Shown here: positions 1-64,000 of the stretch, piece after piece
Position numbering within the stretch: the stretch's first letter is position 1
How the letters are laid out: the number at the start of each line of letters is the position of its first letter
Origin: an uncultured Gammaproteobacteria bacterium
GTDB lineage: Bacteria; Patescibacteriota; Patescibacteriia; CAZSQN01
Reading direction: 5' to 3'
Assembly (NCBI GenBank): GCA_964609095.1
Contig: CAZSQN010000002.1
Span: forward strand, 12,633 to 76,632
Length of the DNA: 64,000 bases
Position numbers and translations under genes: made by a program
The notes under the pieces: model-generated
What the model saw: only the letters and a program-made list of their open reading frames with translations
Database searches by the model: none
What the model was told of the DNA's origin: nothing

Positions 1-19
1 GCCGGGAATCGTCAATGAA

Positions 20-226
20 ATGGTCTTTGAACTCCATGCCAAAAAGCCGTCAAAAACAAAAGAGACCATCGTCGTCTGGCGCATAGCTCACGGCGATTCT
101 GATTGGCTGCAAATCAGCCAAAAAAATGTTTGCGTACGCATAGCAAACAAACTTGGGTGGGTAATAGACGCAGAAGAATTAACAAGCGATAAAGGCGTGA
201 TCTTTAAATTAAAACCGTTGAATTAA
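20..226 (+). CDS. hypothetical small protein (possibly 5'-truncated by window edge)
   Basis: 68-aa ORF at the window start, convergent with the next gene and followed by a hairpin terminator; no recognisable motifs. Confidence 0.3.
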   Translation: MVFELHAKKPSKTKETIVVWRIAHGDSDWLQISQKNVCVRIANKLGWVIDAEELTSDKGVIFKLKPLN

Positions 227-233
227 ACAAAAA

Positions 234-264
234 ATCCTCCGAGATTATCGGAGGATATTTTTTT
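234..264. terminator. bidirectional rho-independent terminator hairpin (ATCCTCCGA-gatta-TCGGAGGAT followed by T run)
   Basis: perfect 9-bp inverted repeat with 5-nt loop and flanking A-run/T-run between convergent ORFs. Confidence 0.6.
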
Positions 265-1503
265 AACAAGGATCTTGAACGATCGTTTCCAGCTGGAGCT
301 CCATGGCCGCGCTGTCATTTGACACTTCAAAAATAAGCGCGCACAAATCAAAATCAGCGGTAAATCGGATGTCTGTCACAAAAGCCAGCACCTCGCCATG
401 AGTAAGGGCATCGCACATCTCCTGCTCGCCAACGGCGGAAAGCCCGTAGAGCGCGCGATAGGATTGCCCGATTTCATCCGTAAAAACAATAATGATTCTG
501 GTTGAGCTCTCGCGCCAGCTCATAGGGAGCTCGCCCGTGCCAAGCTCGTAGACCGCGTCGTACTGCGGCTCCGAGCCGCCGCCGTTCAAAGGCACATTAT
601 TTAACGCAACTTCAAAAGTATCAAAGTCGGTTAAATCCCGTTCCAGCAACGGCCTATCCCCCATCTCCCCTGACGGAGAAAGCAGAACAAGGCCAAAACG
701 ATATGCCGCGGTTTCCGGAAAACGCACCGCAAAATCATGAGTCGCCGTTTTCATGGCTTCAATCTTGGTGGACATGGAGCCGGAAATGTCCAGAACAAAA
801 ACAACATCAAGGTCGGTTGTTTCCGACTCTTCGCAGACCTCGGCCACGAGTTCGCCGTCGGTACAGCCGTCGCAATTATTGTCCACGCCGTCACATCCTA
901 AAAGTCCTTGCTCCGGAATCGGAGACACATCTCCCAGACACTCGCCCCAAACACCGTTAGAGCAAATGCGATAACCAAGCTGGCAAGGCGAAAGCGGAGT
1001 ATCGGTCGCTTCCATCTCTTCCTCGCCCAAGCACCAGCCAACCAAAGGCGCGCCGGAATCGGACTCGTCAGTCATTCCATCGCAGTCATTGTCTAATCCG
1101 TCGCATTCTTCGGGAACGCAAGACATAAAGGAGCATCTGCCTTCCACGCAGACATATCCGTTAATGCATTCATGGTCAAACTCGCAAACGGCTCCTTGCG
1201 CATCTTGAGCAACGCACTGGCCAAATTTGCAATCGAGAGCCGTTTCCGAAAACAGCAAATCGCAAGACGGTCCCAAACCGCACCGGCAATTTCCATTCAC
1301 GCAGATATCGGTGTCATTGACATCGCAGACAATATCGCACTCGCCGCAATTCCAAAAATCTTCATTTAATTTTTCTTCATCGCAAGGATGCAATTCAACG
1401 GCAGAAGCGCCGGCGTCATCATCATCTTTTTCGTTGGCCGCCGTCGCGCACGAAACGCAAAACAGCAAAAATCCGCCCAAAATCAGCTTGCTTGCGTTCA
1501 TCC
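263..1503 (-). CDS. secreted cysteine-rich von Willebrand factor A (vWA) domain protein with MopE-like C-x-DG-x-DNDCDG repeats
   Basis: N-terminal signal peptide MNASKLILGGFLLFCVSCATA when started at the internal ATG at 1501-1503 preceded by a GAGAGGAAAAAGGGG SD; MIDAS-like motif VVFVLDISGSMST; multiple CDGxDNDCDG repeats; tandem paralog of 1622..2701. Confidence 0.7.
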
Positions 1504-1621
1504 CCTTTTTCCTCTCTTTGTCAAAGAACATACCAATTTGACCACAAATTAAGCAAAGTGTCAAATTAAAAGCCCTCCAAGGTTAATCGGAGGGCGTACT
1601 TCATGAATCTTGTGAAACGGC

Positions 1622-2701
1622 TTATTCGCAAGGGTCGCGAATAAAGCCGTCAAGGCCTCTGGCCAGGATTTCCGCCGACTGGCCAAAGGAAAGAACTCCG
1701 GCGCAAGCATTGTAATCGCTTCCGTATTCCACAGGAGCGACAAACATCAAGCTCTCGCCGTGGGTGAGCGAAGCGCACATCGTCTCCTGGCTCACGGGCG
1801 AAAGGCCGAAATTCTGACGGTAACTTTGGCCTTCCTCGTCAGTAAGGCCGATCATAATGCGGTTGCTGCCGGCTCTCCAAGAGAGCGGGAGCTCATCGCT
1901 TGCGATTTCATAGACCGCGTCATACATTGGCTCATCGCCTTGAAGCGCGGAATGAAGATTCGCGGCCATTTCCCGAAATGTCTCAAAGTCCGCGAAATCG
2001 CTGTAGACGGACGGCCGTCCGTCCAGCTCGTAATCAGGCACGAGCACTATGGCGAACCTGTACCCATCTCCGGAAAAACGGTCAGAGACGGCAGAAAGCG
2101 CGTCCAAGACCGCCGGCATATCGCGAGCCATGGAGCCGGAAACATCAACAAAGAAAACGACATCGTACGCGGTATTGGAGGCATAAACGCAGAACCCGTC
2201 CGCGTTTACGGCGCCATCAACGCACTTATCGCAATCATTGTCAATCGCGTCGCAAGCAAGCGTACCCTGCTCGGCAACACAGCCAAGGTTGGCGCACCTG
2301 CCCTCAACGCAACCGCTGCCCTCGCCGCACTCGTGGTCAAACTCGCACACGGTTCCCCGCGCGTCCGTTGGCACGCACCGGCCGAACTTGCAGTCAAAAC
2401 CGTTCTTGCAAGAGCCGATGCGGAACATGCACTCCGCGTCATTGTCACCGCAATCGCCGACCGAAATCTCGCCCGCATCATCGCCTTTGAGAAGCCCGCA
2501 CTGGCACCTGCCATCCGCGCATTCGTCAGTGTCGTCGGCATCGCAAGCAAACTCGGCAAAACCGCAATTGTTAAAATCAGAATCCAAGTTCATCGGAACC
2601 GGCAGTGTTTCCGAAACCAACATCGTCTCCGGCTCTTCTTCGGGAATACCAACGGCGCAGCTGGAAGCGAGAAAAACGAAAAATAGGGCATAGCGGTTCA
2701 T
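1622..2701 (-). CDS. secreted cysteine-rich vWA domain protein, paralog of 263..1503
   Basis: signal peptide MNRYALFFVFLASSCAVG; MIDAS motif VVFFVDVSGSMARDM; CDAIDNDCD repeats; AAAGGAGAAAG SD before ATG; plus-strand ORFs 1760..2686 etc. are GC-rich antisense artefacts. Confidence 0.7.
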   Translation of the reverse strand: MNRYALFFVFLASSCAVGIPEEEPETMLVSETLPVPMNLDSDFNNCGFAEFACDADDTDECADGRCQCGLLKGDDAGEISVGDCGDNDAECMFRIGSCKNGFDCKFGRCVPTDARGTVCEFDHECGEGSGCVEGRCANLGCVAEQGTLACDAIDNDCDKCVDGAVNADGFCVYASNTAYDVVFFVDVSGSMARDMPAVLDALSAVSDRFSGDGYRFAIVLVPDYELDGRPSVYSDFADFETFREMAANLHSALQGDEPMYDAVYEIASDELPLSWRAGSNRIMIGLTDEEGQSYRQNFGLSPVSQETMCASLTHGESLMFVAPVEYGSDYNACAGVLSFGQSAEILARGLDGFIRDPCE

Positions 2702-2814
2702 TGGCTTTCTCCTTTCTGGAGTTGTATTTTGGCTTATTTCAAGTTAAAAGAGCATATTTCAAAATATCACAAAATAGACGATTCGTCAATGATTTGGTAT
2801 TATTGTGAAATCCT

Positions 2815-4089
2815 ATGAATAATTTATCTGCCGCCGATCCGCAAATTGCTTCCTCTATTACCAATGAACTGGAGCGCCAGCGGGACGGACTTGAAATGAT
2901 CCCGTCTGAAAATTTTGTGTCTCCGGCCGTTTTGGAAGCGCTTGGCTCCGTATTAACCAATAAATATTCCGAAGGGTATCCGGGCAAAAGATATTATGGC
3001 GGAAACGAATTTATTGACGAAATAGAGACATTGGCGCGAGAACGGGCTAAAAAATTATTTGGCGTCTCTCACGCCAATGTCCAGCCGTATTCCGGCTCTC
3101 CGGCAAACCAAGCCGCCTGTTTTGCCTTGCTTGAACCCGGAGAAAAATTAATGGGTTTGCATTTAAGCTATGGCGGACACTTGACGCACGGCTGGAAGGT
3201 TAATTTTTCAGGAAAGTATTACGAGGCGGTGCAATATATTACCGGGGCCGACGGCTGGCTTGATTATGACGCGCTTGCCAAACAAGTTAGCGAAGAGAAG
3301 CCAAAACTTCTTTTTGTCGGCGCGACCGCTTATCCGCGCATTTTTGATTGGGAAAAACTCTCACAAATTGCCAAATCTGTTGACGCTTATATGGTCGCGG
3401 ATATTTCCCACATTGCCGGACTTATTGTTGCCGGAGCGCATCCGTCACCGGTCGGCTTTGCCGATGTGATTACCACCACCACGCACAAGACCTTGCGCGG
3501 CCCGCGCGGCGCCATGATTCTCTGCAATGGCGAACCGTCAGAGCCGATGAAAGCCCCGCCCGAGAAATCACGGAAATATCTGCCGACAATGATAGACCGC
3601 GCTGTTTTCCCCGGACTTCAAGGCGGGCCGCATAACCACCAAACCGCCGCCATTGCCGTAGCGCTAAAAGAAGCTGCCGAACCAGCTTTCAAAAATTACG
3701 GCGAGCAGATTGTCAAAAATGCCAAAACCCTTGCCGAAAAATTGCTTGAACACGGCTTTAATCTGGTAACCGGCGGAACCGACAACCACCTTTTGCTGAT
3801 TGATTTGCAAAACAAGAACATAACCGGGAGGCAAGCTTCTGACGCGCTGGAAGCGGCTGGAATTACGGCAAACAAAAATTCCATACCAAATGATCCGAAA
3901 AAACCTTATGACCCTTCAGGCATCCGCCTGGGCACTCCGGCGCTCACTACCAGAGGAATGAAGGAAGAAGAGATGAAACAAATCGGCGATTGGATAAATA
4001 AAGTGATAGAAAAACATAATAATGCGAGTATTCTTGCAAAAATCAAAGGCGAGATAAAAGAAATGACTAAAAAATTCCCAATATATTGA
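2815..4089 (+). CDS. glyA: serine hydroxymethyltransferase
   Basis: 424 aa; conserved SHMT blocks HLTHGWKVNFSGKYY and TTTTHKTLRGPRG (PLP-lysine region). Confidence 0.95.
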   Translation: MNNLSAADPQIASSITNELERQRDGLEMIPSENFVSPAVLEALGSVLTNKYSEGYPGKRYYGGNEFIDEIETLARERAKKLFGVSHANVQPYSGSPANQAACFALLEPGEKLMGLHLSYGGHLTHGWKVNFSGKYYEAVQYITGADGWLDYDALAKQVSEEKPKLLFVGATAYPRIFDWEKLSQIAKSVDAYMVADISHIAGLIVAGAHPSPVGFADVITTTTHKTLRGPRGAMILCNGEPSEPMKAPPEKSRKYLPTMIDRAVFPGLQGGPHNHQTAAIAVALKEAAEPAFKNYGEQIVKNAKTLAEKLLEHGFNLVTGGTDNHLLLIDLQNKNITGRQASDALEAAGITANKNSIPNDPKKPYDPSGIRLGTPALTTRGMKEEEMKQIGDWINKVIEKHNNASILAKIKGEIKEMTKKFPIY

Positions 4090-4152
4090 GGGTGCGGGGT
4101 CGGGGTACAGGGATAAAAAACCCTAAACCCCAAACCCTAAACCCCAAACCCT
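4089..4152. repeat. telomere-like intergenic element: G-rich block (GGGTGCGGGGTCGGGGTACAGGG) then (CCCTAAACCCCAAA)2
   Basis: heptamer CCCTAAA/TTTAGGG tandem units between glyA stop and folD start; the same repeat family recurs at 12961-13030, 47716-47803 and 60833-60907. Confidence 0.6.
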
Positions 4153-4153
4153 T

Positions 4154-4993
4154 GTGAAAATAATAGACGGCAAAAAACTCGCTTTGGAAATCAGAACTGA
4201 ATTAAAAGAAAAAATATCCAAACTCGGCCTCCAGCCGGGTCTTGCCGTTATTTTAGCCGGCGACGACCCTGCCAGCCATCTTTACGTGCGCTTAAAAGAA
4301 AAAGCCAGCGAGGAAGTCGGCATCCGCTTTGAAAAAAAGATATTTTCCGAATCCGCGACAGAGGAAGATATCAATTCAACAATTCAACAATTTAACAATC
4401 GTTCCGATATTCACGGAATTTTAGTCCAGCTTCCCCTGCCGCCAAAATTTGACGAAAACAAAATCATCAGAACGATTGACCCCAAAAAAGACGTGGACGG
4501 CTTCCATCCCAAAAACCTTGAGTTAATTAAAAACGGACACCCCTTTATAATCCCAGGTGTCACGCTCGGCATAATGCGGTTGATTGAATCCACGAAAGTT
4601 GACCTCAAAAATAAAAAAGCCGCACTTTTGGTAAATAGCGACATTTTTGCCTTGCCTCTCCGTCATCTGCTAAAAACAAAGGATGCAGAAGTTGAAACAT
4701 TCATTAAACCAAAAATTTCAGATTTCAGATTTCAGATTTCAGATTTTGATATTATCGTTATTGCTTTAGGCAAACCAAAATTTCTTAAATCTGAAATGGT
4801 TCGCGACGGCGCCATAATCATTGACGTCGGCACCACCAAAGTTGACGGAAAACTTTTTGGCGACGCCGACTTTGATTCATTTCAAAATCGCGATGTCTTT
4901 ATCACGCCCGTTCCCGGCGGAGTCGGGCCGATGACCGTGGCCATGCTCTTAAACAATGCGGTTCAGCTCGCGAGCGTTCGCGCGAGCTCATAG
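4154..4993 (+). CDS. folD: bifunctional methylenetetrahydrofolate dehydrogenase/cyclohydrolase
   Basis: GTG start; FolD blocks VILAGDDPASHLYVRLKEKA and PGGVGPMTVAMLL; contains an in-frame (TCAGATT)4 heptamer tandem repeat at 4721-4748 encoding ISDFRFQISDF. Confidence 0.9.
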   Translation: MKIIDGKKLALEIRTELKEKISKLGLQPGLAVILAGDDPASHLYVRLKEKASEEVGIRFEKKIFSESATEEDINSTIQQFNNRSDIHGILVQLPLPPKFDENKIIRTIDPKKDVDGFHPKNLELIKNGHPFIIPGVTLGIMRLIESTKVDLKNKKAALLVNSDIFALPLRHLLKTKDAEVETFIKPKISDFRFQISDFDIIVIALGKPKFLKSEMVRDGAIIIDVGTTKVDGKLFGDADFDSFQNRDVFITPVPGGVGPMTVAMLLNNAVQLASVRASS

Positions 4994-6111
4994 CCGGCTC
5001 CGGCGGCAAACAAAAAAACAATAAGCCATAAAACAAAACCGGGGATTTTTAAGCTAAACTCCGGTTTTCTTTTGCCCAACTTTATTGCCCGGCGATAGAT
5101 GAGCGCGATCAAAATCACGTCTATCGCTCCAAAAACCCCGCCGGTCACGCTGATTACATTTATAAAACTTCTGGCGCCGATAAGATACAGTCCTAAAGGA
5201 ATTCCCAAAGTTATGGCGCCGGCGATTTTTTTGGAAATCTTAAAATCGTATTCCAAAGTTTCTTTCGTGTATATTCCCAAAACCAAAAATGACGTGGCAA
5301 TGGCCAGGACGCCAAAGGCCGCGCCGGCAATAACAATGCCATAACCCAAAAAAGGATAAAGCCCTAAAATTGATTCTTCGCTTGCGAGTTTGCCCGAAAC
5401 GCCAAGAACAGACGAGGCAAAAACAGCGGTGATAAAAGCGGCAATCAATGACCCCCAAATAACAGCGGATCTAATTTTGCGGCTGTTCTTTTCTAAAATA
5501 TCCCGCGCCTCCGGAATCGCCGCCCATCCGGCTAAAGAAAAAATCAGCACGCCAAACGGCAAGAGCGCATCGGAAATATCTCCTTTAAGGAGAAAATTTT
5601 CAACTTTTACTTGAGGCGCGCCCATAATAACAATAAAAATGGCGGTTAAAAGGAGAAACCCCGTGAGAATCAGTTCAACTTTGGAAACGATTTTAAGCCC
5701 GGCAATCACCAAAACACCCATGACAAAAAAGAATAAAAGCTGGTAGCCGGTTTGCCCGAGAGGAATAATCGCGCCGGAGAGCTGCCAGAGAAACGCGCCT
5801 CCGATAATCATATAGGCAAGCAGGGCGCCCAGCGCTCCAAGCACATTTGAGGCAAAGGCCGCCCGCTCTCCTATTTTTCCAAGGTAAAGGCGAGCGAATC
5901 CGGCCAAACGGTGTTTGCCAACGGTACGAAGTATTATTTCGCCAAACATCAAATGAGCGATGATAATGAAGACGGAAATCGCCGCGAGTTCCGCAATTCC
6001 GATAAAAAACCCCGACTTGCTCCAGCTAAAAGCAACGCCGAAAATCCCGGCTCCCACGATAAAACCGGCAACGGTGGCAATAGCGCGAAAATAAGCGCGA
6101 TCAATCTTCAT
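4963..6111 (-). CDS. polytopic membrane transporter, amino-acid permease-like (about 10 TM segments)
   Basis: 382 aa, highly hydrophobic, with a glycine-rich VAGFIVGAGIFGV helix typical of amino-acid/aromatic permeases; family assignment is tentative. Confidence 0.5.
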   Translation of the reverse strand: MKIDRAYFRAIATVAGFIVGAGIFGVAFSWSKSGFFIGIAELAAISVFIIIAHLMFGEIILRTVGKHRLAGFARLYLGKIGERAAFASNVLGALGALLAYMIIGGAFLWQLSGAIIPLGQTGYQLLFFFVMGVLVIAGLKIVSKVELILTGFLLLTAIFIVIMGAPQVKVENFLLKGDISDALLPFGVLIFSLAGWAAIPEARDILEKNSRKIRSAVIWGSLIAAFITAVFASSVLGVSGKLASEESILGLYPFLGYGIVIAGAAFGVLAIATSFLVLGIYTKETLEYDFKISKKIAGAITLGIPLGLYLIGARSFINVISVTGGVFGAIDVILIALIYRRAIKLGKRKPEFSLKIPGFVLWLIVFLFAAGAGYELARTLAS

Positions 6112-6194
6112 TTTTTTATTATATCAAATTACCCACAGTTGCTCCACAAAAAACTCTTGCCCAACCCTGGCGCGGAAGCGTAAAATATAGACGC

Positions 6195-6300
6195 TCATAA
6201 TGCAAATATCGCGAATGAATGCGAATACCACGAATATGCAAATACAGTATTCGCATATTCGCGTGATATTGGCATTAGATTCGCATTATTCGCATTATAT
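6195..6300. promoter_or_regulatory. ATTCGCAT/ATGCGAAT repeat block with imperfect palindrome centred near 6247, immediately upstream of dnaB
   Basis: the 27-bp element TATTCGCATATTCGCGTGATATTGGCAT at 6248-6275 is also present in reverse complement at 39857-39883 upstream of msrB; tandem ATTCGCATT units run up to the dnaB ATG. Confidence 0.4.
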
Positions 6301-6303
6301 TTT

Positions 6304-7659
6304 ATGGAAAAACTCACTCCCCAAAATCTTGAAGCCGAAATGTCGCTTTTGGGCTCGCTTCTTTTGGATAAAGACGCGATGATTAAAATTGCCGACATCG
6401 TGCACAGCGAAGATTTTTACAAAGACAGCCACAGGATAATCTTTGATTCAATCATTGAACTGTACGGAAAACACGAGCCCATTGACCTCTTGTCTTTGGG
6501 AAACAAGCTTGGCGAACGGGGCAAACTGGAAGTTGTTGGCGGCCGCACTTATCTGGCCGAACTTGCCAACGCGGTGCCGACCTCATCGCACGCCAAGCAT
6601 TATGCCGAGATTGTGCAAAAAAAGGCCTCTTTGCGGCGGCTCATCAATGTCTCGGCGGAAATCGCCGAACTTGGATTTACGGAATCGGAGGATGTGGAGC
6701 GACTTCTGGATTCGGCCGAACAAAAACTTTTCGGCGTGTCGCAAAAATACCTGCGCCAGATTTTTATGCCTATCAGAAACGTGCTGGAAGAGGCATTTGA
6801 ACGGATTGACGTGCTTCACCGCGAAAAGGGCAAGCTCCGCGGCATCCCCACCGGCTTTCAGGACTTGGATGATCTTTTGGCGGGAATGCAAAAATCGGAT
6901 TTGATTATTTTAGCCGCGCGGCCGTCAGTGGGCAAAACAAGCTTGGCGCTGGATGTGGCGCGGCACGTGGGCACAAAGGCGAAAAAGGCCGTCGGCATAT
7001 TTTCGCTGGAAATGAGCCGCGACCAGCTGGTTGACCGCCTTATCTGCGCGGAATCAGGCGTCAATCTCTGGAATATGAGAACCGGCAACCTTTCCGACGA
7101 GCCGGGCAACAACGAATTTGAGCGGGTGGGACACGCCTTGGGAACGCTCTCCGAAGCGCCGATTTTTATTGACGATTCCCCCAACGCCAATATTATAGAA
7201 ATCCGCACCAAAGCCCGCCGCCTGCAAATGGAATACGGCTTGGATCTCCTGATAGTGGATTATCTTCAATTGATGGAATCGCGTTCAAAAATAGAAAGCA
7301 GGGTGCAGGAAGTGGCGGAAATCACCCGCGCGCTTAAGGGCATCGCGCGCGAGCTTAACATCCCGGTTCTTGCGCTTTCCCAGCTCTCTCGCGCGGTGGA
7401 GATGAGCAAGCCGGCCATTCCCAAACTGGCCCACTTGCGCGAATCCGGCTCCATTGAACAAGACGCAGATGTGGTCATGTTTATCTACCGCAAAGCCGCC
7501 GACGGGGGATACAGCCGCGAAGACCTTGGCCCGGAAGAAAAGAACCTGGCCGAAATCTATATTGCCAAGCACAGAAACGGCCCGACCGGTTTGGTTAAAT
7601 TGTATTTTGACGAAGCCAAGACAAGCTTCCGCGATCTTGAAACAAGATACCAAACATAA
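6304..7659 (+). CDS. dnaB: replicative DNA helicase
   Basis: 451 aa; DnaB N-terminal domain; Walker A ARPSVGKTSLALDVA; RecA-like C-terminal domain. Confidence 0.95.
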   Translation: MEKLTPQNLEAEMSLLGSLLLDKDAMIKIADIVHSEDFYKDSHRIIFDSIIELYGKHEPIDLLSLGNKLGERGKLEVVGGRTYLAELANAVPTSSHAKHYAEIVQKKASLRRLINVSAEIAELGFTESEDVERLLDSAEQKLFGVSQKYLRQIFMPIRNVLEEAFERIDVLHREKGKLRGIPTGFQDLDDLLAGMQKSDLIILAARPSVGKTSLALDVARHVGTKAKKAVGIFSLEMSRDQLVDRLICAESGVNLWNMRTGNLSDEPGNNEFERVGHALGTLSEAPIFIDDSPNANIIEIRTKARRLQMEYGLDLLIVDYLQLMESRSKIESRVQEVAEITRALKGIARELNIPVLALSQLSRAVEMSKPAIPKLAHLRESGSIEQDADVVMFIYRKAADGGYSREDLGPEEKNLAEIYIAKHRNGPTGLVKLYFDEAKTSFRDLETRYQT

Positions 7660-7663
7660 CGCC

Positions 7664-8266
7664 ATGAAAAATTTTTCTCCCGCCATTCAAGAATTGCTTC
7701 GGTTTCTTAATAATCTTCCCGGCGTCGGGCCTAAAACCGCCCGCCGCTATCTTTTTCATCTGCTGCGCGAGCCGCCTTTGGAGCTGCAACGCTTTGCCGC
7801 CGCCATTGGCGGCATCCCCAATGAGCTTGCCGTCTGCGGCAGGTGCGGCGATTATTCTCAAAAAAATCCCTGCGAACTCTGTTCCGACAGCCGCCGCGAC
7901 AAAACGCTTTTAGCCGTTGTCGCCGACAACCAGGACCTTGGCGCCATGGAATCAACCGGGGAATTCCAAGGGCTTTATCATATTTTGGGCGGAGCGCTTT
8001 CTCCGCTCCAGGGCATAACGCCGGAGAGATTGCGCGTCAAAGAGCTTCTCCTAAGAGCCAAAGAAGACAAAATTACGGAAATTTTGCTGGCTTTTGACCC
8101 GGACATTGACGGCGAGTCCACCATGCTCTACTTGGGGAAACTTCTTTATCCGCTGGGCGTAAAAGTGACTCGTTTGGCGCGCGGGCTGCCGATGGGAAGC
8201 AACTTGGAATACGCCGACCCGATAACATTGACGGACGCCATCAAAGGGCGGCGCGCCATAAACTAA
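7664..8266 (+). CDS. recR: recombination protein RecR
   Basis: starts 5 bp after the dnaB stop at the ATG inside the longer ORF 7454..8266; HhH NLPGVGPKTARRYLFHLL; C4 zinc finger CGRCGDYSQKNPCELC; Toprim domain. Confidence 0.9.
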   Translation: MKNFSPAIQELLRFLNNLPGVGPKTARRYLFHLLREPPLELQRFAAAIGGIPNELAVCGRCGDYSQKNPCELCSDSRRDKTLLAVVADNQDLGAMESTGEFQGLYHILGGALSPLQGITPERLRVKELLLRAKEDKITEILLAFDPDIDGESTMLYLGKLLYPLGVKVTRLARGLPMGSNLEYADPITLTDAIKGRRAIN

Positions 8267-8293
8267 ATCCCCCGATTTTGTCGGGGGATTTTT
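8265..8293. terminator. bidirectional terminator AAATCCCCCGA-tttt-GTCGGGGGATTTTT
   Basis: 8-bp GC-rich stem with A-run/T-run between convergent recR and rplU. Confidence 0.6.
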
Positions 8294-8303
8294 GCGGCTC
8301 GTT

Positions 8304-8624
8304 TTATTGAGCGATTTTTTCAATCTTAATTTTGGTAAACTGCTGGCGATGGCCGACCCTGCGCTTATATCTTACTTTGGCTTTAAACTTGACCACCGAA
8401 ACCTTTTTGCCAAGCCCGTGTTCGGTGATTTTGCCTTCCACAATGGCGCCAGCAACAGTGGGCTTGCCAACTTGAACTCCTGTTCCGTCCGGATTGGATA
8501 AAAGCAGGACGACATTGCTAAAACTCACGGTTTCGCCCGGAGAACCCGCCAGCTTTTCAACCAAAATAGAATCGCCCTCTTTGACAATATATTGTTTCCC
8601 GCCCGTTTGTATGACTGCTAACAT
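8304..8624 (-). CDS. rplU: 50S ribosomal protein L21
   Basis: 106 aa; MLAVIQTGGKQYIVKEGD is a typical L21 N-terminus; preceded by a TTGACA -35 embedded in the GTGCGGGGTTGACA motif. Confidence 0.9.
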   Translation of the reverse strand: MLAVIQTGGKQYIVKEGDSILVEKLAGSPGETVSFSNVVLLLSNPDGTGVQVGKPTVAGAIVEGKITEHGLGKKVSVVKFKAKVRYKRRVGHRQQFTKIKIEKIAQ

Positions 8625-8680
8625 ATTTTTAAGCTTATAGTTTACAGCTTACAACTTATAAATTATTTGTCAACCCCGCA

Positions 8681-9166
8681 CTAATCCCTGTCAATCTTTA
8701 TCTCATCTCCTATCTTCCAGCGCCGCAACGCCGCTCCTCCGGAGGCAATTTCTAAAACAAAATCCGCTTCCTCTCTTGGAATCAATACTTGCGGGTCGCT
8801 TCCCGCTATCGGCGGCGCGGCGCCGGGAGCGATATCAACAATCTTATTTCCGTTAATCCAGATAATATCTATGGCAAAATTCATCCCTTTCATCCAAAAC
8901 GGATGGCGACCCGAAGTTGGAAAAACAAAAAGCATGCCTCTTCCCGGCGGCATCTCCGTCCTTCCGGAAAGCCCTTTCTCGCGCGCGCTCTGGCTGCCGG
9001 CGACTTCGGCAACAATCCGGTCTCCGTTAATTTCCACCATCGCTTCTTTCAGGTGATTTTGCTTATAGCGCAAAAAAACAGCCAGCCCAAGCACGACAAA
9101 CGCCAATCCTAAATAAAATTTCATTTTCATATCAAAGTTATGTGCGGGACTTAATTCTTTTTTCAA
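8681..9166 (-). CDS. DUF192 (COG1430) domain membrane-anchored protein
   Basis: N-terminal TM, then GMLFVFP...HPFWMKGMNFAIDIIWIN...FVLEIASG, typical of DUF192; the true start may be the internal Met at about 9124-9130 because 9138-9166 overlaps the upstream gene. Confidence 0.6.
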   Translation of the reverse strand: MKKELSPAHNFDMKMKFYLGLAFVVLGLAVFLRYKQNHLKEAMVEINGDRIVAEVAGSQSAREKGLSGRTEMPPGRGMLFVFPTSGRHPFWMKGMNFAIDIIWINGNKIVDIAPGAAPPIAGSDPQVLIPREEADFVLEIASGGAALRRWKIGDEIKIDRD

Positions 9167-10205
9167 TAATTGACAAGGCGGCTAAAAAAATAACGGCTAA
9201 TAAAATAATGACAATCATCTTCCATCCGGTTCCCAAAAACCAGCTTGCGCCGCCAAAACCGGCCGCGAATAAATAATAAAACATTACCGCTTGGCGCTCC
9301 GACAAGCCGGCGTCAATCAGGCGAAAATGCAAATGTTCTCTTCCGCTTTCGGTTATTTTTTTTCCGCTTCTCCATCTTTTTATAATAACGGTCGCCACAT
9401 CAAGCACGGGCACGCCCATAACCAAAAGCGTGGTGGCGACTTTGGTGCCGGCGGCAATGGCCAGAGAGCCGATTAAAAACCCGGCGATAGTGCTTCCCCC
9501 CTCGCCCAAAAAAATGCGCGCCGGATGAAAATTCCAAAACAAAAATCCGGTAAAAACCGCGGCTAAAATCCCCGCGAGCATCGCCGTCTGCGGCTGGTTA
9601 AGCTCCGGCCGCAGAGCTATTGCCGCTATAAAAATAGCGGCAACGGCGGCTATGCCGGCAGAAAGCCCGTCCAAGCCGTCAAGAAGTTTTGTCGTGTAAA
9701 TCATTCCCAAAAGCCACAAAAATGAAAGGACATCGGCTGGCAACAAAAAATTCCAAATTCCAAATCCTAAATTCCAAATTCCAAGGTTTATGACTCCGCC
9801 AAACGGATTCTTAATTTCCGTAAAATGTATTCCACCGGCCACCGCAAGGCCGGCTGCCAAAATCGGAAAAATAATTTGTATTTTTGGCCGCAGATTAAAC
9901 TTGTCGTCTAAAATTCCGCCGGCAATTAAAATCGCGCCTCCGGCGGCAAGAGCCAAAAATTGTTTTAAATGAATATAACCGCTTGGGATAAATCCTTTGT
10001 AGAAAAGATAGGCCGCGATTCCGAAAAAAGATAAATAAATCGCCAAGCCGCCCAAGAGCGGTATTGCCCTTTCGTGTTTTTTCCTGCCGCCAAAATCAGG
10101 CGCGTCAACAAAACGCGCCCGAAGCGCCGCCTGCCTTATAAGCCCCGTCGCCCACAAGGAAAGTAAAACGGAAATTAAAAGTAAAAAAATTATATTTGAA
10201 CTCAT
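9138..10205 (-). CDS. glycosyltransferase family 4, MraY/WecA-type polyprenol-phosphate sugar-1-phosphate transferase
   Basis: start at the internal ATG giving MSSNIIF; VDAPDFGGRKKHERAIPLLGG, ILDD and LDGLDGLSAG motifs; contains an in-frame (ATTCCAA)5 heptamer repeat at 9746-9785 encoding IWNLGFGIWNF. Confidence 0.7.
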   Translation of the reverse strand: MSSNIIFLLLISVLLSLWATGLIRQAALRARFVDAPDFGGRKKHERAIPLLGGLAIYLSFFGIAAYLFYKGFIPSGYIHLKQFLALAAGGAILIAGGILDDKFNLRPKIQIIFPILAAGLAVAGGIHFTEIKNPFGGVINLGIWNLGFGIWNFLLPADVLSFLWLLGMIYTTKLLDGLDGLSAGIAAVAAIFIAAIALRPELNQPQTAMLAGILAAVFTGFLFWNFHPARIFLGEGGSTIAGFLIGSLAIAAGTKVATTLLVMGVPVLDVATVIIKRWRSGKKITESGREHLHFRLIDAGLSERQAVMFYYLFAAGFGGASWFLGTGWKMIVIILLAVIFLAALSIIEKRIKSRT

Positions 10206-10220
10206 ACAAGATTTCCACAA

Positions 10221-10313
10221 ATGTCTGTCATCCCCGCGCAAGCGGGGATCCAGCGGGAGATTGGCCCAAATATTTAACGACTGGATTCCCGTTTTCACGG
10301 GAATGACAGTCAC
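10221..10313 (-). promoter_or_regulatory. structured palindromic 5' leader/REP-like element upstream of the MraY-like gene
   Basis: on the minus strand: CUGUCAUUCCCG-ugaaaa-CGGGAAUCCAG ... CUGGAUCCCCGC-uugc-GCGGGGAUGACAG; two hairpins whose flanks (CUGUCAU/AUGACAG and AUCCAG/CUGGAU) can pair to form a 4-way junction. Confidence 0.4.
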
Positions 10314-10433
10314 GCTGTAAGTTTGTCATTTTGGCTTAATATTAAAGATAATTAAGTAAAAATTATAAATAAGTTATTTGACATAGTTTAGGCCGGCGGC
10401 TACTATGAAAACGCTCGTGCGGCGAAAGGAGAG

Positions 10434-10763
10434 ATGATGGTTTATTTGGTATTGACGCTTGTTTCGTTGGGCGCGGCTCTTGGTCTTTTTTTGGCAATTG
10501 CCGTTGCCGGCTATTATCTGCGGCGCGAACCGTGCAAACCGCCGGAGTACCACAAATCATTTGGCTGGCTCTATACCCTCGCGGGAACGGCGCTCACCGC
10601 AAGCATCGGCGCGAACTTCAAACTTCACGCTCTTGCCAGAACAGCTCGCCCGTTCTCTCCGGACTGGACAGTGGTGGCTTTAATTGTCGTTGCCGCGCTT
10701 CTCGCCTTGTACCATTTTCGCAAAGCGGCCCGGCTTGCGCCAAGACGCAAGCCAATGGCTTAA
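10434..10763 (+). CDS. small membrane protein (2-3 TM), paralog family A
   Basis: 109 aa hydrophobic; shares P-EH(K)-GWL-G-TA-LLA-F pattern with the adjacent 10814..11113. Confidence 0.5.
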   Translation: MMVYLVLTLVSLGAALGLFLAIAVAGYYLRREPCKPPEYHKSFGWLYTLAGTALTASIGANFKLHALARTARPFSPDWTVVALIVVAALLALYHFRKAARLAPRRKPMA

Positions 10764-10813
10764 TTGTAATTATGATTAAGCCGTAAAGCAACTCTCGGAG
10801 AAAAGAGGCGCGG

Positions 10814-11113
10814 ATGGTTTTAACAGTATTGGTCATTCTCACTTTTGTTGCTCTCGCGGTTCTTTTACTCGCCGTTATGGTCTTGATGTTTAAGTACGGC
10901 AATTATCCATGGTCGCCCAAAGAGCACAAAAGAGTCGGCTGGCTCTGGATTGCCATTGGCGCCTGCGTCACCGCGCAAAATGTGATTGCCGCCTTGCTTG
11001 GAGTGTCTCTGCGATTGGTGCCGTTTCTGCTTGTGGCCGGAATCGCTCTCCTTGCATGGCTCCAATTCCGAAGAGCCAACAAGCTCATGCGGCCGTTAAA
11101 TAAAAATGAATAA
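10814..11113 (+). CDS. small membrane protein, tandem paralog of 10434..10763
   Basis: 99 aa; same architecture and conserved WSPKEHKRVGWLW block. Confidence 0.5.
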   Translation: MVLTVLVILTFVALAVLLLAVMVLMFKYGNYPWSPKEHKRVGWLWIAIGACVTAQNVIAALLGVSLRLVPFLLVAGIALLAWLQFRRANKLMRPLNKNE

Positions 11114-11117
11114 AAAA

Positions 11118-11147
11118 ATCCCTCGAGTTTCCTCGAGGGTTATTTTT
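11118..11147. terminator. bidirectional terminator ATCCCTCGAG-tttc-CTCGAGGGTT + T run
   Basis: perfect 8-bp stem flanked by A-run and T-run between convergent genes. Confidence 0.65.
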
Positions 11148-11868
11148 ATCTCGTCCCTACACGGGTTGCGGAAAGAGTGTAGCTGCCGCCTTCCTCTCCT
11201 CTCTCCGATATATTCATACACCGCAAGGTGTATGTTCCCGCGGAAAAGAAACGATAACGAATCGTGGCATTGCCAGACCAATCGTACAAATCGTGGTTTT
11301 GGAAAACATTGCCTTGCGCATCAGCAAGAACTAAACCGGAATAAAAGTTGCCGCTCTTAATCTTCAGCCGAAAGATAACATCATCTCCGGCTCTGGCGAA
11401 AAACTTCCAATCTTGGCTTAGCGGACCAGTACTTCTATTACTAACAGTTCCGCTCACGACCTTGTTCATTCCGAGCACTCGTTCATCAGTACCGTTCGCG
11501 CAGACCGGACAGGCGGAACACGCCCGCGCCGGAGCTGGCGCTGGCGCGTTGGTATCAAGCGCAACTCGCGAATGAAGATCGCGGGCAACTTCTTGCGCAA
11601 ACTCGCGGCGATATTGGCCGGCAACTCGCGACACGCGCCAAACAACTTTCCTAGAAATATCCTCAATCTGGTTCTCGTCCAGCGCTGAATTGTTTGACAT
11701 CACTCCGATAACCGTTGCCGGAATTATGCCAATCAGCAGATAGACGGCCACTCGCGGCCACTTGCGCAGCGCCGAGAATCGCCACATGAGCTTGTCGTTC
11801 TGCTCTCGCAGTTTCTCGTTCTCCGCCAAAAGCTTGGCAACTTCGTCGTTTCTGTACGGTGCGTCCAT
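11146..11868 (-). CDS. membrane-anchored protein with N-terminal coiled coil and C-terminal pre-peptidase C-terminal (PPC)-like beta domain, paralog B1
   Basis: N-terminal 23 aa MDAPYRNDEVAKLLAENEKLREQ identical to 11923..12666; one TM; C-terminal DDVIFRL...GTYTLRC...GSYTLSA pattern typical of PPC domains. Confidence 0.6.
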   Translation of the reverse strand: MDAPYRNDEVAKLLAENEKLREQNDKLMWRFSALRKWPRVAVYLLIGIIPATVIGVMSNNSALDENQIEDISRKVVWRVSRVAGQYRREFAQEVARDLHSRVALDTNAPAPAPARACSACPVCANGTDERVLGMNKVVSGTVSNRSTGPLSQDWKFFARAGDDVIFRLKIKSGNFYSGLVLADAQGNVFQNHDLYDWSGNATIRYRFFSAGTYTLRCMNISERGEEGGSYTLSATRVGTR

Positions 11869-11922
11869 CTCTTTCCTCCTCGCCCTGAACGAAGTTGAAG
11901 GGCTTGTTGCCGGGTTTATTGA

Positions 11923-12666
11923 TTATGGGAGTCTCGCGGAAAGCGTGTAATTACCTGACCAAACATCTGTCCAAATATTTTTTGGACCGTAAATACCGCA
12001 CCTCGCAGCAATCAAATATTGTCCGGTGGAGGTAAATGCATAGATAAGCGTGGCGTTGGTGCCAGATCCCGAATTCTCGTCCTCGGCGACCCGCCTTCCA
12101 TCTGGGGCATACAATTGAATAAAAGGATCAAGATTCACATCGGTGGACTTCATTCTAAAAACAACACGGTCGCCGACTCGGGCGTTAAACCGCCACCAAC
12201 CCCTTTCGGGATCAATTGTGGCTTGTTGGCGATAACCTTTTCTGGAATGAATTTGGCCGCGAACAACTTGTCCGAGGCGCAATTCGTCTTGCGCTTGCCT
12301 GTTTTGGCCGGCTGGCTGTTTGGCAACGGTTCTTGCCTGGCGCCGTTCCAATTCCGCGCTTACGGCAAATTGGATATCTTCCCGCAGAGTTGCTGAAATT
12401 CGGCGCGAAACGCGGTCAGAAGTTTGCGCAACAATAACAGCGCGGTCTTGATGTGTAAGCGTCTGAATCGCCTCTTGCCGCGCTGTCTTGTTTCCCGCTT
12501 CAAAAGCCGAGATACACAGAATCGCGCCAACAAGAAACAAAGCAACGCCAATCGGCCACTTCTTAACCAGAGCATAACGAGACATTATTCCATCATACTG
12601 CTCTCGCAGTTTCTCGTTCTCCGCCAAAAGCTTGGCAACCTCATCGTTTCTGTACGGTGCGTCCAT
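11923..12666 (-). CDS. membrane-anchored coiled-coil/PPC-like domain protein, paralog B2
   Basis: identical N-terminus to 11146..11868, with about 65 bp of near-identical DNA at 12604-12668 vs 11805-11870; C-terminal GDRVVFRM...GQYLIAARC...GNYTLSA. Confidence 0.6.
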   Translation of the reverse strand: MDAPYRNDEVAKLLAENEKLREQYDGIMSRYALVKKWPIGVALFLVGAILCISAFEAGNKTARQEAIQTLTHQDRAVIVAQTSDRVSRRISATLREDIQFAVSAELERRQARTVAKQPAGQNRQAQDELRLGQVVRGQIHSRKGYRQQATIDPERGWWRFNARVGDRVVFRMKSTDVNLDPFIQLYAPDGRRVAEDENSGSGTNATLIYAFTSTGQYLIAARCGIYGPKNIWTDVWSGNYTLSARLP

Positions 12667-12679
12667 CTCTTGCCTCCTT

Positions 12680-12892
12680 TCAGTTGCCCTTGTCGGTTGG
12701 ATTTCGTCCTTCGCAGTTGTCGCCTTTAGCGCGCATCTTTCCGGTTAGAACGCGCTGGTCCAAAAACATGGCCACTTCCGGCACGAACTTGACGCAAGTC
12801 CATTCACCATTGCCCACAGAGAGATAACGGCAGGTCTCTTTGCCATGACCGGCTTTGCAAACCTCTTCCAGATGCTTTTTGGGAATACCCAT
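12680..12892 (-). CDS. small four-cysteine protein of unknown function, first gene of the paralog operon
   Basis: 70 aa; Cys at 12, 21, 33, 60; preceded by the GTTCTTTGAAAGGAG leader motif; 13 bp upstream of 11923..12666. Confidence 0.45.
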   Translation of the reverse strand: MGIPKKHLEEVCKAGHGKETCRYLSVGNGEWTCVKFVPEVAMFLDQRVLTGKMRAKGDNCEGRNPTDKGN

Positions 12893-12960
12893 TAGTTTTT
12901 TCTCCTTTCAAAGAACGCCGCTACCGTACCAAAAACGGACGCGAGTGTCAAGGTTGGTTA

Positions 12961-13030
12961 AGCGTTTAGCGGTTAGCGTATAGCGTTTAGTTTTTACCCT
13001 AAACCCTAAATGCTAAACCCTATACCCTGC
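12961..13030. repeat. telomere-like intergenic element: (AGCGTTTAGCG)-type block then TTTTTACCCTAAACCCTAAATGCTAAACCCTATACCCTGC
   Basis: CCCTAAA heptamer units; same family as 4089-4152, 47716-47803, 60833-60907. Confidence 0.5.
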
Positions 13031-13033
13031 AAT

Positions 13034-15733
13034 CTACAATTGTTCGGCTTTTTCTATTCTGATATTTCCTCCAGCCTCCAGTATCACCGTATCTCTCCGG
13101 CCGATTTTATTTTGGAGCAAAAAGTTAGCCAGCGCGTCCTGCACCTTCTCCTGAATTACGCGGCGGAGCGGCCGGGCTCCGAAAACCGGGTCAAAACCGG
13201 CTTGCGCCAACTCAACCAATGCCTCGTCAGTCACTTTAAGCGCCACGCCCTTTTGCTCAAGCTGTTTTGCCACCGCCTTTAACATCAGCCCCGCCACTTG
13301 CCTGATTTCATCCTCGGAAAGCGGGGTAAAGACGATGACGCCGTCAAAACGATTTAAAAATTCGGGCCTGAAATAATTTCGCAACTCCTGATTAATAAGC
13401 AGATTTTTAATCTGCTCCACCGCTGTTCCTTTTTTAATTTCATCTTGGATTACATCCGTTCCGGCGTTACTTGTGGCAATCAAAATCACATTGGTAAAAT
13501 CAACAGTCCTGCCGATATTATCCGTGAGCCGCCCGTCATCCATTACCTGCAAAAAAACATTCAAAATGTCAGGATGCGCCTTTTCAATTTCATCCAAAAG
13601 CAAAAGCGTGAACGGCTGGCCTCTTACCGCTTCCGTTAAAAGCCCGCCTGATGAGCCGCCGGGCTCGCCAATCATCCGATATAAAGATGACTGGTCTTGA
13701 TATTCGCTCATATCCAGCCGAATCATATTTTCTTCATTTCCAAAATAAACTTCCGCCACGGTTTTGGCTGTTTCCGTTTTCCCGACTCCGGTCGGGCCCA
13801 AAAAAAGAAAATTGGCAATGGGACGGCTGCCGGCGCGTAGCCCTGCCCGCGCCCGGCGAATGGCGGCGGCAACCGCTTTGACGGCTTCTTTTTGCCCCAC
13901 CACGCGGCTCGCCATTCTCTCTTCCAAATTCAGCAATTTTTCTTTTTCCTCTTCGCCGACTTTCGTCACCGGCACATGGCTTTTTTCGGAGATAATTTCC
14001 GCCACATCCTCGCCGCCGACTACTGCTCCGGCTCCGCGTTTGCCGGCAACGGCATGAGACGCCTCGCGCAAAATCTCAATGGCTTTTTCCGGCAAAAATC
14101 TGTCAACCAGATATTTATCCGAAAGCGAAGCGGCCTTTTCTACGGCGTCATAAGAGAAAAAGACCTTATTTTGATATTCGTACAATCCGGCTTTTGATTC
14201 CAAAATCTGAATAGTGTCGTCCAGATCCGACTCCGGCACTTCCACTTTCTCCAGCGCGTGCCCCAACGAGGTTTTTGCCAAGAGTTTGTAATCATCCGGG
14301 TTGGTGGAGCCAAGAGCGAAAAAATAATGTTTCCCCAGTTCGGTGGCCAACGTTTGCGCCAGATCCAGTCCGCCGGAGGCGGAGACAAGCTCATGGATAT
14401 TCGGGATGTAAAGAATCACATTTTTAGCGCGGGAAATTTCAAAGAAAATATGATAAAGCCGCTCGGCCGCCGCTTCCGCGCTTGCTCCGGCCAAAATTCT
14501 GGGCGCGGAAAGAGAAACCAGCCGTTTGTCTGACAATATCTTGGGCACGTCTTCTTCAACCATCCGCTCCGCAATGCCTTCTATAATGGCGTCCTTGCCC
14601 ACCCCTCTCTCTCCAACCAAAACAACGCTCGCGAGCCCGCCTTCCATAGCGCGGAAAATCGCCTGAATTTCTTTTTCCCTGCCGACAACCGGAGACAGGC
14701 GGCCATAACGGGCGGCAAGCGTCAAGTCCTGGCCAAACTGGTCAAGGTAAGGCGTGGCTACGGCCGTCATAGCGCGGCCGGCTTCGTGCGTCGGACGGCG
14801 CCGGGCAATTGCCCGTCCGGTGCGATAACGCGAGAGTATCTGGTTATTTATATCGTGCCAGGCGATAACATTGGCTATTTTCCGTTTATCAATTTCCAAA
14901 TCATAGAGAATTTCCTTTACCTTGCCCTCCGGTTCGGAAATCGCCAAAAGCAAAGCCGTTGGGTCAACAAATTTTTTCTTTTTTTCGTACGAATGGCCGT
15001 AAGCCAATGCCAACGCCTCTATTGCTTCGCCGGCAAAACGCGGCTCGCCGCTTCCGGCCGCTTCTCCAGAAAACGCTCCGCTTACTTTCTCGCGCAAAAT
15101 CTCGCCCCGTATTCCCAACCGCCCGAAAATTATTGCAATTTCATCCTGAGTCAAAAGGCCGGCAAAAATATGAATCAGGCCGACTTCATTCGCGCGCCGG
15201 CCGGCCGCGATTTTATAAGCAAAACGGAGCGCGTTTATGGCCGACGGCGTATATGACTTGGATACGTCAATCCAATTACTCCGCGGAATTTTCTCCGCTT
15301 CTTCCCAAGCAACTTTCCGCGTTTCTAACGGCTCCTCTTCAAAAGGTTTGCGCGCTACCGGAATTGTAAGCTCGCTCTCCCGCATTATTCTGTAAACAAG
15401 ATAAAAATCGCTCCAAACGGAAAGCCAAAAAACAAGAAGAAGCGCATCCGGCCTTCTCCAAAAAACGGAAGTCAAAATCGCGTCAAATCCGTAAATATAT
15501 CCCAGATAAACGATAATGCCGGCTCCAACAATGCCGAAAATTAACAGCGAAAAATTCAAAATCGCGTTGCCGACGGCAAAAGCGCGGGCAAGCGTGTTGG
15601 TTTTATTGTCAATCCTCTTACCCCAATAAAGCGCCTTATCGCCCAAAACAATGGCCTGTTCCGTTCCGTGGCAGCTGGCGCAATCCTTGCCGCCGCCGCG
15701 CGAGCCGCAAATTGGACAATTTATATCTGGCAT
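13034..15733 (-). CDS. membrane-anchored ClpA/ClpC-family double-AAA+ ATPase with N-terminal zinc ribbon and degenerate D1
   Basis: 899 aa; N-terminal CPICGS...CASCHG; 3-4 hydrophobic helices; Clp_N-like repeat; D1 Walker A GERGVGKD (T to D) and Walker B ILYIPNIHE (DE to PN); D2 intact, FLFLGPTGVGKTE and LLLDEIEKAHPD. Confidence 0.8.
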   Translation of the reverse strand: MPDINCPICGSRGGGKDCASCHGTEQAIVLGDKALYWGKRIDNKTNTLARAFAVGNAILNFSLLIFGIVGAGIIVYLGYIYGFDAILTSVFWRRPDALLLVFWLSVWSDFYLVYRIMRESELTIPVARKPFEEEPLETRKVAWEEAEKIPRSNWIDVSKSYTPSAINALRFAYKIAAGRRANEVGLIHIFAGLLTQDEIAIIFGRLGIRGEILREKVSGAFSGEAAGSGEPRFAGEAIEALALAYGHSYEKKKKFVDPTALLLAISEPEGKVKEILYDLEIDKRKIANVIAWHDINNQILSRYRTGRAIARRRPTHEAGRAMTAVATPYLDQFGQDLTLAARYGRLSPVVGREKEIQAIFRAMEGGLASVVLVGERGVGKDAIIEGIAERMVEEDVPKILSDKRLVSLSAPRILAGASAEAAAERLYHIFFEISRAKNVILYIPNIHELVSASGGLDLAQTLATELGKHYFFALGSTNPDDYKLLAKTSLGHALEKVEVPESDLDDTIQILESKAGLYEYQNKVFFSYDAVEKAASLSDKYLVDRFLPEKAIEILREASHAVAGKRGAGAVVGGEDVAEIISEKSHVPVTKVGEEEKEKLLNLEERMASRVVGQKEAVKAVAAAIRRARAGLRAGSRPIANFLFLGPTGVGKTETAKTVAEVYFGNEENMIRLDMSEYQDQSSLYRMIGEPGGSSGGLLTEAVRGQPFTLLLLDEIEKAHPDILNVFLQVMDDGRLTDNIGRTVDFTNVILIATSNAGTDVIQDEIKKGTAVEQIKNLLINQELRNYFRPEFLNRFDGVIVFTPLSEDEIRQVAGLMLKAVAKQLEQKGVALKVTDEALVELAQAGFDPVFGARPLRRVIQEKVQDALANFLLQNKIGRRDTVILEAGGNIRIEKAEQL

Positions 15734-15736
15734 AAT

Positions 15737-16117
15737 TCAGCTCAAATTAAACAAAGCGGTAAATTGATAAAAGATTTCCCCCAAAACAAAGATGGGCGCG
15801 GACACCCAAAGCAGGTAAACGGCAACCTCCCAAACGGCCCAAAACGCCAAAGCAATAACGCGCGCCAAAATCTGTATCAGGCGCATAAAAAAGCTGATCA
15901 GCCGCCCGCTGATATCCCTGACGCCGAACATGGGAACAAAAAGATTTTTAACCCAGATGCGCACGCCGAGATTGGCCGCGCGGTTGCGCAAGCGCCTGAT
16001 AAAATTTTTGGAAAAACGAACCAGCCCTTTGGAATACCACCAAAAGGGAAAATAAAGAATATCGCCTAAAGTATTTAGAAAAATTGTTTGGCTTATTAAG
16101 CCGACGGCTGAACGCAT
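15737..16117 (-). CDS. hypothetical small membrane protein
   Basis: hydrophobic ORF 4 bp downstream of the Clp gene; the ORF-track N-terminus (MRRFFRFF) is a translation of the ftsL terminator T-run, so the start is moved to the internal ATG at 16115-16117; no obvious SD. Confidence 0.35.
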   Translation of the reverse strand: MRSAVGLISQTIFLNTLGDILYFPFWWYSKGLVRFSKNFIRRLRNRAANLGVRIWVKNLFVPMFGVRDISGRLISFFMRLIQILARVIALAFWAVWEVAVYLLWVSAPIFVLGEIFYQFTALFNLS

Positions 16118-16172
16118 AAGACCTATAGGACTAATTATCCCTATAGATTCTATCTTACCAAAAAAACGAAAA

Positions 16173-16205
16173 AACCGCCTCAAGCACGGTTCGGCGGTTT
16201 TGTCG
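16173..16205 (-). terminator. rho-independent terminator after ftsL (AACCGCC...GGCGGTT stem, T-rich tail on minus strand)
   Basis: 7-bp GC stem with TTTTTTCGTTTTTTT on the minus strand, immediately 3' of 16210..16572. Confidence 0.55.
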
Positions 16206-16209
16206 CAAA

Positions 16210-16572
16210 CTATTTTAACGCAACCGGACCTCCGCCGGGCTCCACATACTCCACTCGCCCGATCGGCACAAGGCCGATCCGGCGCGCCTCCTCCTCGAGA
16301 CGCGCTATGGATTCCCTGTTCGCGAGTTCCGATTCCGCTTTTTTGTTTTGCAAAAGAAGTTCTTCAATGTGGACGCGTTCGTCGCGCAGCTTGAAATTGG
16401 CCGCCGCCACCACATTGCTTAAAACAATATAACCGGCGCTCAAAGCCAAAATTACCGCTCCTAAAATAAGGAAACGGCTGTCAACGCGCAAAACGCTCCA
16501 AACAGACGTTCGCCGCCGGCTGGCGGCGCCCGCAAACAGCGAGTAATGGGTGGCGGATAAGTAACGGCTCAT
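16210..16572 (-). CDS. ftsL: FtsL-like cell division protein (septum formation initiator family)
   Basis: 120 aa; single TM followed by a coiled coil; directly downstream of rsmH with a 4-bp overlap, as in dcw clusters. Confidence 0.55.
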   Translation of the reverse strand: MSRYLSATHYSLFAGAASRRRTSVWSVLRVDSRFLILGAVILALSAGYIVLSNVVAAANFKLRDERVHIEELLLQNKKAESELANRESIARLEEEARRIGLVPIGRVEYVEPGGGPVALK

Positions 16573-17495
16573 TTTATTTTTTGAAATACCCTTAATTTCG
16601 CGCTTCTCGCGGCCGGATTTTTTTCTATTTCCTCCAAATCGGGAATCAAGGGCTTTTTTGTTAAAATTTTAATATCGTTTCCCTGCGCCTTTAGAAATCT
16701 CTTTACAATTCTGTCTTCAAGCGAATGAAACGAGATAATCGCGCCTCTTCCGCCCGCCTTAAGCAACCTCTTGATTTGTGGAAGCGCGCCGCGCAAATGC
16801 TCCAGCTCGTCATTGGTTCTTATTCTTAAGGCCTGAAAAATCCGCGTGGCTGGGTGCAATCCGCCGATCCATGGGATTTCTTTTTTACTCTTTAATTTCA
16901 TCCTGTACGCGGAAAGAATAATTTCCGAAAGCTGATTTGTCCTGACGATAGGATTCTTTTTCCGTTCAGAAATTATTCCCTCCGCGATTTCATTTGCCAG
17001 CGGCTCCTCGCCAAATGAACGAAAAACAGCTATAAGCTCGTTTTTACTTGATTGGTTGACAATATGGCTGGCGGTTGCCGGATTCTCCGGATCAAAGCGC
17101 ATATCCAAGGGCTCATCGCGCTTAAAACTGAAGCCCCGCCCGCTGCTTTCAAGTTCCGCGGTGCGAAGGCCAAGGTCAAGAAGTATCAAATCGGGAGTTG
17201 GGAAACCAACCCGTGCCGCAATCTCCTCCATCGCGCTAAAATTCCCTTGCGCCAATATTGCCCGCTTTTCAAATCTTCTTAATCTTTCTTTTGCCGTTTC
17301 TAACGCCTTTGGATCAAGGTCAATTCCCAAAAGTTTTCCCTTTGGACCGATTGCTTCTAAAATCGCTTCGCCGTGGCCCCCGTCGCCGATTGTGCCGTCA
17401 ATGGCATTTTCATTTTTTTGCGGATTCAAAAGAGCCAACGCTTCCTCCTTCAAAACTGGCACATGGTATTTCATACATTTCATGTAATCAGGCAC
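16569..17495 (-). CDS. rsmH: 16S rRNA (cytosine1402-N4)-methyltransferase
   Basis: 308 aa; MKYHVPVLKEEAL N-terminus and DGTIGDGGH SAM-binding block typical of RsmH/MraW. Confidence 0.9.
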   Translation of the reverse strand: MPDYMKCMKYHVPVLKEEALALLNPQKNENAIDGTIGDGGHGEAILEAIGPKGKLLGIDLDPKALETAKERLRRFEKRAILAQGNFSAMEEIAARVGFPTPDLILLDLGLRTAELESSGRGFSFKRDEPLDMRFDPENPATASHIVNQSSKNELIAVFRSFGEEPLANEIAEGIISERKKNPIVRTNQLSEIILSAYRMKLKSKKEIPWIGGLHPATRIFQALRIRTNDELEHLRGALPQIKRLLKAGGRGAIISFHSLEDRIVKRFLKAQGNDIKILTKKPLIPDLEEIEKNPAARSAKLRVFQKIK

Positions 17496-17519
17496 GGTAA
17501 TAAAATTTTTCGCAGGCCG

Positions 17520-17957
17520 CTATACCCCCAATTCTCCTAATTGTTCCGCAATATCGCTGCTGCCCCGTTCCGCCGATTGCTTGTAAGAATCCCATTCTCC
17601 CTTGTCCCAAAGCTCCAAACGGCTGCCCACGCCCGCCACCACCACATTTTTTTTAATTCCCGCATATTCGCGCAGATATTCAGGCACCATTATCCTGCCC
17701 TGTTTGTCCGGTTCCGCGTTCATTGCTCCCGCGAGCATCAACCGGGCAAAAGCGCGCGAATTGGCGGCTGCCATGGGCAGAGCGGAAATCCTGGCTGACA
17801 ATCTCTCCCATTCTTCTTTTGCGTAAAGAAATAAGCACTTATCCAAACCGCGAGTCACAACGCCGCCTTCTTTTAAGGCAGAACGAAATCGGGCCGGCAC
17901 AGAAATCCGCCCCTTTTCATCCAGGGAATGGTTGTATTCGCCGATAAACATATCCAC
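17520..17957 (-). CDS. mraZ: transcriptional regulator MraZ
   Basis: 145 aa; duplicated MraZ domains, MFIGEYNHSLDEKGRISVPARFR; upstream of rsmH. Confidence 0.9.
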   Translation of the reverse strand: MDMFIGEYNHSLDEKGRISVPARFRSALKEGGVVTRGLDKCLFLYAKEEWERLSARISALPMAAANSRAFARLMLAGAMNAEPDKQGRIMVPEYLREYAGIKKNVVVAGVGSRLELWDKGEWDSYKQSAERGSSDIAEQLGELGV

Positions 17958-18097
17958 AGCTTATCCCACTTCATACCACTATGTCTATATTCTATACCAT
18001 TTTTTACCACTTTTCAAGCATGGTTATCCCCATTTAAACAAAAAAGAAGCGGTTTTATCCGCCTCAAAATTTAGATACCTTACTCCCTTTTCACCTT

Positions 18098-19435
18098 TTA
18101 AGGGATAAGCTTTCTTCTATGCGTTCGACGGTAGAAGGCAATCGCAAATCTGTGCGCTTCGTCGCGCACAGCCACTAAAATATCTTTAAATTGATTGGCA
18201 ACTCTGGCCATTTCCGGATTATCTTTAGGCAAAATAAGCTCATCCTTTTTCCTGTCTACGCCTTTGGCAATGCCAACAATAGGAATGCCCAGATGATATG
18301 CTTCCAATACTTTCTTAGCCGCGTTAACTTGCGGAACTCCCCCGTCAATTAAAATTATTTCCGGCAATTCCCAGCCGGCACCGCGATGGGCAAAACGCCG
18401 CGTTAGCACCTCGCGAAGCATGGCCGTATCATTAGCGCTTTTTACGGTTTTAATTCTGAATTTGCGGTATTGGGATTTATCCGGCTCCCCGCCCGAAAAT
18501 ACTACCATGCTTCCGACTGCAGAAGTTCCGGAAATATTGGAAATATCATAACCCTCAATGCGGCCGTAGATATTAATGATATTCGCTTCTCCGCCTGCGG
18601 CGGACCAACCGTAGGTTGGCGCATCTCTCGTCAGCGCGGAAATATCCCGTATATTCTCCAGGGCGTAAAGGCGATTTCTTATTTTTGCCGCGTCCTCAAA
18701 TCTTTCTTCTTTAACGGCTTTTGCCATTTCTTTTTTAAACCCGCGAATCACTTGTCCTTTTTTGCCTTCAAAAAATAAAATCAGCCCGCGGATATTTTTT
18801 TTATATTCTTTTGGGGAAATCGCGCCGACGCAGACCCCTGGGCATTTTTTAAGGTGATAATCAAAACATGGTTTAGAATTTAGAATTTGGAATTTGGAAT
18901 TTGGAATTTTTGGCGGTTCGCAATCGCTCCATGGGAAACTCTTGCGCAAGATATTCAAGGCGGCGCGGAGCGCGTTGGGGCTCAAAAACGGCCCGAAAAC
19001 ACGCTTGAATTTGGAATTTGGAATTTGGAATTTGTTTCGGATTTCGGATTTCGTGCTTCGGATTTGATGTAACTCGTGTCCTCTCATCAACAATAATTTC
19101 GGATATTTATCTTTTGTGATAACTAAGTAAATAAAGCTCCTGTCATCTTTTTGCAGCACATTATATTTGGGCCACAATTCTTTGATTTTTTCCGCTTCCA
19201 AAATTAAGGCCTCCACCACGGTTTTAACGCGGATATAATCAATTGACTTTATTTCTTTTATAAGCTCGTAAACTTTACCGTTTTGCGGACGAGAAAAGTA
19301 GCTGCCGACGCGCGTTCGGAGCATTGATGCCTTGCCAACGTAAATAACTTTGCCCGAACTGTCTTTCATCAGATAAACGCCCGGGCTTGCCGGCAAAATT
19401 GAATTTTTTATTTTGATGCTTTTGGGAATTGACAT
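18098..19435 (-). CDS. uvrC: excinuclease ABC subunit C, short form lacking the C-terminal (HhH)2 domain
   Basis: GIY-YIG GVYLMKDSSGKVIYVGKA; endonuclease-domain block LIDGGVPQVN...VRDEAHRFAIAF; protein ends about 20 aa after this; contains in-frame (GAATTTG)n and (TTCGGAT)n heptamer repeats encoding IPNSKFQILNSK. Confidence 0.85.
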   Translation of the reverse strand: MSIPKSIKIKNSILPASPGVYLMKDSSGKVIYVGKASMLRTRVGSYFSRPQNGKVYELIKEIKSIDYIRVKTVVEALILEAEKIKELWPKYNVLQKDDRSFIYLVITKDKYPKLLLMRGHELHQIRSTKSEIRNKFQIPNSKFKRVFGPFLSPNALRAALNILRKSFPWSDCEPPKIPNSKFQILNSKPCFDYHLKKCPGVCVGAISPKEYKKNIRGLILFFEGKKGQVIRGFKKEMAKAVKEERFEDAAKIRNRLYALENIRDISALTRDAPTYGWSAAGGEANIINIYGRIEGYDISNISGTSAVGSMVVFSGGEPDKSQYRKFRIKTVKSANDTAMLREVLTRRFAHRGAGWELPEIILIDGGVPQVNAAKKVLEAYHLGIPIVGIAKGVDRKKDELILPKDNPEMARVANQFKDILVAVRDEAHRFAIAFYRRTHRRKLIP

Positions 19436-19492
19436 TTTAACGGTTTTGAGTTAAAACATAATCGGCACTTTTAAAACAGAAAGGAGCGCAAA

Positions 19493-19723
19493 ATGGTTCT
19501 AAAAGGTTATGTTCTCAAAGATGACGCCGGGGTTCTCGGCATTGTTCCCGCGGCTCATGCCGATAGCGGAGGCGAGCCGCAGGCATGGGATTATATCAGA
19601 AAGAATCGCATCCTTCAAACCGTGTATGCCGAGCCGGATGAAGACCTGGTTGATTTTATCATACGTATTAATCGCCTTGCAGACCGATGGCGGATGCGAT
19701 TTGAGCACCAAAACACAAATTAA
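19493..19723 (+). CDS. hypothetical small protein
   Basis: 76 aa with a good AAAGGAG SD 8 bp upstream; overlapped by an antisense ORF, so uncertain. Confidence 0.35.
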   Translation: MVLKGYVLKDDAGVLGIVPAAHADSGGEPQAWDYIRKNRILQTVYAEPDEDLVDFIIRINRLADRWRMRFEHQNTN

Positions 19724-19743
19724 AGAATGGGGTTAAAAGAATC

Positions 19744-20304
19744 ATGAAAAACGATAACCTCGTCATGTCGTCTTTGAAAGAACTGATGGAGATTGAGGAA
19801 GCGCGACAAATCCGCGAACTGGAGCTGGAGGAAGCCGCCCGCGCCCAAATGGCGGCCAAACTCGCGGAAGAGAAAGAGCGCGCGGACGCGCTAAAAGCGC
19901 GGCGGCAAGAAGAGCTCCTGGCGCAAAACGCGGAACGTTCCGTTCGCGAACGCGAGGAAACGGCTTTGTGGCTCTCGCAATTGGAAAGGCGGCGGCGGCT
20001 TGCCATTCTCGCTTCCGGAGTCCCGACAGAACTCCGCCAGATCTTCCAAGACCTTCCCGAAATCCTTGAGACAATCGCGAGAAATCTCTCGCAAATGGCG
20101 GAACTCCATCAAAAGACAACCGCAACTCAAGGAGAAATTTTTCTCTCGTTCCTGGAAACGCTTCCGGAGAAAACAAGACAAGAAGCGCTAAGGAACTGGG
20201 CAACATTGGCGGATGGAAAGCTCTTTAAGTATTTTCCCAACGAAATGCGGCTCCTCTCTGATTGCCTTTGGAAATTCGTCAGATTGCTGCGGCCCGAGCC
20301 ATAA
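19744..20304 (+). CDS. hypothetical alpha-helical/coiled-coil protein
   Basis: 186 aa, charged helical repeats (EELLAQNAERSVREREE); GC-rich region with competing antisense ORFs. Confidence 0.4.
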   Translation: MKNDNLVMSSLKELMEIEEARQIRELELEEAARAQMAAKLAEEKERADALKARRQEELLAQNAERSVREREETALWLSQLERRRRLAILASGVPTELRQIFQDLPEILETIARNLSQMAELHQKTTATQGEIFLSFLETLPEKTRQEALRNWATLADGKLFKYFPNEMRLLSDCLWKFVRLLRPEP

Positions 20305-20390
20305 TTGGCAACGGCCGCTTTTTTTATTCCGTTAGAAGTAAGAAATCTTGATTTCTGCCGAAAATAACTTTTCGGACTTCTAACAGGATT

Positions 20391-23039
20391 TTATTTCAAA
20401 ACTTTTTTTAAATATCCTCCCGTATAAGAGTTCGCGTTCCGCGCCACTTCTTCCGGAGTTCCAACGGCCACCACTTCTCCGCCGCGAAGCCCGCCCTCCG
20501 GCCCAAGGTCAATAATGTAATCGCTGCATTTTATAACATCCAGATTGTGTTCAATCACCAGCACGGTGTTTCCGGCTTTAACCAATCTTTCCAAAACTTC
20601 AATTAATTTTTTCACATCGTCGTAATGCAATCCGACGGTCGGCTCGTCCAAAAGATACAACGTTCTGCCCGTGCTTCTCCTCGCGAGCTCGGCGCCAAGC
20701 TTAATCCTTTGCGCCTCTCCGCCGGAGAGAGTGGTCGCGCTCTGCCCCAGCTCCAGATAATCCAGTCCCACCTCGCGCAAAATCTTCAGCCGCTGATAAA
20801 TAAAAGGGATATCGCGGAAAAATTCCGCCGCTTCTTCAACGGTCATTTTCAGCGCGTCATAAATTGTTTTGCCTTTATACGCAATTTCCAATGTTTCGTT
20901 GGCAAATCGTTTCCCTTTGCAAATATCGCATTTCACGTAAACCGTCGGCAAAAAATGCATTTCTATGGCAATAGTCCCGTTTCCTTCGCAGTGCTCGCAG
21001 CGCCCGCCGGCCACATTGAAAGAAAATCTCCCCACCTTCCATCCGCGCATACGCGCCTCAGGAGTGGCGGCAAACAATTCCCGGATATAAGTCCAGGCGC
21101 CGGTATAGGTTGCCGGATTGCTCCGCGGGGTGCGGCCGATGGGCGATTGGTCAATGACTATCACTTTATCAAGAAAGTCCAGCCCGGAAATTGATTTATG
21201 CTTGCCCGCGCGATAACTGGTTCCGTTTATTTTATTGGAGGCGGCGTTAAAAAGCACATCGTTCATCAAGCTGGATTTGCCCGAACCGGAGACACCGGTA
21301 ATAGAGATAAGCCGCCGCAAAGGAATCTCCACGTCAATTTTCTTTAAATTGTTTTCCTCCGCGCCTGTTATCTTAATGCGCTCGCGGGAATGCTTGCGGC
21401 GGCTCTCCGGAACCGGAATTTTTTTCTTGCCCAAAAGATATTGAAGCGTGATCGAGTTAGCCACGTCCTTTTTGGAATCCAACAATTTGGGCATATCGCC
21501 TATCGCCACGATTGATCCGCCGTGCGCGCCGGCGCCGGGACCGATATCCACCAGATAATCCGCCGCCGAAATAGTATCTTCATCATGCTCCACGACGATG
21601 ATTGTGTTCCCTAACCCTCTTAAATGCTCCAATGTTTCAATGAGCCGGGCATTATCTCGCTGGTGCAGACCGATGGTGGGTTCGTCCAGCACGTAGAGAG
21701 CGCCGGTAAGCCGCGAACCAACTTGCGAGGCCAAACGAATTCTCTGCGCTTCGCCGCCGGAGAGCGTGCCGGCGGCGCGATCCAAAGTAAGATAATCCAA
21801 TCCCACATCCAACATGAATTTAAGACGATTTTTTATTTCTCGAATTGCCGGTTCGGCGATTTCAAATTCCGTAGCGGCGAGCTTTTGCTCCAATCCGGAA
21901 ATAAAACCGTGCGCTTCATCAATTGTAAGCGAAACAAGGTCAACGATATTTTTCTCCATAATTTTGACCGACAGCGATTCATCGCGCAAACGAAGTCCGC
22001 GGCACTTGGGGCACGGTTCATCGATAAAAAATGATTCTTTGCCCAAGCCGTGGCAGAGTTCACAAGCGCCATAAGGGCTGTTAAAGGAGAAAAGGCGCGG
22101 CTCAATTTCCGGAAAAGCAAATCCGTCATCGGGACAAGAAAATTTCGCTGACATAATCTGTTCCTCGCCATTTTCATAAACAACTGTTACCGCGCCATTG
22201 CCATGCTTTAAGCCGTTTTCTATTGCTTCAACCAAATGAGTTCTAAACGGCTTATTCCCCTCTATCGGCCAGCCAATCGGAACTTTATCAACCTCAAGCT
22301 CAATGGTATGCGCCTTATAGCGCGAGAGCGTGATGCGCTCGGATAAATTTTTTAATTTGCCGTCAACGCGCACCTGGCTGTAGCCGGAATTATAAAAATC
22401 ATAAAGCATCTGATAATACTCCCCTTTTCTGCCGCGCACGACAGGGGCGAGAACAACAATCGAGTTGAGAGTTGAAAGTTGAGAGTTGAGAGATTTTTTA
22501 GATTTTGTCCGCCGGCTGGCGGATTGAATTTGTTTCGGATTTCGGACCTGCCCCGTACCGAACTTGTTCTGGTGCGGGGTTTCGGATTTCGGATTTTCAT
22601 GAAGAGAAGTTATTCTCTTCACGATCGTCTCCGCCATCTCATCTACTGTCATTTTTCTAATCGGCTTGCCGCAGCGGACGCAATGAGGCCGCCCGACGCG
22701 GGCGAAAAGCACGCGCAAATAATCGTAAATCTCCGTGATTGTGGCCACGGTTGAACGCGGATTGGACGAATGCGCCTTTTGGTCTATGGAAATCGCCGGC
22801 GATAATCCTTCTATCTCGTCAACATCCGGCTTATCCATTCCGCCCAAAAATTGGCGGGCATAGGCGGAGAGCGACTCCACATATCTTCTCTGCCCTTCGG
22901 CAAAAATGGTGTCAAACGCCAAGCTGGACTTGCCGCTTCCGGATAGCCCCGTGAAAACTATAAGTTTATTTCTTGGCAGCTCAAGCGATATGTTCTTTAA
23001 ATTGTGTTCGCGGGCTCCTTTGATGATTATTTTGTCCAT
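20391..23039 (-). CDS. uvrA: excinuclease ABC subunit A
   Basis: start at [17 protein letters not shown] (the upstream 19 aa of the ORF translate a heptamer repeat); two ABC ATPase modules, [14 protein letters not shown] and [12 protein letters not shown], with zinc fingers; in-frame (GAGTTGA)n/(TTCGGAT)n repeats at 22462-22600. Confidence 0.95.
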
Positions 23040-23184
23040 AAAAATTTTAAACTCAAAATCCGAAGCCCGAAATCCGAAACAAATCCCAATGACCAAAATT
23101 CAAAGGTTCAAAACGTTTTGAAAATTTGAGAATTATGATTTTAAGCATTGTTTCGAGTTTCGAATTTAGATATTCGGATTTATA

Positions 23185-25182
<1,998 letters not shown>

Positions 25183-25270
25183 AAAAAATACGAATTTACG
25201 AATATGATACGAATCCGCGAATATGCGAATTCGCGCGATTCGCACCAATCTGTAGAGATTCGTATTGCTT
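25183..25270 (-). promoter_or_regulatory. tandem ATTCG(C/T)(A/G)T octamer repeats immediately upstream of the uvrB start
   Basis: minus-strand sense: GCGAATCGCGCGAATTCGCATATTCGCGGATTCGTATCATATTCGTAAATTCGTATTTTTT-ATG; same motif family as upstream of dnaB, msrB and the GxxExxY gene. Confidence 0.4.
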
Positions 25271-25396
25271 TTGCGCAAAAACCAAAAATCGCCCACAAGC
25301 AGCGCCTATAGGCAGAGCTGGGGCAAGTATTGAGTTGTAGCCACCACAATACCACAAATAAAAAACCCTGCCAAGAAGGCAAGGTCGAATCGCTTA

Positions 25397-25945
25397 CTAT
25401 TCTTCCTGTTGCACAGGAACGGCAAGGAATCTGTATTCCAAAGGAAATTCTTCCGTAAGGTCCCAAAGCTCAATAGCTCTTTCACCGCCGTGTCTGCTTA
25501 AAACCATGACATACGGATAGTTTCTCAGGTCCCGCCAATAAGTGCCCATGGCCACAATAGAAAGTTCCCTTAGGAGATACGGAGAGTGGTTGACAAAATT
25601 GAGAGTTTCCAGAGCAGTTGCCGGACGCAAACCAAGAAATCGCATCTCGTATTCCACTCGTTCTGCAGTAATCAAATTATCGCTTTCGTCACCAAAATGC
25701 ATAAGAATTACCTGATGTAGATCTTGCCTGCCTGTGGAAGGAGCTTGCACCACATCTTGGGAAGCGGTCATACGGATTCTATTATCAACCCTGCCATACA
25801 CAAGATTCTGAATCCGTTGGGAATAATTAACTTCCACATAAGCAAAAGTAGTGTAGTCTGCAGTGGTCCGAAGAGCGGTTCCGCCGCAAGAAACAATAGA
25901 AAAAGAAAACAGCAGCATCGCAAAAAAGAGTCTGAATTTGCTCAT
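25397..25945 (-). CDS. lipoprotein of unknown function, paralog family C
   Basis: signal peptide with lipobox-like SIVSCG; shares the AMGTYWRDLRNYPYVMV...RFLAV block with 27148..27666. Confidence 0.55.
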   Translation of the reverse strand: MSKFRLFFAMLLFSFSIVSCGGTALRTTADYTTFAYVEVNYSQRIQNLVYGRVDNRIRMTASQDVVQAPSTGRQDLHQVILMHFGDESDNLITAERVEYEMRFLGLRPATALETLNFVNHSPYLLRELSIVAMGTYWRDLRNYPYVMVLSRHGGERAIELWDLTEEFPLEYRFLAVPVQQEE

Positions 25946-26035
25946 TTTGCTTCTCCTTTGTTTAAAGGCCTGCAAAATTTATATCAAAACTTAATAAAAT
26001 AGTCAATTAAAAAAGGTATACTAAAAAGTTGATTT

Positions 26036-26127
26036 CCTATATAACGCACTATAGTGCGTTATATAAGCAGGTCGGTTTTTTAGTTATATTTTTAAGAAAT
26101 AAAAACCCCGAGTTTATTCGGGGTTGC
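26036..26127. repeat. duplicated intergenic module: perfect 28-bp palindrome TATATAACGCACTATAGTGCGTTATATA (26038-26065) plus terminator hairpin CCCCGAG-ttta-TTCGGGG
   Basis: about 92 bp nearly identical to 27048-27145; the palindrome sits about 65 bp upstream of the 25397..25945 start and the hairpin just 3' of 26143..26886. Confidence 0.6.
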
Positions 26128-26142
26128 GTTCCAAAGAACTAA

Positions 26143-26886
26143 CTAACGATGTCTTGCGGAAAGAGCGTATGAACCGAAATTTCTGTACTCATGATGCTGA
26201 TAACCGCAAAAAACAACATAAGTACCCGAGGATGAAAATGTATATTCTAACGAGATATAGGAACTATCCACAAACGAAGTATAAGCTAACCTTTGGTGAT
26301 TTTCTCTAAAGAGAGAAATATGCGGATAGAGGATCGAGCCCACGGTTGCCTGCATGCGAAAAACAACTCGTTCGCCTGCTTGCGCGTGAAACAAATACGA
26401 TTCCCCGTCTCCTCCGACAAGTCGTCCATAAATCACTTGATTCAAGGGAAGGACGGGCACGACCGGCGCTTTAGTCAAATCACGGCCTTCGGCCGACACA
26501 ACGGGTCGTGCTTGCGTCTCGACCAAACGCGAGGCCTCAAACTCTTCCCGCGCCTCACGGACGCCTTCGCGGTAGGCGGACATGACAATCTTTTCCTTGA
26601 GATAGACGGCTGATTGCCGGTCATGGGCAAGTCGAGGATTTCGGCTGATTTGCGCCACAACTTCGCGCGCAAAATCTTGCGAGTTTGGACCGCTGAAAAA
26701 CAACGGAGCGAAAAATGCGGCGCTTACCGAACCTACGACCAGAGAAATAAAAATTGTAAAGCCGAAACCATACTTCAGTGTTCCTCTGGCTTCTGCGTAC
26801 TTGGCAGCCAGATCAGCGCTATCCTTCTTCAGCTTTTCGTTTTCATCCACCAATTCCTGAATTCGCCCGTCTTCTCTGAAGACCAT
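26143..26886 (-). CDS. membrane-anchored coiled-coil/PPC-like domain protein, paralog B3
   Basis: start at MVFREDGRIQELVDENEKLKK with AAAGGAGGAAGTT SD; TM helix; C-terminal GERVVFRM...GTYVVFCG...GSYALSA. Confidence 0.55.
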   Translation of the reverse strand: MVFREDGRIQELVDENEKLKKDSADLAAKYAEARGTLKYGFGFTIFISLVVGSVSAAFFAPLFFSGPNSQDFAREVVAQISRNPRLAHDRQSAVYLKEKIVMSAYREGVREAREEFEASRLVETQARPVVSAEGRDLTKAPVVPVLPLNQVIYGRLVGGDGESYLFHAQAGERVVFRMQATVGSILYPHISLFRENHQRLAYTSFVDSSYISLEYTFSSSGTYVVFCGYQHHEYRNFGSYALSARHR

Positions 26887-27047
26887 AACTTCCTCCTTTG
26901 GTTGTTGAGTATTGGAAAAGAGCATCAAGACCGTATCATAAATTATGTATTTTTGTCAATACTATTCGCTCATACTATTCGCTCATTCGCGCGAATTAGA
27001 GCAAGTGCGGACTTTTATTCGTAGCACAATTAACCAAAAAGTTCATT

Positions 27048-27145
27048 GCTTATATAACGCACTATAGTGCGTTATATAAGCAGGTCGGTTTTTTAGTTAC
27101 TTTATATTTTTAAGAAATAAAAACCCCGATTTTATTCGGGGTCTT
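27048..27145. repeat. second copy of the palindrome (27051-27078) plus terminator module
   Basis: near-identical to 26036-26127; placed between 27148..27666 (3' end) and the promoter region of 26143..26886; an ATTCGCGCGAAT palindrome lies just before it at 26985-26996. Confidence 0.6.
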
Positions 27146-27147
27146 TT

Positions 27148-27666
27148 CTAATTTGCTTGATTGTCGGAAACTTTAATGGAAAGGAACCGCGCGTCAGACG
27201 GCAGCTTGTCCCAGGCAAACCACAGCCCAAGCCCCAAGCCGCCGGATGAACGGTAAACATAAGGCACGTAAGGATAGAATGTTCTGTTTTTCCAAACGGT
27301 TCCCACGGCGAATATCGGACTTTGAAAATTGCCGCGAAGATTTTCTCTGGAGTAAGCCAGAAGCTCATCCATATTCGCCGGACGGAATCCTCTCCGCCGC
27401 GTAAAATCAATGACGCTGTCTCTGTCCGCGGCGTCGGGAAATCGCAAAAGCGAGTATTCGGCAATCTGCGGCAAATCACTCCGCTGCCATCCTAAAATAT
27501 CGTAATCTTCCAGACCGTTGGGCAAATCGGAAAACAGCCCGTTTTGCATTTCTTCTCTTGCTTCGCGGGAATAGTCTACGGCAAGATGCTGTTGCGGCGC
27601 GATCTTTTCTTCGCTCCGGCCGCAAGATGCGCTCAAGACAAAAACCAACACCAGCTTTTTCATCAT
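27148..27666 (-). CDS. secreted/lipoprotein paralog of 25397..25945 (family C)
   Basis: signal peptide MMKKLVLVFVLSASCG; conserved AVGTVWKNRTFYPYVPYV...RFLSI block. Confidence 0.55.
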   Translation of the reverse strand: MMKKLVLVFVLSASCGRSEEKIAPQQHLAVDYSREAREEMQNGLFSDLPNGLEDYDILGWQRSDLPQIAEYSLLRFPDAADRDSVIDFTRRRGFRPANMDELLAYSRENLRGNFQSPIFAVGTVWKNRTFYPYVPYVYRSSGGLGLGLWFAWDKLPSDARFLSIKVSDNQAN

Positions 27667-28167
27667 TTAACTTCCCTTCTTCCATTTTTCATCAACAGAT
27701 CGACCGAGAAGTTCCTCAACAAAAGGCCAGTTCACGCCTCCCTGCCGAGGGGCATAAGGTTGGTACTGAACGGAAGTTTCGTCTGCCCGCAAATCAGTTA
27801 ACGCATTGCCGCGATAAAGAGGCGTTTCTCTTTCAAACTCTTGCCGAAGCGCGATGATTTCCGAAGTCAGTTTTTCCCGCTCAGCAAGCAGCTTTTCCAG
27901 CCGAACGCGGCGAGGATCAATTACTTCCGAGGGTTCTGCCTGTTTGCCTGAAACCTCAAAACCCTTAGTCATCACTTTATGCAGCGACGCACCAAACTCC
28001 AAAACATAAGCCCCGAGAAGCACAATCGCAAATGCGGGCCAAAAAAGACCAATTAAGAAATTTAACCCAATATTGTCTTTTGCACCTTCGGCAATATTAA
28101 GGCCCGCAGAATATAACATGCAAACGAGAGCTATTAATGCATACGAGCATAGAAACACCGTCAGCAT
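27667..28167 (-). CDS. membrane protein with C-terminal coiled coil, unknown function
   Basis: 166 aa; two N-terminal TM helices then RLEKLLAEREKLTSEIIALRQEFE; preceded by the GTTCTTTCACAAAAGGAGG leader motif; stop overlaps the start of 27148..27666. Confidence 0.45.
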   Translation of the reverse strand: MLTVFLCSYALIALVCMLYSAGLNIAEGAKDNIGLNFLIGLFWPAFAIVLLGAYVLEFGASLHKVMTKGFEVSGKQAEPSEVIDPRRVRLEKLLAEREKLTSEIIALRQEFERETPLYRGNALTDLRADETSVQYQPYAPRQGGVNWPFVEELLGRSVDEKWKKGS

Positions 28168-28317
28168 CTAACTACCTCCTTTTGTGAAAGAACGCGCTTA
28201 TAGTATACCTAAAAACCAAAAAAGTCAACTGTATGTATTAGAAAAGATGTTCTAACGGGATTGACTTTGATTAATTTCCAAGTTAAAATTTTATTGCATT
28301 CCTTGAAAGGAGAAAAA

Positions 28318-29289
28318 ATGACGATTGACGTGAGCAGACAACCCAATCTAAAATATGCGTTCTTAGAACGTTGGGATGTAGACGGACACGAAGTGGCAAT
28401 GATGCTGATAGAGGGTCCAAACGACATCAAAAACAGGCACTTGCTTTGCGAGTGCGATTTTCCGGAGGACCCAAACAAGCCAATAGTTTTTGGCGGTCCC
28501 GGCGACCCGCACTCTTGTCCGGCTAAAAAGCATATTCGCGCGAAAGCGATGGTCCAAGCGTGCGATCGCTACAGACCCATTTGGAACAAAATGGTTACCA
28601 AAGATGCCGTCTTGGATATTTTTAACAGGATTAGAGGCGGCGAATATCTTGGCGAACACACGCCCGGGATTGTATATACGCAAGAAGTATCAATGCTTCT
28701 CTGTTTGGGACAAGAATCCGTAAGGAATGCTTGCGATGCGCTCTATGCCGAAGAAAAATTAGAGTTAAACGGCGCCATACTTTGCGAATTTGTTCCAAGA
28801 TTCAGGTTTCCGCTGGAGATGGAGCAGACCATCGCCTATGTGGTGGAAGAGCCGCTGGGCTGGCCAAATGGAGACGCGGGAATGTTCGCGCTTGCCGAAA
28901 TTGAAGGCGAAATAGAAGAACGAACCGGGTGCAAGAGCGGCAAAGCCGGCTTTGGCAAACACTTTCCGCGTATTGAAAGAAAAATCCTTCTGCCCGCTTT
29001 TGGCTGGCTTGCTTCAGAGCTTAATGCCGCGGCCAAAAGCAAACGAAAAAGAAGCCGGCTTCGCGCCTTATCCGCTGATGAAATCACTAAGGACTTCAAG
29101 TGGTTTCCGCTAAAGTATCCGGAAATTAAAGTTGAGTTCTACGCGGAATTTGTAAAAGCTCTTTTAAAAACAGTTTTTCAAAACATCCCGCTGGAGCGAT
29201 CAATGAACAAAAAATCGAGCGAGGCGAAGATACTGCGCTATTGGGCAGATTTCTTCTCTCGCCATACAAAGAGTTTCAAAAAGATGTAA
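28318..29289 (+). CDS. hypothetical protein
   Basis: 324 aa from the ATG with GAAAGGAGAAAAA SD; no recognisable motif; cysteine pairs CECDF and HSCP. Confidence 0.45.
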   Translation: MTIDVSRQPNLKYAFLERWDVDGHEVAMMLIEGPNDIKNRHLLCECDFPEDPNKPIVFGGPGDPHSCPAKKHIRAKAMVQACDRYRPIWNKMVTKDAVLDIFNRIRGGEYLGEHTPGIVYTQEVSMLLCLGQESVRNACDALYAEEKLELNGAILCEFVPRFRFPLEMEQTIAYVVEEPLGWPNGDAGMFALAEIEGEIEERTGCKSGKAGFGKHFPRIERKILLPAFGWLASELNAAAKSKRKRSRLRALSADEITKDFKWFPLKYPEIKVEFYAEFVKALLKTVFQNIPLERSMNKKSSEAKILRYWADFFSRHTKSFKKM

Positions 29290-29346
29290 CCCTGCTGCAA
29301 AGCAGGGTTTTTTGCTGACGCGTGTCAGCATCCCGCTATCTTTGCG

Positions 29347-29820
29347 CTATTTAAATGGATAGCGGGATATTATTTTCACAACCGCTTTCGGCGCCATGTT
29401 TTGCCACGGTTTCCCGGCGCGCATAGCGGCGCGGATTTTGGTCGCGGAAATCTTCCTACCCTTTTCTTTTATTTTTAAAAACTTCACGCCGGTATCTTTT
29501 AGACATCGCGCCACCCAAGGATTTCCCGTTATGACCATATCGGGATTTTTCGTCAGTTCAAGAAATTTCTTTGTCCAAAGTTTATCGCCTTTTGTGTCAG
29601 GCATAGCAACAATACGGACATTTTTTATCCGCGCGTCTTTTAGCGCGGCGCGAATCATCTTCTTGCGCAAATTTGCCGGAAACGGATTTTCTCCGCTTTT
29701 CCTGTTGGTGCTTCCGATTAAAATGATGAGCCGATACTTGCGGCTCATTTTTTTAACAACGGCAAGATGCCCTTTATGAAAGGGCTGAAAGCGACCGATG
29801 AAAACCGCTCTCATCTTCAT
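29347..29820 (-). CDS. cytidylyltransferase-fold nucleotidyltransferase, NMN adenylyltransferase (NadM)-like
   Basis: FIGRFQPFHKGHL (HxGH motif) and ISATKIR motif; 158 aa. Confidence 0.65.
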   Translation of the reverse strand: MKMRAVFIGRFQPFHKGHLAVVKKMSRKYRLIILIGSTNRKSGENPFPANLRKKMIRAALKDARIKNVRIVAMPDTKGDKLWTKKFLELTKNPDMVITGNPWVARCLKDTGVKFLKIKEKGRKISATKIRAAMRAGKPWQNMAPKAVVKIISRYPFK

Positions 29821-30047
29821 GTCTCTTGCCCCAACTCCGCCTCGTAATCTCCCCATCTTGCCTGCAAGGCCTCGCGCATGGCGATTAAATCATCATCATT
29901 ATCTATCTCCTGCAAGCGCGCGTGGTCATCCAGCACCTGCTCCACCAGTTCGTTCCACGCTTCTTGCGAAGTTGCCCCTTCATCGCGAGCTTTAGTTATT
30001 ACCTCCTCCAGAAGTCCGGCTTCGTCATAGCCAAAAAGTTCTACCAT
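29817..30047 (-). CDS. small acidic hypothetical protein, translationally coupled to the nucleotidyltransferase
   Basis: 76 aa, highly acidic; 4-bp ATGA overlap with the downstream gene. Confidence 0.4.
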   Translation of the reverse strand: MVELFGYDEAGLLEEVITKARDEGATSQEAWNELVEQVLDDHARLQEIDNDDDLIAMREALQARWGDYEAELGQET

Positions 30048-30120
30048 ATGTTTAAGATTAAAAAATTAGAAAATAGAAGTTAAAAACATTTTAACAAAAA
30101 ACCTTGCCGCAAGACAAGGT

Positions 30121-31917
30121 TTAGGCAAGAAGAGCTTTGAGCTCTTCGCTTTCAATCGTTTCTTTTTCACAAAGAACTTCTGCCAAGGCATGCAGTTTGG
30201 AAATGCGTTCTTTAAGCAGTTCATTGACGCGCCCTCTTGAGGCGCTGATTATCTTTTCAACTTGCTCATCAATTACCTGCGAAGTCGCTTCGCTGTAATT
30301 TTTTCCGGCGCCTAAATCCTGGCCAAAAAAAGTCATCTCGCTCTCGTTGCCAAAAACGCGCTCTCCCAAATCGCTCATTCCGTACTTCATCACCATGTCT
30401 CTGGCGATTTTTGTCGCTTTTTCAAGATCGTTGGAAGCGCCGGTAAAGATGGATTTGATAACCATCTCTTCCGCCGCCCGGCCGCCAAAACAAACATCAA
30501 TTTCCGCGCGCAAACGCTCTTCGGACTTCAAATGCAGATCGTTTTCCGGAAACATCATGGTAACGCCGAGCGCCAGTCCGCGCGGCACAATGGTCACATG
30601 ACGCACAGGGTCGGCCTCAGCCGTGTAATGCGCGACAATCGCGTGCCCGGCTTCATGATAAGCGACAACGCGCTTCTCTTCCGGAGAAAATTTCACGCTA
30701 AGACGCGCCGGACCCATCAACACTCGGTCGCGCGCGGCGGAAAAATCACTTTCATCAGCGGCGTCTTTTTGCGCTCTAGCCGCGCCCAAAGCCGCTTCGT
30801 TCACCGTATTCTCAATATCCGCTCCGCTCATTCCAAAAGGCAGCCCCTTGGCCACGCGAGAGAGATCAACGGACGGCGCCAGCGCGATCTTTTTGGCATG
30901 AACGCGCAAAATAGCTTCGCGCGCCCTTGAATCAGGTATGGTGACAACCACATGCCTGTCAAATCTGCCGGGACGAAGCAAGGCAGTATCAAGCACATCC
31001 GGCCTGTTGGTCGCGGCCAAAATAACAATTCCCGGCCATTTAAGGAAACCGTCCATTTCTTTAAGCAGCTGGTTTAAGGTCTGCTCGCGCTCATCATTGC
31101 CCTGGCCAAGCCCGGCTCCGCGAGCTCTGCCGACCGCGTCTATTTCGTCAATAAAGACAATGCAAGGAGAGGCCTTGCGCGCGTGTTCAAAAAGCTCGCG
31201 CACTCTGGCCGCGCCGACTCCAACAAACATTTCCACGAATTCCGACCCGGATATCTGAAAAAATGAAACACCCGCTTCCCCGGCTGTAGCGCGGGCAAGA
31301 AGCGTTTTCCCGGTTCCCGGAGAGCCGATAAGAAGAACGCCCTTGGGCGCCCGCGCGCCAAGTTTTCCGTAGCGCTCCGGCGACTTCAGATAATTTACCG
31401 TTTCCAGCAAATCCGCCTTGGCTTCATCAGCTCCGGCCACATCGGCAAAAGTGGTTTTATTATCGCCAGGCCTTACCTGCCGGCTGCCGAGCTTGGCAAA
31501 ACTTGTCGCGGTTCCCTTGATGCCTTCGGCCATTCTCTTCACTCCCCAAAACAGCAAAAGAATGAACACGAGAGGAATAATGAGCGGGGCAACAATGGCA
31601 ACCCATCCGGCGCTTGGCTCTTGAACAACGGTTTTGACCCGTTTTTGCCGAAGCAATTTCAGATATTCAATTTCGCCCGGCGGCAAAACCGTTTCACGGA
31701 TTGTCTGATTTTTGGTCAACAATTTTATGGCATTGCCTTCAATTGTGACCTCAACCGCGTTTCCGGCCTCTACTTCATCCAAAAATTCGTCCCAGGAAAT
31801 CGTCCGGTTTTTACCGGACTTATTAACCAGCTGGGCAAGCAGCATTAACGCCGTGGCCAGAATAAACAAAATCAGGACTGTTTTGCCTTTTATCATGGCT
31901 CCCTTTCTCTTTTTCAA
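30121..31917 (-). CDS. ftsH: ATP-dependent zinc metalloprotease FtsH
   Basis: TM anchor; AAA Walker [14 protein letters not shown]; second region of homology; HEAGHAI zinc site; promoter with the AAGTTATGTGCGTGGTTGACA motif, 17-bp spacer and TAAGGT -10. Confidence 0.95.
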
Positions 31918-32061
31918 AGAACCCGCGTTTACCTTACGAATTTTTGCTCATTGTGTCAACCACGCACATAACTTTTACACTAAAAAATTATGTGCGGTGT
32001 CAAATAAAAAACCCTTGCTCTTTTTAGGAACAAGGGATTTGCGGGAAAAAACTTTGGAGAT

Positions 32062-32286
32062 TTATCTGTCCAGAAAATGATTGTCCACGCGCCAAACCAA
32101 ATAGGCGAAAAAGAACATGACTCCCGAATAGAGGAAAGTAGCCCACGAATCCGGGCCAAGACGGCTCGTCCCAAACGCGAAAATCGCCAAGTTGGAAATT
32201 CCCAGCAAAATAAGAATAACCATGGTCGCTTTCGTTCCAAGCGCCATTTTGCGCTTTTCCATCTTTGCCTCCTTGAGGTTTTTCAA
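32062..32286 (-). CDS. small membrane protein, hypothetical
   Basis: 74 aa with two hydrophobic helices. Confidence 0.35.
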   Translation of the reverse strand: MKNLKEAKMEKRKMALGTKATMVILILLGISNLAIFAFGTSRLGPDSWATFLYSGVMFFFAYLVWRVDNHFLDR

Positions 32287-32301
32287 ACCGTTAAACGCTT
32301 C

Positions 32302-33267
32302 TTAGCGCGTTGCGTGATGAGGCAGATACGGACTTTCCAAAACGATAACAAATATCAATGCTCCCATGAGCAAAAGATAAAGCGCGAGCCACTTAAGACG
32401 GACTCCAAACGGTACGGGAGGAAGAGACAGCTCTTCGCTTGCCGTTTGGCCCAGCTCCTTGAGCTTTTTTTCAATTCCCCATCGCCACCAAAACAACCCG
32501 ACAACGAGACCGGCGAGAATAACGTCAAGAAGATCTATATACCACTTCTGTCCGCTAAATCCGGCCAGCATCAGAGCGGTCATAGAAGCCCAGCACAACA
32601 GCCCTATGCCAAACTTGAGCGGCCAGTTGAATTTGGAATCAGACAAAATAAAAATCCAAATCAAAAGCATTGACGGCTGGCGCGCGTAAAGCGTGAAGGC
32701 GAACAAGCACAAAAGCCCCACGTACTTAAACCATTCGCCAATGCTTTGCGTGACCCTGCCGCCGTCAAGCGGGCTCACGGGAATGAGATTGAACAAGTTC
32801 AGGAAGATTCCCGTAAAGCTCAAAAGAAGAATAATCTCCGGCCTCTGCGGCAAGAGCCACCAGACGCCAAAAAGCGCGACGGCGGCAATGCTTCCAATAA
32901 GCGGTCCGCCGTAACCCACGAATGACTCTTCTTCGCGGCTTTGAAACGGCGGAGCAAAAATAACGGCTCCAAGCATTGGGATAAAAACCGGCGCCTTGGT
33001 CGGCATACCCTTCATCTTCATCGCCAGCACATGCCCCATTTCGTGGACAAAGAGCAGGAGGGTGAAGCCGACGGCAAACCACGGACCAAGCCAGAAGGCG
33101 TAGACAAAAGCGGAAATTGCCATGGAGAAGAAGGTCACCAAAATCTTGCCGAACTTCAGCAATTTGAGCGCCTTCAAAATCTTTCCGGCTTTGAGGAAAA
33201 GTCCGAACGCCGCGGCAATTAGTCCTTTTCCTTTGAATTTGTTCGCGCTTGTTCCCATTGCGTTCAT
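32302..33267 (-). CDS. site-2 protease (peptidase M50) family intramembrane metalloprotease
   Basis: HEMGHVLAM within a TM helix plus downstream NLIPVSPLDGGRV LDG motif; polytopic. Confidence 0.7.
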   Translation of the reverse strand: MNAMGTSANKFKGKGLIAAAFGLFLKAGKILKALKLLKFGKILVTFFSMAISAFVYAFWLGPWFAVGFTLLLFVHEMGHVLAMKMKGMPTKAPVFIPMLGAVIFAPPFQSREEESFVGYGGPLIGSIAAVALFGVWWLLPQRPEIILLLSFTGIFLNLFNLIPVSPLDGGRVTQSIGEWFKYVGLLCLFAFTLYARQPSMLLIWIFILSDSKFNWPLKFGIGLLCWASMTALMLAGFSGQKWYIDLLDVILAGLVVGLFWWRWGIEKKLKELGQTASEELSLPPVPFGVRLKWLALYLLLMGALIFVIVLESPYLPHHATR

Positions 33268-33458
33268 TGCGCATCCTTTCTCTTTATCAAAGAACGATTA
33301 ACTAAAATTAAACCAAAAATCCTCATTTGTCAACTATTGTGCTAATATAAGAATCATGCCCCGCACATAACTTGGATATTTACCAAACCTAATGCGGGGT
33401 ATCAAAAGATGACACATGACATAAATTGTGTGACGAATTAACAAATTATGTGCGGGGT

Positions 33459-34715
33459 ATGAGCAAAGAAAATAAAACAATCTATGATGTGGCCGTAATA
33501 GGCGGCGGCCCTGCTGGCATGATGGCGGCGGGGCGAGCAGCCGAGCTTGGAGCCAGGGTCATTCTGATTGAAAAAAACAAAGAACTGGGGAAAAAGCTTC
33601 TTATAACCGGCGGCGGCAGATGCAACCTGACCAACGCCGAAATGGATACCCGCAAATTTTTGGGAAAGCTCAAAGAAAGCGCCAAATTTCTTTTTTCCGC
33701 TTTTGCTGAATTCGGCGTGAAAGAAACTCTGGATTTTTTCCATAACCGCGGCCTAGAAACAAAAGTTGAAGCGGAAAAGCGCGTATTCCCCAAGAGCGAC
33801 AGCGCCCAATCCGTCTGGAACGTTCTCCGTGAGTACATGATGGCTGGCGGCGTCACCGTCGCTCTTGATTCCCCCGCCACCGGATTTGCCAAAAGGGAAG
33901 ATAAAATTACCTCAATCGGGCTTAAAAACAAAAAAGAAATATTTGCCAAATCTTTTATTCTGGCTACCGGCGGAAAATCTTACCCCGAAACCGGTTCCAC
34001 CGGAGACGGTTTTATTTGGCTTAAGGAGCTGGGACACAAAGTGACGGAGTCCGGCGCCGCGCTCGTGCCGGTGGCCATAGGCGATATCTGGGTCCGGCAG
34101 CTCCAGGGGGTCAGCTTGCCGAGAGTTAAAATAACCATCTTGCAAAACAATATAAAGCAGGAATCTAACAAAGGAAAAATCCTTTTTACCCACTTCGGAC
34201 TCTCCGGCCCGGCAATACTCAATATAAGCTCGCAAATCGGCGAACTTTTGGGATACGGCGATGTGGTTATTTCTCTGGATATTTTGCCGGAGCTGGACCA
34301 CGGCGCCTTAAATGAAAAATTACAGGAGATATTTAAAGAAAACAGCAATAAAAAATTTAAAAACAGTTTGGCAGGGCTTCTGCCCGCGGCTATAGCCGGC
34401 GCGGTTGTGGTCAAATCAGGCATCAATCAGGACAAATTCTGCCACAGTATCACCCGCGTTGAGCGGCTCAAGCTTATCAAATTCCTAAAAGATTTAAGGA
34501 TGAAAGCGGCCGGGCTGCTGGGCGCAAAAAAGGCCATTGTCACTTCCGGCGGAGTGGAGCTTGCCGAAGTGGACTTTAAAACCATGCGCTCGCGCCTTTA
34601 CCAAAATCTCTACCTTGTCGGCGATATTTTGAACATTGACCGCCCTTCCGGCGGCTACAGCCTCCAGCTCTGCTGGACTACCGGATACGTTGCCGGAAGA
34701 AACGCGGCGGAATAA
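33459..34715 (+). CDS. HI0933/YhiN-family FAD-dependent flavoprotein
   Basis: DVAVIGGGPAGMMAAGRAAELGARVILIEKN Rossmann dinucleotide motif and ITGGGRCNLTN block; start at ATG 33459 inside the longer ORF. Confidence 0.8.
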   Translation: MSKENKTIYDVAVIGGGPAGMMAAGRAAELGARVILIEKNKELGKKLLITGGGRCNLTNAEMDTRKFLGKLKESAKFLFSAFAEFGVKETLDFFHNRGLETKVEAEKRVFPKSDSAQSVWNVLREYMMAGGVTVALDSPATGFAKREDKITSIGLKNKKEIFAKSFILATGGKSYPETGSTGDGFIWLKELGHKVTESGAALVPVAIGDIWVRQLQGVSLPRVKITILQNNIKQESNKGKILFTHFGLSGPAILNISSQIGELLGYGDVVISLDILPELDHGALNEKLQEIFKENSNKKFKNSLAGLLPAAIAGAVVVKSGINQDKFCHSITRVERLKLIKFLKDLRMKAAGLLGAKKAIVTSGGVELAEVDFKTMRSRLYQNLYLVGDILNIDRPSGGYSLQLCWTTGYVAGRNAAE

Positions 34716-34723
34716 AAAAACGA

Positions 34724-34981
34724 TTAAGAATTTTTATTTTTCCTTTCTTCCGTTTCTCTTTTTAAATAATCAAGCAGGCGCTCCAGATTTCCCTTGGCTT
34801 GAACCCGGTCCAATCCGCCGACGCATTCTTGCTCCGTGCTTATCCATTCTTCCTGCACGTCATAGTCAAAAGAATTAAAATCATAATTATCCAATCCTTT
34901 CAAAAGTTCATTAATCTCCGCGTCTATTCTTTCAACCTCTTCCGGTGAAAACAGTTGTTCTCTGTTTTTAGGTATTTCCAT
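34724..34981 (-). CDS. hypothetical small acidic protein
   Basis: 85 aa, no motifs. Confidence 0.35.
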   Translation of the reverse strand: MEIPKNREQLFSPEEVERIDAEINELLKGLDNYDFNSFDYDVQEEWISTEQECVGGLDRVQAKGNLERLLDYLKRETEERKNKNS

Positions 34982-35072
34982 ATACGGATGATCGGTTAAA
35001 AAATAATTTATAAAACCTTTTTGCGCAAACTGCGCAAATCTAAAATTTTTCTTATTCTACCATTCGCGCGAA

Positions 35073-35333
35073 TTAGAGCAGGTTAATGATCTGCTTGGCT
35101 TCCGGCTTGAGATTCGGAGCCAAACTATAAAACATCTGCAAACTCCTCTGCTCTTTCTCCAGAATATCAGCACCGGCCAAAATCCTCAAATGCTTTGAAG
35201 TTGCTTTAAAAGAAAGTCTAATCGCTTCCGCTGCTTCAGATACCGGCGCTTCTTTATGAGATTTAATATACTTAAGTATCGCCAGCCTGCGGTGATTGGC
35301 CAAAGCCTTTAGAGTTTTTTCAATCTTTTTCAT
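35073..35333 (-). CDS. ArsR/SmtB-family winged-helix transcriptional regulator
   Basis: 86 aa; LANHRRLAILKYI...VSEAAEAIRLSFKATSKHLRIL HTH; flanked on both sides by ATTCGCGCGAAT palindromes (35062-35073 and 35391-35402). Confidence 0.65.
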   Translation of the reverse strand: MKKIEKTLKALANHRRLAILKYIKSHKEAPVSEAAEAIRLSFKATSKHLRILAGADILEKEQRSLQMFYSLAPNLKPEAKQIINLL

Positions 35334-35471
35334 AAGTTTATTTAAAATAAGACTTAATCCATTCTAAAAAGAGCATAACACTATTCTACCATTCGCGCGA
35401 ATTAGAGCAGAGAGAGTGTGGGCGTGCGGTTGCAGAGAGGCAAGAAATCTCTTATAATAAGGCATTAATAT

Positions 35472-35966
35472 ATGCAGGTACCAAAAAGAAAACCGGGGAA
35501 ATTCGCCCATCTCAAAGCCGACCAGAATATTACTGAAGAGAAGTTTGAAGAGCTTAAAGCCGAACTGGAACGGCTTAAGAAATTCAGCTTGCCAGCCGCG
35601 GCCGAAGAAGTCGCGACTCTCGCGCAAATGGGCGACTTTTCCGAAAACGCCGCTTACCAGATGGCCAAAGGCCGGCTCCGCGGAATAAACCAACGGATTT
35701 TGGAATTGGAAGACCGGATAAAATACGCGGTAATAATCAAGCCGTCAAAAAACGCCCAGACCGTCGGGCTTGGGCATAAAGTAACTATTGAATCAGGAGG
35801 AGAGTCAAAAACTTATCTAATACTCGGCTCGGCGGAAACAGACCCCTTAAAAGGAATTATTTCCCAAAACTCCCCATTGGGCTCCGCCCTTATGGGCCGC
35901 AAACTCGGCGACAAAATAAAAATCCCGCCAAAAGGAGTGGAGTGGAAGATTTTGAAGATAGAATAA
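35472..35966 (+). CDS. greA: transcription elongation factor GreA
   Basis: 164 aa; GDFSENAAYQMAKGRLRGINQRILELED; the last 60 bp are duplicated at 36905-36966 beyond an inserted island. Confidence 0.9.
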   Translation: MQVPKRKPGKFAHLKADQNITEEKFEELKAELERLKKFSLPAAAEEVATLAQMGDFSENAAYQMAKGRLRGINQRILELEDRIKYAVIIKPSKNAQTVGLGHKVTIESGGESKTYLILGSAETDPLKGIISQNSPLGSALMGRKLGDKIKIPPKGVEWKILKIE

Positions 35967-35995
35967 ATTCAAATCGCAACTATTCTACCATTCGC

Positions 35996-36034
35996 ACGCC
36001 TGCCCCGTAGTGAGCTGCGCTCTACTACTGGGGA
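35996..36034. repeat. 38-nt near-palindromic hairpin element (left copy) inserted into a copy of the CTATTCTACCATTCGCGCGAATTAGAGCAG unit
   Basis: ACGCCTGCCCCGTAGTGAGCTGCGCTCTACTACTGGGG; an inverted partner at 36737-36775 flanks the NUDIX gene. Confidence 0.5.
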
Positions 36035-36051
36035 ATTAGAGCAGGTGGGAA

Positions 36052-36648
36052 TTAAATTTCTATATTTTCTAAAATATATTTTAACGGATAAACAATGTCG
36101 TTTCTGGTCTTTATTTCCTCCGGCTTTAACCAACGGAAACTACTGGCTTCGTCATTTAATCGCAAATTTTCTTTTTCCGAATTAATCTTCACCAAATACA
36201 AATGCCATAAATGGTGATCGCTCCCCCTACGGCACGAATCGCCGGGCAGATGAAATTCTTTCACAAATTTAAAATCTTCTTTTGGCAATTCCAAACCTAT
36301 TTCTTCCATTAATTCTCTCCGCACCGCAATAAGCGCGTCTTCTCCCTTATCAACATGGCCGGCGGGCAAGGCGTAAGCAAAAGGGAAAGTCGCGCGCATG
36401 ACTACAAGCCATTCGCCTTTTTCGTTTAAAATAATAGCTCCGGTACTTTCATGCCAATAATTCTTGTCTTCATCTATCCACCAATTTACAGCGTTATCAA
36501 TAACCAAAGACCTTTCTTCCGTGGCGCCGCAGCTCTTGCAAAAATAATAAGTCTTTCCGTCTTTAAAAACTCTTTCCACTTTTGCGGAATTGCACTTTAG
36601 GCAATATTGCCCTTCTATTTTTATATCTATATTTGAATTTATTTTCAT
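36052..36648 (-). CDS. NUDIX hydrolase with N-terminal CxxC-x16-CxxC zinc ribbon
   Basis: Nudix box GHVDKGEDALIAVRRELMEEIGLEL; N-terminal CLKCNS...CKSCGA; carried on an inserted, IR-flanked segment. Confidence 0.75.
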   Translation of the reverse strand: MKINSNIDIKIEGQYCLKCNSAKVERVFKDGKTYYFCKSCGATEERSLVIDNAVNWWIDEDKNYWHESTGAIILNEKGEWLVVMRATFPFAYALPAGHVDKGEDALIAVRRELMEEIGLELPKEDFKFVKEFHLPGDSCRRGSDHHLWHLYLVKINSEKENLRLNDEASSFRWLKPEEIKTRNDIVYPLKYILENIEI

Positions 36649-36736
36649 AAAAAAACCATATTACGCTACTCCTGTTTAGAATAAACATAACATGGTTAGG
36701 TCAATTTCTACAAAACTTTTACTCTATTCTCTTATT

Positions 36737-36775
36737 CCCCAGCAGTAGAAGCTTTGCTTCACTACGGGGCAGGCG
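36737..36775. repeat. right inverted copy of the 38-nt hairpin element
   Basis: CCCCAGCAGTAGAAGCTTTGCTTCACTACGGGGCAGGCG; its reverse complement matches 35996-36034 at both arms, with a diverged centre. Confidence 0.5.
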
Positions 36776-36904
36776 CGCGAATAAGGAGTACAGTTTAAGG
36801 TTATAAACCTTAGTCTTATTCGTACGAATTTGACTAGGGTTAGATTGACTGTCTCTTAGTCGTGCGATTAAGAGAGTAGTTGGAATTGGAAATCGGGCAG
36901 GCAC

Positions 36905-36992
36905 CTCGGCGACACAATAAAAATCCCACCCAAAAAGGGGTGGAGTGGAAGATAGTGAGGATAGAATAAATGCTCCACGTGGAGCATTTTTT
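36905..36992 (+). pseudogene. displaced duplicate of the greA 3' end plus its rho-independent terminator
   Basis: GGCGACACAATAAAAATCCCACCCAAAAAGGGGTGGAGTGGAAGATAGTGAGGATAGAATAAA is about 85% identical to greA 35905-35966, followed by the hairpin ATGCTCCACGTGGAGCAT + T6; flanked by the TAGTCTTATTCGTACGAA inverted repeat at 36811-36829 and 37014-37031. Confidence 0.55.
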
Positions 36993-37043
36993 AAAACACT
37001 ATTCTCTTAAGAACCTTTCGTACGAATAAGACTATAATTTTAA

Positions 37044-37778
37044 TTATTTTAACGCTTGCTGAATTCGTTTAAATCCGTTTCTGCTTATGTTATTTTGTGA
37101 TAAAACCGGCGATCTACTCTTTAAAATTATGATATTTTTATAAGTTTTTAATTCTTTTACTTTCTCAAACCATTGACCCTTCTTCATTATTACTATTAAA
37201 GCTTTACGACTAATTGCCTGTCTAACTAAACCAAAATTATATTTTTGACACTCCAGTATTTTACCTAAAGGCCTATAATTTCTAGAATGGTAAGGAAAAA
37301 ATTCTATACAACAAATCTTTTTTGAAATATTCTTATAGTCTTCTTTATTTTTAATAAAATGTTGCCAAACCTTTAGCCAATATCTAAACCCGCCGTATAA
37401 TCTATAAGCGGGATTTAAGTCATAAAACGAATATTCTAATTCTTCGCGCAAATTATTTTTAAGTATATCTTTTTTTAATTTGGGATAAACTTTCAAAGCA
37501 TGATCCTCTTCATCTTCAAATCCTGGAGGAACATCAGAACCCGGGTTTAACTGTAATAAAATAATCTTTGTATTAAATGGATTACCCTGAAAAGGAACAG
37601 GCAAACTATTGGTATCTATTTTGTGTTCCGGCCTACGCTTTTCTTTTTCATTAATATCATCAATAATCTTCTTATCTTCATCTAATAAATAAGGCGGCGA
37701 TTTACGATTAAATTTTCTCCACGGATTTATCTTATTTAATCTTTCTTCCATATTGCTTTGGAAAATACTCTTTTCCAA
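37044..37778 (-). CDS. hypothetical protein, island gene P1 (AT-rich, no recognisable family)
   Basis: 244 aa; conserved-looking blocks LPVPFQGNPFNTKIILLQLNPG and CCIEFFPYHSRNYRP; overlaps P2 by 47 bp. Confidence 0.5.
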   Translation of the reverse strand: MEKSIFQSNMEERLNKINPWRKFNRKSPPYLLDEDKKIIDDINEKEKRRPEHKIDTNSLPVPFQGNPFNTKIILLQLNPGSDVPPGFEDEEDHALKVYPKLKKDILKNNLREELEYSFYDLNPAYRLYGGFRYWLKVWQHFIKNKEDYKNISKKICCIEFFPYHSRNYRPLGKILECQKYNFGLVRQAISRKALIVIMKKGQWFEKVKELKTYKNIIILKSRSPVLSQNNISRNGFKRIQQALK

Positions 37779-38346
37779 CCTGCCATAAATATTTATCTAT
37801 CTGTTTTAAATCAAATGATTCTAAATCATAATGTTTTCTAAAATTAGACAGAATATCTTTAAATTTTGAGTATATTTTCAAATCCTCGTTATCAAAATCA
37901 AACTCCTTTTCTTTACAATGAATGAGCATTTTTGCTACAAATGAGTCATAAATTGGATACTCTGTTGGATTATGGTGGCTACAATATTTTGTTGCAAATG
38001 AATACAAATGTGATTCTTTAGCTTTTTTGCTTATATGAATTTTATGACCGGATGCAATTTTCTCAACTAAATCAAGATTGTTATTTCTCAAATCGTTATC
38101 AATATTCAAACTCACAATATGTTTAGCTAAAACAAATATTTTGCGAATTTGTGTACTATAAAATTGGTTCAAGGTGCAAACTTTGACTAAGACATCGTCT
38201 AAATCAGTGTTAAATGGATATGTTTTTGTAAACAATTTTTTTAAGCTACTCTCTTGCAAACTATAATCATCGAAAGTTTCCCATGCCTTGAGATAATGTT
38301 CAACTTCTTTCAACGATGGTTTTGGTATATTTAAATTTTTTGACAT
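37732..38346 (-). CDS. hypothetical protein, island gene P2 (AT-rich, no recognisable family)
   Basis: 204 aa; strongly AT-biased codons unlike flanking genes; possibly translationally coupled to P1. Confidence 0.5.
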   Translation of the reverse strand: MSKNLNIPKPSLKEVEHYLKAWETFDDYSLQESSLKKLFTKTYPFNTDLDDVLVKVCTLNQFYSTQIRKIFVLAKHIVSLNIDNDLRNNNLDLVEKIASGHKIHISKKAKESHLYSFATKYCSHHNPTEYPIYDSFVAKMLIHCKEKEFDFDNEDLKIYSKFKDILSNFRKHYDLESFDLKQIDKYLWQVGKEYFPKQYGRKIK

Positions 38347-38413
38347 ATTATTCCTTCTTCTTAAGTGCGAGGCAAGTGGAGTTAGAGCAAAGGCATTCTG
38401 CGGATTTTTAAAC

Positions 38414-39406
38414 CTACGCCAACAATTGCGTTACCAGCGCCACCATTTGTTCTTTTTTCTTGGGGTCGCTCTCGGCAATAAGCAGCGTGAGCGCGGTCAA
38501 GCATGCCGGATTAATATTGCGAATGCCTTTGGCGCGGTATCTACGCAAAAACCAGACAAAAGCAAAAGCGCCGGAGCGTTTGTTGCCGTCCGTAAACGGA
38601 TGATTCTTGACCATGAAGTAGAGTAGATGCGCGGCTTTCTCTTCCACGCTCCCGTAAAGCTGCCGACCGCCAAACGATTGCATCACATTTCCGGCAATAC
38701 CCTCAATGCTCCCCTCTTTCCTTTCCTGTGCAAACAAATCCGCGGCCTCGCCTTTCTTCATAAGCTCGGCTCGCAAATTCTGTATGGCGCGAGCCAATTC
38801 TTCGCCGGTAAGCTTAATTGCTTTTTTAGTTCTGCCGATTACTTTAAGCTCTTCTTTGTCATACGCGTTAAGCGAAATCCACGTGCTCGCGAATTCTTTA
38901 ATCAGTTCCAGGACGGCTTTAGGGTCAAGCGTAATGTGTTCAGGCAGGAGCGTCTGAATATCGGCAACCGCTTTCATAAACGCGTCGTAATTTTGAGCGA
39001 TGCGTTTGCGATTTATGGTATAGCCCTTGGTAATATGCCCGCGCAAAGTTTTGGTGGCCCACTGGCGAAAATTGGTGGCTGTTTTGGAGTTGATACGATA
39101 CCCAACCGAAATAATGGCATCAAGATTATAATAATCCACTTGATACATCTTTCCGTCAGCGGCAGTTGTTGCAATTTTTGCAACAACTGAATCTCTGCTT
39201 AATTCGCCCTCTTTAAAAATATTTTTTAAATGACGAGAGATAACCGATTTATCACGTCCAAAAACTTCGGCGATTTGGTCAAGTGTTGCCAAAATACTTT
39301 CACGCTCAAAATCGCCCCGAAGCTCAATAGCTCCGGAAGGCGCTTGATAAATTATCATCTGCTTGTCTTGTTTTTTATCTTTCATAAATCCACTCAATCT
39401 TACCAA
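38414..39406 (-). CDS. RhuM-family N-terminal domain fused to a Fic/Doc (FIDO) domain protein
   Basis: Fic motif HPFTDGNKRSGAF; N-terminal YQVDYYNLDAIISVGYRINSKTATNFRQWATKTL resembles RhuM-family proteins. Confidence 0.75.
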   Translation of the reverse strand: MVRLSGFMKDKKQDKQMIIYQAPSGAIELRGDFERESILATLDQIAEVFGRDKSVISRHLKNIFKEGELSRDSVVAKIATTAADGKMYQVDYYNLDAIISVGYRINSKTATNFRQWATKTLRGHITKGYTINRKRIAQNYDAFMKAVADIQTLLPEHITLDPKAVLELIKEFASTWISLNAYDKEELKVIGRTKKAIKLTGEELARAIQNLRAELMKKGEAADLFAQERKEGSIEGIAGNVMQSFGGRQLYGSVEEKAAHLLYFMVKNHPFTDGNKRSGAFAFVWFLRRYRAKGIRNINPACLTALTLLIAESDPKKKEQMVALVTQLLA

Positions 39407-39460
39407 TTTCCGCCTTAAAAAACAACAAAAACGCCCTTTGGGGGCGTTCTCTGTTTAATC

Positions 39461-39835
39461 TTATTTCTTCTTCAAATTAAGGCAGACGGAGTTCATGCAA
39501 TAGCGTTTGCCGGTTTTGGTGGGACCGTCATCAAAAAGATGTCCCAGGTGCGAGCCGCATTTGGCGCAAACAACCTCGGTGCGCTCCATTCCTCCGCTTA
39601 AATCCTTTTGAAACTTCACCGCTCCTGGAAGCGCCTCGTCAAAGCTCGGCCAGCCCGTACCAGAGTCAAACTTGGTATCGGAGGAAAACAAAGGGTTACC
39701 GCAAGCAGCGCACATATAAGTGCCACTTCCCTTTTCATGCACATACTTGCCTGTAAACGGCGCTTCCGTTCCCTTCTCCCGCATAATCTTATACTGCTCC
39801 GGAGTTAAAACCTCTTTCCAATTCTTTTGAATCAT
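39461..39835 (-). CDS. msrB: peptide-methionine (R)-S-oxide reductase
   Basis: CAACGNPLF...GWPSF and [16 protein letters not shown] zinc/catalytic motifs. Confidence 0.9.
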
Positions 39836-39885
39836 AACGCGAATAATTTTATTTATGCCAATATCACGCGAATATGCGAATATCG

Positions 39886-40272
39886 CTATTCGGAAACTGA
39901 CGGATTGACAATCCTCTTAATATGTAAAGATTTCTGATTAAAGTTCGCCAAGAGCACGAGTTTGCGTTGCGCGGCTGTCTGATACCTCCGTGCTTGAAAA
40001 TAATCTTCACGACTAACAAATCTTTTGGCCTTAATCTCCAATATAATCTTATCGTCAATCAGAAAATCAACTCTGTTTCTTCCTGGTACTTCGCCCTCAA
40101 ATGACTCGGCTAATCTTAATTCTCGCTTATAGGGTATTTCGAGCTTCTTTAGCCACCCCTCTATCCGGTCGCAGTATTGCTTCTCATTGCAGAATCGCCC
40201 CAATTCATTGTGGGTAGCGAATAGAACGCCGTTAATGCGATAAGACAGTTCAGGATAAATCACTTTATTCAT
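39886..40272 (-). CDS. GxxExxY family protein (PD-(D/E)XK-like fold)
   Basis: [25 protein letters not shown]...[18 protein letters not shown] matches the GxxExxY / DUF4433-unrelated PD-DExK small-protein pattern. Confidence 0.7.
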
Positions 40273-40318
40273 AGTATTCGCATATTAGCGTCATTCGCAT
40301 CCATTCGCAAGATTCGCG

Positions 40319-40861
40319 TTATGCCTTTAGCAAGGCGCTGAATTTTTCTTTTGCCTTTTTAAGCTTGGGATTGATTACTACCTGGCAATAGGGCTTGTCT
40401 TTATTCTTTTCGTAATAATCGTGATGATAATCTTCCGCTTCGTAAAACTTTTCTAACGGTTTCACTTCGGTCACAATCGGTTTGCCGTCCTCGCTTGATT
40501 CGTTTAATTCTTTTATATAATCCTCGGCCAGCTTTTTCTGCTCCGGCGCGGTGTAGAGAATAATGGAGCGGTACTGCTCGCCCACATCATTCCCCTGCCT
40601 GTTTAAAGTCGTGGGGTCATGCGTGCCAAAAAACACTGCCAGCAAATCATTAAACGAAATTGCCTGCGGGTCAAATTCAATTTTTATCGCTTCCGCGTGG
40701 CCCGTCACTCCTCCGCTTACCTCCTCGTAAGACGGGTCCGGCATAGTTCCACCGGCATAGCCGGGCACAACCGACTTCACGCCTTTGAGCATTTTAAATA
40801 TCGCCTCGGTGCACCAGAAACATCCTCCGCCGAATACCGCTGTTTCCATTTTGTTTTCCAT
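40319..40861 (-). CDS. msrA: peptide-methionine (S)-S-oxide reductase
   Basis: [15 protein letters not shown] active-site motif; the start may be the internal Met at 40849. Confidence 0.9.
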
Positions 40862-41130
40862 ATTTAATGTGGATATGTGCCCTTTTGACCAAAAACCGCT
40901 TTAATGTTATATTATTTGTATCACCACGAAGAAGACCCTTATGCGGCTCGTCCGCATTGGGGGCTTTTTTAAATAGACATAATTTTTTTGCTTTGATTTT
41001 TCTATACCTACCTATTTTATTCCCCAAACTCTGCGGAGTCAAAATATTGACTTTGCCATTATGCTCTGATAAGGTGCAGACGCAGTTCCTTTAAATCAAC
41101 CCGGAACAACAACCGAATAAGGAGGCAGAG

Positions 41131-42114
41131 ATGGTGCGAATTAATGAAGAACAAGTCAAACGAGTTGCCGAATTTTTGAAAGCAAATCCGCCCAAAACCA
41201 CGCCGCTCAATTTCTACAGCGTCGTTGGCAAATCTGGCGAGGTGATCGTCCTGGACAAGATGTATCCGCCGCTTGGCCACCCGAACGCGGTTGATTACTT
41301 TTTCTTCGCCTGCCTGCACCAGTACGGATTCTGGTACGACGACAGCCACGGCTACAACCGGCCGATGGTCGGCGTGCTTGGAGGGAAAGAGCTTAAGGGT
41401 TCTGACCTTTTGTGGACGCTTTTCCGCAGGGCTTTTGAGAGTAATCCCGAATTCTTCACTCCGCAATTCCTTTCCCGCATCTCTCCGCGCGAACTTACAG
41501 AAATATTCTTCAAGGATGATGTCGGCACACAGTGGCCGGATTTTGACCAGCGCTTCGCTTTGACCAGAGGATATGGCCAAGGGCTACATATGGGAACCAG
41601 TCCGGTTGAATATGTTGATTGGGCAAATAATAATCAGCAGCCTATCAAGCAGTTCATTAATGTGGTAAGCGGGCTCACCGGATACAACGGCGATCGTTTT
41701 AACAAAAAAGCTACGCTGCTCGCTATGGCGCTTGCCAATAGGCCGGAGCAATTCCTCAAGGTAAAAGACTCGGGGGAATGGAACCCGATCGTGGACTACC
41801 ACTTGATGCGAGTGGCTCTGCGCCTGGGACTGGTTGATCTTGAAGCTGTCGCTGGAACAGTAAAGAAAATTTCTGGAAGAAGATGGGTAGCATCTATTGA
41901 AGAGGAAGCTATCCGCGAAGAGGTGTTTCGAGCCATGCAAAAAGTGATCGCGCAATCCGGACTTTCCATGTCCGCAATTGATGTGACCTTCTGGCTGGCC
42001 AGAAAGTACTGTCCGGAGATGAGCGAGCCCGATTGCGAGAAGTGCATGTTCAACTCCGTCTGCGAACATCGCGTAGGGCTCTTTCAGCCGGTGTTCCGAA
42101 CCACATCTTACTAA
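41131..42114 (+). CDS. hypothetical protein with C-terminal four-cysteine C-x7-C-x2-C-x5-C cluster reminiscent of the HhH-GPD glycosylase [4Fe-4S] loop
   Basis: 327 aa; CPEMSEPDCEKCMFNSVCEH at the C-terminus; no firm family assignment. Confidence 0.45.
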   Translation: MVRINEEQVKRVAEFLKANPPKTTPLNFYSVVGKSGEVIVLDKMYPPLGHPNAVDYFFFACLHQYGFWYDDSHGYNRPMVGVLGGKELKGSDLLWTLFRRAFESNPEFFTPQFLSRISPRELTEIFFKDDVGTQWPDFDQRFALTRGYGQGLHMGTSPVEYVDWANNNQQPIKQFINVVSGLTGYNGDRFNKKATLLAMALANRPEQFLKVKDSGEWNPIVDYHLMRVALRLGLVDLEAVAGTVKKISGRRWVASIEEEAIREEVFRAMQKVIAQSGLSMSAIDVTFWLARKYCPEMSEPDCEKCMFNSVCEHRVGLFQPVFRTTSY

Positions 42115-42218
42115 ATCCAAAAACGCTCCGAATACAATCGGAGCATTTTTATTTGCCCGCTCGATGCGGGCATCCCGCTAACTTTGCGTCATATAAGTGA
42201 ATAGCGGGATTTACATTT

Positions 42219-43442
42219 TTATACGAAAGTCAGGGCAATGCCTCTGGCATCGCCGCGGCCGGTGCGACCGATGCGGTGGATGTAGTCCTCGTAGGTCTCC
42301 GGCAAGTCATAGTTAATCACGTGGCTAACGGCCGGAATATCCAGTCCGCGCGCGGCCACGTCTGTTGCCACCAGCGCCTGAATACGCCCTTCCTTAAAAA
42401 GTCCCAAGGCCTTTTGGCGCTGTCCAAGGGTCTTGTTTCCGTGAATCGCCTCGGCCTTAAACCCGCGCTTATCCAAAACAATGGCGAGCTTTTGAACTCC
42501 ATGCTTGGTTCTGCCGAAAATAAGAACTTTCTTAAACTCCGGCTTTATCAAAAGATTATGCAATGCTCCGAGCTTGTCGCCGCCACCCACGCGGATAACG
42601 TCCTGGTCAATGTTGTCGGCTGTCTCGCGCGTTTTAACGGAGATAGTAACCGGTTCGCGCAAAAACTCTCCGATAAGCTTCTCCACTTCCTTGGTAATGG
42701 TGGCGGAAAAGAAAAGCGTGTGGCGCGAGCCCGGAAGGCGGGACATAAGCAAGCGCATATCTCCAATAAATCCCATATCCAGCATCCTGTCAGCTTCGTC
42801 CAAAACAACGGTGTTTATGCCCATCAAATTAATGGCGCGCCTGTTTATCAAATCCTTGATTCTGCCCGGAGTGCCGATAAAAAAATGATTGTTGTACCTT
42901 AATTCGCGGAGCTGGTTGCCGATGTTCACGCCTCCGACCAAACAGACGGAAGAAATTCCCATACGGGGAGTAAATCCTCTAAGCTCCTGGTTTATCTGAA
43001 TGGCAAGTTCGCGGGTCGGTACGACAATAATCACCTTTTCGCTCGGCTTTGCCAAGACCTTGTTTATAAGCGGAATAAGGAAGGCGGCTGTTTTGCCGGT
43101 TCCGGTATTCGCGATTCCCACCACATCCTCGCCGAGCAGTATGTGCGGTATAATGCGGTCCTGAATCGGAGTCGGGACGCTGTAACCCTTGGCCGCGATG
43201 TTTTCCTTAAGGCGCGGATGAATGGCAAATTCGCCGAAGGTGTGTTCGGGTATATAATGCCTTTCCGTTTCTTCTACCACCACGGCTTTATTGATGAAAG
43301 AATTTATGTCCAGGTGTCCTCCGCGGCTGCCGCGGTTGGCCGGCCTGTTATGGCTCACGCCTCCCCGAGAATGGCCTCCAAATCTTCCTTTGGAACCCCC
43401 TCCGCCATGGCGGCTGCGTCCGAAATTTTGTTTATGATACAT
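42219..43442 (-). CDS. DEAD-box ATP-dependent RNA helicase with Gly/Arg-rich N-terminal tail
   Basis: motifs ANTGTGKTAAF, PTRELA, DEAD (VLDEADRMLDMGF), SAT, ARGLD and HRIGRTGR. Confidence 0.9.
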   Translation of the reverse strand: MYHKQNFGRSRHGGGGSKGRFGGHSRGGVSHNRPANRGSRGGHLDINSFINKAVVVEETERHYIPEHTFGEFAIHPRLKENIAAKGYSVPTPIQDRIIPHILLGEDVVGIANTGTGKTAAFLIPLINKVLAKPSEKVIIVVPTRELAIQINQELRGFTPRMGISSVCLVGGVNIGNQLRELRYNNHFFIGTPGRIKDLINRRAINLMGINTVVLDEADRMLDMGFIGDMRLLMSRLPGSRHTLFFSATITKEVEKLIGEFLREPVTISVKTRETADNIDQDVIRVGGGDKLGALHNLLIKPEFKKVLIFGRTKHGVQKLAIVLDKRGFKAEAIHGNKTLGQRQKALGLFKEGRIQALVATDVAARGLDIPAVSHVINYDLPETYEDYIHRIGRTGRGDARGIALTFV

Positions 43443-43610
43443 ATACGGTTAAGATTAGTCTCGCGCGTCTTAATCTGGAGATTAATCCTCCGTATAGTCA
43501 AAACGAATGAGATATCTATTAAGAAAGTAGAATACCATAAAAATGGCTGTTTGTCAAACGCCGCCACCCAAAACGAACAAATAAAAACAGCCCCATAAGG
43601 GCTATTTCAG

Positions 43611-43684
43611 TGGCTGCCGGGGTAGGGATCGAACCTACATACTGGGATTCAAAGTCCCATGTCCTACCATTAGACGACCCGGCA
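43611..43684 (-). tRNA. tRNA-Gln (anticodon UUG)
   Basis: cloverleaf read by eye: acceptor UGCCGGG/CCCGGCA, anticodon stem-loop UGGGA-cuUUGaa-UCCCA, T-arm GTAGG-TTCGATC-CCTAC, 3' GCCA. Confidence 0.7.
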
Positions 43685-43907
43685 ACATTTACATATTCCT
43701 TTTACCCACCCATTTATTTTTCTATTTAAAACGGAACTTTTTTTAATATTTATCCTGACAAGACCATAATAATTATCTCCTATACTCTTTCGCATTGTTT
43801 TTTATTTTACTCTTCTTAAAATACACGATAAACACATTTGAATCAAGATTGTGAATCTTACATATAAAAACTCTCCCCAAAGGGAGTTTTCGGTTTTCAA
43901 GTTATTT

Positions 43908-44822
43908 TTACACCTTCAAATACCGCCCGACGGCCATGCCGGCAATGCCCATCGGCAGGAGTATGGCGCCGGATAGCTGCGCGCCAAAGATAACCAAACC
44001 GTTTTGGCGGAAATAAAACGCCAAATCAATGGCGCCGCTGCCGAAAAATTTAGCTAAAAACGGCTGAAGCGCGCCAACCGCCGGCAAAACAATCGCCACG
44101 GCGGCGAACATTGCCAAAACTCCGGCAAATGCCGCCTCTATTAAAAACGGCGCTCGCACAAACCAGTCGGAAGCGCCGACCAGCTTCATAATCCCTATTT
44201 CTTCGCGCCGCGTATAAATAGCCACCCGGACGCTATTGACCACGATAAGCATGACGATCAAAGCAAAAATCAGGGAAAGCGCGAGCGCGCTTCTTTTGAG
44301 CTTGGCAGTAACCGAGGTCAGCTTTTCTATAAGCGTCCGATGGTCCTCAAAACTCTTTTCCAAAATCGCGTCTTTATAAGCCGGATTATCCAGAGAACTT
44401 AAAATCGCCTCGTATTCTTTGGGGTCGCTCGCCTTGACAATCAAGGACGCGCCCAAAGGATTGGCGCCGACCTCATCAAGCGAAGCAAGTATGGCCGGAT
44501 CGTCTTTGTGCCGCTCGCGGAATTTTTGCAAAGCCAGATCGCGGCCGACAAACTGCACATCCTTGACGGCTTTTCTGTCCATTAAGAAGGTTCTGGCGGA
44601 GAGCACGATGTCGTCGGAGATATCCGTTTTAAAATAAACAATGACATCAACGCGGTCTTCAACCATTTTAATCGCCTTCGCGCCGATGACATTAAGCGCG
44701 AAAAGCAGGTTCACCGAAATCAAAGTAAGCGTCATGATTGAGGTGGTGGCGAGCGAAAGCCAGATGTTGCGGCGGAAATTTTGCCCGGCGAATTTAAATA
44801 CGCGGAAAAACATAAAAATCAA
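43908..44822 (-). CDS. ftsX: cell division ABC transporter permease FtsX
   Basis: 304 aa; 4 TM segments with a large extracytoplasmic loop after TM1; overlaps ftsE by 4 bp. Confidence 0.8.
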   Translation of the reverse strand: MIFMFFRVFKFAGQNFRRNIWLSLATTSIMTLTLISVNLLFALNVIGAKAIKMVEDRVDVIVYFKTDISDDIVLSARTFLMDRKAVKDVQFVGRDLALQKFRERHKDDPAILASLDEVGANPLGASLIVKASDPKEYEAILSSLDNPAYKDAILEKSFEDHRTLIEKLTSVTAKLKRSALALSLIFALIVMLIVVNSVRVAIYTRREEIGIMKLVGASDWFVRAPFLIEAAFAGVLAMFAAVAIVLPAVGALQPFLAKFFGSGAIDLAFYFRQNGLVIFGAQLSGAILLPMGIAGMAVGRYLKV

Positions 44823-45511
44823 ATAACGTATTTTCCCTCTTCGTGATCGGCGACAATTTGGCCTCCGTCTAAAGTAAGCACCCGCTTTTTAAGCGCGTTG
44901 ACCACTTCGCGGTTGTGAGTGACAAGCAGGACGGTTGTGCCAAATTCATTAATTTTGGTTAAAAGGGAAATAATATCTTTGGTGTTCAACGTGTCTAAAT
45001 TGCCGGTTGGCTCATCCGCCACCAAAATTTTTGGGCGATGGACCAAAGAGCGCGCCACCACCACTCTTTGCGCCTCGCCGCCGGAGAGCTGTCTGGGGTA
45101 TCTGTCCGCTTTGCCGTCCACGCCCACAATGCGCAAAACCTGCGGAACTATCTGCTTGATCGCGCTTCCGGAGACGCCGCACACCTCCAGCGCGAAAGCC
45201 ACATTTTCAAAAACGGTTTTTTGCGGCAAGAGCTTAAAGTCCTGAAAAACAACGCCGATTTGCCGCCGCAAAATCGGAATTTCGCGCGGCCTGATGCGGG
45301 TGATGTCCCATCCGCCCACGACAATAGAGCCGTGCGTCGGCCGCTCTTCCGCGATCAGAAGTTTGACCAAGGTTGTTTTGCCGGTGCCGCTTGCGCCGAC
45401 AATGGATATAAATTCGCCCGGCCTGACGCGCAAAGTAATATTTTGCACGCCGACCGTATGCGGATGATAAACCTTGGAAACGCTTTTAAAATTAATTATT
45501 GCGTCGTTCAT
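44819..45511 (-). CDS. ftsE: cell division ABC transporter ATP-binding protein FtsE
   Basis: Walker A GASGTGKTTLVKLL, ABC signature [15 protein letters not shown], Walker B ILVADEPTGNLD. Confidence 0.9.
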   Translation of the reverse strand: MNDAIINFKSVSKVYHPHTVGVQNITLRVRPGEFISIVGASGTGKTTLVKLLIAEERPTHGSIVVGGWDITRIRPREIPILRRQIGVVFQDFKLLPQKTVFENVAFALEVCGVSGSAIKQIVPQVLRIVGVDGKADRYPRQLSGGEAQRVVVARSLVHRPKILVADEPTGNLDTLNTKDIISLLTKINEFGTTVLLVTHNREVVNALKKRVLTLDGGQIVADHEEGKYVI

Positions 45512-45544
45512 CTTTTTCTGGTATTATCTCAATTTGAATAATAC

Positions 45545-45615
45545 GCGGGTGTAGTATAGTGGTAGTACGCGACCTTCCCAAGGTTGTGGTGTGGGTTCGA
45601 TTCCCATCACCCGCT
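45545..45615 (+). tRNA. tRNA-Gly (anticodon CCC)
   Basis: acceptor GCGGGTG/CACCCGC, anticodon loop uuCCCaa, T-arm GTGGG-TTCGATT-CCCAT; no encoded CCA. Confidence 0.75.
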
Positions 45616-45737
45616 TAGATCTTACGGGAATCGAAGGACGCGAGATAAACCGAGCTGGCGCAGGTTTTGGCGCGCAGCGTCCAGGCTCGAGTCGGAGCGA
45701 GAGGATTCCCATCACCCGCTTAGATTTTACGGGAATC
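45599..45737 (+). repeat. tRNA-Gly 3'-end direct duplication (34-bp DR at 45599-45632 and 45704-45737) bracketing a conserved 71-bp insert
   Basis: DR = GATTCCCATCACCCGCTTAGAT(C/T)TTACGGGAATC, comprising the tRNA 3' 16 nt plus 17 nt of downstream hairpin; the insert ends ...CCAGGCTCGAGTCGGAGCGAGAGG and is homologous to the insert at the tRNA-Lys locus. Confidence 0.6.
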
Positions 45738-45755
45738 CGCTCCAAAACTTTGTAA

Positions 45756-45831
45756 GCCGATGTAGCTCAGCTGGTAGAGCAGCGCTTTCGTAAAGCGAAG
45801 GTCGCCGGTTCGATCCCGGCCATCGGCTCCA
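45756..45831 (+). tRNA. tRNA-Thr (anticodon CGU), CCA encoded
   Basis: GCCGATGTAGCTCAGCTGGTAGAGCAGCGCTTTCGTAAAGCGAAGGTCGCCGGTTCGATCCCGGCCATCGGCTCCA, closely resembling canonical bacterial tRNA-Thr(CGU). Confidence 0.8.
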
Positions 45832-45863
45832 GAAAAACGCTTTATTTATTACATGGCGTTTTT

Positions 45864-46538
45864 TTATTTTCCAAAAAACCTTATAACGTTCAGCTTTGAA
45901 ATCTTGCCGTTTAAGGCAACCTCCAATTCGGCTGAACTGCCGTAAGCCGCCAACAGTTTTTCTTCAAGCAAAAGATACAAAAGCGCCCGTTCGCTAAATG
46001 TGCCGGCATCCCAGCCGTAAAGATCCTTCAAAAGCGCTTCCGCCTCTTCTTTGGTGCCGACTTGAGAAATTACTTTTTGCAATTCTCCGCCAAGCTCGTC
46101 GCGCGCCACCCGCAAATTTTTTTCTTTAGCCGCGGCCCGCAGGGCAAGATTGCGGACCATGCGGTCCATTACGGCTTTTTCCAAAATCCCTTCCTCCGGC
46201 TTGGGCAAGCCGGTCGCCTCTTCCTGCCGCAAATAATATCGTTCCAGCGCCGAAAGATCCTTTAAATAATCCGAATATAAAATGACCTGCCACTTGGCCA
46301 GACCGGCCGGATACGGGATTCCGTTAGACCAAAATTGGATAAATCTTCCCCGGGCGCCTTTGGCATAAATGCCAACGCCGACGCCGGCGGTTAAAAGAAA
46401 AAAAACTCCCAAGAGAGCAAGCAGCAGCCGGGTTAAAAAATTTTTCCCCGGCATTTTTAAAAACGGCCGGCAGCGCTGAAGTCCCGACTTAAGTCCCGAA
46501 TCGCAAATGGCTAAAATCTGTCTAAGTTGTGTTTTCAT
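45864..46538 (-). CDS. membrane-anchored SurA-N/PpiD-N-like chaperone-domain protein (tentative)
   Basis: 224 aa; N-terminal TM then a helical domain with the SDYLKDLSALERYYLRQ...AVMDRMVRNLAL pattern seen in SurA N-terminal domains. Confidence 0.4.
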   Translation of the reverse strand: MKTQLRQILAICDSGLKSGLQRCRPFLKMPGKNFLTRLLLALLGVFFLLTAGVGVGIYAKGARGRFIQFWSNGIPYPAGLAKWQVILYSDYLKDLSALERYYLRQEEATGLPKPEEGILEKAVMDRMVRNLALRAAAKEKNLRVARDELGGELQKVISQVGTKEEAEALLKDLYGWDAGTFSERALLYLLLEEKLLAAYGSSAELEVALNGKISKLNVIRFFGK

Positions 46539-46567
46539 ACCCCGTAAAAAATAAAATTTTATAAAGA

Positions 46568-47041
46568 TTATATCGCAGATTTAACAGGACGGCGCGAGTC
46601 GCGCTCATCTTTAAGCGCCCCAAACCGCTCATGGTCAAAAAAATAATACCACCATCTTTTGGCGTTCCGGCCGCGCGATGCCTGCTTTTCGCCAAGTTCG
46701 CTTTTAGAAACGTTTGCCGCGCCCGCCGGAAAGCCCAAAACCGTGACCGTCTCGCCCGGTTTCTGCAATCCGAGCTTTAGCCGCGCCTCTCTTTCCACAA
46801 ATTCTTCATTTGACAGTTCGCGCGACAATTCCAAAATCTCCAAATTCCTCCGTTCCAGCCGCCGCGTTTCCTCTTCCAGCCGCGCGATTTCGTTCTTAAT
46901 CTCATTGCGCTTGCGCCATTCGCCCATTATCCGTACGCCGAGAAAAATCGCCAAACCGATAAAAACAACTAAAATAATCCCCGGTCGCAATTTTGATTTT
47001 TTGCTATTTTTTATTTCATTCCCCATACTTAACAGTACCAA
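46568..47041 (-). CDS. FtsB/DivIC-like septum formation initiator (TM plus coiled coil)
   Basis: 157 aa; TM helix followed by IKNEIARLEEETRRLERRNLEILELSRELSNEEFVEREAR. Confidence 0.45.
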   Translation of the reverse strand: MVLLSMGNEIKNSKKSKLRPGIILVVFIGLAIFLGVRIMGEWRKRNEIKNEIARLEEETRRLERRNLEILELSRELSNEEFVEREARLKLGLQKPGETVTVLGFPAGAANVSKSELGEKQASRGRNAKRWWYYFFDHERFGALKDERDSRRPVKSAI

Positions 47042-47066
47042 GAGAGCTTATTTCAGGCAACCGGAC

Positions 47067-47714
47067 TTATTCCCTTTTTTCGCCCTCTATCAGCTCTTCA
47101 GCGCGGCGGCGCAGCTCTCCGAGAGAAGCCGCGGATAATTTATCCAAATACGCCCTAAGCAAAATTTTTGTCTGGTCTTCCGTCAGGGCGCCGTCAGAGG
47201 GCGGCGCGTCTTCGCGAAAACCGCGCTGGATTTCCAAAAGCAGTTCCCTTACCCGATCCGGATTCCTGACCCATTTCCATTGAAAATTGGTGGCTCCTCC
47301 GATGGTGCGCACCGTTATAGTGCCGATAGAAAGCAGCATCCCCAGGGGGCCTTTCAGGCGAAAAGAAACATCGTGGATATTGCCAAGCGGCAGTTCTGAA
47401 ACAATCCTGTCAAAGATGCCGCGCCGCTCAACATCAATCAGCCGTTCGTTAGTGACCACATACATATTTCCATAACGGCCGATGCCGACGCGGATTAAAA
47501 AATATTTCGCGCCCATAAGCAGCAAGATAAAAACAATCACGCCGGGCAGGCGCAATCTGAACAAAGGATAAAGGAAAAAAAAGGCCGCGAACAGGAAAAA
47601 GAGGGCGCCTAAAATACTGCCGGTAAAAGCAAAAAATGTCGGGTGCACCAGCGCGACCAAATCTTCATCCTCTTTAAGATTAAGATATTTTGGAATCTTG
47701 TTTCCGCCGAACAT
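47067..47714 (-). CDS. bacterial PH (YdbT/YdbS-like) domain membrane protein
   Basis: two TM helices then YVVTNERLIDVERRGIFDRIVSELPLGNIHDVSF, typical of the bPH_2 domain. Confidence 0.5.
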   Translation of the reverse strand: MFGGNKIPKYLNLKEDEDLVALVHPTFFAFTGSILGALFFLFAAFFFLYPLFRLRLPGVIVFILLLMGAKYFLIRVGIGRYGNMYVVTNERLIDVERRGIFDRIVSELPLGNIHDVSFRLKGPLGMLLSIGTITVRTIGGATNFQWKWVRNPDRVRELLLEIQRGFREDAPPSDGALTEDQTKILLRAYLDKLSAASLGELRRRAEELIEGEKRE

Positions 47715-47715
47715 T

Positions 47716-47803
47716 AGTTTAGGGTTTAGGGTTTAGGGTTTAGGGTTTAGTTTTCTAAATCACTATACCCTCTACCCTGTCCCCTATACCCTCAATAAAT
47801 TGC
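47716..47803. repeat. telomere-like palindromic element: (GGGTTTA)5 - spacer - (CCCT[AC]TA)4
   Basis: G-rich half GTTTAGGGTTTAGGGTTTAGGGTTTAGGGTTTAG and C-rich half CTATACCCTCTACCCTGTCCCCTATACCCTC can pair through GGG:CCC tracts; located between two co-directional minus-strand genes. Confidence 0.6.
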
Positions 47804-49106
47804 TTATTTCCTCGCGGGCGATTGTACGGTCATCCCAGGGAATCTTTCTTCCTTCAGCCAAAACCATTACCTGCTCGCTGCCCTTGCCCGTGATTAGGAC
47901 AATATCGCCTTCGGCCGCCGTTTGAATCGCTTTGCCAATTGCCGCCCGCCTGTCTAAAATCACAAAAAGGTTTTCGCCGGTTTTTTTGCCGGCCTCCTCC
48001 GCTCCGGCCGCGACTTCTTTGGCAATTAAAAGCGGGTCATCGTCATAAGGATCGTCGGTGGTCACAATCACAATATCAACATTTTCTCCGGCCAGAAGCC
48101 CGAGAATGCGCCGCCTGCTCACATCCCTACCTCCGCCGGTAGAGCCAAAAACCTGAATCAATCTTTTGCGCGGCAATAACTTAATTGTTTCATAGAGCTG
48201 GCGGGTTGATTCCGGTTCATGCGCGTAATCAACAATAACGGTAAAATTTTGTCCCGCTCTCACAAATTCCATCCGTCCGGCAATCGTATTTATCTCGGCT
48301 AGAACATCCGCCGCCACAGATATCCGAATGCCTTGCGAAGCTGCCGCCGTTATAGCCGCCAGCGCGTTATAAACATTGCCCCTGCCTATCAATTTCAAAT
48401 TTATATCCATACCATCAATTTTGAATCTTGAGCCATCCGGACTCAACTCCACATCTTCCGCCAAAAAAGCTTTTAGCTTATAGCTTATAGCTTTTAGCTT
48501 CATGCCATATCCGTATTGCTCATCCGCCCAAAAATTAAGAAAATATTCCGCGTTTTCATCGTCCAAATTGGCAACAATAATCTTTTTGCCGTTCCCGACT
48601 TTTTTCTTCGCGCTCTCTTTAAGAGAAGCAAATAATTTTCCTTTTGCTTTCTTATAATTCTCAAACCCTCCGTGCGATTCTATATGTTCCGGCGTCAGAT
48701 TGGTAAAAACGGCGACATCATAATCAATGCCTGCGTGCCGCGATTGCGCCAAGCCCTCGGAAGATGACTCCACGATGGCGTAAGAGCAACCGGCGACAAC
48801 CATCTCGCGGAGCATTTTTTGCAAAGCAAACCGGCCGAGCATGGTCATTTTGGTGGCGTTCAGCCATTCGCGTCCGGCGATTTTGAAAATGGCGGTTGAA
48901 GAAAGCCCAACTTTATATCCGGCATCCTCCAGAATTTTGGCGAGCATATAAGCGGTCGTGGACTTTCCCTTGGTGCCGGTAATCCCGATGACAATCATCT
49001 TACGCGAGGGATGGCCGTACCAAAGGGACGCACTCAGAGCCAAAAACAAATGATAAACGGTCAAAAAACCGCGAGGAAGAATCTTTTTCACCAGTTTCTT
49101 TAGCAT
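47784..49106 (-). CDS. murE: Mur ligase, UDP-MurNAc-tripeptide ligase (MurE-like), with N-terminal TM helix in place of the usual N-domain
   Basis: GITGTKGKSTTAYMLAKIL P-loop, DYAHEPES and GRMEF blocks; short hydrophobic N-terminus; in-frame (AGCTTAT)n heptamer repeat at 48478-48510 encoding KLKAISYKLKA. Confidence 0.7.
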   Translation of the reverse strand: MLKKLVKKILPRGFLTVYHLFLALSASLWYGHPSRKMIVIGITGTKGKSTTAYMLAKILEDAGYKVGLSSTAIFKIAGREWLNATKMTMLGRFALQKMLREMVVAGCSYAIVESSSEGLAQSRHAGIDYDVAVFTNLTPEHIESHGGFENYKKAKGKLFASLKESAKKKVGNGKKIIVANLDDENAEYFLNFWADEQYGYGMKLKAISYKLKAFLAEDVELSPDGSRFKIDGMDINLKLIGRGNVYNALAAITAAASQGIRISVAADVLAEINTIAGRMEFVRAGQNFTVIVDYAHEPESTRQLYETIKLLPRKRLIQVFGSTGGGRDVSRRRILGLLAGENVDIVIVTTDDPYDDDPLLIAKEVAAGAEEAGKKTGENLFVILDRRAAIGKAIQTAAEGDIVLITGKGSEQVMVLAEGRKIPWDDRTIAREEISNLLRV

Positions 49107-49182
49107 AACTCAATCATATCTTTTCCGGCCGCAAAATTCAACCTCGTACAATATAAAAAATCCACGTTAAGAAACGCGGATG

Positions 49183-50607
49183 TTACTTCAGCTTCTTTAC
49201 CTCTTTTACAAACTGCTCTCCCCTATCAAACTCGTTTTGAAAAAGTCCAAAACTGGCAGCCGCCGGGGAGAGAAGAACAACATCCCCTTTTTTGGCGAAT
49301 TTTATTGCGCAACGCACCGCGCGAGCCATATCAGCCGCTTCTTCATAAGGCATTTTTAAGAATTTTTTGATTTTATCGGTCGCGCCTCCGGGCAAAAATA
49401 CAACCGATTTTGCGTATTTTTTAATTGCTAATGCAAGCTCGCTAAACTCCAACTTTTTATCCGACCCCCCGCAAATGAGAACAATCCGTCTTTTGGCTTT
49501 TAGCTTATAGCTTTTAGCTTTTAGCGTTTTAAGGGCGGCGATGGTCGCATCTGGCGTTGTCGCGGTTGTGTCATTTATAAATCTAATCCCCTTGATATTT
49601 CTAATCACTTCCATTCTATTCGGCAATCCTTTGAAATTTTTTAAAACTTTTTTAATGGCGGCATTTGATATTCCCATAATTTTTGCCGCGCAAACCGCGG
49701 AGAGCGCATTACCCAAATTGTGTTCTCCGGCAATAGCAGTATCTGAAACTGAAGCAACCGCCTCTTCTTCTCCGCCAAACCTAAAAATTATTTTTTTGTT
49801 CTTTGGAAAACATCCGTTCTCTTCTGAAAAAGGTTTTAACGAAAACCAAAATCTGCGGCTCGGCGCTCGCTTTCCCATCTCTCGTGTCCATTTATTATCA
49901 TAATTTAAAATCACCGCGTCTTCCGGCGATTGATATTTGTAAATCAGGGCTTTGGCCGCGGCATATTGCGCCATTCCTTTATAAGTATTCAGGTGGTCCC
50001 GCATTATATTGGTGATGACGGCTATATGCGGGCTTTTTTTAATTTCTTCCAAACCTTCGCATTGCCAGGAAGAAAGCTCCAAAACGGCTATTGAACCTTC
50101 GTGCATCTTGTCCAAAAAATTAAGGGGCGAACGGAGAATGTTCCCGCCGAGCTCTGCGTGCCTTTCTTTTGATTTCAGCATTTCATAAGCAAGCGCGCTG
50201 GTCGTGCTTTTGCCGCGCGTGCCCGTAACGCCAATAACAGCCCCCGGCATAAGAGCCAAAAAAATGCCGGTGTCGGATAAAATCTTCGCTCCGGCAGATC
50301 TCGCCGCCGCAAGATATGGAGAATTGGCCCGCGCGCCGGGATTTCGGATAACAATATCGGCGGATTTGAAATCGCTGGTTCGGTGACGACCCAAAATGAG
50401 CTTATAGCTTATAGCTTTTAACTTTTTAGCAAATCTTTTTAACTCGCTGATTTGTTTTTTTAATTCCTCTTCATTTTTAAGGTCAGTAATAGCCACTTCC
50501 GCTCCTTTGGAGCTAAAAAACTTAGCGGCGGAAATGCCGCTGCCTTCTTTATACAAACCCAATCCCATTATCACCACCTTTTTGCCTTTAAAATCGTCCA
50601 TGGTCAA
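49183..50607 (-). CDS. murD: UDP-N-acetylmuramoylalanine--D-glutamate ligase
   Basis: N-terminal Rossmann KKVVIMGLGLYKEGSG; GVTGTRGKSTT; two in-frame (AGCTTAT)n repeats at 49497-49530 and 50398-50430 each encoding LKAKSYKLKA/KLKAISYKL. Confidence 0.8.
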   Translation of the reverse strand: MTMDDFKGKKVVIMGLGLYKEGSGISAAKFFSSKGAEVAITDLKNEEELKKQISELKRFAKKLKAISYKLILGRHRTSDFKSADIVIRNPGARANSPYLAAARSAGAKILSDTGIFLALMPGAVIGVTGTRGKSTTSALAYEMLKSKERHAELGGNILRSPLNFLDKMHEGSIAVLELSSWQCEGLEEIKKSPHIAVITNIMRDHLNTYKGMAQYAAAKALIYKYQSPEDAVILNYDNKWTREMGKRAPSRRFWFSLKPFSEENGCFPKNKKIIFRFGGEEEAVASVSDTAIAGEHNLGNALSAVCAAKIMGISNAAIKKVLKNFKGLPNRMEVIRNIKGIRFINDTTATTPDATIAALKTLKAKSYKLKAKRRIVLICGGSDKKLEFSELALAIKKYAKSVVFLPGGATDKIKKFLKMPYEEAADMARAVRCAIKFAKKGDVVLLSPAAASFGLFQNEFDRGEQFVKEVKKLK

Positions 50608-51263
50608 AATTTATTTCTTAGCCACCCCAATCTCACCACAACAGCCGCCTTCCCTACCTGCCAAAACATTTTAATGTAACCGATGAGTCCGCGCCAAAAA
50701 CCGACTTTCTGCATCTTTTTTTTAATTGTCACTCCGGGCATCATCACCCGCGCCACCTTGAGGCCGTGCCGACTGCAATGGGCGTTTAAGGCCATCTCCA
50801 CCATAAAACCTTTTACCAAATTATCCGGTATATGCTCAAATACTCCGCGAAGCATTGCCCGCTCCCCGCCGATTGGCGGCGTATGCATGGAAACCCAGCT
50901 TAAAAACTTTCCCCGGTCGCGGATGCCCACGCTCATCGCGGCCGATCCGGCAAACACGGGCGCGAGAATAGCTTCCATATGCTCTTTTTTAAACCCATAT
51001 AAATCAGCGTCGCTAAAAAACAAAATCGGCGCGTCGGTCATGGCAACGCCATGCGCCATTGCCTGTCCCTTACCGCGGTTTTTCGGAAGCTCATAGACGG
51101 TTGCTCCGGCGGCTCCGGCCTCGTCGGCCGTTCTATCACTGCTCCCGTCAGAAACAACAATCACATCGGAAAAAAGTCCGGAGCCAACTAACGCCCGAAC
51201 AACATTTCCGATTGTCGCTTCCTCATTAAAAGCCGGAACAATGGCGGCAACTTTAATAAGCAT
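50604..51263 (-). CDS. family 2 glycosyltransferase (polyprenol-phosphate sugar synthase-like)
   Basis: AAIVPAFNEE...VIVVSDGSSDRT...LPKNRGKGQA GT-A/DxD pattern; 4-bp overlap with murD. Confidence 0.7.
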   Translation of the reverse strand: MLIKVAAIVPAFNEEATIGNVVRALVGSGLFSDVIVVSDGSSDRTADEAGAAGATVYELPKNRGKGQAMAHGVAMTDAPILFFSDADLYGFKKEHMEAILAPVFAGSAAMSVGIRDRGKFLSWVSMHTPPIGGERAMLRGVFEHIPDNLVKGFMVEMALNAHCSRHGLKVARVMMPGVTIKKKMQKVGFWRGLIGYIKMFWQVGKAAVVVRLGWLRNKF

Positions 51264-51271
51264 AAGTCATC

Positions 51272-53938
51272 TTAGTTTTTCCTGCGATTCAAAAATATCC
51301 GTTTCATCAGTTCTATCAAAAACATCTTAAGGATAGCAAGTGAAAAAATGGCTGTCCACGCGACGCCCGTAAGAGGCACGGTGCGCAAAAACCGCTGCAA
51401 GGGAGGCGCGTAGACCGCGGCAAAAAGAAGAAGAAAACCAAAAAACACGGACGGAGTTAAAAGATAATTTCCCAGCGGATTGGTTTGCCAAAAAGGCCGG
51501 CGCAGAGAACGGATCACATATACAAAAAACAAAGAATCCAAACCCAAAGAAACAAAAAGGAAAGTCCTTATTTCGTCCATGGCCATGCCTTTTTTGAGCA
51601 AAAGAAAAAATACTCCGAGCAAGGCGGCGTCCGCCACAAGAGTAACAAGCGCCACGGATGCCCGCATGGCGCGATCCACTATGGCGCCGCCGGGTGAGCG
51701 CGGCGGCTCTTTCATAATACCCTTGTCGCCAGGATCAAAAGCCAGCGCGATGTTGGGAAGAGTATCTTCAACAAGATTAACCCAAAGTATCTGGACAGGG
51801 AGCACGGGCAGCGGCAGTCGGGCAAACAATCCTCCGGCAATAAGCACCACTTCGGAAAAACTTGATATCAAAAGATATAAAACGACTTTTTTTAAATTAT
51901 CATAAATTATCCGTCCTTGCTTCACCGCCTCGACGATTGTTTTCAAATTATTATCCAGCAAAACGAGGTCGGACACCTCTTTGGCCACCTCCGTGCCCGA
52001 ACCCAAAGCGATCCCGATATGGGCGGATTTGAGCGCGGGCGCGTCATTAACCCCATCGCCGGTCATGGCCACGACCTCTCCCCGACGGCGCAGCGCCTCC
52101 ACGATCCGCACTTTGTGCCTTGGTTCAACCCGCGCGAAAACAAAAATATTTTCAATCTTTTCCATAAGCCCCTCATCGCTTATTTTGTCTAAACGAACTC
52201 CGTCAAACAAATGTCCTTCTTCGCAAGGTATGCCCACTTCTTTGGCCACGGCGCGAGCGGTTGCCGCGTGATCCCCGGTGAGCATTATGGTTCTGATGCC
52301 CGCATCGCCCGCAAATTTGATGGTGTCAGCGACATTTTTTCTTACCGGATCTCTTAGTCCAAAGACGCCGACAAAAATAAAATCGGCGGCGGCAATCTGC
52401 GGCTCGGAAAAATTAGAAATATTGCCGGCCGGCCGATAAGCAACGGCTAAAGTGCGTAGCCCTCGCCTGGCCAGCCCTTCAATTTTAGCGCGAATCTTTT
52501 TTTTGGATTCCTCGGTCAAAAGAACGGTTCGCCCTTCAATTATTTCAAAACCGGATTGCGCCAGAACGATCTCCGGCGCTCCTTTCATATAAATTGAAGA
52601 ATGATCGCCAAAACGATGAAGCGTTGCCATATACTTTCTCTCCACATCAAACGGTATCTCATCAACCCGCGGACTTTCTTTAAGCAAAATCGCCTGATCC
52701 AGACCGGCCTCCCGGCTAGCCAGAAACAGGGCTTTGTCAACCGGATCCCCCAATATCTCCCACTCTTTAAGTTCCGCTTCCGGATTTCTGACCAGCGCGT
52801 CATTGCAGAGCGCGGCTATACGGAGCGCAAAGATATGCGACGCGCGGCGCTCCCTCCCGGATTCATGAACCGTTGCCTCTTCCTCCTCCGGCGTCCACAA
52901 ATGCGAAACCCTTAGTTCACCCTCGGTGATAGTTCCGGTTTTGTCCGTGCAGATGACGCTTACGCTCCCCAATGTTTCGGCGGCAATCAATTTTCTAACC
53001 AAGGCCTTTTGTTTAAAAATCTTTTGCATGCCGATGGCAAGAATAACGGTAACGGCTAACGGCAAACCTTCGGGAATCGCCGCCACGGCCACAGCCACTG
53101 AAGTCAAAAACATTTCCGCCAGCTCTCTTGCCTGGAGAACGCCTATGCCAAAAATAATGCCCGCGATTACAATAATAAGAATGCCTAAATTGCGCCCCAT
53201 TCGCGAAAGCTCTGCTTGGAGAGGCGTGGGACGCTCTTCTATTTGACCCAAAGATGCGGCTATTTTCCCCAATTCGGTATTTTGACCGATTCCGACCACA
53301 AGAGCGAGCCCGCGGCCGCGGGAGCAAGAAGCTCCGGAATAAACCATGTTGCGCCGTTCCGCAAGCGGAGTTCCCGGAGGCATGGCCTCTATTGATTTGG
53401 AAACCGGAGCGGATTCGCCGGTTAAGACCGCTTCATTGGCTTTAAAATCATGCGCCTCTATCAAACGGGCATCAGCAGGAATCCTGTCTCCGGAAGAAAG
53501 CACAATCACGTCTCCCGGAACAAGCTCGCTGGCCGGACTTAATGTCGGAACGCCATCGCGCAAAACCACCGCCTTCAAAACCACAAACTTTTTAAGCTCG
53601 GCTAATGCGGCCTCTGACTTGGCCTCCTGATAGAAACCCAAAAACACGTTTATAAACAAAGCGGAAAAAATAACCGCGGCGTCAACAATCTCGCCCAAAG
53701 CCACACTCACTCCCACGGCGCCAAAAAGTATCCACAAAAGCGGACTCTTGAATTGATTTAAAAATATCTCCCATCGTTTTTTGGGAGGAGGCGGAGGCAG
53801 TTCGTTTGGTCCGAAATCCTTTATTCTCCGCTGGACTTCGCCGCCCTCAAGACCGCGCTTTGAGCTCTTAAGTTCCCTTAATGCTTCCGCGATGGATAAA
53901 GAATGCCAAAGAATGGACATATGTGAATAGCATATCAT
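51272..53938 (-). CDS. cation-transporting P-type ATPase (P2-type, Ca2+/Mg2+-like)
   Basis: phosphorylation motif ICTDKTGTITEG; MLTGDHAATA; hinge AMTGDGVNDAPALKSAHIGIA; 8-10 TM segments; the true start is probably MSILWHSL at 53920. Confidence 0.9.
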   Translation of the reverse strand: MICYSHMSILWHSLSIAEALRELKSSKRGLEGGEVQRRIKDFGPNELPPPPPKKRWEIFLNQFKSPLLWILFGAVGVSVALGEIVDAAVIFSALFINVFLGFYQEAKSEAALAELKKFVVLKAVVLRDGVPTLSPASELVPGDVIVLSSGDRIPADARLIEAHDFKANEAVLTGESAPVSKSIEAMPPGTPLAERRNMVYSGASCSRGRGLALVVGIGQNTELGKIAASLGQIEERPTPLQAELSRMGRNLGILIIVIAGIIFGIGVLQARELAEMFLTSVAVAVAAIPEGLPLAVTVILAIGMQKIFKQKALVRKLIAAETLGSVSVICTDKTGTITEGELRVSHLWTPEEEEATVHESGRERRASHIFALRIAALCNDALVRNPEAELKEWEILGDPVDKALFLASREAGLDQAILLKESPRVDEIPFDVERKYMATLHRFGDHSSIYMKGAPEIVLAQSGFEIIEGRTVLLTEESKKKIRAKIEGLARRGLRTLAVAYRPAGNISNFSEPQIAAADFIFVGVFGLRDPVRKNVADTIKFAGDAGIRTIMLTGDHAATARAVAKEVGIPCEEGHLFDGVRLDKISDEGLMEKIENIFVFARVEPRHKVRIVEALRRRGEVVAMTGDGVNDAPALKSAHIGIALGSGTEVAKEVSDLVLLDNNLKTIVEAVKQGRIIYDNLKKVVLYLLISSFSEVVLIAGGLFARLPLPVLPVQILWVNLVEDTLPNIALAFDPGDKGIMKEPPRSPGGAIVDRAMRASVALVTLVADAALLGVFFLLLKKGMAMDEIRTFLFVSLGLDSLFFVYVIRSLRRPFWQTNPLGNYLLTPSVFFGFLLLFAAVYAPPLQRFLRTVPLTGVAWTAIFSLAILKMFLIELMKRIFLNRRKN

Positions 53939-53985
53939 ATCCGCGCGCGGGACGATTCTAAAAAAAGGACTAAAAAAGGGACGGC

Positions 53986-54336
53986 TTAAGCCGCCCCGGA
54001 GGTCGCAAATATGATGTTATTTTGAAGTTTGAACTCGTGAAGCCAGCTCTCATAGACGCGATTGCCGGGGGTTGAACCGGAGCTCATCAAAGCCCAATCC
54101 GTGACAATTTTTTCAAAAATAAAGCTTGCCAGCTTGTAGCAAAGATCAAAATCGTGCCCGATATGTTCAACCATTCTAAGCGCGGCAATATGCTGCGCCG
54201 TATTGAAAGCCGGAATGGTGATGCACTCCTCAATGCCGGGCACAGTCAAAAGAACGCCGGAACTTCTTGCTTTTAGCCCGCGGCCGAAAAAACTCCTGCC
54301 GCGAAACCGTTTGGTAACGGGCTTTGCTTTAGCCAT
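53986..54336 (-). CDS. hypothetical protein
   Basis: 116 aa with a basic N-terminus MAKAKPVTKRFRGRSFFGRG; no family recognised. Confidence 0.35.
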   Translation of the reverse strand: MAKAKPVTKRFRGRSFFGRGLKARSSGVLLTVPGIEECITIPAFNTAQHIAALRMVEHIGHDFDLCYKLASFIFEKIVTDWALMSSGSTPGNRVYESWLHEFKLQNNIIFATSGAA

Positions 54337-54429
54337 TTCAAGTCCTCCACCGGCTTTTTATCACAATTTTGCCTTGGCGTCAAGTCGCGCGGATAAAAAA
54401 TTCTCCGATGATTGTCATCGGAGAAGAAA

Positions 54430-54726
54430 TTAGCGGCGCTGTCTGTGATACCTGTGGTAATGAGGCGGAGCCGGACGGTAATGCCTATTGTAATGATAGT
54501 AGCGCGGCGTGATGTAGACCGAAGGCGGCGGCGGAGCAATATACCAGTGATAGCGGTAGTAAGGCACATAGTAGCTCTCCATTACTCCGTACTCATGCCA
54601 ATGGCAAAAACCATTGAAACAATGCCAATATCCGCTTTCCACCTCCGCGCGAGCTCCGAGAGTGGCATAACAGCCGCCAATTAGGAGCGCGCCCAAAAGA
54701 GCCAGAAAAAGAACTGTCTTTTTCAC
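54430..54726 (-). CDS. secreted His/Tyr/Pro-rich small protein (putative lipoprotein)
   Basis: signal peptide MKKTVLFLALLGALLIGGC; C-terminal YYVPYYRYHWYIAPPPPSVYITPRYYHYNRHYRPAPPHYHRYHRQRR low-complexity aromatic/His segment. Confidence 0.4.
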   Translation of the reverse strand: MKKTVLFLALLGALLIGGCYATLGARAEVESGYWHCFNGFCHWHEYGVMESYYVPYYRYHWYIAPPPPSVYITPRYYHYNRHYRPAPPHYHRYHRQRR

Positions 54727-54812
54727 TTTCTAACCTCCTAAAAGAATGATAGTATAAAAATAAAATTATTTCAACGCGCTCTCGCGTCTTTTAATCTCTA
54801 ATCCTCAATAAA

Positions 54813-55002
54813 GAAAACACTCCGCTTATGGCGGAGTGTAATCATATGACCCGGCTGGGATTCCTCTCGCTCCGACTCGAGCCTGGGCGCTATGCACTAA
54901 ACGCTCGCCAGCTCGCATTTACTCGCACTCTTCGAATCCCAATTCTATTTTGAAAACACTCCGCTTATGGCGGAGTGTAATCATATGACCCGGCTGGGAT
55001 TC
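54813..55002 (-). repeat. tRNA-Lys 3'-end direct duplication (51-bp DR at 54813-54863 and 54952-55002) bracketing an 88-bp insert homologous to the tRNA-Gly-locus insert
   Basis: DR = GAAAACACTCCGCTTATGGCGGAGTGTAATCATATGACCCGGCTGGGATTC, comprising the tRNA 3' 17 nt plus a downstream terminator hairpin; insert (minus-strand sense) ...GCGAGCTGGCGAGCGTTTAGTGCATAGCGCCCAGGCTCGAGTCGGAGCGAGAG. Confidence 0.6.
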
Positions 55003-55058
55003 GAACCCAGGACCCAATGCTTAAAAGGCATTTGCTCTGCCAACTGAGCTACCGGGTC
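54986..55058 (-). tRNA. tRNA-Lys (anticodon UUU)
   Basis: GACCCGGTAGCTCAGTTGGCAGAGCAAATGCCTTTTAAGCATTGGGTCCTGGGTTCGAATCCCAGCCGGGTCA: acceptor GACCCGG/CCGGGTC, anticodon loop cuUUUaa, canonical T-arm. Confidence 0.75.
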
Positions 55059-55161
55059 AAACATAAAAAATATTAGCAAAAAATGTTTATTTAATCAAGA
55101 AAAGATAAAAAAACCAAGGCAAATGCCTTGGTCTGTTTTTCTCTGAAAAAATGAACCGTTC

Positions 55162-55743
55162 CTAACCGTTTTCCGCCGCGACTTGAAGAAGAAAGTCATT
55201 AAACTCATTAAGGCGCGCTCGCGCCAGAGCGTTCTCCTTTTTTGCTTCTGTCATTTCCGCTTCAATCTCGTCCAACTTGCCATCAATGGCTTTTCGCGCT
55301 TCTTGCAATTCGTTCCGCCTGATTTCAAACGCGAGAACCTTGGAGCGCGCGTCGCGCCATCGCTTTTGCAGCAATTCCCCGACGGCTCCGGGGGAAACGA
55401 CTTTTGCTTGTTTTATTTTCTCCGCGATAACCGCGTAGGTGGCGAGTTCGCTCCCATCGGACATTTCCCTGCTTTGCACGCAAACCAGCACTTTGTACGT
55501 TTCAAGATTACAAACAAGCTCTGACGCCTCGGGCAAGCTCGCGGCAATTCCGGCTTCCACCAGAATTTCAGACGGATTCACAACACGCTTTTCGCCCGCG
55601 CCGGTTCTAACTGCCACCGACCTTTCAAGCAGGAAGTCAGCCGCTCTTTTTTCATTCTCTCGCATGATTCCTGATGCGGAGACCTGATTTGGCATAGACC
55701 GCCCCGGAGCGTCAATGGATTTTGCCGATCTTGAGTTCTGCAT
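55162..55743 (-). CDS. hypothetical protein with C-terminal coiled coil
   Basis: 193 aa; C-terminal RNELQEARKAIDGKLDEIEAEMTEAKKENALARARLNEF. Confidence 0.4.
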   Translation of the reverse strand: MQNSRSAKSIDAPGRSMPNQVSASGIMRENEKRAADFLLERSVAVRTGAGEKRVVNPSEILVEAGIAASLPEASELVCNLETYKVLVCVQSREMSDGSELATYAVIAEKIKQAKVVSPGAVGELLQKRWRDARSKVLAFEIRRNELQEARKAIDGKLDEIEAEMTEAKKENALARARLNEFNDFLLQVAAENG

Positions 55744-55758
55744 CAGCTCGTTCCTCCT

Positions 55759-56661
55759 TTAAAGCATCCTCTTATGCGCGTAACGGACCATATCCAGCAG
55801 TTCATCCGGAGTTGGCACGGTCTTTTTGTCGCCGTCCTTGGGATAGATATAAAGAAAAATCCCGTTCAAGTGGCAGAAAAGACGGCTCGAGCGGCCGCAA
55901 TCGGGATAATCACTCCTAACCATATCCGCGATCTGCCGCAAATTTACTTTGCGCGCCTCCGGCCCCAAAAGCGTGACGCCCACGGCGTTATCGCCGTAAC
56001 GCGCCACAATCATCCCGACTTGCTCGCCGAGATTCTGAAGCGCGAAATTGCGAAGTTCTTTGCGCCCGCGGTCGGTTTCTCCAAAAAGAACCCCGCCCAT
56101 AGGCGTGGAAATAATTTTAATCCGTCCGCCCACTCCGATTTCGGCCAGCAGCGCCTTGGTGCGGCGCGTTCCGGCGTAATACGCCTTTAGGGTATAAAGC
56201 CCCCAGCGCATCCGTTCCTCGTTTGAGCAGACGGAACGGAGGCCGATGAGTCCGGCGGAAAGCGCGCGCATCAGCGAAGCAAACTGCCCTTCAATCCTAT
56301 ACGCGCCGTCCAAGCCCTTGCCGTTATCGGCGCAGCGCACAAATTCAACCATATCTCTGATCAAGTCATCGTTTTGAAACGCCTTGGGGAAACTTCGCCA
56401 AACAAGCGAAGCGGCGCACTCATTGCGCACCAGCGGGTCGTCCTGATGGTGGTCAAATTCGCGGATGCCGTCAAACCTGCCGCCGGTATCAATGTGAACC
56501 GGCTCCCGTTCTCCAAGCATCTCGCTTCCTGCACGTTCTCCGGAGCGCACAAATATCCAGTCAATATCCGATATCCAGATTCCATGCGCCTCAAGATAAA
56601 GCAGAGAAGCGGCAACCGCGTCAGCGTCCGGTTCGGAGGTGACAATCGCCCTTTTGTGCAT
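55759..56661 (-). CDS. DHH-like phosphoesterase domain protein (tentative)
   Basis: 300 aa; EPDADAV, HIDTGG and FDHHQD blocks reminiscent of DHH motifs I-III; promoter with GTGCGGGGTTGACA. Confidence 0.4.
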   Translation of the reverse strand: MHKRAIVTSEPDADAVAASLLYLEAHGIWISDIDWIFVRSGERAGSEMLGEREPVHIDTGGRFDGIREFDHHQDDPLVRNECAASLVWRSFPKAFQNDDLIRDMVEFVRCADNGKGLDGAYRIEGQFASLMRALSAGLIGLRSVCSNEERMRWGLYTLKAYYAGTRRTKALLAEIGVGGRIKIISTPMGGVLFGETDRGRKELRNFALQNLGEQVGMIVARYGDNAVGVTLLGPEARKVNLRQIADMVRSDYPDCGRSSRLFCHLNGIFLYIYPKDGDKKTVPTPDELLDMVRYAHKRML

Positions 56662-56925
56662 TTCCCCTTCTCCTTGTCTTACGGTGAAAAAATTCCAAAA
56701 GAACTCCCTAAATAAACTACATTAAAACGAATCTCTTGTCAACCCCGCACACATAACCCTCATAAATATCATTAGACAATTTTGTAGGAATTTCGGTTAT
56801 ATATAATTACCCAAGATAAGTTAAATTATTTATATAGGTTTATGTGCGGGGTCAACCCCCGGTCATGTACACAGTTAAGGCCGTTGCTCATGCTCTCCCT
56901 TTGACTAATCAAAAACTTATTCATT

Positions 56926-58062
56926 CTAAATTCCATTAACCCTTGCAGATTTTAATTTATCAGCAATTTGTCGCCATATTGTTTCTCTTAATCTTCGTCC
57001 TAAACAATAATTGTCTCCGTACTTTAAAAGTCCAAAGTATGACTGCGCTGACTGGCGGAAACTTTCGTCGGATATTTCGCCGTTCTGATACGATTCAATG
57101 TGCCGCCGCATAACGCAAAATATCCGTTTTTTTGTTTTCAACCGCAGAGTCCGATAATGTGGCCGAAACGCTTGTCCCACAAAATCAATGCCGTAAGAAA
57201 GTTTCCTGATTGAAACTTTCTTTGGGTGGAGTTCTAAACCGCGCTCTTCCAACAGATATCGCCGTATCTGAAAAAGCGTGTCTTCCAACACTGCGGGACT
57301 TCTATGTAAAATAATAAAATCATCGCAAAAACGAACATACCAACGCATACCAAGTTTTTCTTTCACAAAATGGTCTAATCCGTTAAGATAAATATTTGCG
57401 AAAAGCTGGCTGGTCGCATTGCCGAGCGGAAGTCCGCATCCGGGCTTTTCATTGGCGCAATAACTCTGTAAGATTTCTTTAATCAGCCATATAATATTTT
57501 CATCTGATATTTTTCGTCTTATAATATCCAACAGAATATCCTGCCGCACCGAATCAAAAAACTTGCGGATATCGCATTTGAGCGCGTAAACGACAAAATG
57601 ATAATTCGCGGTTGCTTGCCGGAAAAACTTTTCAAGACGGAGCACAGCCGCGTGCGTGCCTTTATCTTTTCTGGACGAATATGAGTCAAAAATAAACTGC
57701 GGTTCAAATATCGGCTCTATAATCTGAACAACAGCCTGATGCGCCACTCTATCTCGCACTATTGCTTTGCTGATATACCTGCGCTTGGGATCATTAACAA
57801 AAAAATGTTCATAAGAACCATGATAATAGGTTTTATTTAAGAGGATTTCGTGAAGCGAAAAGATGTTATTTTCCAAATCGCGCGCAAATGCCAAAACATC
57901 CGTATTGTTCATTTTGCCTTGTTTAAACTTTTCCCAAGCATTATAAAGATTTTCTAACGAGATAACTTGTTCAAAAATGTTATGACCTTGAATTACCCCC
58001 CCCCGAAGGAATTTGACAGATGGCTCACCGGCTTTGCCGGTGAAGAGTTTGGATTGGTCCAT
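56926..58062 (-). CDS. diversity-generating retroelement (DGR) reverse transcriptase
   Basis: RT motifs KCDIRKFFDSV, GLPLGNATSQLFANIYL (the DGR-type [ILV]GxxxSQ rather than group II QGxxxSP), VRFCDDFIIL and GLELHPKKV; start placed at MDQSKLF because the further 5' ORF extension is antisense to avd and low-complexity; adjacent TR/VR pair. Confidence 0.85.
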   Translation of the reverse strand: MDQSKLFTGKAGEPSVKFLRGGVIQGHNIFEQVISLENLYNAWEKFKQGKMNNTDVLAFARDLENNIFSLHEILLNKTYYHGSYEHFFVNDPKRRYISKAIVRDRVAHQAVVQIIEPIFEPQFIFDSYSSRKDKGTHAAVLRLEKFFRQATANYHFVVYALKCDIRKFFDSVRQDILLDIIRRKISDENIIWLIKEILQSYCANEKPGCGLPLGNATSQLFANIYLNGLDHFVKEKLGMRWYVRFCDDFIILHRSPAVLEDTLFQIRRYLLEERGLELHPKKVSIRKLSYGIDFVGQAFRPHYRTLRLKTKKRIFCVMRRHIESYQNGEISDESFRQSAQSYFGLLKYGDNYCLGRRLRETIWRQIADKLKSARVNGI

Positions 58063-58398
58063 AAACTTTACGAATTTTATAAGCTCATACATCAGGATAC
58101 CGCAAAATTTCCCAAAACAGAAAGACATACATTGGCTGAAACCATAAAATCCAAAACGCTTAAACTTATTGACGGCGTCTGGGAAGCCAATTCGCTCCCT
58201 TTGCCCGAACGCCTCGTTTTGCTGGAACGGCTGCAAAGAACGCTTGATCTTGTTAAATTGCTCATTCGCCTCATCCGCGACTTGGGCATCTATCAACTTA
58301 AAGGATATATCTATCGCGAAGCTCGACTCCAAGAAATCGGCAAAATGTTAGGTGTGTGGAAAAAAAATACGCGCAAACGGCTCGGTTTAGACCCATAA
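57982..58398 (+). CDS. avd: Avd-like four-helix-bundle accessory variability determinant (23S rRNA IVS-protein family)
   Basis: KLYEFYKLIHQDTAKFPKTERHTLAETIKSKTLKLIDGVWEA and LDLVKLLIRLIRDLGIY parallel the IVS/Avd consensus (FPKxER...L..QI...IAEG ... IRLGYL); on the strand opposite to RT, overlapping its 5' end by about 80 bp; a C9 homopolymer lies in the overlap. Confidence 0.6.
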   Translation: MTLNYPPPKEFDRWLTGFAGEEFGLVHKLYEFYKLIHQDTAKFPKTERHTLAETIKSKTLKLIDGVWEANSLPLPERLVLLERLQRTLDLVKLLIRLIRDLGIYQLKGYIYREARLQEIGKMLGVWKKNTRKRLGLDP

Positions 58399-58399
58399 C

Positions 58400-58430
58400 A
58401 AAAAAGCTCCGTATTATCGGAGCTTTTTTG
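58400..58430 (-). ncRNA. stem-loop in the TR-RT spacer (AAAAAAGCTCCG-ataata-CGGAGCTTTTTT)
   Basis: perfect 6-bp GC stem flanked by A/T runs, immediately 3' of the TR on the RT-sense strand, where DGR RNAs carry structured spacer elements. Confidence 0.4.
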
Positions 58431-58443
58431 CTTCTTGAATTGC

Positions 58444-58560
58444 TTCCGCGCACCGCCCGCCTTCGTTGTCATATGGGTTCGCGAGATCATCGTCATTTCA
58501 CCTGTTCACGTTGACCCTGCCATTGTACTCGTTCGCATTCAAGGCGTTAGGCCCGAAACG
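58444..58560 (-). other. DGR template repeat (TR)
   Basis: 117 bp homologous to 58915-59031; every one of about 20 differences is an adenine on the minus strand of this copy versus a non-adenine in the other; in the target reading frame it encodes AAC/AAT-rich RFGPNALNANEYNGRVNVNR*NDDDLANPYDNEGGRCAE with an internal TGA; 3' end shares a GC-rich block GGCGGGCGGTGCGCGGAAG with the VR. Confidence 0.8.
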
Positions 58561-58830
58561 CAATGTGTCGTTTTCATCCGTAATCACCGGAGGAAACCGT
58601 GTGGTCGCCTCCCGAACTCCAAAACTCTCGGAGGGGTCTTTGACGGCATCCCGTCCTAAAAACGGCACGAAGCGGTTCAAGATAGTTTCTCTAAATTGTC
58701 TGCCTCTTTGTCCCGACACAATCGGGACAAACTCTCACAAACAAATCAAGGGTTTTGGCAACCTTCATTCCAAAATAATCGGAACGGAGATATACGAACC
58801 TCAACCAAAATTATTTTAGCAAAAATAAAA

Positions 58831-58858
58831 AGTCCCTTCAACCGAAGCTGAAGGGACA
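58831..58858 (-). other. GC-rich hairpin immediately downstream of the VR/target gene stop (GTCCCTTCA-...-TGAAGGGAC)
   Basis: 9-bp perfect stem about 45 bp 3' of the target stop codon, the position where DGRs carry a homing-associated stem-loop. Confidence 0.45.
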
Positions 58859-58899
58859 AGTTTCAAGCGGACAAAAGGAACAAGCGATCAGGACTCAAG

Positions 58900-59628
58900 T
58901 TACATCTTGACCACTTCCGCGCACCGCCCGCCAGCGCAGTCATATGGGTACGCGAGAGCATCGTCATCCCACCTGCCCACGCAGACCCTGCCAATGGACT
59001 CGTTCGCACGCAAGGCGCCAGGCCCGAAACGGGTGCGGAGCCAAGACCAAGTTCTATTATCAAGCATGACGCTGGTTGCGGCTTTGTGAACCCACCAGAC
59101 AAGCGCATACTCTTCCAGCGAAAGCAAGTTCAATCTTTGCTCTTTGGTGAGTTTATTCCAGCTCGTGCCCAAGCGAGGACACTCTTGGGCAACTTCGGCC
59201 CAGAACCAGTAACCGGTTTGGGCTGGTTCCCAGACGATTTTCTTCCTGTCGCTCTCGTCCACGACAGTCCAGTGTTCGTCCTGGCCAACGGCCTTCATCA
59301 AGGCCTCGTAGGAGACCTCTGAGGTTGGAGGGCGATAGAACAGGTCTTGATTCATGGCCTGGCGCCTCTTGTACTCTTCATCTGGAACAGGAGGAACTGG
59401 TATTTGAAGGGAAAAACCAAGCTTGTAGTACCAGTCCATGAACCAGTTGCGGCGATTCGTGGCAAAGTCGCCGGAGGCAAAGGTTTTTGCGCCTTCCTGC
59501 TCCCTGCTCTTTGAGAGGTTCAAAACCGCTTCCTGGATCTGCTCGGCCGTTAGACCAAGCGAGATACCGAATTGCACCAGCTGAACAGGGGTGAGAGGAA
59601 CTGCCGCGGGGGTACGATATGCGGACAT
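58900..59628 (-). CDS. DGR target (variable) protein, VR at C-terminus (58915-59031)
   Basis: 242 aa; C-terminal ...RFGPGALRANESIGRVCVGRWDDDALAYPYDCAGGRCAEVVKM aligns codon-for-codon with the TR, with substitutions only at TR AAC/AAT/GAA/TGA adenines (N to G, N to R, Y to S, N to I, N to C, N to G, * to W, D to A, N to Y, N to C, E to A). Confidence 0.75.
   Translation of the reverse strand: MSAYRTPAAVPLTPVQLVQFGISLGLTAEQIQEAVLNLSKSREQEGAKTFASGDFATNRRNWFMDWYYKLGFSLQIPVPPVPDEEYKRRQAMNQDLFYRPPTSEVSYEALMKAVGQDEHWTVVDESDRKKIVWEPAQTGYWFWAEVAQECPRLGTSWNKLTKEQRLNLLSLEEYALVWWVHKAATSVMLDNRTWSWLRTRFGPGALRANESIGRVCVGRWDDDALAYPYDCAGGRCAEVVKM
58915..59031 (-). repeat. DGR variable repeat (VR)
   Basis: see the TR entry; adenine-specific mismatch pattern; the 19-bp GC-rich IMH-like block is at the 3' end (58915-58933). 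Confidence 0.8.
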
Positions 59629-59721
59629 GATTTGCGCTCCTTTCTTTGAGCTTGATTGTTTCTAGGAACAAATCCCGTAGAATCACGGGAGATTTTATAA
59701 TACCTGAATCTAAGGAAAATG

Positions 59722-60831
59722 TCAATGGCCCCCCTTTTTTGAAAATTGGATGCAAAAATCCGCCAGCCGATGAGCCGCGTCCCGCGGAAAAATTTTTTTG
59801 ATATTTTCCCGCAATTCCGCCATTAGTTTTTTATCTTCAAAAAGATTCTTAAGCAAAGGAATTGTTTTAGCGCCAAGCTCGGCCTGTTTTAAAACCAAAA
59901 CCGCCTTTTTTTCTTCAAGATATTTGGCGTTAACTTCTTGGTGGGTTTCGGGGATCGGCGCCAAAACGGCCGGAAGCCCTAATTCCGACAATTCTGAAAT
60001 AACGCCCATGCCGGCGCGGGAGACAACCAAATCCGCGGCCCTGTACGCCAAACCCATATTAACGCCGGAAAGAAATTCAAACGCCCTGTAATCTTCCTCC
60101 CGCGTCCGCGGGGCCTTTTCCGCTTCCCCTTTTCCGATACCGGTCAAATGCAATACCTGAAAATATTTTTTTAGTTCTTCTTTGCCGGCAAAGACAAAAT
60201 CATTAAGCGCGGCCGCGCCGGTGCCGCCGCCCAAAACCAAAAGAACCGGTTTCTCCATCTTGAATCCGAAAAAATCTTTGGCGGATTGAGCGTCTATTTT
60301 CGCGGCTTCCCGGATTTCGGCCCTGACAGGATTGCCCACGCACCTTGTTTTGGGATGAGGAAAACTTTGAGCCGTTTCATAAAAAGCCGTTGTCACCATT
60401 CTGGAAGCCGGCGCCATAAGCAGATTAGCAAGACCGGCCGCCCTGTCTTCCTGGTGGATAATTATCGGCACGGCAAGCAGCCACGCCGCCCAAGCAAGAG
60501 GCACGGATACAAATCCGCCGGCAGAAATAAAAATTGTCGGACGGAACCGTAAAATTATTATCAGGCCCTGGATAAATCCCAAAAAAAGAAAGAACGGCAT
60601 AAACAAATTGCGGACATCCATCGCCCGCCGCAGTTTCGCGCTTGCAATTGCCCTATAGGGAATGCCGTAAAAGGCAATAACATTTTTCTCCGGTCCGCGC
60701 CTCGTGCCGACCCATAAGCGGACCAGCTTAAAACCGCCTCTGACGGAGGCGCTCTCTAATTCCTGATTAACGGCAAGCAAGGGCGTTACCGGCCCCAAAG
60801 TTCCTCCGCCTGAAAAAATTATGCGCATCAT
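59722..60831 (-). CDS. murG: UDP-GlcNAc--MurNAc-(pentapeptide)-PP-undecaprenol GlcNAc transferase
   Basis: 369 aa; N-terminal RIIFSGGGTLGPVTPLLAV glycine loop; GT-B fold blocks. Confidence 0.9.
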   Translation of the reverse strand: MMRIIFSGGGTLGPVTPLLAVNQELESASVRGGFKLVRLWVGTRRGPEKNVIAFYGIPYRAIASAKLRRAMDVRNLFMPFFLFLGFIQGLIIILRFRPTIFISAGGFVSVPLAWAAWLLAVPIIIHQEDRAAGLANLLMAPASRMVTTAFYETAQSFPHPKTRCVGNPVRAEIREAAKIDAQSAKDFFGFKMEKPVLLVLGGGTGAAALNDFVFAGKEELKKYFQVLHLTGIGKGEAEKAPRTREEDYRAFEFLSGVNMGLAYRAADLVVSRAGMGVISELSELGLPAVLAPIPETHQEVNAKYLEEKKAVLVLKQAELGAKTIPLLKNLFEDKKLMAELRENIKKIFPRDAAHRLADFCIQFSKKGGH

Positions 60832-60832
60832 A

Positions 60833-60907
60833 AAGGGTTTAGGGTATAGGGTTTAGGGTATAGGGTTATAAAAAACTATATCCCATACCCTATCCTCTAT
60901 ACCCTTT
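60833..60907. repeat. telomere-like palindromic element: (GGGTTTA/GGGTATA)5 - AAAAAACTATAT - (CCCATA/CCCTATA)3
   Basis: AAGGGTTTAGGGTATAGGGTTTAGGGTATAGGGTTAT ... CCCATACCCTATCCTCTATACCCTT between the murG start and ftsW stop; same family as 47716-47803. Confidence 0.6.
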
Positions 60908-62021
60908 GTTTTATTGCTTGTCTTGACACATTCGCCACCACTCCTACTGCCGCCAAAGACACGGCCAAAGAAGTTCCGCCATAGCTTATAAAAGGCAGGG
61001 TTACTCCGGTAAGCGGCAAAAGCCCCAGCATCGCGCCCATATTAACAACTGACTGGACGGCAAACCAGGAAATGATGCCAATAACCGTAAGCCGTCCAAA
61101 TGGATCGGGCGCGGAGCTTGCCGCGGCCAACCCGCGGAAAAAAATAGCAAGCAGCAGGACAAAAAACGCGAGCGTAAAAATAAATCCCAATTCTTCGGCC
61201 ATCACGGCAAAAATGGAATCGCTGGCCGCTTCCGGCAAATGCAGAAGTTTTTGCTTTGAGCCGCCAAGTCCGGCTCCAAAAATCCCTCCGGAGCCAATGG
61301 CTAAAAACGCCTGACTTATCTGATAGCCAATGCCTTGCGGATCAAAATCGGGATTCAAAAAGGTTAAAAAGCGCGCCGCCCTGTAGGGAGAAAACTTTAT
61401 TAAAAAGAAAAAAAGCCCGCTTCCGGCGGCGATTATCCCCGCCAGATACGCAAGCGGCGCTCCGGCCATAAAATAAACAATGACGGCTGTCGCCGCGATA
61501 ATGGACATCGTGCCCGTGTCCGGCTGAAGCATCAAGAGCCCGGCTATCGCTCCCAATACGGTTAAAAACGGCAAAAGCCCGGTATGTAAATCTTTTACTC
61601 CTATATGCCCGCGGTCTTCAAGCCAGGCGGCAAGATAAAACAAAAACGTAAGTTTGACAATCTCCGCCGGCTGAAGAGAAAAATTGCCGAGCTGTATCCA
61701 GCTTTTGCTCGTGCCCCAATTGGCGGCCAGCCCTGGCAGAAAAACCAAAATCAGCAAACCGATGGAAACCAAAAGAAGCGGGAATGCTTTGGCGCGGAAA
61801 TAATGATAATCAACGCGCGAAAAAATTAAAAATAAGATAAGTCCGGGCAAAAGGCCGTAAAAAATCTGATGCTTGAGATAAAAAAACATATCGCCGTGCT
61901 TAGCGTAGCCAAGCGGCGCCGAGGCGGATTCCAGCATAGCCAAGCCGAATAAAACAAGCATCCCGACCAAAATTAAAAAAATTTTATCCGGCTGATTAGA
62001 ACGAAAAATATTCCGTTTCAT
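60897..62021 (-). CDS. ftsW: SEDS-family peptidoglycan polymerase FtsW/RodA
   Basis: 374 aa, about 10 TM segments; located between murG and the upstream dcw-type genes. Confidence 0.9.
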   Translation of the reverse strand: MKRNIFRSNQPDKIFLILVGMLVLFGLAMLESASAPLGYAKHGDMFFYLKHQIFYGLLPGLILFLIFSRVDYHYFRAKAFPLLLVSIGLLILVFLPGLAANWGTSKSWIQLGNFSLQPAEIVKLTFLFYLAAWLEDRGHIGVKDLHTGLLPFLTVLGAIAGLLMLQPDTGTMSIIAATAVIVYFMAGAPLAYLAGIIAAGSGLFFFLIKFSPYRAARFLTFLNPDFDPQGIGYQISQAFLAIGSGGIFGAGLGGSKQKLLHLPEAASDSIFAVMAEELGFIFTLAFFVLLLAIFFRGLAAASSAPDPFGRLTVIGIISWFAVQSVVNMGAMLGLLPLTGVTLPFISYGGTSLAVSLAAVGVVANVSRQAIKQRV

Positions 62022-62029
62022 AAAAAATA

Positions 62030-62072
62030 AGACCTATAAGGCCTATAGGTCTCATAGGTCTTATTTTTTATT
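62030..62072. terminator. bidirectional palindromic terminator AATAAGACCTATA-AGGCCTATAGGTCTC-ATAGGTCTTATTTTTT
   Basis: about 12-bp stem flanked by A-run and T-run between the lon stop and ftsW start. Confidence 0.5.
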
Positions 62073-63999
62073 TCCTCAAAGCAATCTTTAAAACATCGTC
62101 CATCGTTTCCGCAAAATGAAATTTTATTTCATGGCGCACATTTGCCGGCACGTCAACCAAATCCTTTTCATTGTCCTTGGGCAGAATAACAGTCCGTACT
62201 CCGGCCCGATGCGCCGCCAGTACCTTTTCTTTGACTCCGCCGATCTCCATTACCCGTCCTCTTAGCGTCACTTCTCCCGTCATGGCCACATCTTTCCTCA
62301 CCGGACGTTTGGTTAAAAGCGAGACCAAGGTTGTAGCCATAGCCACTCCGGCTGACGGCCCGTCTTTGGGAATGGCGCCCTGCGGCACATGCACATGAAT
62401 ATCTGATTCTTTGTAAAAAGCGTCTTTTATCTTAAATTCTTTGGCGCGGCTCCGAGCGTAAGAAAACGCGGCCTGCGCGCTCTCCTGCATCACTTGCCCC
62501 AGTTGTCCGGTCAAAATAAGCCGTCCGCTTCCAGGCATTTTTGTTGACTCTATAAACAAAATCTCGCCGCCGGCTTGCGTCCAGGCAAGCCCGGTCACTA
62601 GTCCCACTTCATCTTGTTTTTCCGCTTCCATCAAATGAAATCTCACCGGCCCGAGATATTTTTCCACGTCGCTCGCGCCAACCGTCAATGATTTTTTCTC
62701 TCCCTCCGCCACCAGCTTGGCAAACTTGCGGCAAATGGCAGCCAATTCGCGCTCCAAATTCCTGACTCCGGCTTCGCGCGTAAATTCGCGGATAACCTTT
62801 CTCGATGCCGGTTCCGTAATGGCGAGCTGTTTCTCCGTAATGCCGTGATTTTTAAGCTGCTTGGGAATAAGATATTTAGCCGCGATATGAAACTTTTCAT
62901 CCTCCGTGTAACCGGGAAACTCTATCACCTCAAGCCGGTCGCGCAAAGGCCCGGGAATAGTGTCAAGCAAATTGGCCGTAACTATAAACATCACGTCCGA
63001 AAGGTCAAACGGCACCTCTATATAATGGTCGCCAAAAGCGTTATTTTGCTCCGGGTCCAGAGCTTCCAAAAGCGCGGACGAGGGGTCTCCACGCAAAGCA
63101 TCAGAGCCCAACTTGTCTATTTCATCCAGCATAAAAACCGGATTGCGGCTGCCGGCCGTCTGAATCCCCTGAATGATGCGGCCGGGAAGCGCGCCCACAT
63201 AAGTGCGGCGAAAACCGCGGATTTCCGCTTCGTCGCGCACGCCGCCCAAACTCATGCGCACAAACTTCCTGCCCAAAGAACGGGCGATTGATTTGCCGAT
63301 AGAGGTCTTGCCCACTCCGGGCGGGCCGACAAAACACAAAATCGGACCTTTGATTTTGCCCACCAGCTTTTGCACCGCCAGATATTCCAGAATCCGTTCT
63401 TTTACTTTTTCCAGACCGTAGTGGTCTTCGTCAAGAATATCAGCCGCCTTCTTTACGTCTATTGCGCTTTTATCCGCCTTTGACCAGGGCAAAGTAATAA
63501 GCCAGTCCAGATAAGTACGGACATAAGAAATTTCCGGAGAAAAAGAAGGCATGCCCTGCATGCGCGCGAGCTCTTTAAGAGCGACTTGTTTTACGTTTTC
63601 CGGCATGCCGGCGGCCTCCACCTTTTCGCGCAAATCCTCGGCTTCTGATTTTCCGGAAATCATTCCCAATTCTTTTTCAATCGTCTTAAGCTGTTCGCGC
63701 AAGACCATTTCTTTTTCCATTTTCTGCAATTCCTTGCCGGTGTCCGACTGAATTTTCTTGGCCATGCGCAGGACATTAATCTGGCGATTAAGAGCGTTCC
63801 CGACTTTTTGCAGTTTCTCTTCAACCGTTTCAGCTTCCAGTATCATTTGCTTTTCGTCTATCCGGAAATCAATATTAAGAGCCATAAGATCGCCGAGCTG
63901 CCAGGGGTCGGTCAAATTCATAACCACCAGCAGAACGTCAAACGGCACCGAAGCGCCCATATTCACGACCTCCTTAAACAGATTTACCGCGGAATACAT
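62068..63999 (-). CDS. lon: ATP-dependent Lon protease (5' end outside the window)
   Basis: AAA+ Walker A GPPGVGKTSIGKSIA; proteolytic domain PKDGPSAGVAMATTLVSL with the Ser-Lys dyad region; the ORF runs off the window end. Confidence 0.9.
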   Translation of the reverse strand: MYSAVNLFKEVVNMGASVPFDVLLVVMNLTDPWQLGDLMALNIDFRIDEKQMILEAETVEEKLQKVGNALNRQINVLRMAKKIQSDTGKELQKMEKEMVLREQLKTIEKELGMISGKSEAEDLREKVEAAGMPENVKQVALKELARMQGMPSFSPEISYVRTYLDWLITLPWSKADKSAIDVKKAADILDEDHYGLEKVKERILEYLAVQKLVGKIKGPILCFVGPPGVGKTSIGKSIARSLGRKFVRMSLGGVRDEAEIRGFRRTYVGALPGRIIQGIQTAGSRNPVFMLDEIDKLGSDALRGDPSSALLEALDPEQNNAFGDHYIEVPFDLSDVMFIVTANLLDTIPGPLRDRLEVIEFPGYTEDEKFHIAAKYLIPKQLKNHGITEKQLAITEPASRKVIREFTREAGVRNLERELAAICRKFAKLVAEGEKKSLTVGASDVEKYLGPVRFHLMEAEKQDEVGLVTGLAWTQAGGEILFIESTKMPGSGRLILTGQLGQVMQESAQAAFSYARSRAKEFKIKDAFYKESDIHVHVPQGAIPKDGPSAGVAMATTLVSLLTKRPVRKDVAMTGEVTLRGRVMEIGGVKEKVLAAHRAGVRTVILPKDNEKDLVDVPANVRHEIKFHFAETMDDVLKIALRK

Positions 64000-64000
64000 C

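What the first reader, a model, noticed from the sequence alone, without database searches (positions are those of the whole stretch)
4721..4748. Period-7 tandem repeats inserted in frame inside conserved housekeeping genes
Short heptanucleotide tandem arrays occur within coding regions and keep the frame at three or more copies, giving 7-aa peptide repeats:
- (TCAGATT)4 in folD, encoding ISDFRFQISDF.
- (ATTCCAA)5 in the MraY-like gene at 9746-9785, encoding IWNLGFGIWNF.
- (GAATTTG)3-4 and (TTCGGAT)n in uvrC at 18876-18905 and 19004-19068.
- (GAGTTGA)4 and (TTCGGAT)n in uvrA at 22462-22600, plus (ATCCGAA)n just upstream of its start at 23045-23080.
- (AGCTTAT)3-4 in the MurE-like gene at 48478-48510 and twice in murD at 49497-49530 and 50398-50430, encoding KLKAISYKLKA.

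The same heptamer families recur in intergenic regions, including the GGGTTTA telomere-like arrays. Gain or loss of one unit would frameshift essential genes. Their persistence suggests either an active repeat-generating process or tolerated in-frame insertions at surface loops, which is unusual for core enzymes.
Basis: seen in the sequence. Interest (0 to 1): 0.65.

Follow-up and report, generated by a model that had tools for sequence, protein, structure and literature searches.

The report
Dispersed 33-base heptamer blocks inside genes
A candidate-phylum (Uhrbacteria) genome is peppered with short blocks, about 33 bases long and built from 7-base repeats, that sit in frame in loops of essential enzymes and between genes. 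They look like copied miniature elements rather than ordinary slipping microsatellites.

Summary
The window holds 17 period-7 arrays: 10 inside folD, an MraY-like transferase, uvrC, uvrA, a MurE-like ligase and murD, and 7 between genes. Shuffles give none, and other periods give 0-1.

Arrays are 28-42 nt, about 4.4-5 units, and length differences from orthologs are multiples of 3, not of 7 or 21.

These arrays are not free-running microsatellites, for four reasons:
- The units form one related family.
- Array lengths peak sharply at 30-34 nt, in genes and in spacers alike.
- Blocks with the same odd internal units recur at unrelated loci and in other genomes.
- Relatives carry arrays at the same protein loops but with other units from a shared repertoire.

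TTTAGGG-type units carry stops on both strands and occur only between genes. There they form inverted pairs that fold as hairpins running from stop codon to start codon.

A separate 33-nt palindromic mini-element is nested in the uvrA array and occurs in at least 120 metagenome contigs, mostly inside ORFs.

Best reading: a family of miniature dispersed insertion modules, filtered by selection for frame, absence of stops and loop tolerance. This is a new variant of known heptamer-repeat systems (cyanobacterial STRR/SDR, Beggiatoa TAACTGA). What copies the blocks is unknown.

The parts
4715..4746 (+). folD array (ATTTCAG)4.6, encoding ISDFRFQISDF (residues 188-198)
   Evidence: Lies in a variable loop in alignment A1. 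Falls between strands E179-184 and E200-204 in the AF2 model. An identical 35-nt string occurs in the GT4 gene of L088.
9748..9784 (-). Array (GGAATTT on the sense strand)5.3 in the MraY-like glycosyltransferase-4 gene, encoding LGIWNLGFGIWNF
   Evidence: At the same site the L088 ortholog carries (ATTTCAG)n, encoding ISDFRFQISDF. A few residues longer than solved MraY there.
18872..18909 (-). uvrC site 2 array (TTCCAAA/TTCTAAA on the sense strand)5.4, encoding KIPNSKFQILNSK
   Evidence: At the same site relatives L087 and L088 carry (TAACTCT)n, and L089 is 6 codons shorter.
19007..19065 (-). uvrC site 1 composite block, sense strand (AAATCCG, AAGCACG, AAATCCG, AAATCCG, AAACAAA)(TTCCAAA)3-4, encoding QIRSTKSEIRNKFQIPNSKF
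   Evidence: The junction 15-mer AAATCCGAAACAAAT occurs 3 times in the window against 0.03 expected. About 60 nt align with the uvrA leader copy and with L087 uvrB.
22462..22492 (-). uvrA array (TCAACTC on the sense strand)4.4, encoding [11 protein letters not shown]
   Evidence: The orthologous L087 array has the same unit. Lies in the segment of about 54 residues that corresponds to about 8 in Thermotoga UvrA.
22521..22598 (-). uvrA (AAATCCG)n array split by a nested element. Left part 22579-22598, right part 22521-22545 including AAATCCGAAACAAAT.
   Evidence: Removing the nested 33 nt restores a continuous heptamer register.
22546..22578 (-). 33-nt palindromic mini-element CCCGCACCAGAACAAGTTCGGTACGGGGCAGGT nested in the uvrA array, in frame
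   Evidence: At least 120 metagenome stretches carry it. Boundaries are sharp and positions 8/13 covary. Of 94 copies, 61 are sense-oriented inside long ORFs. Excising exactly 33 nt restores the 7-nt register in 9 copies.
23052..23181 (-). uvrA leader: inverted heptamer arms (left 23150-23181, AAATCCG type; right 23052-23080, TTTCGGA type) that fold as a long hairpin ending about 18 nt before the ATG at 23033
   Evidence: (-31.5 kcal/mol, z = -2.25).
48468..48500 (-). MurE-like ligase array, sense-strand units CTAAAAG/CTATAAG mixed, encoding KLKAISYKLKA
   Evidence: Every TAA falls in frame 1 or 2. The L081 ortholog has (TTCCAAT)4.6 at the same site.
49490..49531 (-). murD array 2 (CTAAAAG/CTATAAG), encoding LKTLKAKSYKLKAKR
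   Evidence: +8 aa against solved MurD.
50399..50426 (-). murD array 1 (same unit pair), encoding KLKAISYKL
   Evidence: +8 aa against solved MurD. Comparing the printed sequences, it shares a 22-nt string with the MurE-like array.
4088..4153 (+). glyA-folD spacer hairpin. The G-rich arm (4088-4114) starts in the glyA stop codon. The C-rich arm (AAACCCT/AAACCCC)5 (4120-4153) ends at the folD GTG.
   Evidence: (-30.7 kcal/mol, z = -2.8). Same architecture in relative L081.
12956..13028 (-). Hairpin downstream of the clpB-like gene: arms (AGGGTTT)5 and (CTAAACG)5
   Evidence: -30.6 kcal/mol, z = -3.1. L087 has an AAACCCT-type array directly after its clpB.
47715..47793 (-). Hairpin between the MurE-like ligase and the next gene (bPH_2 domain). 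The G-arm overlaps the last codons of the ligase. The C-arm (CTAAACC)5 ends 2 nt before the ATG at 47714.
   Evidence: (-30.3 kcal/mol, z = -3.9).
60832..60905 (-). ftsW-murG hairpin. The G-arm overlaps the ftsW stop. The C-arm (ACCCTAT/ACCCTAA)5 ends at the murG ATG (60831).
   Evidence: (-26.6 kcal/mol, z = -4.3).

Best explanation
The window comes from a Candidatus Uhrbacteria (Patescibacteria) genome that carries a family of miniature dispersed modules. Each module is about 30-35 nt long and is built of 4.4-5 copies of a 7-nt unit. The units belong to one related family, roughly AAA followed by pyrimidines on one strand.

Shown:
- The modules have a characteristic total length.
- Their units are related to each other.
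- Blocks with the same irregular internal units occur at unrelated loci and in other genomes.
- They occupy the same variable protein loops in relatives, but with different units of the shared repertoire.
- Units that carry stop codons on both strands (TTTAGGG/CCCTAAA) occur only between genes.
- Genic arrays use stop-free units, or mix two unit variants so that no TAA falls in frame.

Inferred: whole blocks are copied from array to array, or into new sites. The copying could be ectopic templated repair or gene conversion between arrays, or an unidentified trans-acting activity. Local slippage plays only a minor role. Purifying selection then keeps only copies whose net length change is a multiple of three, that lack in-frame stops, and that fall in tolerant surface loops. 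The G-poor strand usually ends up as the sense strand, so the peptide is hydrophilic.

Between co-directional genes the modules occur as inverted pairs that fold into hairpins. These start at the upstream stop codon and end within 0-2 nt of the downstream start codon in three of the four gene-to-gene spacers. Whether these hairpins act on mRNA stability or on translation start, or are simply tolerated, is not shown.
For: 1. Period 7 is specifically enriched.

2. The units form a family. Mean pairwise rotational/strand distance is 2.45, against 3.24 +/- 0.12 for random window heptamers (0 of 1000). Mean nearest distance is 0.41 against 1.69. The repertoire is shared with relatives.

3. Blocks are copied:
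- The 15-mer AAATCCGAAACAAAT occurs 3 times in the window (uvrC, uvrA, uvrA leader in inverted orientation) against 0.03 expected, and again in L087 uvrB.
- About 60 nt align across these copies, including the shared odd unit AAGC[A/C]CG. That odd unit also appears in an argF-argG spacer of another contig.
- An identical 35-nt string, A(ATTTCAG)4ATTTTG, is found in window folD and in the GT4 gene of L088.
- A CCTAATT block with the same internal CCAAATT unit is found in L084 folD and L088 uvrB.

4. Lengths peak. Near-perfect period-7 arrays have a chance peak at 15-21 nt and a second peak at 30-34 nt (28 arrays). Only 8 arrays fall at 22-29 nt and 5 above 34 nt. The mode is the same inside and outside ORFs, although genic arrays cannot change by single units.

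5. Relatives have arrays at the same loops with different units: folD, uvrC sites 1 and 2 and uvrA, MurE-like and GT4, uvrB.

6. Stop codons partition the units. All AAACCCT-type arrays are intergenic. Seven of 10 genic consensus units are stop-free on the sense strand. The other three arrays interleave CTAAAAG and CTATAAG so that TAA falls only in frames 1 and 2.

7. Orientation is biased. Across 78 genic arrays the sense strand is A 43, T 28, C 21, G 8 %, with C>G in 54 arrays and G>C in 19.

8. The arrays lie in loops.
Against: - No enzyme that could move such blocks was found in the 64-kb window. It contains only a DGR reverse transcriptase with its own template and target.
- No clean empty-versus-filled site with target duplication was found. 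Every compared site is an indel-prone loop.
- For perfectly regular arrays, identity between loci follows trivially from the same unit and the same length. Only the irregular blocks are strong evidence for copying.
- The length peak could instead reflect a length-dependent balance of slippage, or a constraint on hairpin arm length.
- TRF's score threshold under-detects short imperfect arrays. I limited this bias by using arrays with >=90% matches.
- Only the 64-kb window, about 76 kb of close relatives and 745 kb of selected metagenome contigs were examined, not a whole genome.
Confidence: 0.6

Rival explanations
1. Ordinary long simple-sequence repeats. Each array arose where it is by chance duplication of 7 nt and grew by polymerase slippage, as proposed in general for bacterial heptamer excess. 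Selection removed out-of-frame alleles.
For: - Heptamers are the most over-represented long SSR class in many bacteria, and slippage tied to the polymerase footprint has been proposed (Mrazek et al. 2007, as summarised in PMC4692102 and PMC4679880).
- The arrays sit in indel-prone loops.
- One relative shows an expanded 8-unit arm (L081).
- In a Lentimicrobiaceae locus, arrays reach 16-26 copies.
Against: - Units born locally should be unrelated to each other, but they form one family.
- Irregular blocks are shared between unrelated loci and genomes.
- Lengths peak at 30-34 nt rather than decaying.
- Genic arrays cannot grow by single 7-nt steps without lethal frameshifts, yet they have the same size as intergenic arrays.
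Confidence: 0.2
2. The arrays are functional elements selected at each site: protein-binding or RNA-structural signals between genes, and useful flexible linkers within proteins.
For: - The four co-directional spacers have the same layout: G-rich arm first, C-rich arm next to the start codon. All fold better than shuffles.
- The glyA-folD element keeps its place and its last unit in a relative with 76% FolD identity.
- TAACTGA heptamer repeats in Beggiatoaceae sit just upstream of start codons, and a post-transcriptional regulator was proposed for them.
Against: - The unit sequence at a given protein loop is not conserved between relatives.
- In L081 the arms of the glyA-folD element no longer match well (-20.9 kcal/mol over 101 nt).
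- The peptides are low-complexity and differ by reading frame.
- No Rfam family matches.
- Function between genes would not explain the genic copies.
Confidence: 0.12
3. Contingency (phase-variation) loci: gain or loss of units switches the genes on and off.
For: A 7-nt unit would frameshift a gene. Heptanucleotide phase-variable repeats are known in Haemophilus (titles listed).
Against: - The genes are single-copy core functions (folD, murD, uvrA and others), not surface or restriction genes.
- The arrays lie mid-gene.
- Three independent assemblies of one relative are identical through their arrays.
- Every ORF examined is intact in all relatives.
Confidence: 0.03
4. Assembly or sequencing artefact, or true telomere-type repeats.
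For: TTTAGGG is the plant-type telomere unit. Short repeats can be mis-assembled.
Against: - The arrays keep long ORFs intact.
- They recur at the same sites in independent assemblies from NCBI, ENA and Logan.
- The TTTAGGG arrays are internal, about 5 units long, and paired with an inverted partner between genes.
Confidence: 0.01

Closest known systems
Cyanobacterial short tandemly repeated repetitive (STRR) heptanucleotides and the G-rich heptamers of Nostoc and Xanthomonas (Mazel et al. 1990, from my own knowledge; Rehm et al. 2015, PMC4692102)
   Same: - Tandem 7-nt units, a few unit families dispersed over the genome.
- Strong period-7 excess; G-rich strand capable of quadruplex formation.
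- Some arrays occur as inverted pairs.
- Position between the same genes is conserved, while length and sequence vary between relatives.
   Different: - Those repeats are described as intergenic; here 10 of 17 lie inside core genes.
- Different phylum (Patescibacteria) and different units.
- A tight length mode of 30-34 nt.
- Irregular blocks shared between unrelated loci.
TAACTGA heptamer direct repeats of Beggiatoaceae, some Cyanobacteria and Bacteroidetes (MacGregor 2015, PMC4679880)
   Same: - 2-6 copies, usually within a few nucleotides upstream of a start codon and often without a Shine-Dalgarno sequence.
- The forward unit has stops in all three frames, which restricts it to spacers.
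- A minority lie in ORFs in the stop-free orientation.
- Mobility is suspected, with no mechanism known.
   Different: - A single unit there, against a family of units here.
- ORF copies there are mostly at protein ends or in hypothetical proteins; here they lie mid-gene in conserved enzymes.
- No inverted-pair hairpin architecture is described there, apart from one indirect repeat.
Small dispersed repeats (SDR) of Nostoc punctiforme (Elhai et al. 2008, Genome Res 18:1484). Its existence is confirmed from the reference list in PMC3116915. The paper could not be read, so the details are from memory.
   Same: - Very small (21-27 nt) hairpin-capable dispersed elements.
- As I recall, often nested in tandem heptameric repeats and sometimes inside genes.
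- This parallels the 33-nt palindromic element nested in the uvrA, L086 folD and other heptamer arrays.
   Different: - 33 nt here; different sequence and phylum.
- Only about 9 of 100 copies lie in clear heptamer arrays.
- Relationship to SDR was not tested at sequence level.
Rickettsia palindromic elements (RPE; summarised in PMC10969869)
   Same: Selfish palindromic repeats inserted in frame into unrelated metabolic genes, adding a peptide segment compatible with protein fold.
   Different: - RPEs are about 100-150 bp and not heptamer-periodic.
- The present modules are about 33 nt.
REPINs / REP elements mobilised by RAYT transposases (PMC3116915)
   Same: Inverted doublets forming hairpins in short spacers between genes; many copies per genome.
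   Different: - The arms here are tandem heptamers, not a fixed REP sequence.
- No RAYT gene is seen in the window.
- Genic copies are common here.
Tandem repeats of Borg elements that create disordered protein regions (PMC9879509, listed)
   Same: Fast-evolving, lineage-specific perfect tandem repeats inside ORFs that add low-complexity peptide segments.
   Different: As far as I know, Borg in-ORF repeats have unit lengths divisible by three. Here the unit is 7 nt and all three frames are read in turn.

Membership tests
Heptanucleotide long simple-sequence repeats / STRR-type arrays | Head-to-tail copies of a 7-nt unit, three or more copies | tested here: met
   TRF finds 17 arrays of 2.4-5.9 copies, 13 of them with >=4 copies.
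Heptanucleotide long simple-sequence repeats / STRR-type arrays | Genome-level excess of period 7 over neighbouring periods | tested here: met
   9 arrays against 0 in shuffles; 0-1 for periods 4-15. The same holds in relatives and in 745 kb of related contigs. Whole genome not available.
Heptanucleotide long simple-sequence repeats / STRR-type arrays | A few unit families dispersed at many loci | tested here: met
   Units are significantly related. Canonical units are shared between loci and genomes.
Heptanucleotide long simple-sequence repeats / STRR-type arrays | Predominantly intergenic location | tested here: not met
   10 of 17 window arrays, and 78 of 137 arrays in related contigs, lie in long ORFs.
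Heptanucleotide long simple-sequence repeats / STRR-type arrays | Copy number varying freely by slippage (broad length distribution) | tested here: not met
   Second length mode at 30-34 nt, with few shorter or longer arrays. Read-level variation could not be tested.
TAACTGA-type start-codon-proximal heptamer repeats | Direct repeats ending within a few nucleotides of a start codon | tested here: met
   The C-rich arms end 0-2 nt before the folD, 47714 and murG start codons. The same is seen in L081.
TAACTGA-type start-codon-proximal heptamer repeats | Unit sequence TAACTGA | tested here: not met
   Units here are AAACCCT, AAATCCG, AAATTCC, ATTTCAG, TCAACTC and CTAAAAG.
Phase-variable contingency loci | Repeat-number heterogeneity switching the gene between in-frame and out-of-frame | tested here: inconclusive
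   Three assemblies of one relative are identical and all ORFs are intact. No reads were available.
Phase-variable contingency loci | Located in surface, restriction or virulence genes, typically near the 5' end | tested here: not met
   Located mid-gene in folD, uvrA, uvrC, murD and a MurE-like ligase.
REPIN / REP | Inverted doublet forming a hairpin in intergenic space | tested here: met
   Five spacer hairpins, -26.6 to -31.5 kcal/mol, z = -2.25 to -4.3.
REPIN / REP | Cognate RAYT (IS200/IS605-like) transposase in the genome | not testable with these tools
   None among the window ORFs scanned. The rest of the genome is not held.
In-frame selfish palindromic elements (RPE-like), for the nested 33-nt element | Dispersed copies with sharp boundaries and a conserved palindrome | tested here: met
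   100 unique contexts. Conservation begins abruptly at CCCC and ends near +28. The inner stem covaries A-T/G-C.
In-frame selfish palindromic elements (RPE-like), for the nested 33-nt element | Insertion inside ORFs without breaking the frame | tested here: met
   33 nt long and stop-free in all six frames. 61 of 94 copies are sense-oriented inside ORFs >=450 nt, using all three frames.
In-frame selfish palindromic elements (RPE-like), for the nested 33-nt element | Size of roughly 100-150 bp | tested here: not met
   33 nt.

The most novel reading that the evidence does not exclude
An as yet unidentified activity installs pre-formed modules of about 33 nt into DNA, including inside essential genes. 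The modules are either heptamer-periodic or the palindromic CCCCGCACC...GGGGCAGG element. These would be among the smallest mobile elements known. They would be widespread in Patescibacteria and some other uncultured lineages, and would be a steady source of new protein loops. The shared length of about 33 nt and the sense-strand bias of both element types would then reflect one common insertion mechanism.
Probability: 0.2. Interest if true: 0.8.

Novelty: new variant of a known kind. Interest (0 to 1): 0.58.

Why it matters
Excess of heptamer repeats in bacteria has been noted since 1990 and has never been explained. This lineage offers a sharper handle on the problem.
- The arrays have a fixed module size.
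- Irregular blocks can be traced from locus to locus.
- More than half of the copies lie inside genes, where single-unit slippage is forbidden.

Together these separate 'copying of blocks' from 'slippage in place'.

The finding also shows a route by which tiny selfish repeats remodel surface loops of essential enzymes in bacteria with very small genomes.

There is a practical warning as well. Such segments inflate divergence in alignments and can be mistaken for meaningful insertions.

The nested 33-nt palindromic element occurs in at least 120 metagenome contigs, mostly sense-oriented inside ORFs. It deserves a study of its own.

Tried and rejected
- **Telomere reading of TTTAGGG.** Rejected. 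The arrays are internal, five units long, and paired with an inverted arm between genes.
- **Frame kept by three copies (21 nt).** Rejected. Lengths and ortholog differences do not fit.
- **Coiled-coil heptads as a protein-level reason for 7-aa periodicity.** Rejected. Only about 1.5 periods are present, and they form a low-confidence loop in the model.
- **Link to the reverse transcriptase at 56926-58332.** It is a standard diversity-generating retroelement with its own adenine-mutated template/variable pair. Nothing ties it to the heptamers.
- **Arrays replacing a Shine-Dalgarno sequence.** Not informative. Only 14 of 55 genes have an SD-like core at all.
- **Copy-number heterogeneity.** The only multi-assembly case (L081, L082, L083) was identical throughout.
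- **Known RNA families.** Only four tRNAs reach threshold.
- **Transposase or RAYT in the window.** None found.
- **Clean empty site with target duplication.** uvrC site 2 and uvrB gave no such site. All compared sites are indel-prone loops.
- **Specificity of the 33-nt element for heptamer arrays.** Only 6-9 of 100 copies lie in arrays.
- **Literature.** No held paper links heptamer repeats with CPR/Patescibacteria. Elhai et al. 2008 could not be read.
- **GTDB genome scan with FolD.** It returned no close relative, best 49% identity. Close relatives came from the protein searches instead.
Full report
**1. Observation**

The folD array at 4715-4746 is a perfect (ATTTCAG)4.6.

The excess is specific to period 7.
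- There are 9 arrays at score >=14, against none in 20 Markov-1 shuffles, and 0-1 arrays for any other period from 4 to 15.
- Exact runs of three or more copies exist only for period 7 among periods 5-15.
- In 1.32 Mb around folD in 80 other bacteria there were only 18 such arrays, 14 of them in three loci.

Pfam confirms the genes: folD, a glycosyltransferase-4/MraY-like gene, uvrC, uvrA, a MurE-like ligase and murD.

The organism is a Candidatus Uhrbacteria bacterium (Patescibacteria). This follows from the source names of its UvrC and of FolD relatives.

**2. The genic arrays are lineage-specific loop segments, but the '3 x 7 = 21' logic is wrong**

- FolD residues 188-198 lie in a variable stretch of the alignment of 20 relatives. 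In a confident AlphaFold model (mean pLDDT 94.7) they fall between strands 179-184 and 200-204, the least confident part of the protein.
- In UvrA both arrays lie in a segment of about 54 residues that corresponds to about 8 residues in Thermotoga UvrA.
- Both murD arrays are +8 residues against a solved MurD.
- The uvrC arrays lie between the GIY-YIG and the UvrBC-binding regions.

Array lengths are 28-42 nt. Differences from close orthologs are +12 nt (folD loop), and +27 and +18 nt (uvrC). The frame is kept because the net change is a multiple of three, not because three units were added.

**3. Relatives have arrays at the same loops, with other units**

Codon-level alignments with syntenic loci from five relatives (65-76% protein identity) gave the following.

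| Site | Window | Relatives |
|---|---|---|
| folD loop | ATTTCAG | CTAAACC/CTCTACC (L081); CTAATTC (L084); CTACAAG (L086) |
| uvrC site 1 | AAATCCG + TTCCAAA | AAATCCT (L088); AAATCTC/AAACCTC (L089) |
| uvrC site 2 | TTCCAAA | TAACTCT (L087, L088); 6 codons shorter (L089) |
| MurE-like loop | CTAAAAG/CTATAAG | TTCCAAT (L081) |
| GT4 loop | GGAATTT | ATTTCAG (L088) |
| uvrB | no array | one or two modules (L087, L088) |

The loop of L081 FolD has the ancestral length and yet is made of heptamers. Arrays can therefore overwrite a loop without lengthening it.

**4. These are not free-running microsatellites**

Four results point to discrete, copied modules.

(a) *The units are one family.* Mean pairwise distance, taken over rotations and strands, is 2.45. 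Random heptamers from the window give 3.24 +/- 0.12 (0 of 1000 as low). Mean nearest distance is 0.41 against 1.69. Nearly all canonical units read AA(A/C) followed by pyrimidines, and the same units recur in relatives at other loci.

(b) *Irregular blocks are shared between unrelated loci.*
- The junction 15-mer AAATCCGAAACAAAT occurs three times in the window: uvrC, uvrA, and inverted in the uvrA leader. The expectation is 0.03. It occurs once more in L087 uvrB.
- About 60 nt align across these copies, including the shared odd unit AAGC[A/C]CG.
- The same odd-unit block lies in an argF-argG spacer of an unrelated metagenome contig.
- Window folD and the GT4 gene of L088 share an identical 35-nt string, A(ATTTCAG)4ATTTTG.
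- L084 folD and L088 uvrB share a CCTAATT block with the same internal CCAAATT unit.

(c) *Length is characteristic.* Among 108 near-perfect period-7 arrays from relatives and related contigs there is a chance peak at 15-21 nt and a second peak at 30-34 nt (28 arrays). Only 8 arrays fall at 22-29 nt and 5 above 34 nt. Periods 6, 8 and 9 lack this second mode, although the few long arrays of periods 8 and 9 are also about 26-35 nt. Genic and non-genic arrays have the same mode, even though genic arrays cannot drift by single units.

(d) *Stop codons partition the units.* CCCTAAA/TTTAGGG has stops on both strands, a property of 13% of heptamers, and all arrays of this type are intergenic. Seven of ten genic consensus units are stop-free on the sense strand. 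The three MurE-like/murD arrays interleave CTAAAAG and CTATAAG so that each TAA falls in frame 1 or 2 and never in frame 0.

Orientation is also biased. Across 78 genic arrays the sense strand is A 43, T 28, C 21, G 8 %, which encodes hydrophilic K/N/S/P/Q/I-rich peptides. The membrane protein GT4 carries the opposite strand and a hydrophobic peptide.

**5. Intergenic copies are inverted pairs**

Four spacers have the same layout: glyA-folD, downstream of the clpB-like gene, MurE-like to the next gene, and ftsW-murG. Each has a G-rich arm of 4-5 units beginning in or just after the upstream stop codon, an A/T loop, and a C-rich arm of 5 units. In three of the four, the C-rich arm ends 0-2 nt before the next start codon.

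These spacers and the uvrA leader fold at -26.6 to -31.5 kcal/mol, with z = -2.25 to -4.3 against shuffles. The glyA-folD element is in the same place in relative L081, with the same last unit before the GTG. There its arms have become unequal and the fold is weaker.

A role in mRNA stability or translation start is possible but not shown. SD-like cores precede only 14 of 55 genes, so their absence here means little.

**6. A second miniature element**

Inside the uvrA array lies a 33-nt palindrome, CCCGCACCAGAACAAGTTCGGTACGGGGCAGGT (22546-22578). Removing exactly these 33 nt restores the heptamer register.

- The same element interrupts the heptamer array in L086 folD and lies in L084 murB.
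- In 100 unique contexts conservation starts abruptly at CCCC and ends near +28. Positions 8 and 13 covary A-T/G-C.
- It has no stop in any of the six frames. Of 94 copies, 61 lie in sense orientation inside ORFs of 450 nt or more, and 11 in antisense orientation.
- Excising 33 nt restores a 7-nt register in 9 copies. Excising 30-32, 34 or 35 nt does so in 0-1 copies. An 8-copy signal at 36 nt is probably a low-complexity effect.
- Contigs carrying this element again show period 7 as the dominant repeat period.

**7. Mechanism**

I commit to the following reading. The arrays are a family of miniature dispersed modules of about 33 nt with heptamer periodicity. Whole blocks are copied between arrays or into new sites, and slippage is secondary. 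Selection then filters the copies for frame, absence of in-frame stops, and loop tolerance.

- Shown: family relatedness, shared irregular blocks, the length mode, the stop partition, and loop location.
- Inferred: the copying step itself.

Ectopic templated repair or conversion between arrays is the most economical version. It explains persistent sites with changing units. A dedicated insertion activity is the more novel version. No candidate enzyme is present in the window.

Still unexplained: why the period is 7, why the total length is about 32-33 nt, and what seeds arrays at new sites.

**8. Comparison with what is known**

- Heptamer excess is long known from cyanobacterial STRR, Xanthomonas and Nostoc G-rich heptamers, and Mrazek's survey.
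- The closest described system is the TAACTGA repeats of Beggiatoaceae. These lie next to start codons, are excluded from ORFs in the orientation that carries stops, and occasionally sit inside ORFs. Their mobility is suspected but unexplained.
- The nested palindrome recalls the small dispersed repeats of Nostoc (Elhai et al. 2008; cited, not readable, details from memory) and the in-frame Rickettsia palindromic elements.

New here are the phylum, the majority of copies inside core genes, the fixed module length, the traceable irregular blocks, and the stop-to-start inverted-pair layout. No held paper connects heptamer repeats with CPR bacteria. That is absence in a limited library, not proof of novelty.

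**9. Limits**

Only 64 kb of this genome, about 76 kb of close relatives and 745 kb of contigs selected for carrying the 33-nt element were examined. ORF calls in the metagenome contigs were naive stop-to-stop spans. No reads were available.

Noticed in passing
window 22546-22578 (-); also L086 600-632, L084 about 850-882, and L090-L209: A 33-nt palindromic mini-element, CCCCGCACCAGARCAAGYTCGGTACGGGGCARG. It has sharp boundaries and a covarying inner stem, and lacks stops in all six frames. It is present in at least 120 metagenome contigs. 61 of 94 copies lie sense-oriented inside long ORFs. Subsets are embedded in two larger conserved repeats (...GGGCGAGG.AGCGAGC[element]TAAACTCCGCGAG... and ...CCAACCCCCTTC[element]ACTTCGCTTTTTGCCCGCCCGA).
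   Followed up: partly
window 56926-59628 (-): A complete diversity-generating retroelement. The reverse transcriptase is at 56926-58332 (RVT_1, LGxxxSQ motif). The template repeat is at 58443-58560. The variable repeat (58914-59031) is at the 3' end of ORF 58900-59628. Every mismatch is at a template adenine.
   Followed up: yes
window 54813-54863 and 54952-55002: A perfect 51-nt direct repeat, 139 nt apart. The second copy overlaps the 3' part of tRNA-Lys (54985-55059). It looks like the duplicated attachment site of an integrated element next to the retroelement region.
   Followed up: no
window 11146-11868, 11923-12666, 26143-26928 (-): Three paralogous genes share the N-terminus MDAPYRNDEVAKLLAENEKLREQ (or a close variant). 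Their C-terminal region ends ...GSYTLSA(R/T); one of the three was scanned and gave a weak, sub-threshold PPC (pre-peptidase C-terminal) match. Unlike most housekeeping genes here, two of them have strong Shine-Dalgarno sequences.
   Followed up: no
window 20391-23033 (-): UvrA lacks the roughly 115-residue insertion domain present in Thermotoga UvrA (residues 304-420). UvrC is short (445 aa) and ends right after the RNase H-like endonuclease domain (last Pfam match to residue 432), about 150 residues shorter than UvrC of well-studied bacteria (from memory), where helix-hairpin-helix motifs follow.
   Followed up: no
window 36000-38000: A low-GC island (GC 0.34, against 0.45-0.51 elsewhere) with unannotated ORFs. 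It is followed by a RhuM/Fic-domain gene (38414-39406) and a PD-(D/E)XK nuclease gene (39886-40272). Probably acquired DNA.
   Followed up: no
window 6197-6301 and 25188-25235: Other short tandem repeats in spacers upstream of dnaB and near the uvrB start. Periods are 19, 11 and 8 (for example ATATTCGCATT x4.5). They are not part of the heptamer family.
   Followed up: no
L070 (Lentimicrobiaceae MAG) 980-4141; L008 (gammaproteobacterial MAG) 7036-20497; L007 (Patescibacteria) 6061-20810: Heptamer arrays also abound in a few unrelated lineages. In L070 they expand to 8-26 copies, like classical microsatellites. In L008 and L007 many are again about 31-33 nt long.
   Followed up: partly
window, upstream of all 55 larger genes: Only 14 of 55 genes have a Shine-Dalgarno-like core. 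These are mostly hypothetical or accessory genes. Most housekeeping genes have A/T-rich leaders.
   Followed up: partly

Follow-up and report, generated by a model that had tools for sequence, protein, structure and literature searches.

A duplicated perfect palindrome between surface-protein genes of a Candidatus Uhrbacteria genome: a possible terminator-adjacent hairpin repeat

A perfect 28-bp palindrome, TATATAACGCACTATAGTGCGTTATATA, occurs exactly twice in the window (the whole 64,000-nucleotide stretch of DNA analyzed here, from a Candidatus Uhrbacteria genome), at 26038-26065 and 27051-27078, as a preliminary description had recorded; the two copies are referred to as W1 and W2. Both lie between genes of a surface-protein cluster, in near-identical modules that start at an intrinsic terminator. 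Our preferred reading, held tentatively, is that the palindromes belong to a lineage-specific, terminator-adjacent hairpin repeat, which may act both as a transcription-unit boundary and as a recombination substrate. Rather than switching a promoter, the palindrome probably forms a hairpin that serves as a boundary element. Coordinates of the features discussed are collected in Table 1.

Table 1. Features of the palindrome locus and of related elements, in window coordinates
Feature	Position	Strand	Remarks
Gene C'	25397..25945	-	Lipoprotein-like paralog of C, 27% amino-acid identity
Likely C' promoter (sigma-70 type)	25978..26006	-	TTGACT, 17 nt, TATAAA; 31 nt from palindrome edge
W1 extended imperfect palindrome, ~69 nt	26018..26086	-	Outer arms TAACTAAAAA / TTTTTAGT
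W1 core	26038..26065	.	Hybrid outer arms: type A (TGCT) on terminator side, type B (GGAA) on promoter side
B3 intrinsic terminator	26099..26125	-	AACCCCGAATAAACTCGGGGTT plus T-tract; 5' end of module W1 on gene-sense strand
Gene B3	26143..26886	-	Membrane-anchored orphan, flanked by both palindromes
Likely B3 promoter	26930..26959	-	TTGACA, 18 nt, TACGGT preceded by TG; outside the repeat
"ext," promoter-side extension of W2	26985..27030	-	~92% conserved after copy R1 in relative R
W2 extended imperfect palindrome, ~69 nt	27031..27099	-
W2	27047..27082	.	Perfect 36-bp palindrome, 28-bp core 27051-27078, type A arms on both sides
Terminator after C	27114..27146	-	Near-identical copy of B3 terminator; 5' end of module W2
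Gene C	27148..27666	-	Lipoprotein-like orphan; 70% identical to L049 ortholog
323-aa orphan	28318..29289	+	Predicted winged-helix domain; divergent from operon ending in C
Two-hairpin element (hp1 + hp2)	29309..29373	+	Starts at T-tract of the 323-aa gene's terminator
Two-hairpin element	42150..42215	+	Starts at T-tract of Q_salvage gene terminator (gene 41131-42114, +)

The 28-mer appeared in 0 of 100 dinucleotide-preserving shuffles (0 expected by chance), and no third match with up to 3 mismatches was found in the window. W1 and W2 are the longest perfect palindromes there; the runner-up has 22 bp (36968-36989). Several further local duplications are present in the window. The preliminary description had proposed a search for further copies; this gave no further copy and no half-sites in the window together with ~34 kb more of source-genome DNA (~98 kb), and none in the public collections that were scanned. 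An assembly artefact can be dismissed, since independent assemblies span the palindrome with unique flanks on both sides: NCBI MAG contig JACOZF010000008.1 (L044) matches the window with 0 mismatches over 20.7 kb, and a JGI contig and an ENA contig span it in a related organism. A search of 185,579 species genomes with ATAACGCAC-N4-GTGCGTTAT returned 43 matches, all of them either terminator-type hairpins with no relation to the palindrome or members of another repeat family, found in one Acetivibrionales MAG. A few matches in CPR genomes have long perfect palindromes around the same 9-mers, in gene contexts with no common feature, and were treated as chance plus a general enrichment of hairpins. 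The core search gave no viral matches, and no meaningful phage or plasmid matches.

The modules had been put at ~95 bp; they are indeed near-identical (~95%) but slightly longer, spanning 26020-26124 (105 nt) and 27033-27142 (110 nt), and align as a 67-nt block with 94% identity and a 41-nt block with 98%, separated by a 5-nt indel. On the minus strand, which carries all three flanking genes, each module runs from the T-tract of the upstream gene's terminator through an AT-rich spacer and the ~69-nt imperfect palindrome to a promoter-like end. The terminator hairpin previously noted in each module was recovered by the terminator scan, which listed terminator-like hairpins with a minus-strand T-tract at 26125..26104 and 27146..27119. 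This terminator is native to the 3' end of B3 in three organisms, being kept after B3 in the relatives R and L049; the C ortholog of L049 has a different terminator. Counting two copies in relative R (R1 and R2, below), four copies are known, and all begin at an intrinsic-terminator T-tract. They have the spacer RTTTYYTAAAAATMTAACT in common, even R2, which follows a different terminator hairpin after a deaminase gene. The full repeat unit measures ~105-150 bp, and the perfect palindromic core 28-38 bp across copies.

The center of the palindrome is TATA, with perfect symmetry through it; in W1 the outer arms are set off from the core by 6-8-nt internal loops. On either strand, the modules are predicted to fold with -38 to -46 kcal/mol (z-scores relative to shuffles, -6.6 to -8.6). 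With its A-run and T-run outer arms, the ~69-nt palindrome resembles the bidirectional terminators built from an A-tract, a hairpin and a T-tract. Unlike these, however, it has an AT-rich stem base, its T-run starts 6 nt beyond the perfect stem on both strands, and a canonical terminator already lies just upstream. The palindrome does not qualify as an intrinsic terminator, unlike the neighboring 8-bp GC hairpins; the terminator scan listed W2 only under a relaxed stem rule.

The coordinates reported earlier for C, B3 and C' were correct, as was the placement of the dyad between genes of the cluster. Gene C matched no Pfam, NCBIfam or PHROG family, and a paralog of B3 at 11923-12666 has a weak match to the PPC domain. 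The proposal that the module was copied along with an expansion of paralogs did not hold, however. C and C' are far more diverged (27% identity) than the modules (~95%), so the near-identical repeats must have arisen long after the paralogs; C and B3 are not paralogs of each other; L049 has the same C-B3 order with a plain spacer; and the module's terminator is native to the B3 3' end.

B3 and C' each have their own promoter and terminator. The C' promoter was read from the sequence, as the scan demanded T at position 6 of the second hexamer and so missed the site; it is kept in relatives R and S2, and the B3 promoter is kept in L049 and L050. The gap between the palindrome and the C' promoter is 21 nt in R and 31 nt in W1, owing to a 10-nt insertion in W1 at 26010-26019; the difference to the -35 between W1 and R2 is thus exactly 10 bp, and helical phase is retained. 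Relative to the likely starts, as given by promoters inferred from sequence, the palindrome center lies at about -80 (W1) or -70 (R2) for C', at about -142 for B3 (W2), and at roughly -155 for the relative's deaminase gene (R1). The extension "ext" contains CTACGAATAAAAGTCCGCAC (27024..27005) and CTCTAATTCGCGCGAAT (27001..26985) and shows homology to the region of the C' promoter, interrupted by a 12-nt gap between its -35-like and -10-like parts.

The closer relative R (L057), whose B3 is 76% identical, also has two copies, around a different gene: between R1, a perfect 38-bp palindrome, and R2 lie a deaminase-like gene and the final 27 codons of a C-type gene. W1, W2 and R1 have the same 28-bp core without any difference, and R2 has one uncompensated core mismatch. 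Between the window and R, the left, terminator-side flank and the B3 coding DNA are ~80-82% identical (70% at third codon positions), and the promoter-side flank, including the C' promoter, is ~92-95% conserved; C' itself is only 36% identical between two organisms with a ~95% identical spacer. The outer arms come in two symmetric types, TTGCT..AGCAA and TTTCC..GGAAA. Their two differing positions are compensated (T:A to C:G and G:C to T:A), a covariation that is not significant with 4 sequences, as 122 of 500 shuffles reach the observed values. The terminator-side flank variants are genome specific, ATTTCTT..AACCGACC in W1 and W2 and GTTTTCT in R1 and R2; being common to both copies of a genome, they point to recent copying or gene conversion. 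W1 joins the left flank and type A arm of R1 to the right flank and type B arm of R2, and such a combination of the relative's two arm types suggests that copies have recombined with each other. Together with the differing intervening genes, it forms the pattern that would be expected of recombinational deletion or insertion between copies.

In L049, the more distant relative with the same C-B3 order, the C-B3 spacer holds a plain terminator and promoter only; in S2 (L060), the intact palindrome is missing from the B3-C' spacer, and C' and its promoter are kept. In the spacers of S1 (L050) there is another kind of hairpin, along with the beginning of a two-hairpin element, and upstream of B3 this genome has, at the equivalent position, a terminator-looking palindrome of A-tract, GC hairpin and T-tract. 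S2 carries CTAACTTT|GCGTTATATAAG, and R2 has both pieces 20 nt apart, the 20 nt mirroring the arm. Judged from these sequences, the palindrome unit is dispensable and young.

In S2, two tandem two-hairpin elements occupy the palindrome's place, and one of them has TGCGTTATATAAG in its loop, identical to the palindrome arm at 13/13 positions. Two elements of this kind are found in the window, both between convergent genes, so that no promoter is present there. At 29309..29373 the hp2 loop holds a diverged arm motif, and the element overlaps the last 7 codons of a CTP_transf-like gene; at 42150..42215 the loop, ACTTTGCGTCATATAAGTGAA, matches the arm at 12/13 positions. In hp1, 4/6 pairs show compensatory changes, and on the given strand the elements show covariation together with one G-U-compatible change. 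A covariance model of the two-hairpin element found no additional copies and did not match the palindrome modules.

Several of these observations favor the boundary reading. All four copies start at a terminator T-tract with a shared spacer, and the distance to the next functional promoter varies. The predicted fold is stable and the outer arms are compensated, the copies are homogenized within each genome with W1 as a hybrid, and a related two-hairpin element occurs at the same spot in S2 and after other terminators. The palindrome is also missing from the spacers of relatives. We propose that a hairpin or cruciform next to the terminator would delimit neighboring transcription units and insulate them from each other, its core sequence probably being read by some protein. 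Local duplication and gene conversion would propagate the unit and keep its copies uniform within the locus, where they could serve as recombination substrates that reshuffle surface-protein genes. Formation of the hairpin or cruciform would then be the property under selection, and boundary or insulator action its presumed role.

Other observations count against this reading. The core is invariant and shows no compensated change, which fits a protein-binding site at least as well, and a perfect TATA center is more than an RNA hairpin needs. The palindrome lies downstream of an apparently competent terminator and so may rarely be transcribed; it is not a canonical terminator, the arm covariation is not significant, and the core mismatch of R2 is uncompensated. 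The promoter-side flank, including the C' promoter, is conserved as well, so that palindrome and promoter could form a single regulatory block. Finally, there are only 2 copies in ~98 kb, compared with dispersed REP or MITE families.

The likeness to such families is nevertheless informative. The REP and BIME elements of Enterobacteria and Pseudomonas are likewise short extragenic palindromes at gene 3' ends or between genes, often right behind a terminator or serving as one, with homogenization within the genome, use as a recombination substrate, and a sequence-conserved core readable by a protein. REP sequences are imperfect, 20-40 nt long and dispersed in tens to hundreds of copies, with a GTAG-type head and RAYT transposases. 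Here, in contrast, there are 2 copies in ~98 kb, each a perfect 28-38-bp dyad with no GTAG-type head, and the scanned genes gave no Y1_Tnp match and no RAYT gene. The MITE-like ERIC/IRU, Correia, RUP and BOX repeats are also similar, being 70-150-bp imperfect intergenic palindromes with promoter- or terminator-like parts and variable presence in relatives. Unlike these, our repeat has no bounded terminal inverted repeats, no target-site duplication or other sign of transposition, and no dispersed copies in the DNA scanned; its edges coincide instead with the terminator and promoter.

A second possibility, which we consider doubtful but take seriously, is that the dyad is an operator or upstream activating site, bound by a symmetric transcription factor dimer or tetramer that co-regulates the surface-protein genes of the cluster. 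The regulated genes would be B3, C' and, in the relative, the gene now between the copies, and the repeat would be a duplicated control region. Long dyad operators include the 28-bp IR1 of QacR, bound by a dimer of dimers, and the 12-2-12 sites of ArsR/SmtB repressors; operators of the QacR and ArsR types overlap the promoter or lie directly beside it, usually with the regulator gene as a neighbor. The palindrome resembles such sites in its length and perfect symmetry, in half-sites that are AT-rich outside and GC-rich inside, and in the presence of copies upstream of several cluster genes. The dyad is perfect, including the center (36 bp in W2, 38 bp in R1), and the core is identical across two species in which terminator-side flank and coding DNA are only ~80-82% identical. 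The repeat includes the promoter-side flank up to the C' -35 and -10 (92-95% conserved), the W1 and R2 centers at about -80 and -70 are in phase, their gaps to the -35 differing by 10 bp, and every copy is confined to the one gene cluster.

Against an operator, the site lies 70-155 nt upstream and is missing from relatives that keep the genes and promoters. The two copies other than W1 and R2 are ~142 and roughly 155 nt from functional promoters, with an "ext" of their own that has a 12-nt gap between its promoter-like parts. Upstream of orthologs, the dyad is absent from L049 at B3, replaced by a different hairpin in L050, and represented by one arm only in S2, which retains C' and its promoter. 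Hairpin loops located between convergent genes contain the 13-nt arm as well, and symmetric, compensated arm differences are unexpected if the site is read only as duplex. The dimeric-operator proposal of the preliminary description therefore retains its perfect dyad but is weakened by the variable promoter distance, by the S2 promoter that lacks a palindrome, and by the arm in convergent intergenic hairpins. Membership in a longer repeat family without bias to promoters, the finding that the same description had named as speaking against its proposal, applies in part. The check for a helix-turn-helix regulator did yield two genes near the palindrome, neither of them tied to it. One, 1.2 kb away, encodes the 323-aa orphan, whose predicted winged-helix domain makes it a candidate DNA-binding protein; it was set aside as the palindrome's regulator, as its family shows no link to this cluster and a homolog sits in an unrelated context with no such cluster or palindrome. 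The other is an ArsR-family gene 8 kb away, which has its own, different dyad, ATTCGCGCGAAT.

An unlikely alternative is that the palindrome is a functionless by-product, formed by an inverted duplication in a preexisting hairpin element followed by local segmental duplication, with conservation that is only apparent and stems from recent gene conversion or exchange between close strains. Its presence or absence varies among close relatives, the flank variants are genome specific and common to both copies, and the junction CTAACTTT|GCGTTATATAAG in S2, set against the same pieces plus the 20-nt arm mirror in R2, is what such an event might leave; the further local duplications in the window fit as well. 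However, 0 substitutions in 28 bp, in three copies from two species with a background of ~18-20%, would be improbable under neutrality (0.82^28 ~0.004). Each arm type is also internally symmetric, and long perfect palindromes are otherwise absent from ~98 kb of the genome.

It is improbable that the palindrome is a small RNA or a cis-acting RNA element, with the hairpin expressed alone or within a 5' or 3' untranslated region. The hairpin is predicted to fold very stably and the two-hairpin elements covary, with one G-U-compatible change, but no convincing promoter/terminator pair surrounds the hairpin on either strand. No Rfam family matched: over 25900-27200 only generic hairpin matches below the gathering threshold were obtained, and in the window only 4 tRNAs reached it. 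A small ORF of 16 codons at the palindrome edge in W2 and R1 was rejected as not conserved in a protein-like way; of its 5 changes a single one is synonymous, and W1 and R2 lack it.

Least probable is a site for site-specific recombination, in which the 11-6-11 core (TATATAACGCA CTATAG TGCGTTATATA) would be a recombinase crossover site and B3, or the relative's deaminase gene, a cassette inserted, excised or inverted in the manner of integron attC sites or Xer/dif modules. In both organisms single genes lie between the copies; W1 combines exactly the left half of R1 with the right half of R2, changing from one to the other within the core; and relatives differ in the genes that the copies enclose. 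The core is palindromic, so that the copies are simultaneously direct and inverted repeats. Like attC and the pdif sites of Acinetobacter, these are palindromic sites 3' of single-gene units, with hybrid sites and variable gene content. There is, however, no recombinase, integrase or transposase, and no attI, among the scanned genes (assembly-called genes and ORFs of 110 aa or longer, in the window and most fetched flanks, apart from a few genes at 16.2-20 kb). Homology between the copies reaches well beyond the core, by ~60 nt on its left and ~35 nt on its right, which is sufficient for standard homologous recombination; each gene has a promoter and a terminator of its own; and no R''/R' core sites, that is, no RYYYAAC/GTTRRRY pair, are present, the nearest sequence, GTTGATT in W1, failing the consensus and not being kept in W2. 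A dif/Xer site was rejected likewise, as the arms are unlike the dif consensus as generally known and two copies lie 1 kb apart, and GC skew is negative and monotonic with no switch across the window, which argues against a terminus. It is equally improbable that the core is the crossover site of an undescribed CPR cassette-shuffling system with its recombinase encoded elsewhere in the genome. In such a system, single surface-protein genes, and occasionally a deaminase-like housekeeping gene, would be swapped between post-terminator palindromic sites, and the terminator-adjacent two-hairpin elements would be an ancestral or alternative form of the site.

Other known classes were considered and rejected. 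An origin or terminus is not consistent with the monotonic skew. An inverton around B3 was dismissed, as B3 has its own conserved promoter inside the segment, so that inversion would not switch it, and no invertase was found among the scanned genes. The module is not the TR/VR pair of a diversity-generating retroelement, being noncoding with differences that are not adenine specific; a genuine retroelement of this type is present elsewhere in the window. CIRCE, the NrdR box, parS and DNA uptake sequences, and a T7/SP6-type promoter (suggested by the shared CACTATAG), all compared as generally known, do not fit in spacing or copy number. The neighboring genes include uvrA and uvrB, and the palindrome does not lie upstream of these uvr genes, as a LexA/SOS box would; a passage in PMC7739468 places Patescibacteria among the lineages whose LexA motif is a direct repeat instead of a palindrome.

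CPR bacteria such as Uhrbacteria have tiny genomes, few recognizable regulators, and fast-evolving surface proteins that are thought to mediate host attachment. The locus described here combines conserved palindromic spacer units with highly divergent surface-protein genes and clear traces of recombination. Being restricted to one narrow lineage, the finding is of modest general importance. If the boundary or insulator hairpin is correct, it would add a REP-like class of element to CPR genomes; were the palindrome an operator instead, the genes for host interaction would form a regulon defined by it.

The window contains two copies, W1 and W2, of a perfect 28-bp palindrome, TATATAACGCACTATAGTGCGTTATATA, each within a near-identical module that also holds a terminator hairpin; the coordinates and symmetry in the preliminary description are confirmed, and the modules are indeed duplicated but slightly longer than the ~95 bp proposed there. 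The feature is real and non-random. No third match was found in the window at up to 3 mismatches, no match appeared in any of 100 shuffled sequences, and W1 and W2 are the longest perfect palindromes of the window (the runner-up is 22 bp). A 5-nt indel splits the alignment of the two modules into blocks of 67 nt (94% identity) and 41 nt (98% identity). On the gene-sense strand, each starts with an intrinsic terminator, ACCCCGAATAAA(A/C)TCGGGG plus a T-tract, followed by an AT-rich spacer and an imperfect palindrome of ~69 nt, in which 6- to 8-nt internal loops lie between the outer arms (TAACTAAAAA and TTTTTRGTTA) and the perfect core. On either strand, the module is predicted to fold with an energy of -38 to -46 kcal/mol and z-scores of -6.6 to -8.6.

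Positions of the palindrome modules, their gene neighbors, and other features (window coordinates unless a contig is named)
Feature	Position	Strand	Remarks
Palindrome W1	26038-26065		
Palindrome W2	27051-27078		perfect over 36 bp, 27047-27082
Repeat modules	26020-26124; 27033-27142	- (gene sense)	
C (lipoprotein-like)	27666..27148	-	
B3 (membrane-anchored orphan)	26886..26143	-	
C' (lipoprotein-like)	25945..25397	-	followed by uvrB, uvrA
Likely C' promoter	26006..25978	-	TTGACT, 17 nt, TATAAA; 31 nt from palindrome edge
Likely B3 promoter	26959..26930	-	TTGACA, 18 nt, TG-extended TACGGT; kept in two relatives
C' 5' UTR hairpin	25938-25976; L057 1953-1993; L060 244-284	- (window)	predicted
Two-hairpin elements	42150-42215; 29309-29373; L060 83-149, 138-203; L050 919-950	+ (window)	each starts at a terminator T-tract
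UvrA fragment of R	L057 2590-2689		
ArsR/SmtB-family gene	35333..35073	-	
29-nt repeats TATTCTACCATTCGCGCGAATTAGAGCAG	35053-35081; 35382-35410		identical, flank ArsR/SmtB gene
Third ATTCGCGCGAAT motif	26985-27001		in "ext"
86-nt repeat	11795-11880; 12593-12678		5' ends of tandem B-type paralogs (11146-11868, 11923-12666)
Diversity-generating retroelement	56926-59628	-	reverse transcriptase 58332..56926; TR 58560..58443; VR 59031..58914; target gene 59628..58900
7-nt-period arrays	4103-4152; 9745-9784; 12954-13028; 18869-19053; 47714-47795; 48461-48511; 49488-49531; 50399-50435; 60827-60905		
Low-GC segment and RhuM/Fic-domain gene beside it	36000-38000; 38414-39406		
58-nt repeat pair	35911-35968; 36914-36971		79% identical
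22-bp perfect palindrome	36968-36989		
51-nt exact direct repeat	54813-54863; 54952-55002		139 nt apart; overlaps tRNA-Lys gene (54985-55059, -)

The likely promoters of C' and B3 sit beyond the palindrome on the gene-sense strand, and their positions therefore place the palindrome centers at about -80 (C') and -142 (B3). In the C' 5' UTR, a predicted hairpin pairs CCUUU with the Shine-Dalgarno sequence AAAGG; its outer stem carries a compensatory double change (TTTTGC/GCAAAA in the window, TTCCGC/GCGGGA in relative R), and the hairpin, with modest predicted energies of -7 to -12 kcal/mol, may exert translational control.

C and C' are only 27% identical at the protein level, and B3 is unrelated to both, whereas the modules are ~95% identical and hence much younger than the paralogs; the proposal that the module was copied along with the paralog expansion is thus not supported as stated. 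In a more distant relative, L049 (B3 54% and C 70% identical to the window), the gene order from FtsH to B3 is kept, and the C-B3 spacer, 100 bp long, consists of another terminator plus the conserved B3 promoter and lacks the palindrome. The terminator found inside the module lies 3' of B3 in L049, L047/L057, and the window alike, next to conserved last B3 codons; it is therefore native to B3, and the copy after C is secondary. The tandem B-type paralogs, also surface-protein genes, share the 86-nt repeat at 94% identity, a further case of recent local duplication or conversion.

One metagenome scan yielded just one related locus, L047, and the neighboring gene led to L057, a longer contig from that organism; together they represent relative R. 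Here B3 (76% amino acid identity) is followed by the same terminator and spacer, a palindrome copy R1 that is a perfect 38-mer, and the promoter-side extension found after W2 ("ext"). Next come a YunG/dCMP-deaminase-like gene and, in frame with it, the final 27 codons of a C-type gene. Beyond a different terminator and the same spacer lies the second copy, R2, in which one mismatch is uncompensated; the C' promoter then leads into a C'-type gene that shares only 36% identity with C' of the window. In the window genome, the homolog of the deaminase-like gene is on a separate contig, flanked by the enolase and iPGM genes; the palindrome is absent there. Where the window carries uvrB followed by full-length uvrA, R has, directly 3' of the C' terminator, a fragment coding for the C-terminal portion of UvrA, which reflects either rearrangement or a chimeric assembly.

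Alignment of the four copies shows no difference among W1, W2, and R1 in the 28-bp core. Between the window and R, B3 coding DNA is 80% identical (70% at third positions), and identity of the terminator-side flank is ~82%; the promoter-side flank is ~95% identical between W1 and R2, C' promoter included, and W2 and R1 are ~92% identical across "ext," which is homologous to the C' promoter region but with a 12-nt gap. Variants of the terminator-side flank are genome specific, being common to both copies within each genome, which points to copying or gene conversion within each lineage. The outer arms are of type A (TTGCT..AGCAA; R1 and W2) or type B (TTTCC..GGAAA; R2); the two differing positions are compensated on both arms, which with four sequences is not significant (122 of 500 shuffles reach the same). 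W1 is a hybrid, combining on the left a type A arm with a flank orthologous to R1 and on the right a type B arm with a flank orthologous to R2, as would be expected if recombination within or near the core had deleted (or, in R, inserted) the inter-copy segment.

Another relative, S2 (L060; C' 77% identical), has in its B3-C' spacer a different terminator, two tandem two-hairpin units, and the conserved C' promoter. In the second unit, the loop carries TGCGTTATATAAG, a 13/13 match to the palindrome arm, and CTAACTTT precedes it there as in R2. The first hairpin of this element has a 6-bp stem with a TCGAT loop and compensatory changes in 4/6 pairs; the second has a ATCCCGCTA/TAGCGGGAT stem and a conserved 21-nt loop, ACTTTGCGTYATATAAGTGAR. 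Both window copies have the terminator on the same strand and lie between convergent genes, with no promoter following; that at 29309 supplies the last 7 codons of a convergent CTP_transf-like gene. A covariance model found no further elements in ~98 kb and did not match the palindrome modules. The element has no Rfam family match and is undescribed. The palindrome module appears related to, or derived from, this terminator-adjacent family; most likely the loop motif was duplicated in inverted orientation or, the other way round, S2 lost one arm.

A 12-bp dyad, ATTCGCGCGAAT, is at the center of each 29-nt repeat flanking the ArsR/SmtB gene, with a TG-extended -10-like TAGAAT beside it; this dyad, distinct from the 28-bp palindrome, is probably the ArsR-type operator. 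A third copy, conserved in R as ATTCACGCGAAT, precedes the B3 promoter, so that B3 may respond to the ArsR/SmtB regulator. A predicted winged-helix orphan of 323 aa has a homolog (41% identical) in an unrelated context, which gives no link between this protein and the palindrome.

The window also holds a classic diversity-generating retroelement, with bAvd among the assembly gene calls; its VR is at the 3' end of the target gene, and all 18 mismatches of the 118-nt TR/VR repeat (18/18) fall at TR adenines. Short 7-nt-period tandem arrays (with units such as GGGTTTA, AGCTTWT, GAATTTG, and AGCGKWT), sometimes facing inverted, occupy many intergenic regions. A low-GC segment (34% versus ~48%) beside a RhuM/Fic-domain gene is possibly acquired DNA, and the 51-nt repeat at tRNA-Lys may stem from partial duplication of the tRNA or be an integration scar. 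A replication origin or terminus was rejected, since GC skew is monotonic across the window.

The sequences establish the anatomy, the comparisons, and the evolutionary pattern, and all that concerns function is inferred; tentatively, we favor a terminator-adjacent hairpin or cruciform repeat. This is favored by the T-tract junction in every copy with variable promoter distance, by kin hairpin elements where promoters are absent, and by compensated arm differences, within-genome flank homogenization, and presence or absence among close relatives. The main rival, an operator or upstream activating site, draws real weight from the invariant core, perfect center, conserved promoter-side flank, and 10-bp phased spacing at C'. 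The dimeric-regulator operator originally suggested is thus a serious, though less probable, reading. That the repeat is a neutral by-product seems improbable. An RNA gene or element, for which the strong predicted fold might speak, is very unlikely; the palindrome region has no Rfam match. Least credible is a dedicated recombination site: no recombinase, integrase, or transposase was found in a scan that, a few genes at 16.2-20 kb apart, took in assembly-called genes and ORFs of 110 aa or longer from the window and most fetched flanks.

The window matches GCA_016181485.1, a MAG labeled Candidatus Uhrbacteria bacterium (CPR/Patescibacteria), and L044 shows 0 mismatches to it across 20.7 kb. 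In the remainder of the window and ~34 kb more source-genome DNA, no additional copy of the palindrome, half-site, "ext," or module terminator is present, and scans of species genomes, viral sequences, and phage and plasmid collections gave no true relatives. The palindrome repeat is new and narrowly distributed, and belongs to the broad class of extragenic palindromic repeats; as a hairpin or cruciform, it would mark the boundary of a transcription unit and might fuel local recombination.

Follow-up and report, generated by a model that had tools for sequence, protein, structure and literature searches.

A recurrent intergenic motif is probably the terminal arm of short, hairpin-forming mobile repeats in a patescibacterial genome

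The motif that recurs in the intergenic DNA of this patescibacterial genome, in places running straight into a -35 hexamer, makes up the arms (ACCCCGCACATAA / TTATGTGCGGGGT) of small elements with inverted repeats, and these are on balance probably short, non-coding, hairpin-forming mobile palindromic repeats of a MITE- or REPIN-like kind, of which the motif would be the conserved terminal arm. An earlier note on the window (the whole stretch of 64,000 nucleotides analyzed here) had read the motif mainly as an UP element or activator site belonging to a lineage-specific strong promoter, and had offered as a fallback that the inverted pairs might be the termini of miniature inverted-repeat elements. 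It is the fallback that gains support, both from the direct repeats that flank the elements and from the presence of the same paired arms in 64 unrelated contigs. The association with promoters, by this account, is a by-product of where copies landed.

The motif is far from a chance recurrence. Allowing two mismatches or fewer, AGTTATGTGCGKGG has six matches in the window against an expectation of 0.55, and none of 100 shuffled sequences reaches six. Reading of the sequence together with a fuzzy scan brings the total to nine copies, which bears out the list of occurrences in the earlier note with coordinates displaced by a few bases. Two copies lie at the ftsH promoter (31960-31971 on the minus strand and 31988-31999 on the plus strand), two lie at 33359-33370 (minus) and 33446-33457 (plus), and two at 56743-56756 (minus, with a 2-nt insertion) and 56840-56851 (plus); the remaining three are a single arm at 9135-9149 (plus) and two partial, degenerate copies at 8674-8688 (minus, TTA-GTGCGGGG) and 33390-33400 (plus). 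The intergenic placement claimed for the motif likewise holds, as all nine copies are intergenic or at a gene boundary in a window whose intergenic share, on a crude map of open reading frames, is about 5 kb of 64 kb. Read from the outside inward, the arm consensus is A-C/T-CCCGCACATAA-A/C-TT. The motif is GC-rich, unlike an UP element, and ACCCCGCACATAA contains no internal dyad, that is, there is no palindromic core within an arm.

The arms are arranged in one way, as CCCCGCACATAA ... TTATGTGCGGGG, with the GGGG ends pointing outward and the TTAT ends pointing inward. The inverted pairs at 33359/33446 and 56743/56840 are real, and the two ftsH copies add a third pair of 40 bp. When 8 kb beyond each end of the window were taken from the same population, so that about 80 kb of the genome were read in all, the extension on the right (L093) yielded two further doublets and the 8-kb extension on the left none. 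The 13 arms in this sample thus comprise five doublets, three in the window (E1, E2 and E3, of 40, 99 and 109 bp) and two outside it (E5 and E6, of 121 and 124 bp), together with three single arms. Every doublet has terminal inverted repeats of 13-19 nt in the same inverted orientation and every one folds into a strong hairpin (z between -5.2 and -9.0); none of the five, at 40-124 bp, contains an open reading frame. Their cores vary from 16 to about 100 nt, are mostly AT-rich and are unrelated from copy to copy, apart from a likeness between E1 and E6. The three single arms (8674, 9135 and 33390) are the most degenerate, and the arms of doublets stand closer to the consensus; the functional unit is the doublet, and single arms are decayed remnants of it.

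E1 (31960..31999) consists of CCACGCACATAAC, 16 nt and TTATGTGCGGTG, with a hairpin of -19.7 kcal/mol (z = -5.2), and sits between the ftsH -35 and the terminator (32036-32012) of a small upstream gene. Its reverse complement equals the first ~28 nt of the left end of E6 joined to a right arm, and E1 is accordingly best seen as an internally deleted copy of the E6 type. E2 (33359..33457; inverted repeat I10, z = -6.1) lies between the divergent M50 peptidase and flavoprotein genes and encloses the degenerate partial arm TAATGCGGGGT (33390..33400, plus strand). E3 (56743..56851; z = -5.7), whose left arm CACACATAA carries the 2-nt insertion, is downstream of the reverse-transcriptase gene of a DGR and upstream of the gene at 55759-56661; the label "DHH-like" earlier given to the latter finds no support, since the gene has no Pfam or NCBIfam match. 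The two single arms that stand apart from any doublet are AAGTTATGTGCGGGA (9135..9149, plus strand), at the Glycos_transf_4/DUF192 junction, and a degenerate arm in the rplU promoter that reads TGTCAA-CCCCGCACTAATCCC-TGTCAA (8668..8694, minus strand). The idea that these two form one doublet carrying DUF192 was rejected, DUF192 being ancestral at that position in relatives.

With element boundaries set at CCCC...GGGG, the flanks of the doublets may point to insertion. Perfect 4-bp direct repeats border three of the five doublets of this genome, the chance being 1/256 per element: TCAA on both sides of E1 (31956..31959 and 32000..32003), TCAA on both sides of E3 (56739..56742 and 56852..56855) and TATG on both sides of E6. 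E2 has CATG (33355-33358) and TATG (33458-33461), a match at three of four positions, and E5, between TTAA and TTTG, has no repeat. Putative target-site duplications, which the earlier note had proposed as a check on the inverted pairs, are thus seen at most doublets of this genome. In distant genomes they are scarcer: a perfect 4-bp repeat borders 4 of 52 distinct metagenome copies (TCAA twice and TTCA among them) against 0.2 expected, and most metagenome copies have no flanking repeat at the same boundary. A copy with variant arms in L114, which shares only the outer CCCGCAC/GTGCGGG, again has TCAA on both sides. One metagenome subfamily shows instead a 5-bp AAAAT repeat placed 6 nt further out, and the outer flanks of this subfamily are the two halves of another hairpin, so that the element sits in the loop of that hairpin. 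Lengths and offsets of the flanking repeat thus vary between subfamilies, and since the base just outside CCCC is an A in 85% of the arms of metagenome copies, an alternative reading of the 4-bp repeat is a repeat of 2 bp to which one base of the arm is added.

These flanks also offer an explanation for the feature that first drew attention to the motif. Three arms run exactly up to a perfect TTGACA, which spacers of 16-17 nt separate from TAAGCT, TAAGGT and TAGTTT, and the fusion to TTGACA recorded earlier is to this extent correct, three copies running directly into TGACA upstream of rplU, ftsH and the gene at 55759-56661. The ftsH promoter, on the minus strand, has its -35 TTGACA at 31954-31959 and, after a 17-nt spacer, its -10 TAAGGT at 31931-31936. 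That of the gene at 55759-56661, also on the minus strand, has TTGACA at 56737-56742, a 17-nt spacer and TAGTTT; that of rplU has TTGACA as the rplU-proximal TGTCAA at 8668-8673, with a second TGTCAA at 8689-8694. The left TCAA of both E1 and E3 is the TTGA of TTGACA read on the minus strand. The motif appears fused to the -35, on this reasoning, because the repeated flank is the TCAA/TTGA of a hexamer that was already there: TCAA is the complement of the TTGA of TTGACA, and insertion into the -35 therefore regenerates the hexamer beside the arm.

The sequence of events would then be as follows. An enzyme recognizing the arms or their hairpin would move or copy the doublets as DNA, and insertion would leave in young copies a 4-bp direct repeat, most often TCAA. 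An insertion between TTGA and CA that duplicated TTGA would regenerate the downstream -35 at its native distance from the -10, so that the host promoter would stay intact while the DNA upstream of the -35 would be replaced by the element. Other copies would have landed on start codons (TATG) or on the last codons of genes, where the ATAA of the arm would supply a new stop. The start codon of the gene downstream falls within the right flank TATG at E2 (the ATG of the flavoprotein gene) and at E6; the ATAA of the arm provides the stop codon of the upstream gene at E5; at the 9135 arm, ATAA on the minus strand provides the TAA stop of Glycos_transf_4 (9138-9140), 7 nt before the start codon of DUF192; and the arm at 8674-8688 provides the TAG stop of the DUF192 gene. 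Only 3 of the 13 arms adjoin a -35, the others adjoining start codons, overlapping stop codons, or facing a terminator or the 3' end of a gene. Any effects on expression, through altered DNA upstream of a promoter or a stable hairpin in the transcript, are putative and would be secondary.

Two kinds of enzyme come into question: a DDE enzyme with staggered cuts 4 bp apart would suit the copies in the window, and a single-strand HUH enzyme that cleaves or targets TCAA would suit both the repeated occurrence of TCAA and the large number of copies that lack a duplication. Several points count against the reading as mobile repeats, among them the cores, which unlike those of a typical MITE family are unrelated, the weakness of flanking repeats outside this genome, and the fact that no enzyme gene was seen. 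Transposase, Y1/RAYT and integrase domains are absent from the ~65 window ORFs searched (nearly all those of at least 85 aa), a Y1/RAYT gene is absent from the ~80 kb of this genome that were read, no recurrent enzyme gene stands beside the metagenome copies at 64 loci, and no autonomous partner with the same termini turned up in the window, the extensions or those 64 loci. Rfam models found only four tRNAs in the window, with nothing at the elements or near the reverse transcriptase and no rRNA, and a full-text search of a library of papers returned none containing the motif.

The distribution of the doublets beyond this genome is patchy and wide. A pattern of paired arms (CCCGCACATAA, a gap of 75-105 nt, TTATGTGCGGG), with 22 fixed bases and 31 gap lengths, has an expectation of about 2 per 10^12 bases and matches 64 metagenome contigs, mainly from groundwater and sediment. 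The breadth of the distribution follows from the G+C content of these contigs, which spans 29-61%, and from their proteins, which are only 35-57% identical to the window orthologues (FtsH 50%). Positions that lay outside the search pattern are conserved as well, both the outer A (85% of arms) and the inner continuation A/C-T-T. The metagenome copies are almost all intergenic and mostly lie between co-directional genes, with ribosomal-protein genes as their commonest neighbors. Less typical forms include variant arms that share only the outer CCCGCAC/GTGCGGG and, on one contig, three minimal palindromes of 25 nt with their arms back to back.

Presence and absence differ at orthologous sites, which include the ftsH promoter and the Glycos_transf_4/DUF192/rplU junctions of nearer relatives and, more widely, the S3-L16 spacer. 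The loci of relatives compared were L084, L087 and L088, reached through FtsH (83%, 74% and 62% identity), and L090 and L092, reached through Glycos_transf_4. In these ~60 kb the canonical motif has no copy even at three mismatches, and it is missing in particular from the Glycos_transf_4/DUF192/rplU junctions of L092 and L090. The only related structure among the relatives is in L090, where CCCCGCACTTTTCC-[tRNA-Glu]-GGAAAAGTGCGGGG shares the outer eight bases alone. The left flank of E2 resembles the region upstream of the flavoprotein start in L087 (45 of 2000 shuffles, p ~0.02) and part of the core aligns too; the relatives are too distant for a clean empty-site alignment. Within the population itself, three independent assemblies are identical over E1 and E2, so that neither inversion nor polymorphism is seen there. 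The window is part of a Candidatus Uhrbacteria genome, and its FtsH is identical to that of GCA_016181485.1. Separately, an FtsH scan of genome contigs returned only proteobacterial and Chloroflexi loci at 47-54% identity, which were of no use for comparison.

A different account would place the function of the paired arms in RNA, where RNase III or a sequence-specific factor would recognize a transcribed stem of 13-20 bp as a site of processing or stabilization and the stem would release or protect tRNAs, intercistronic mRNA and insertions in rRNA or RNase P RNA, even if the spread of the element were still due to mobility. This account is rather unlikely, though several observations favor it. 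Intact tRNA genes stand at the tips of such stems three times (Ala and Cys in metagenome contigs, Glu in L090). In alignment to the bacterial LSU model, one copy (L105, 9574-9672) replaces a helix of 23S rRNA at the native position, with a 76-nt insertion; the site corresponds to Rfam model positions ~1750-1777 and is presumably not among the classical IVS helices. Another copy makes up the P16/17 arm of an RNase P RNA whose score remains above the Rfam threshold, and two lie ~20 nt upstream of a 23S 5' end. The prevalence of copies between co-directional genes and their strong enrichment in ribosomal-protein operons point the same way, as does the S3-L16 spacer, which is filled in five lineages and empty in three. 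In the window, the flanks UUGA and UAUG would lengthen the stem through G.U pairing in all 4 of 4 cases when the strand is the one that is sense for the gene downstream, a point that is weak alone.

Against these stands the fact that a purely structural signal needs no fixed sequence, and the arms have one. Mismatches beside the arms, counted in sense orientation for copies internal to operons, show no sense-strand bias (G.U 36 vs A.C 33), and with the two kinds equally frequent the symmetry shows no visible maintenance in RNA. In the window, several copies are found ahead of promoters or in the gap between divergent genes, so that co-transcription of both arms is not required; close relatives do without the element at the same sites; and the arms bracket no more than two of the 19 tRNAs at the metagenome loci, both of them ascertained cases. 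The bracketing of tRNAs, the occupation of structural-RNA helices and the recurrence at S3-L16, for which mobility alone does not account, suggest either a role for the host at the RNA level or vertical retention under selection, and they suggest tolerance of the hairpin at the least, and perhaps its use in RNA as a processing or stability stem. Such a role may be an addition to mobility and not a replacement for it.

Within the broader reading of the doublets as mobile repeats, a distinctly unlikely variant is a REPIN-type system served by a single-strand HUH/Y1 enzyme of the RAYT or IS200/IS605 type, for which TCAA would be the cleavage or target tetranucleotide and not a duplication. The right end of IS608 terminates in TCAA, and TCAA flanks both sides of five independent copies; most copies lack a duplication, and insertion into the loops of other hairpins suits a single-strand mechanism. 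A doublet hairpin unit accompanied by decaying singlets also fits the published definition of REPINs (PMC3116915). The arms speak against it, since a REP has a palindromic core and a single arm does not, and so do the flanks, as TATG and TTCA are unfit for one fixed tetranucleotide. A Y1 transposase gene, finally, was seen in none of the sequences examined.

Very improbable is the reading that the earlier note had preferred, in which the motif is a promoter-associated protein-binding site, either UP-like or a class II activator site adjoining the -35. The three arms that end at a perfect TTGACA, before genes that include rplU and ftsH, are what commends it, but 10 of the 13 arms are elsewhere, and in other genomes arms lie within rRNA and RNase P RNA genes and around tRNAs. 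The relative L084 is instructive, for it keeps the ftsH core promoter (TTGACA, a near-identical 17-nt spacer and TAAGGT) while its DNA upstream of the -35 is unrelated to the motif. That conservation backs the ftsH promoter as such. An inverted partner is always present and stands at a variable distance, and the position of the motif is not fixed; with its absence from the promoter of the relative and its GC-richness, this leaves the UP-element or activator reading without support. The promoters have a perfect -35, their -10 hexamers are weak (3/6), and a consensus promoter scan calls none of them.

That the inverted pairs are recombination sites (invertons, Xer/dif-like or integron attC-like) is hardly credible: conserved inverted repeats do surround variable AT-rich intergenic segments, the inner ends of dif arms resemble the CATAA/TTATG arm ends and ACATAAC/GTTATGT is one base from the attC core RYYYAAC/GTTRRRY, but the spacers are 1, 16 or 75-105 nt against a crossover region of 6-8 nt, the AAC/GTT positions vary (at the C of AAC, A 53% and C 27%), only one orientation is found in three independent assemblies, a 40-bp unit is too short to invert and no recombinase gene is nearby. 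Other candidates were set aside on simpler grounds. For the 5' end of a group II intron (GTGCG), neither the strand of the motif nor its place with respect to the reverse transcriptase is right, and that enzyme belongs to the DGR. The motif is not known to match the consensus of DnaA boxes, CIRCE or other operators, and the variable spacing of the arms is incompatible with a dimeric site. A DNA-uptake sequence comes to mind from the Haemophilus USS, AAGTGCGGT, which resembles the motif core; against it count the low density, the confinement of copies to intergenic DNA and the fixed arrangement of the arms. Small open reading frames that run through the arms in metagenome copies were likewise dropped, as compensatory changes in the neighboring hairpins are non-synonymous in them and the real genes, S3 and L16, are on the other strand.

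If the doublets are mobile palindromic repeats, they resemble several known families without coinciding with any. Like bacterial MITEs such as the Correia/NEMIS elements of Neisseria, they are short (40-125 bp), non-coding and multi-copy, with terminal inverted repeats and, in part of the copies, putative short flanking duplications; like Correia/NEMIS they are intergenic and often co-transcribed, form long hairpins, and can supply promoter hexamers or alter gene ends. Unlike MITEs, the family shares only ~13-16 nt of its ends and has unrelated cores, no parent insertion sequence is known, the flanking duplication is missing from most distant copies, and the arms are common to genomes whose divergence goes far beyond that within one genus. 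ERIC/IRU sequences of enterobacteria are comparable as ~100-nt imperfect palindromes in transcribed intergenic regions, conserved across genera at variable locations, but ERIC is conserved over its whole length and here the arms alone are. REPINs are inverted doublets whose predicted fold, as single-stranded DNA or mRNA, is a hairpin; they are extragenic and better conserved as doublets (PMC3116915). The present elements share with them two inverted conserved units forming a hairpin, the better conservation of doublets over singlets and the extragenic location; they differ in that a single arm has no palindrome, young copies have 4-bp repeats, no RAYT gene was seen and copy density is low outside this genome.

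The intervening sequences of 23S rRNA offer a further comparison, in that the copy in the distant contig L105, and that copy only, is an AT-rich, stem-closed insertion of ~100 nt that replaces the tip of a variable helix, and in that the distribution is sporadic, which suggests horizontal spread. Unlike those sequences, the same arms occur also in RNase P RNA, around tRNAs, in ribosomal-protein operons and in promoter regions. A survey of CPR rRNA genes recorded many short, unclassified IVS-like insertions and reported no dispersed element (PMC11270868). What sets the present family apart from REPINs, MITEs, ERIC and IVS alike is that only 13-16 nt per arm are conserved and that the arms are common to very distant genomes, together with variable cores, which can be tRNAs, and copies that occupy the helices of structural RNAs.

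A bolder possibility, and a fairly doubtful one, is that the 13-bp stem CCCCGCACAUAA/UUAUGUGCGGGG (outer CCCCGCAC/GUGCGGGG) is a portable hairpin cassette served by a dedicated enzyme that is common to distant CPR lineages. One candidate is a DNA transposase specific for hairpins and directed at the loops of others, an activity that would explain why insertions lie within other palindromes and at the tips of helices in 23S rRNA and RNase P RNA; another is a sequence-specific RNA endonuclease. With the endonuclease, if true, the cassette would act in processing, as a signal set around tRNAs and between the genes of ribosomal-protein operons. With either enzyme, if the idea is right, the mechanism would be one that is not known to have been described, with such a signature, for bacteria.

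In annotation, sites of this kind should not be read as a regulon or as a special class of promoter, and several gene ends are artifacts of insertion, with stop codons supplied by an arm or start codons adjoining one. More broadly, CPR bacteria have small genomes that are generally regarded as containing few repeats. That genomes with no more than ~50% identity between their proteins share the same 13-base arms, and that these arms lie in 23S rRNA and RNase P RNA, around tRNAs and within ribosomal-protein operons, points to horizontal traffic of a tiny element among episymbionts, or else to a shared activity that recognizes hairpins in RNA or DNA.

Paired arms, the conserved ends of small hairpin-forming inverted-repeat elements, are found at tRNA genes as well as in or near structural RNA genes. 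In three cases from three different organisms, CCCCGCAC.../...GTGCGGGG arms form a stem of 14-20 bp that carries an intact tRNA gene at its tip: tRNA-Ala-CGC (L101 2116-2233) and tRNA-Cys-GCA (L134 2301-2406), both on metagenome contigs, and tRNA-Glu-CUC (L090 5345-5451) in a relative reached through its Glycos_transf_4 gene. In this arrangement the stem could serve for processing, or the bracketed tRNAs could be mobile cassettes. Among the structural RNAs, paired arms make up P16/17 in one RNase P RNA, one helix of a 23S rRNA is replaced by paired arms with a 76-nt insert, and two 23S 5' ends have paired arms approximately 20 nt upstream; the copies at these RNase P RNA and 23S rRNA genes lie on further metagenome contigs (L120 1502-1601, L105 9574-9672, L154 2556-2656, and L115 129-229).

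At the junction of the Glycos_transf_4 and DUF192 genes, where the window carries a single arm (9135-9149, + strand), the 83% relative (L090 7087-7212) has a 14-nt inverted repeat, ATCCCGTTAGAGAT ... ATCTCTAACGGGAT, around 98 AT-rich nt, located between the Glycos_transf_4 stop and the DUF192 start. A second relative reached through the same gene (L092) has this 14-mer in one copy only.

Within the window, two tRNA genes are partially duplicated: the 3' part of tRNA-Lys recurs with its hairpin 139 bp away (54813-54863 = 54952-55002), and tRNA-Gly has its 3' end, together with the trailer, repeated immediately upstream of tRNA-Thr (~45600-45630 vs 45711-45740). Both are typical integration scars. 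The window also holds a diversity-generating retroelement with all parts present (56926-59628), comprising a reverse transcriptase gene (56926-57912, - strand), bAvd (57982-58398, + strand), a template repeat (58443-58560), and a variable repeat (58914-59031), which the gene at 58900-59628 (- strand) carries at its 3' end. All 18 of the 18 differences between the two repeats fall at adenines of the template; the long open reading frame at 56926-58332 is the reverse transcriptase gene over-extended.

A small PD-(D/E)XK (PDDEXK_3) gene (39886-40272) is bordered on each side by a TATTCGCATATTCGCG-type repeat, the two copies being inverted (39863-39882 and 40275-40294), and repeats resembling this type lie upstream of dnaB (6198-6277). 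A perfect 36-nt palindrome, TGCTTATATAACGCACTA/TAGTGCGTTATATAAGCA, occurs twice (27047-27082 and ~26066-26101), each copy followed by the same terminator-like hairpin, and a different palindrome of 52 nt is found at 62020-62071. Intergenic arrays of TTTAGGG/CCCTAAA, the unit of the plant-type telomere, and close variants such as TATAGGG occupy four sites (4090-4153, 12990-13033, 47715-47783, and 60832-60896). Coding regions also contain tandem 7-bp repeats (AAATTCC, GAAATCC, and others), in particular those of uvrA, uvrB, uvrC, and the Glycos_transf_4 gene (9748-9790, 18883-18905, 19007-19030, 22528-22597, and 23049-23084); in relatives reached through FtsH, these genes likewise carry such repeats, built from other units (L084 15829-15884 and 17165-17180; L088 9528-9557 and 10848-10862).

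Directly upstream of the Shine-Dalgarno sequence, five window genes share a leader motif, GC-rich and then GTTCTTTGA(A/C)AAAG (31914-31922, 33287-33295, 28185-28193, 12908-12916, and 1521-1529, all - strand), which is boxA-like as judged by eye and is also carried by the ftsH leaders of two relatives (L084 and L087). A motif of ~28 nt that includes a palindrome, ctattctaccATTCGCGCGAATtagagca, is conserved in both the window genome (26985, 35062, and 35391) and its 83% relative (L084 7029, 7925, and 8254). Its copies cluster near greA and an ArsR/HTH_20-type regulator gene (35073-35333), and it looks like the operator of that regulator.
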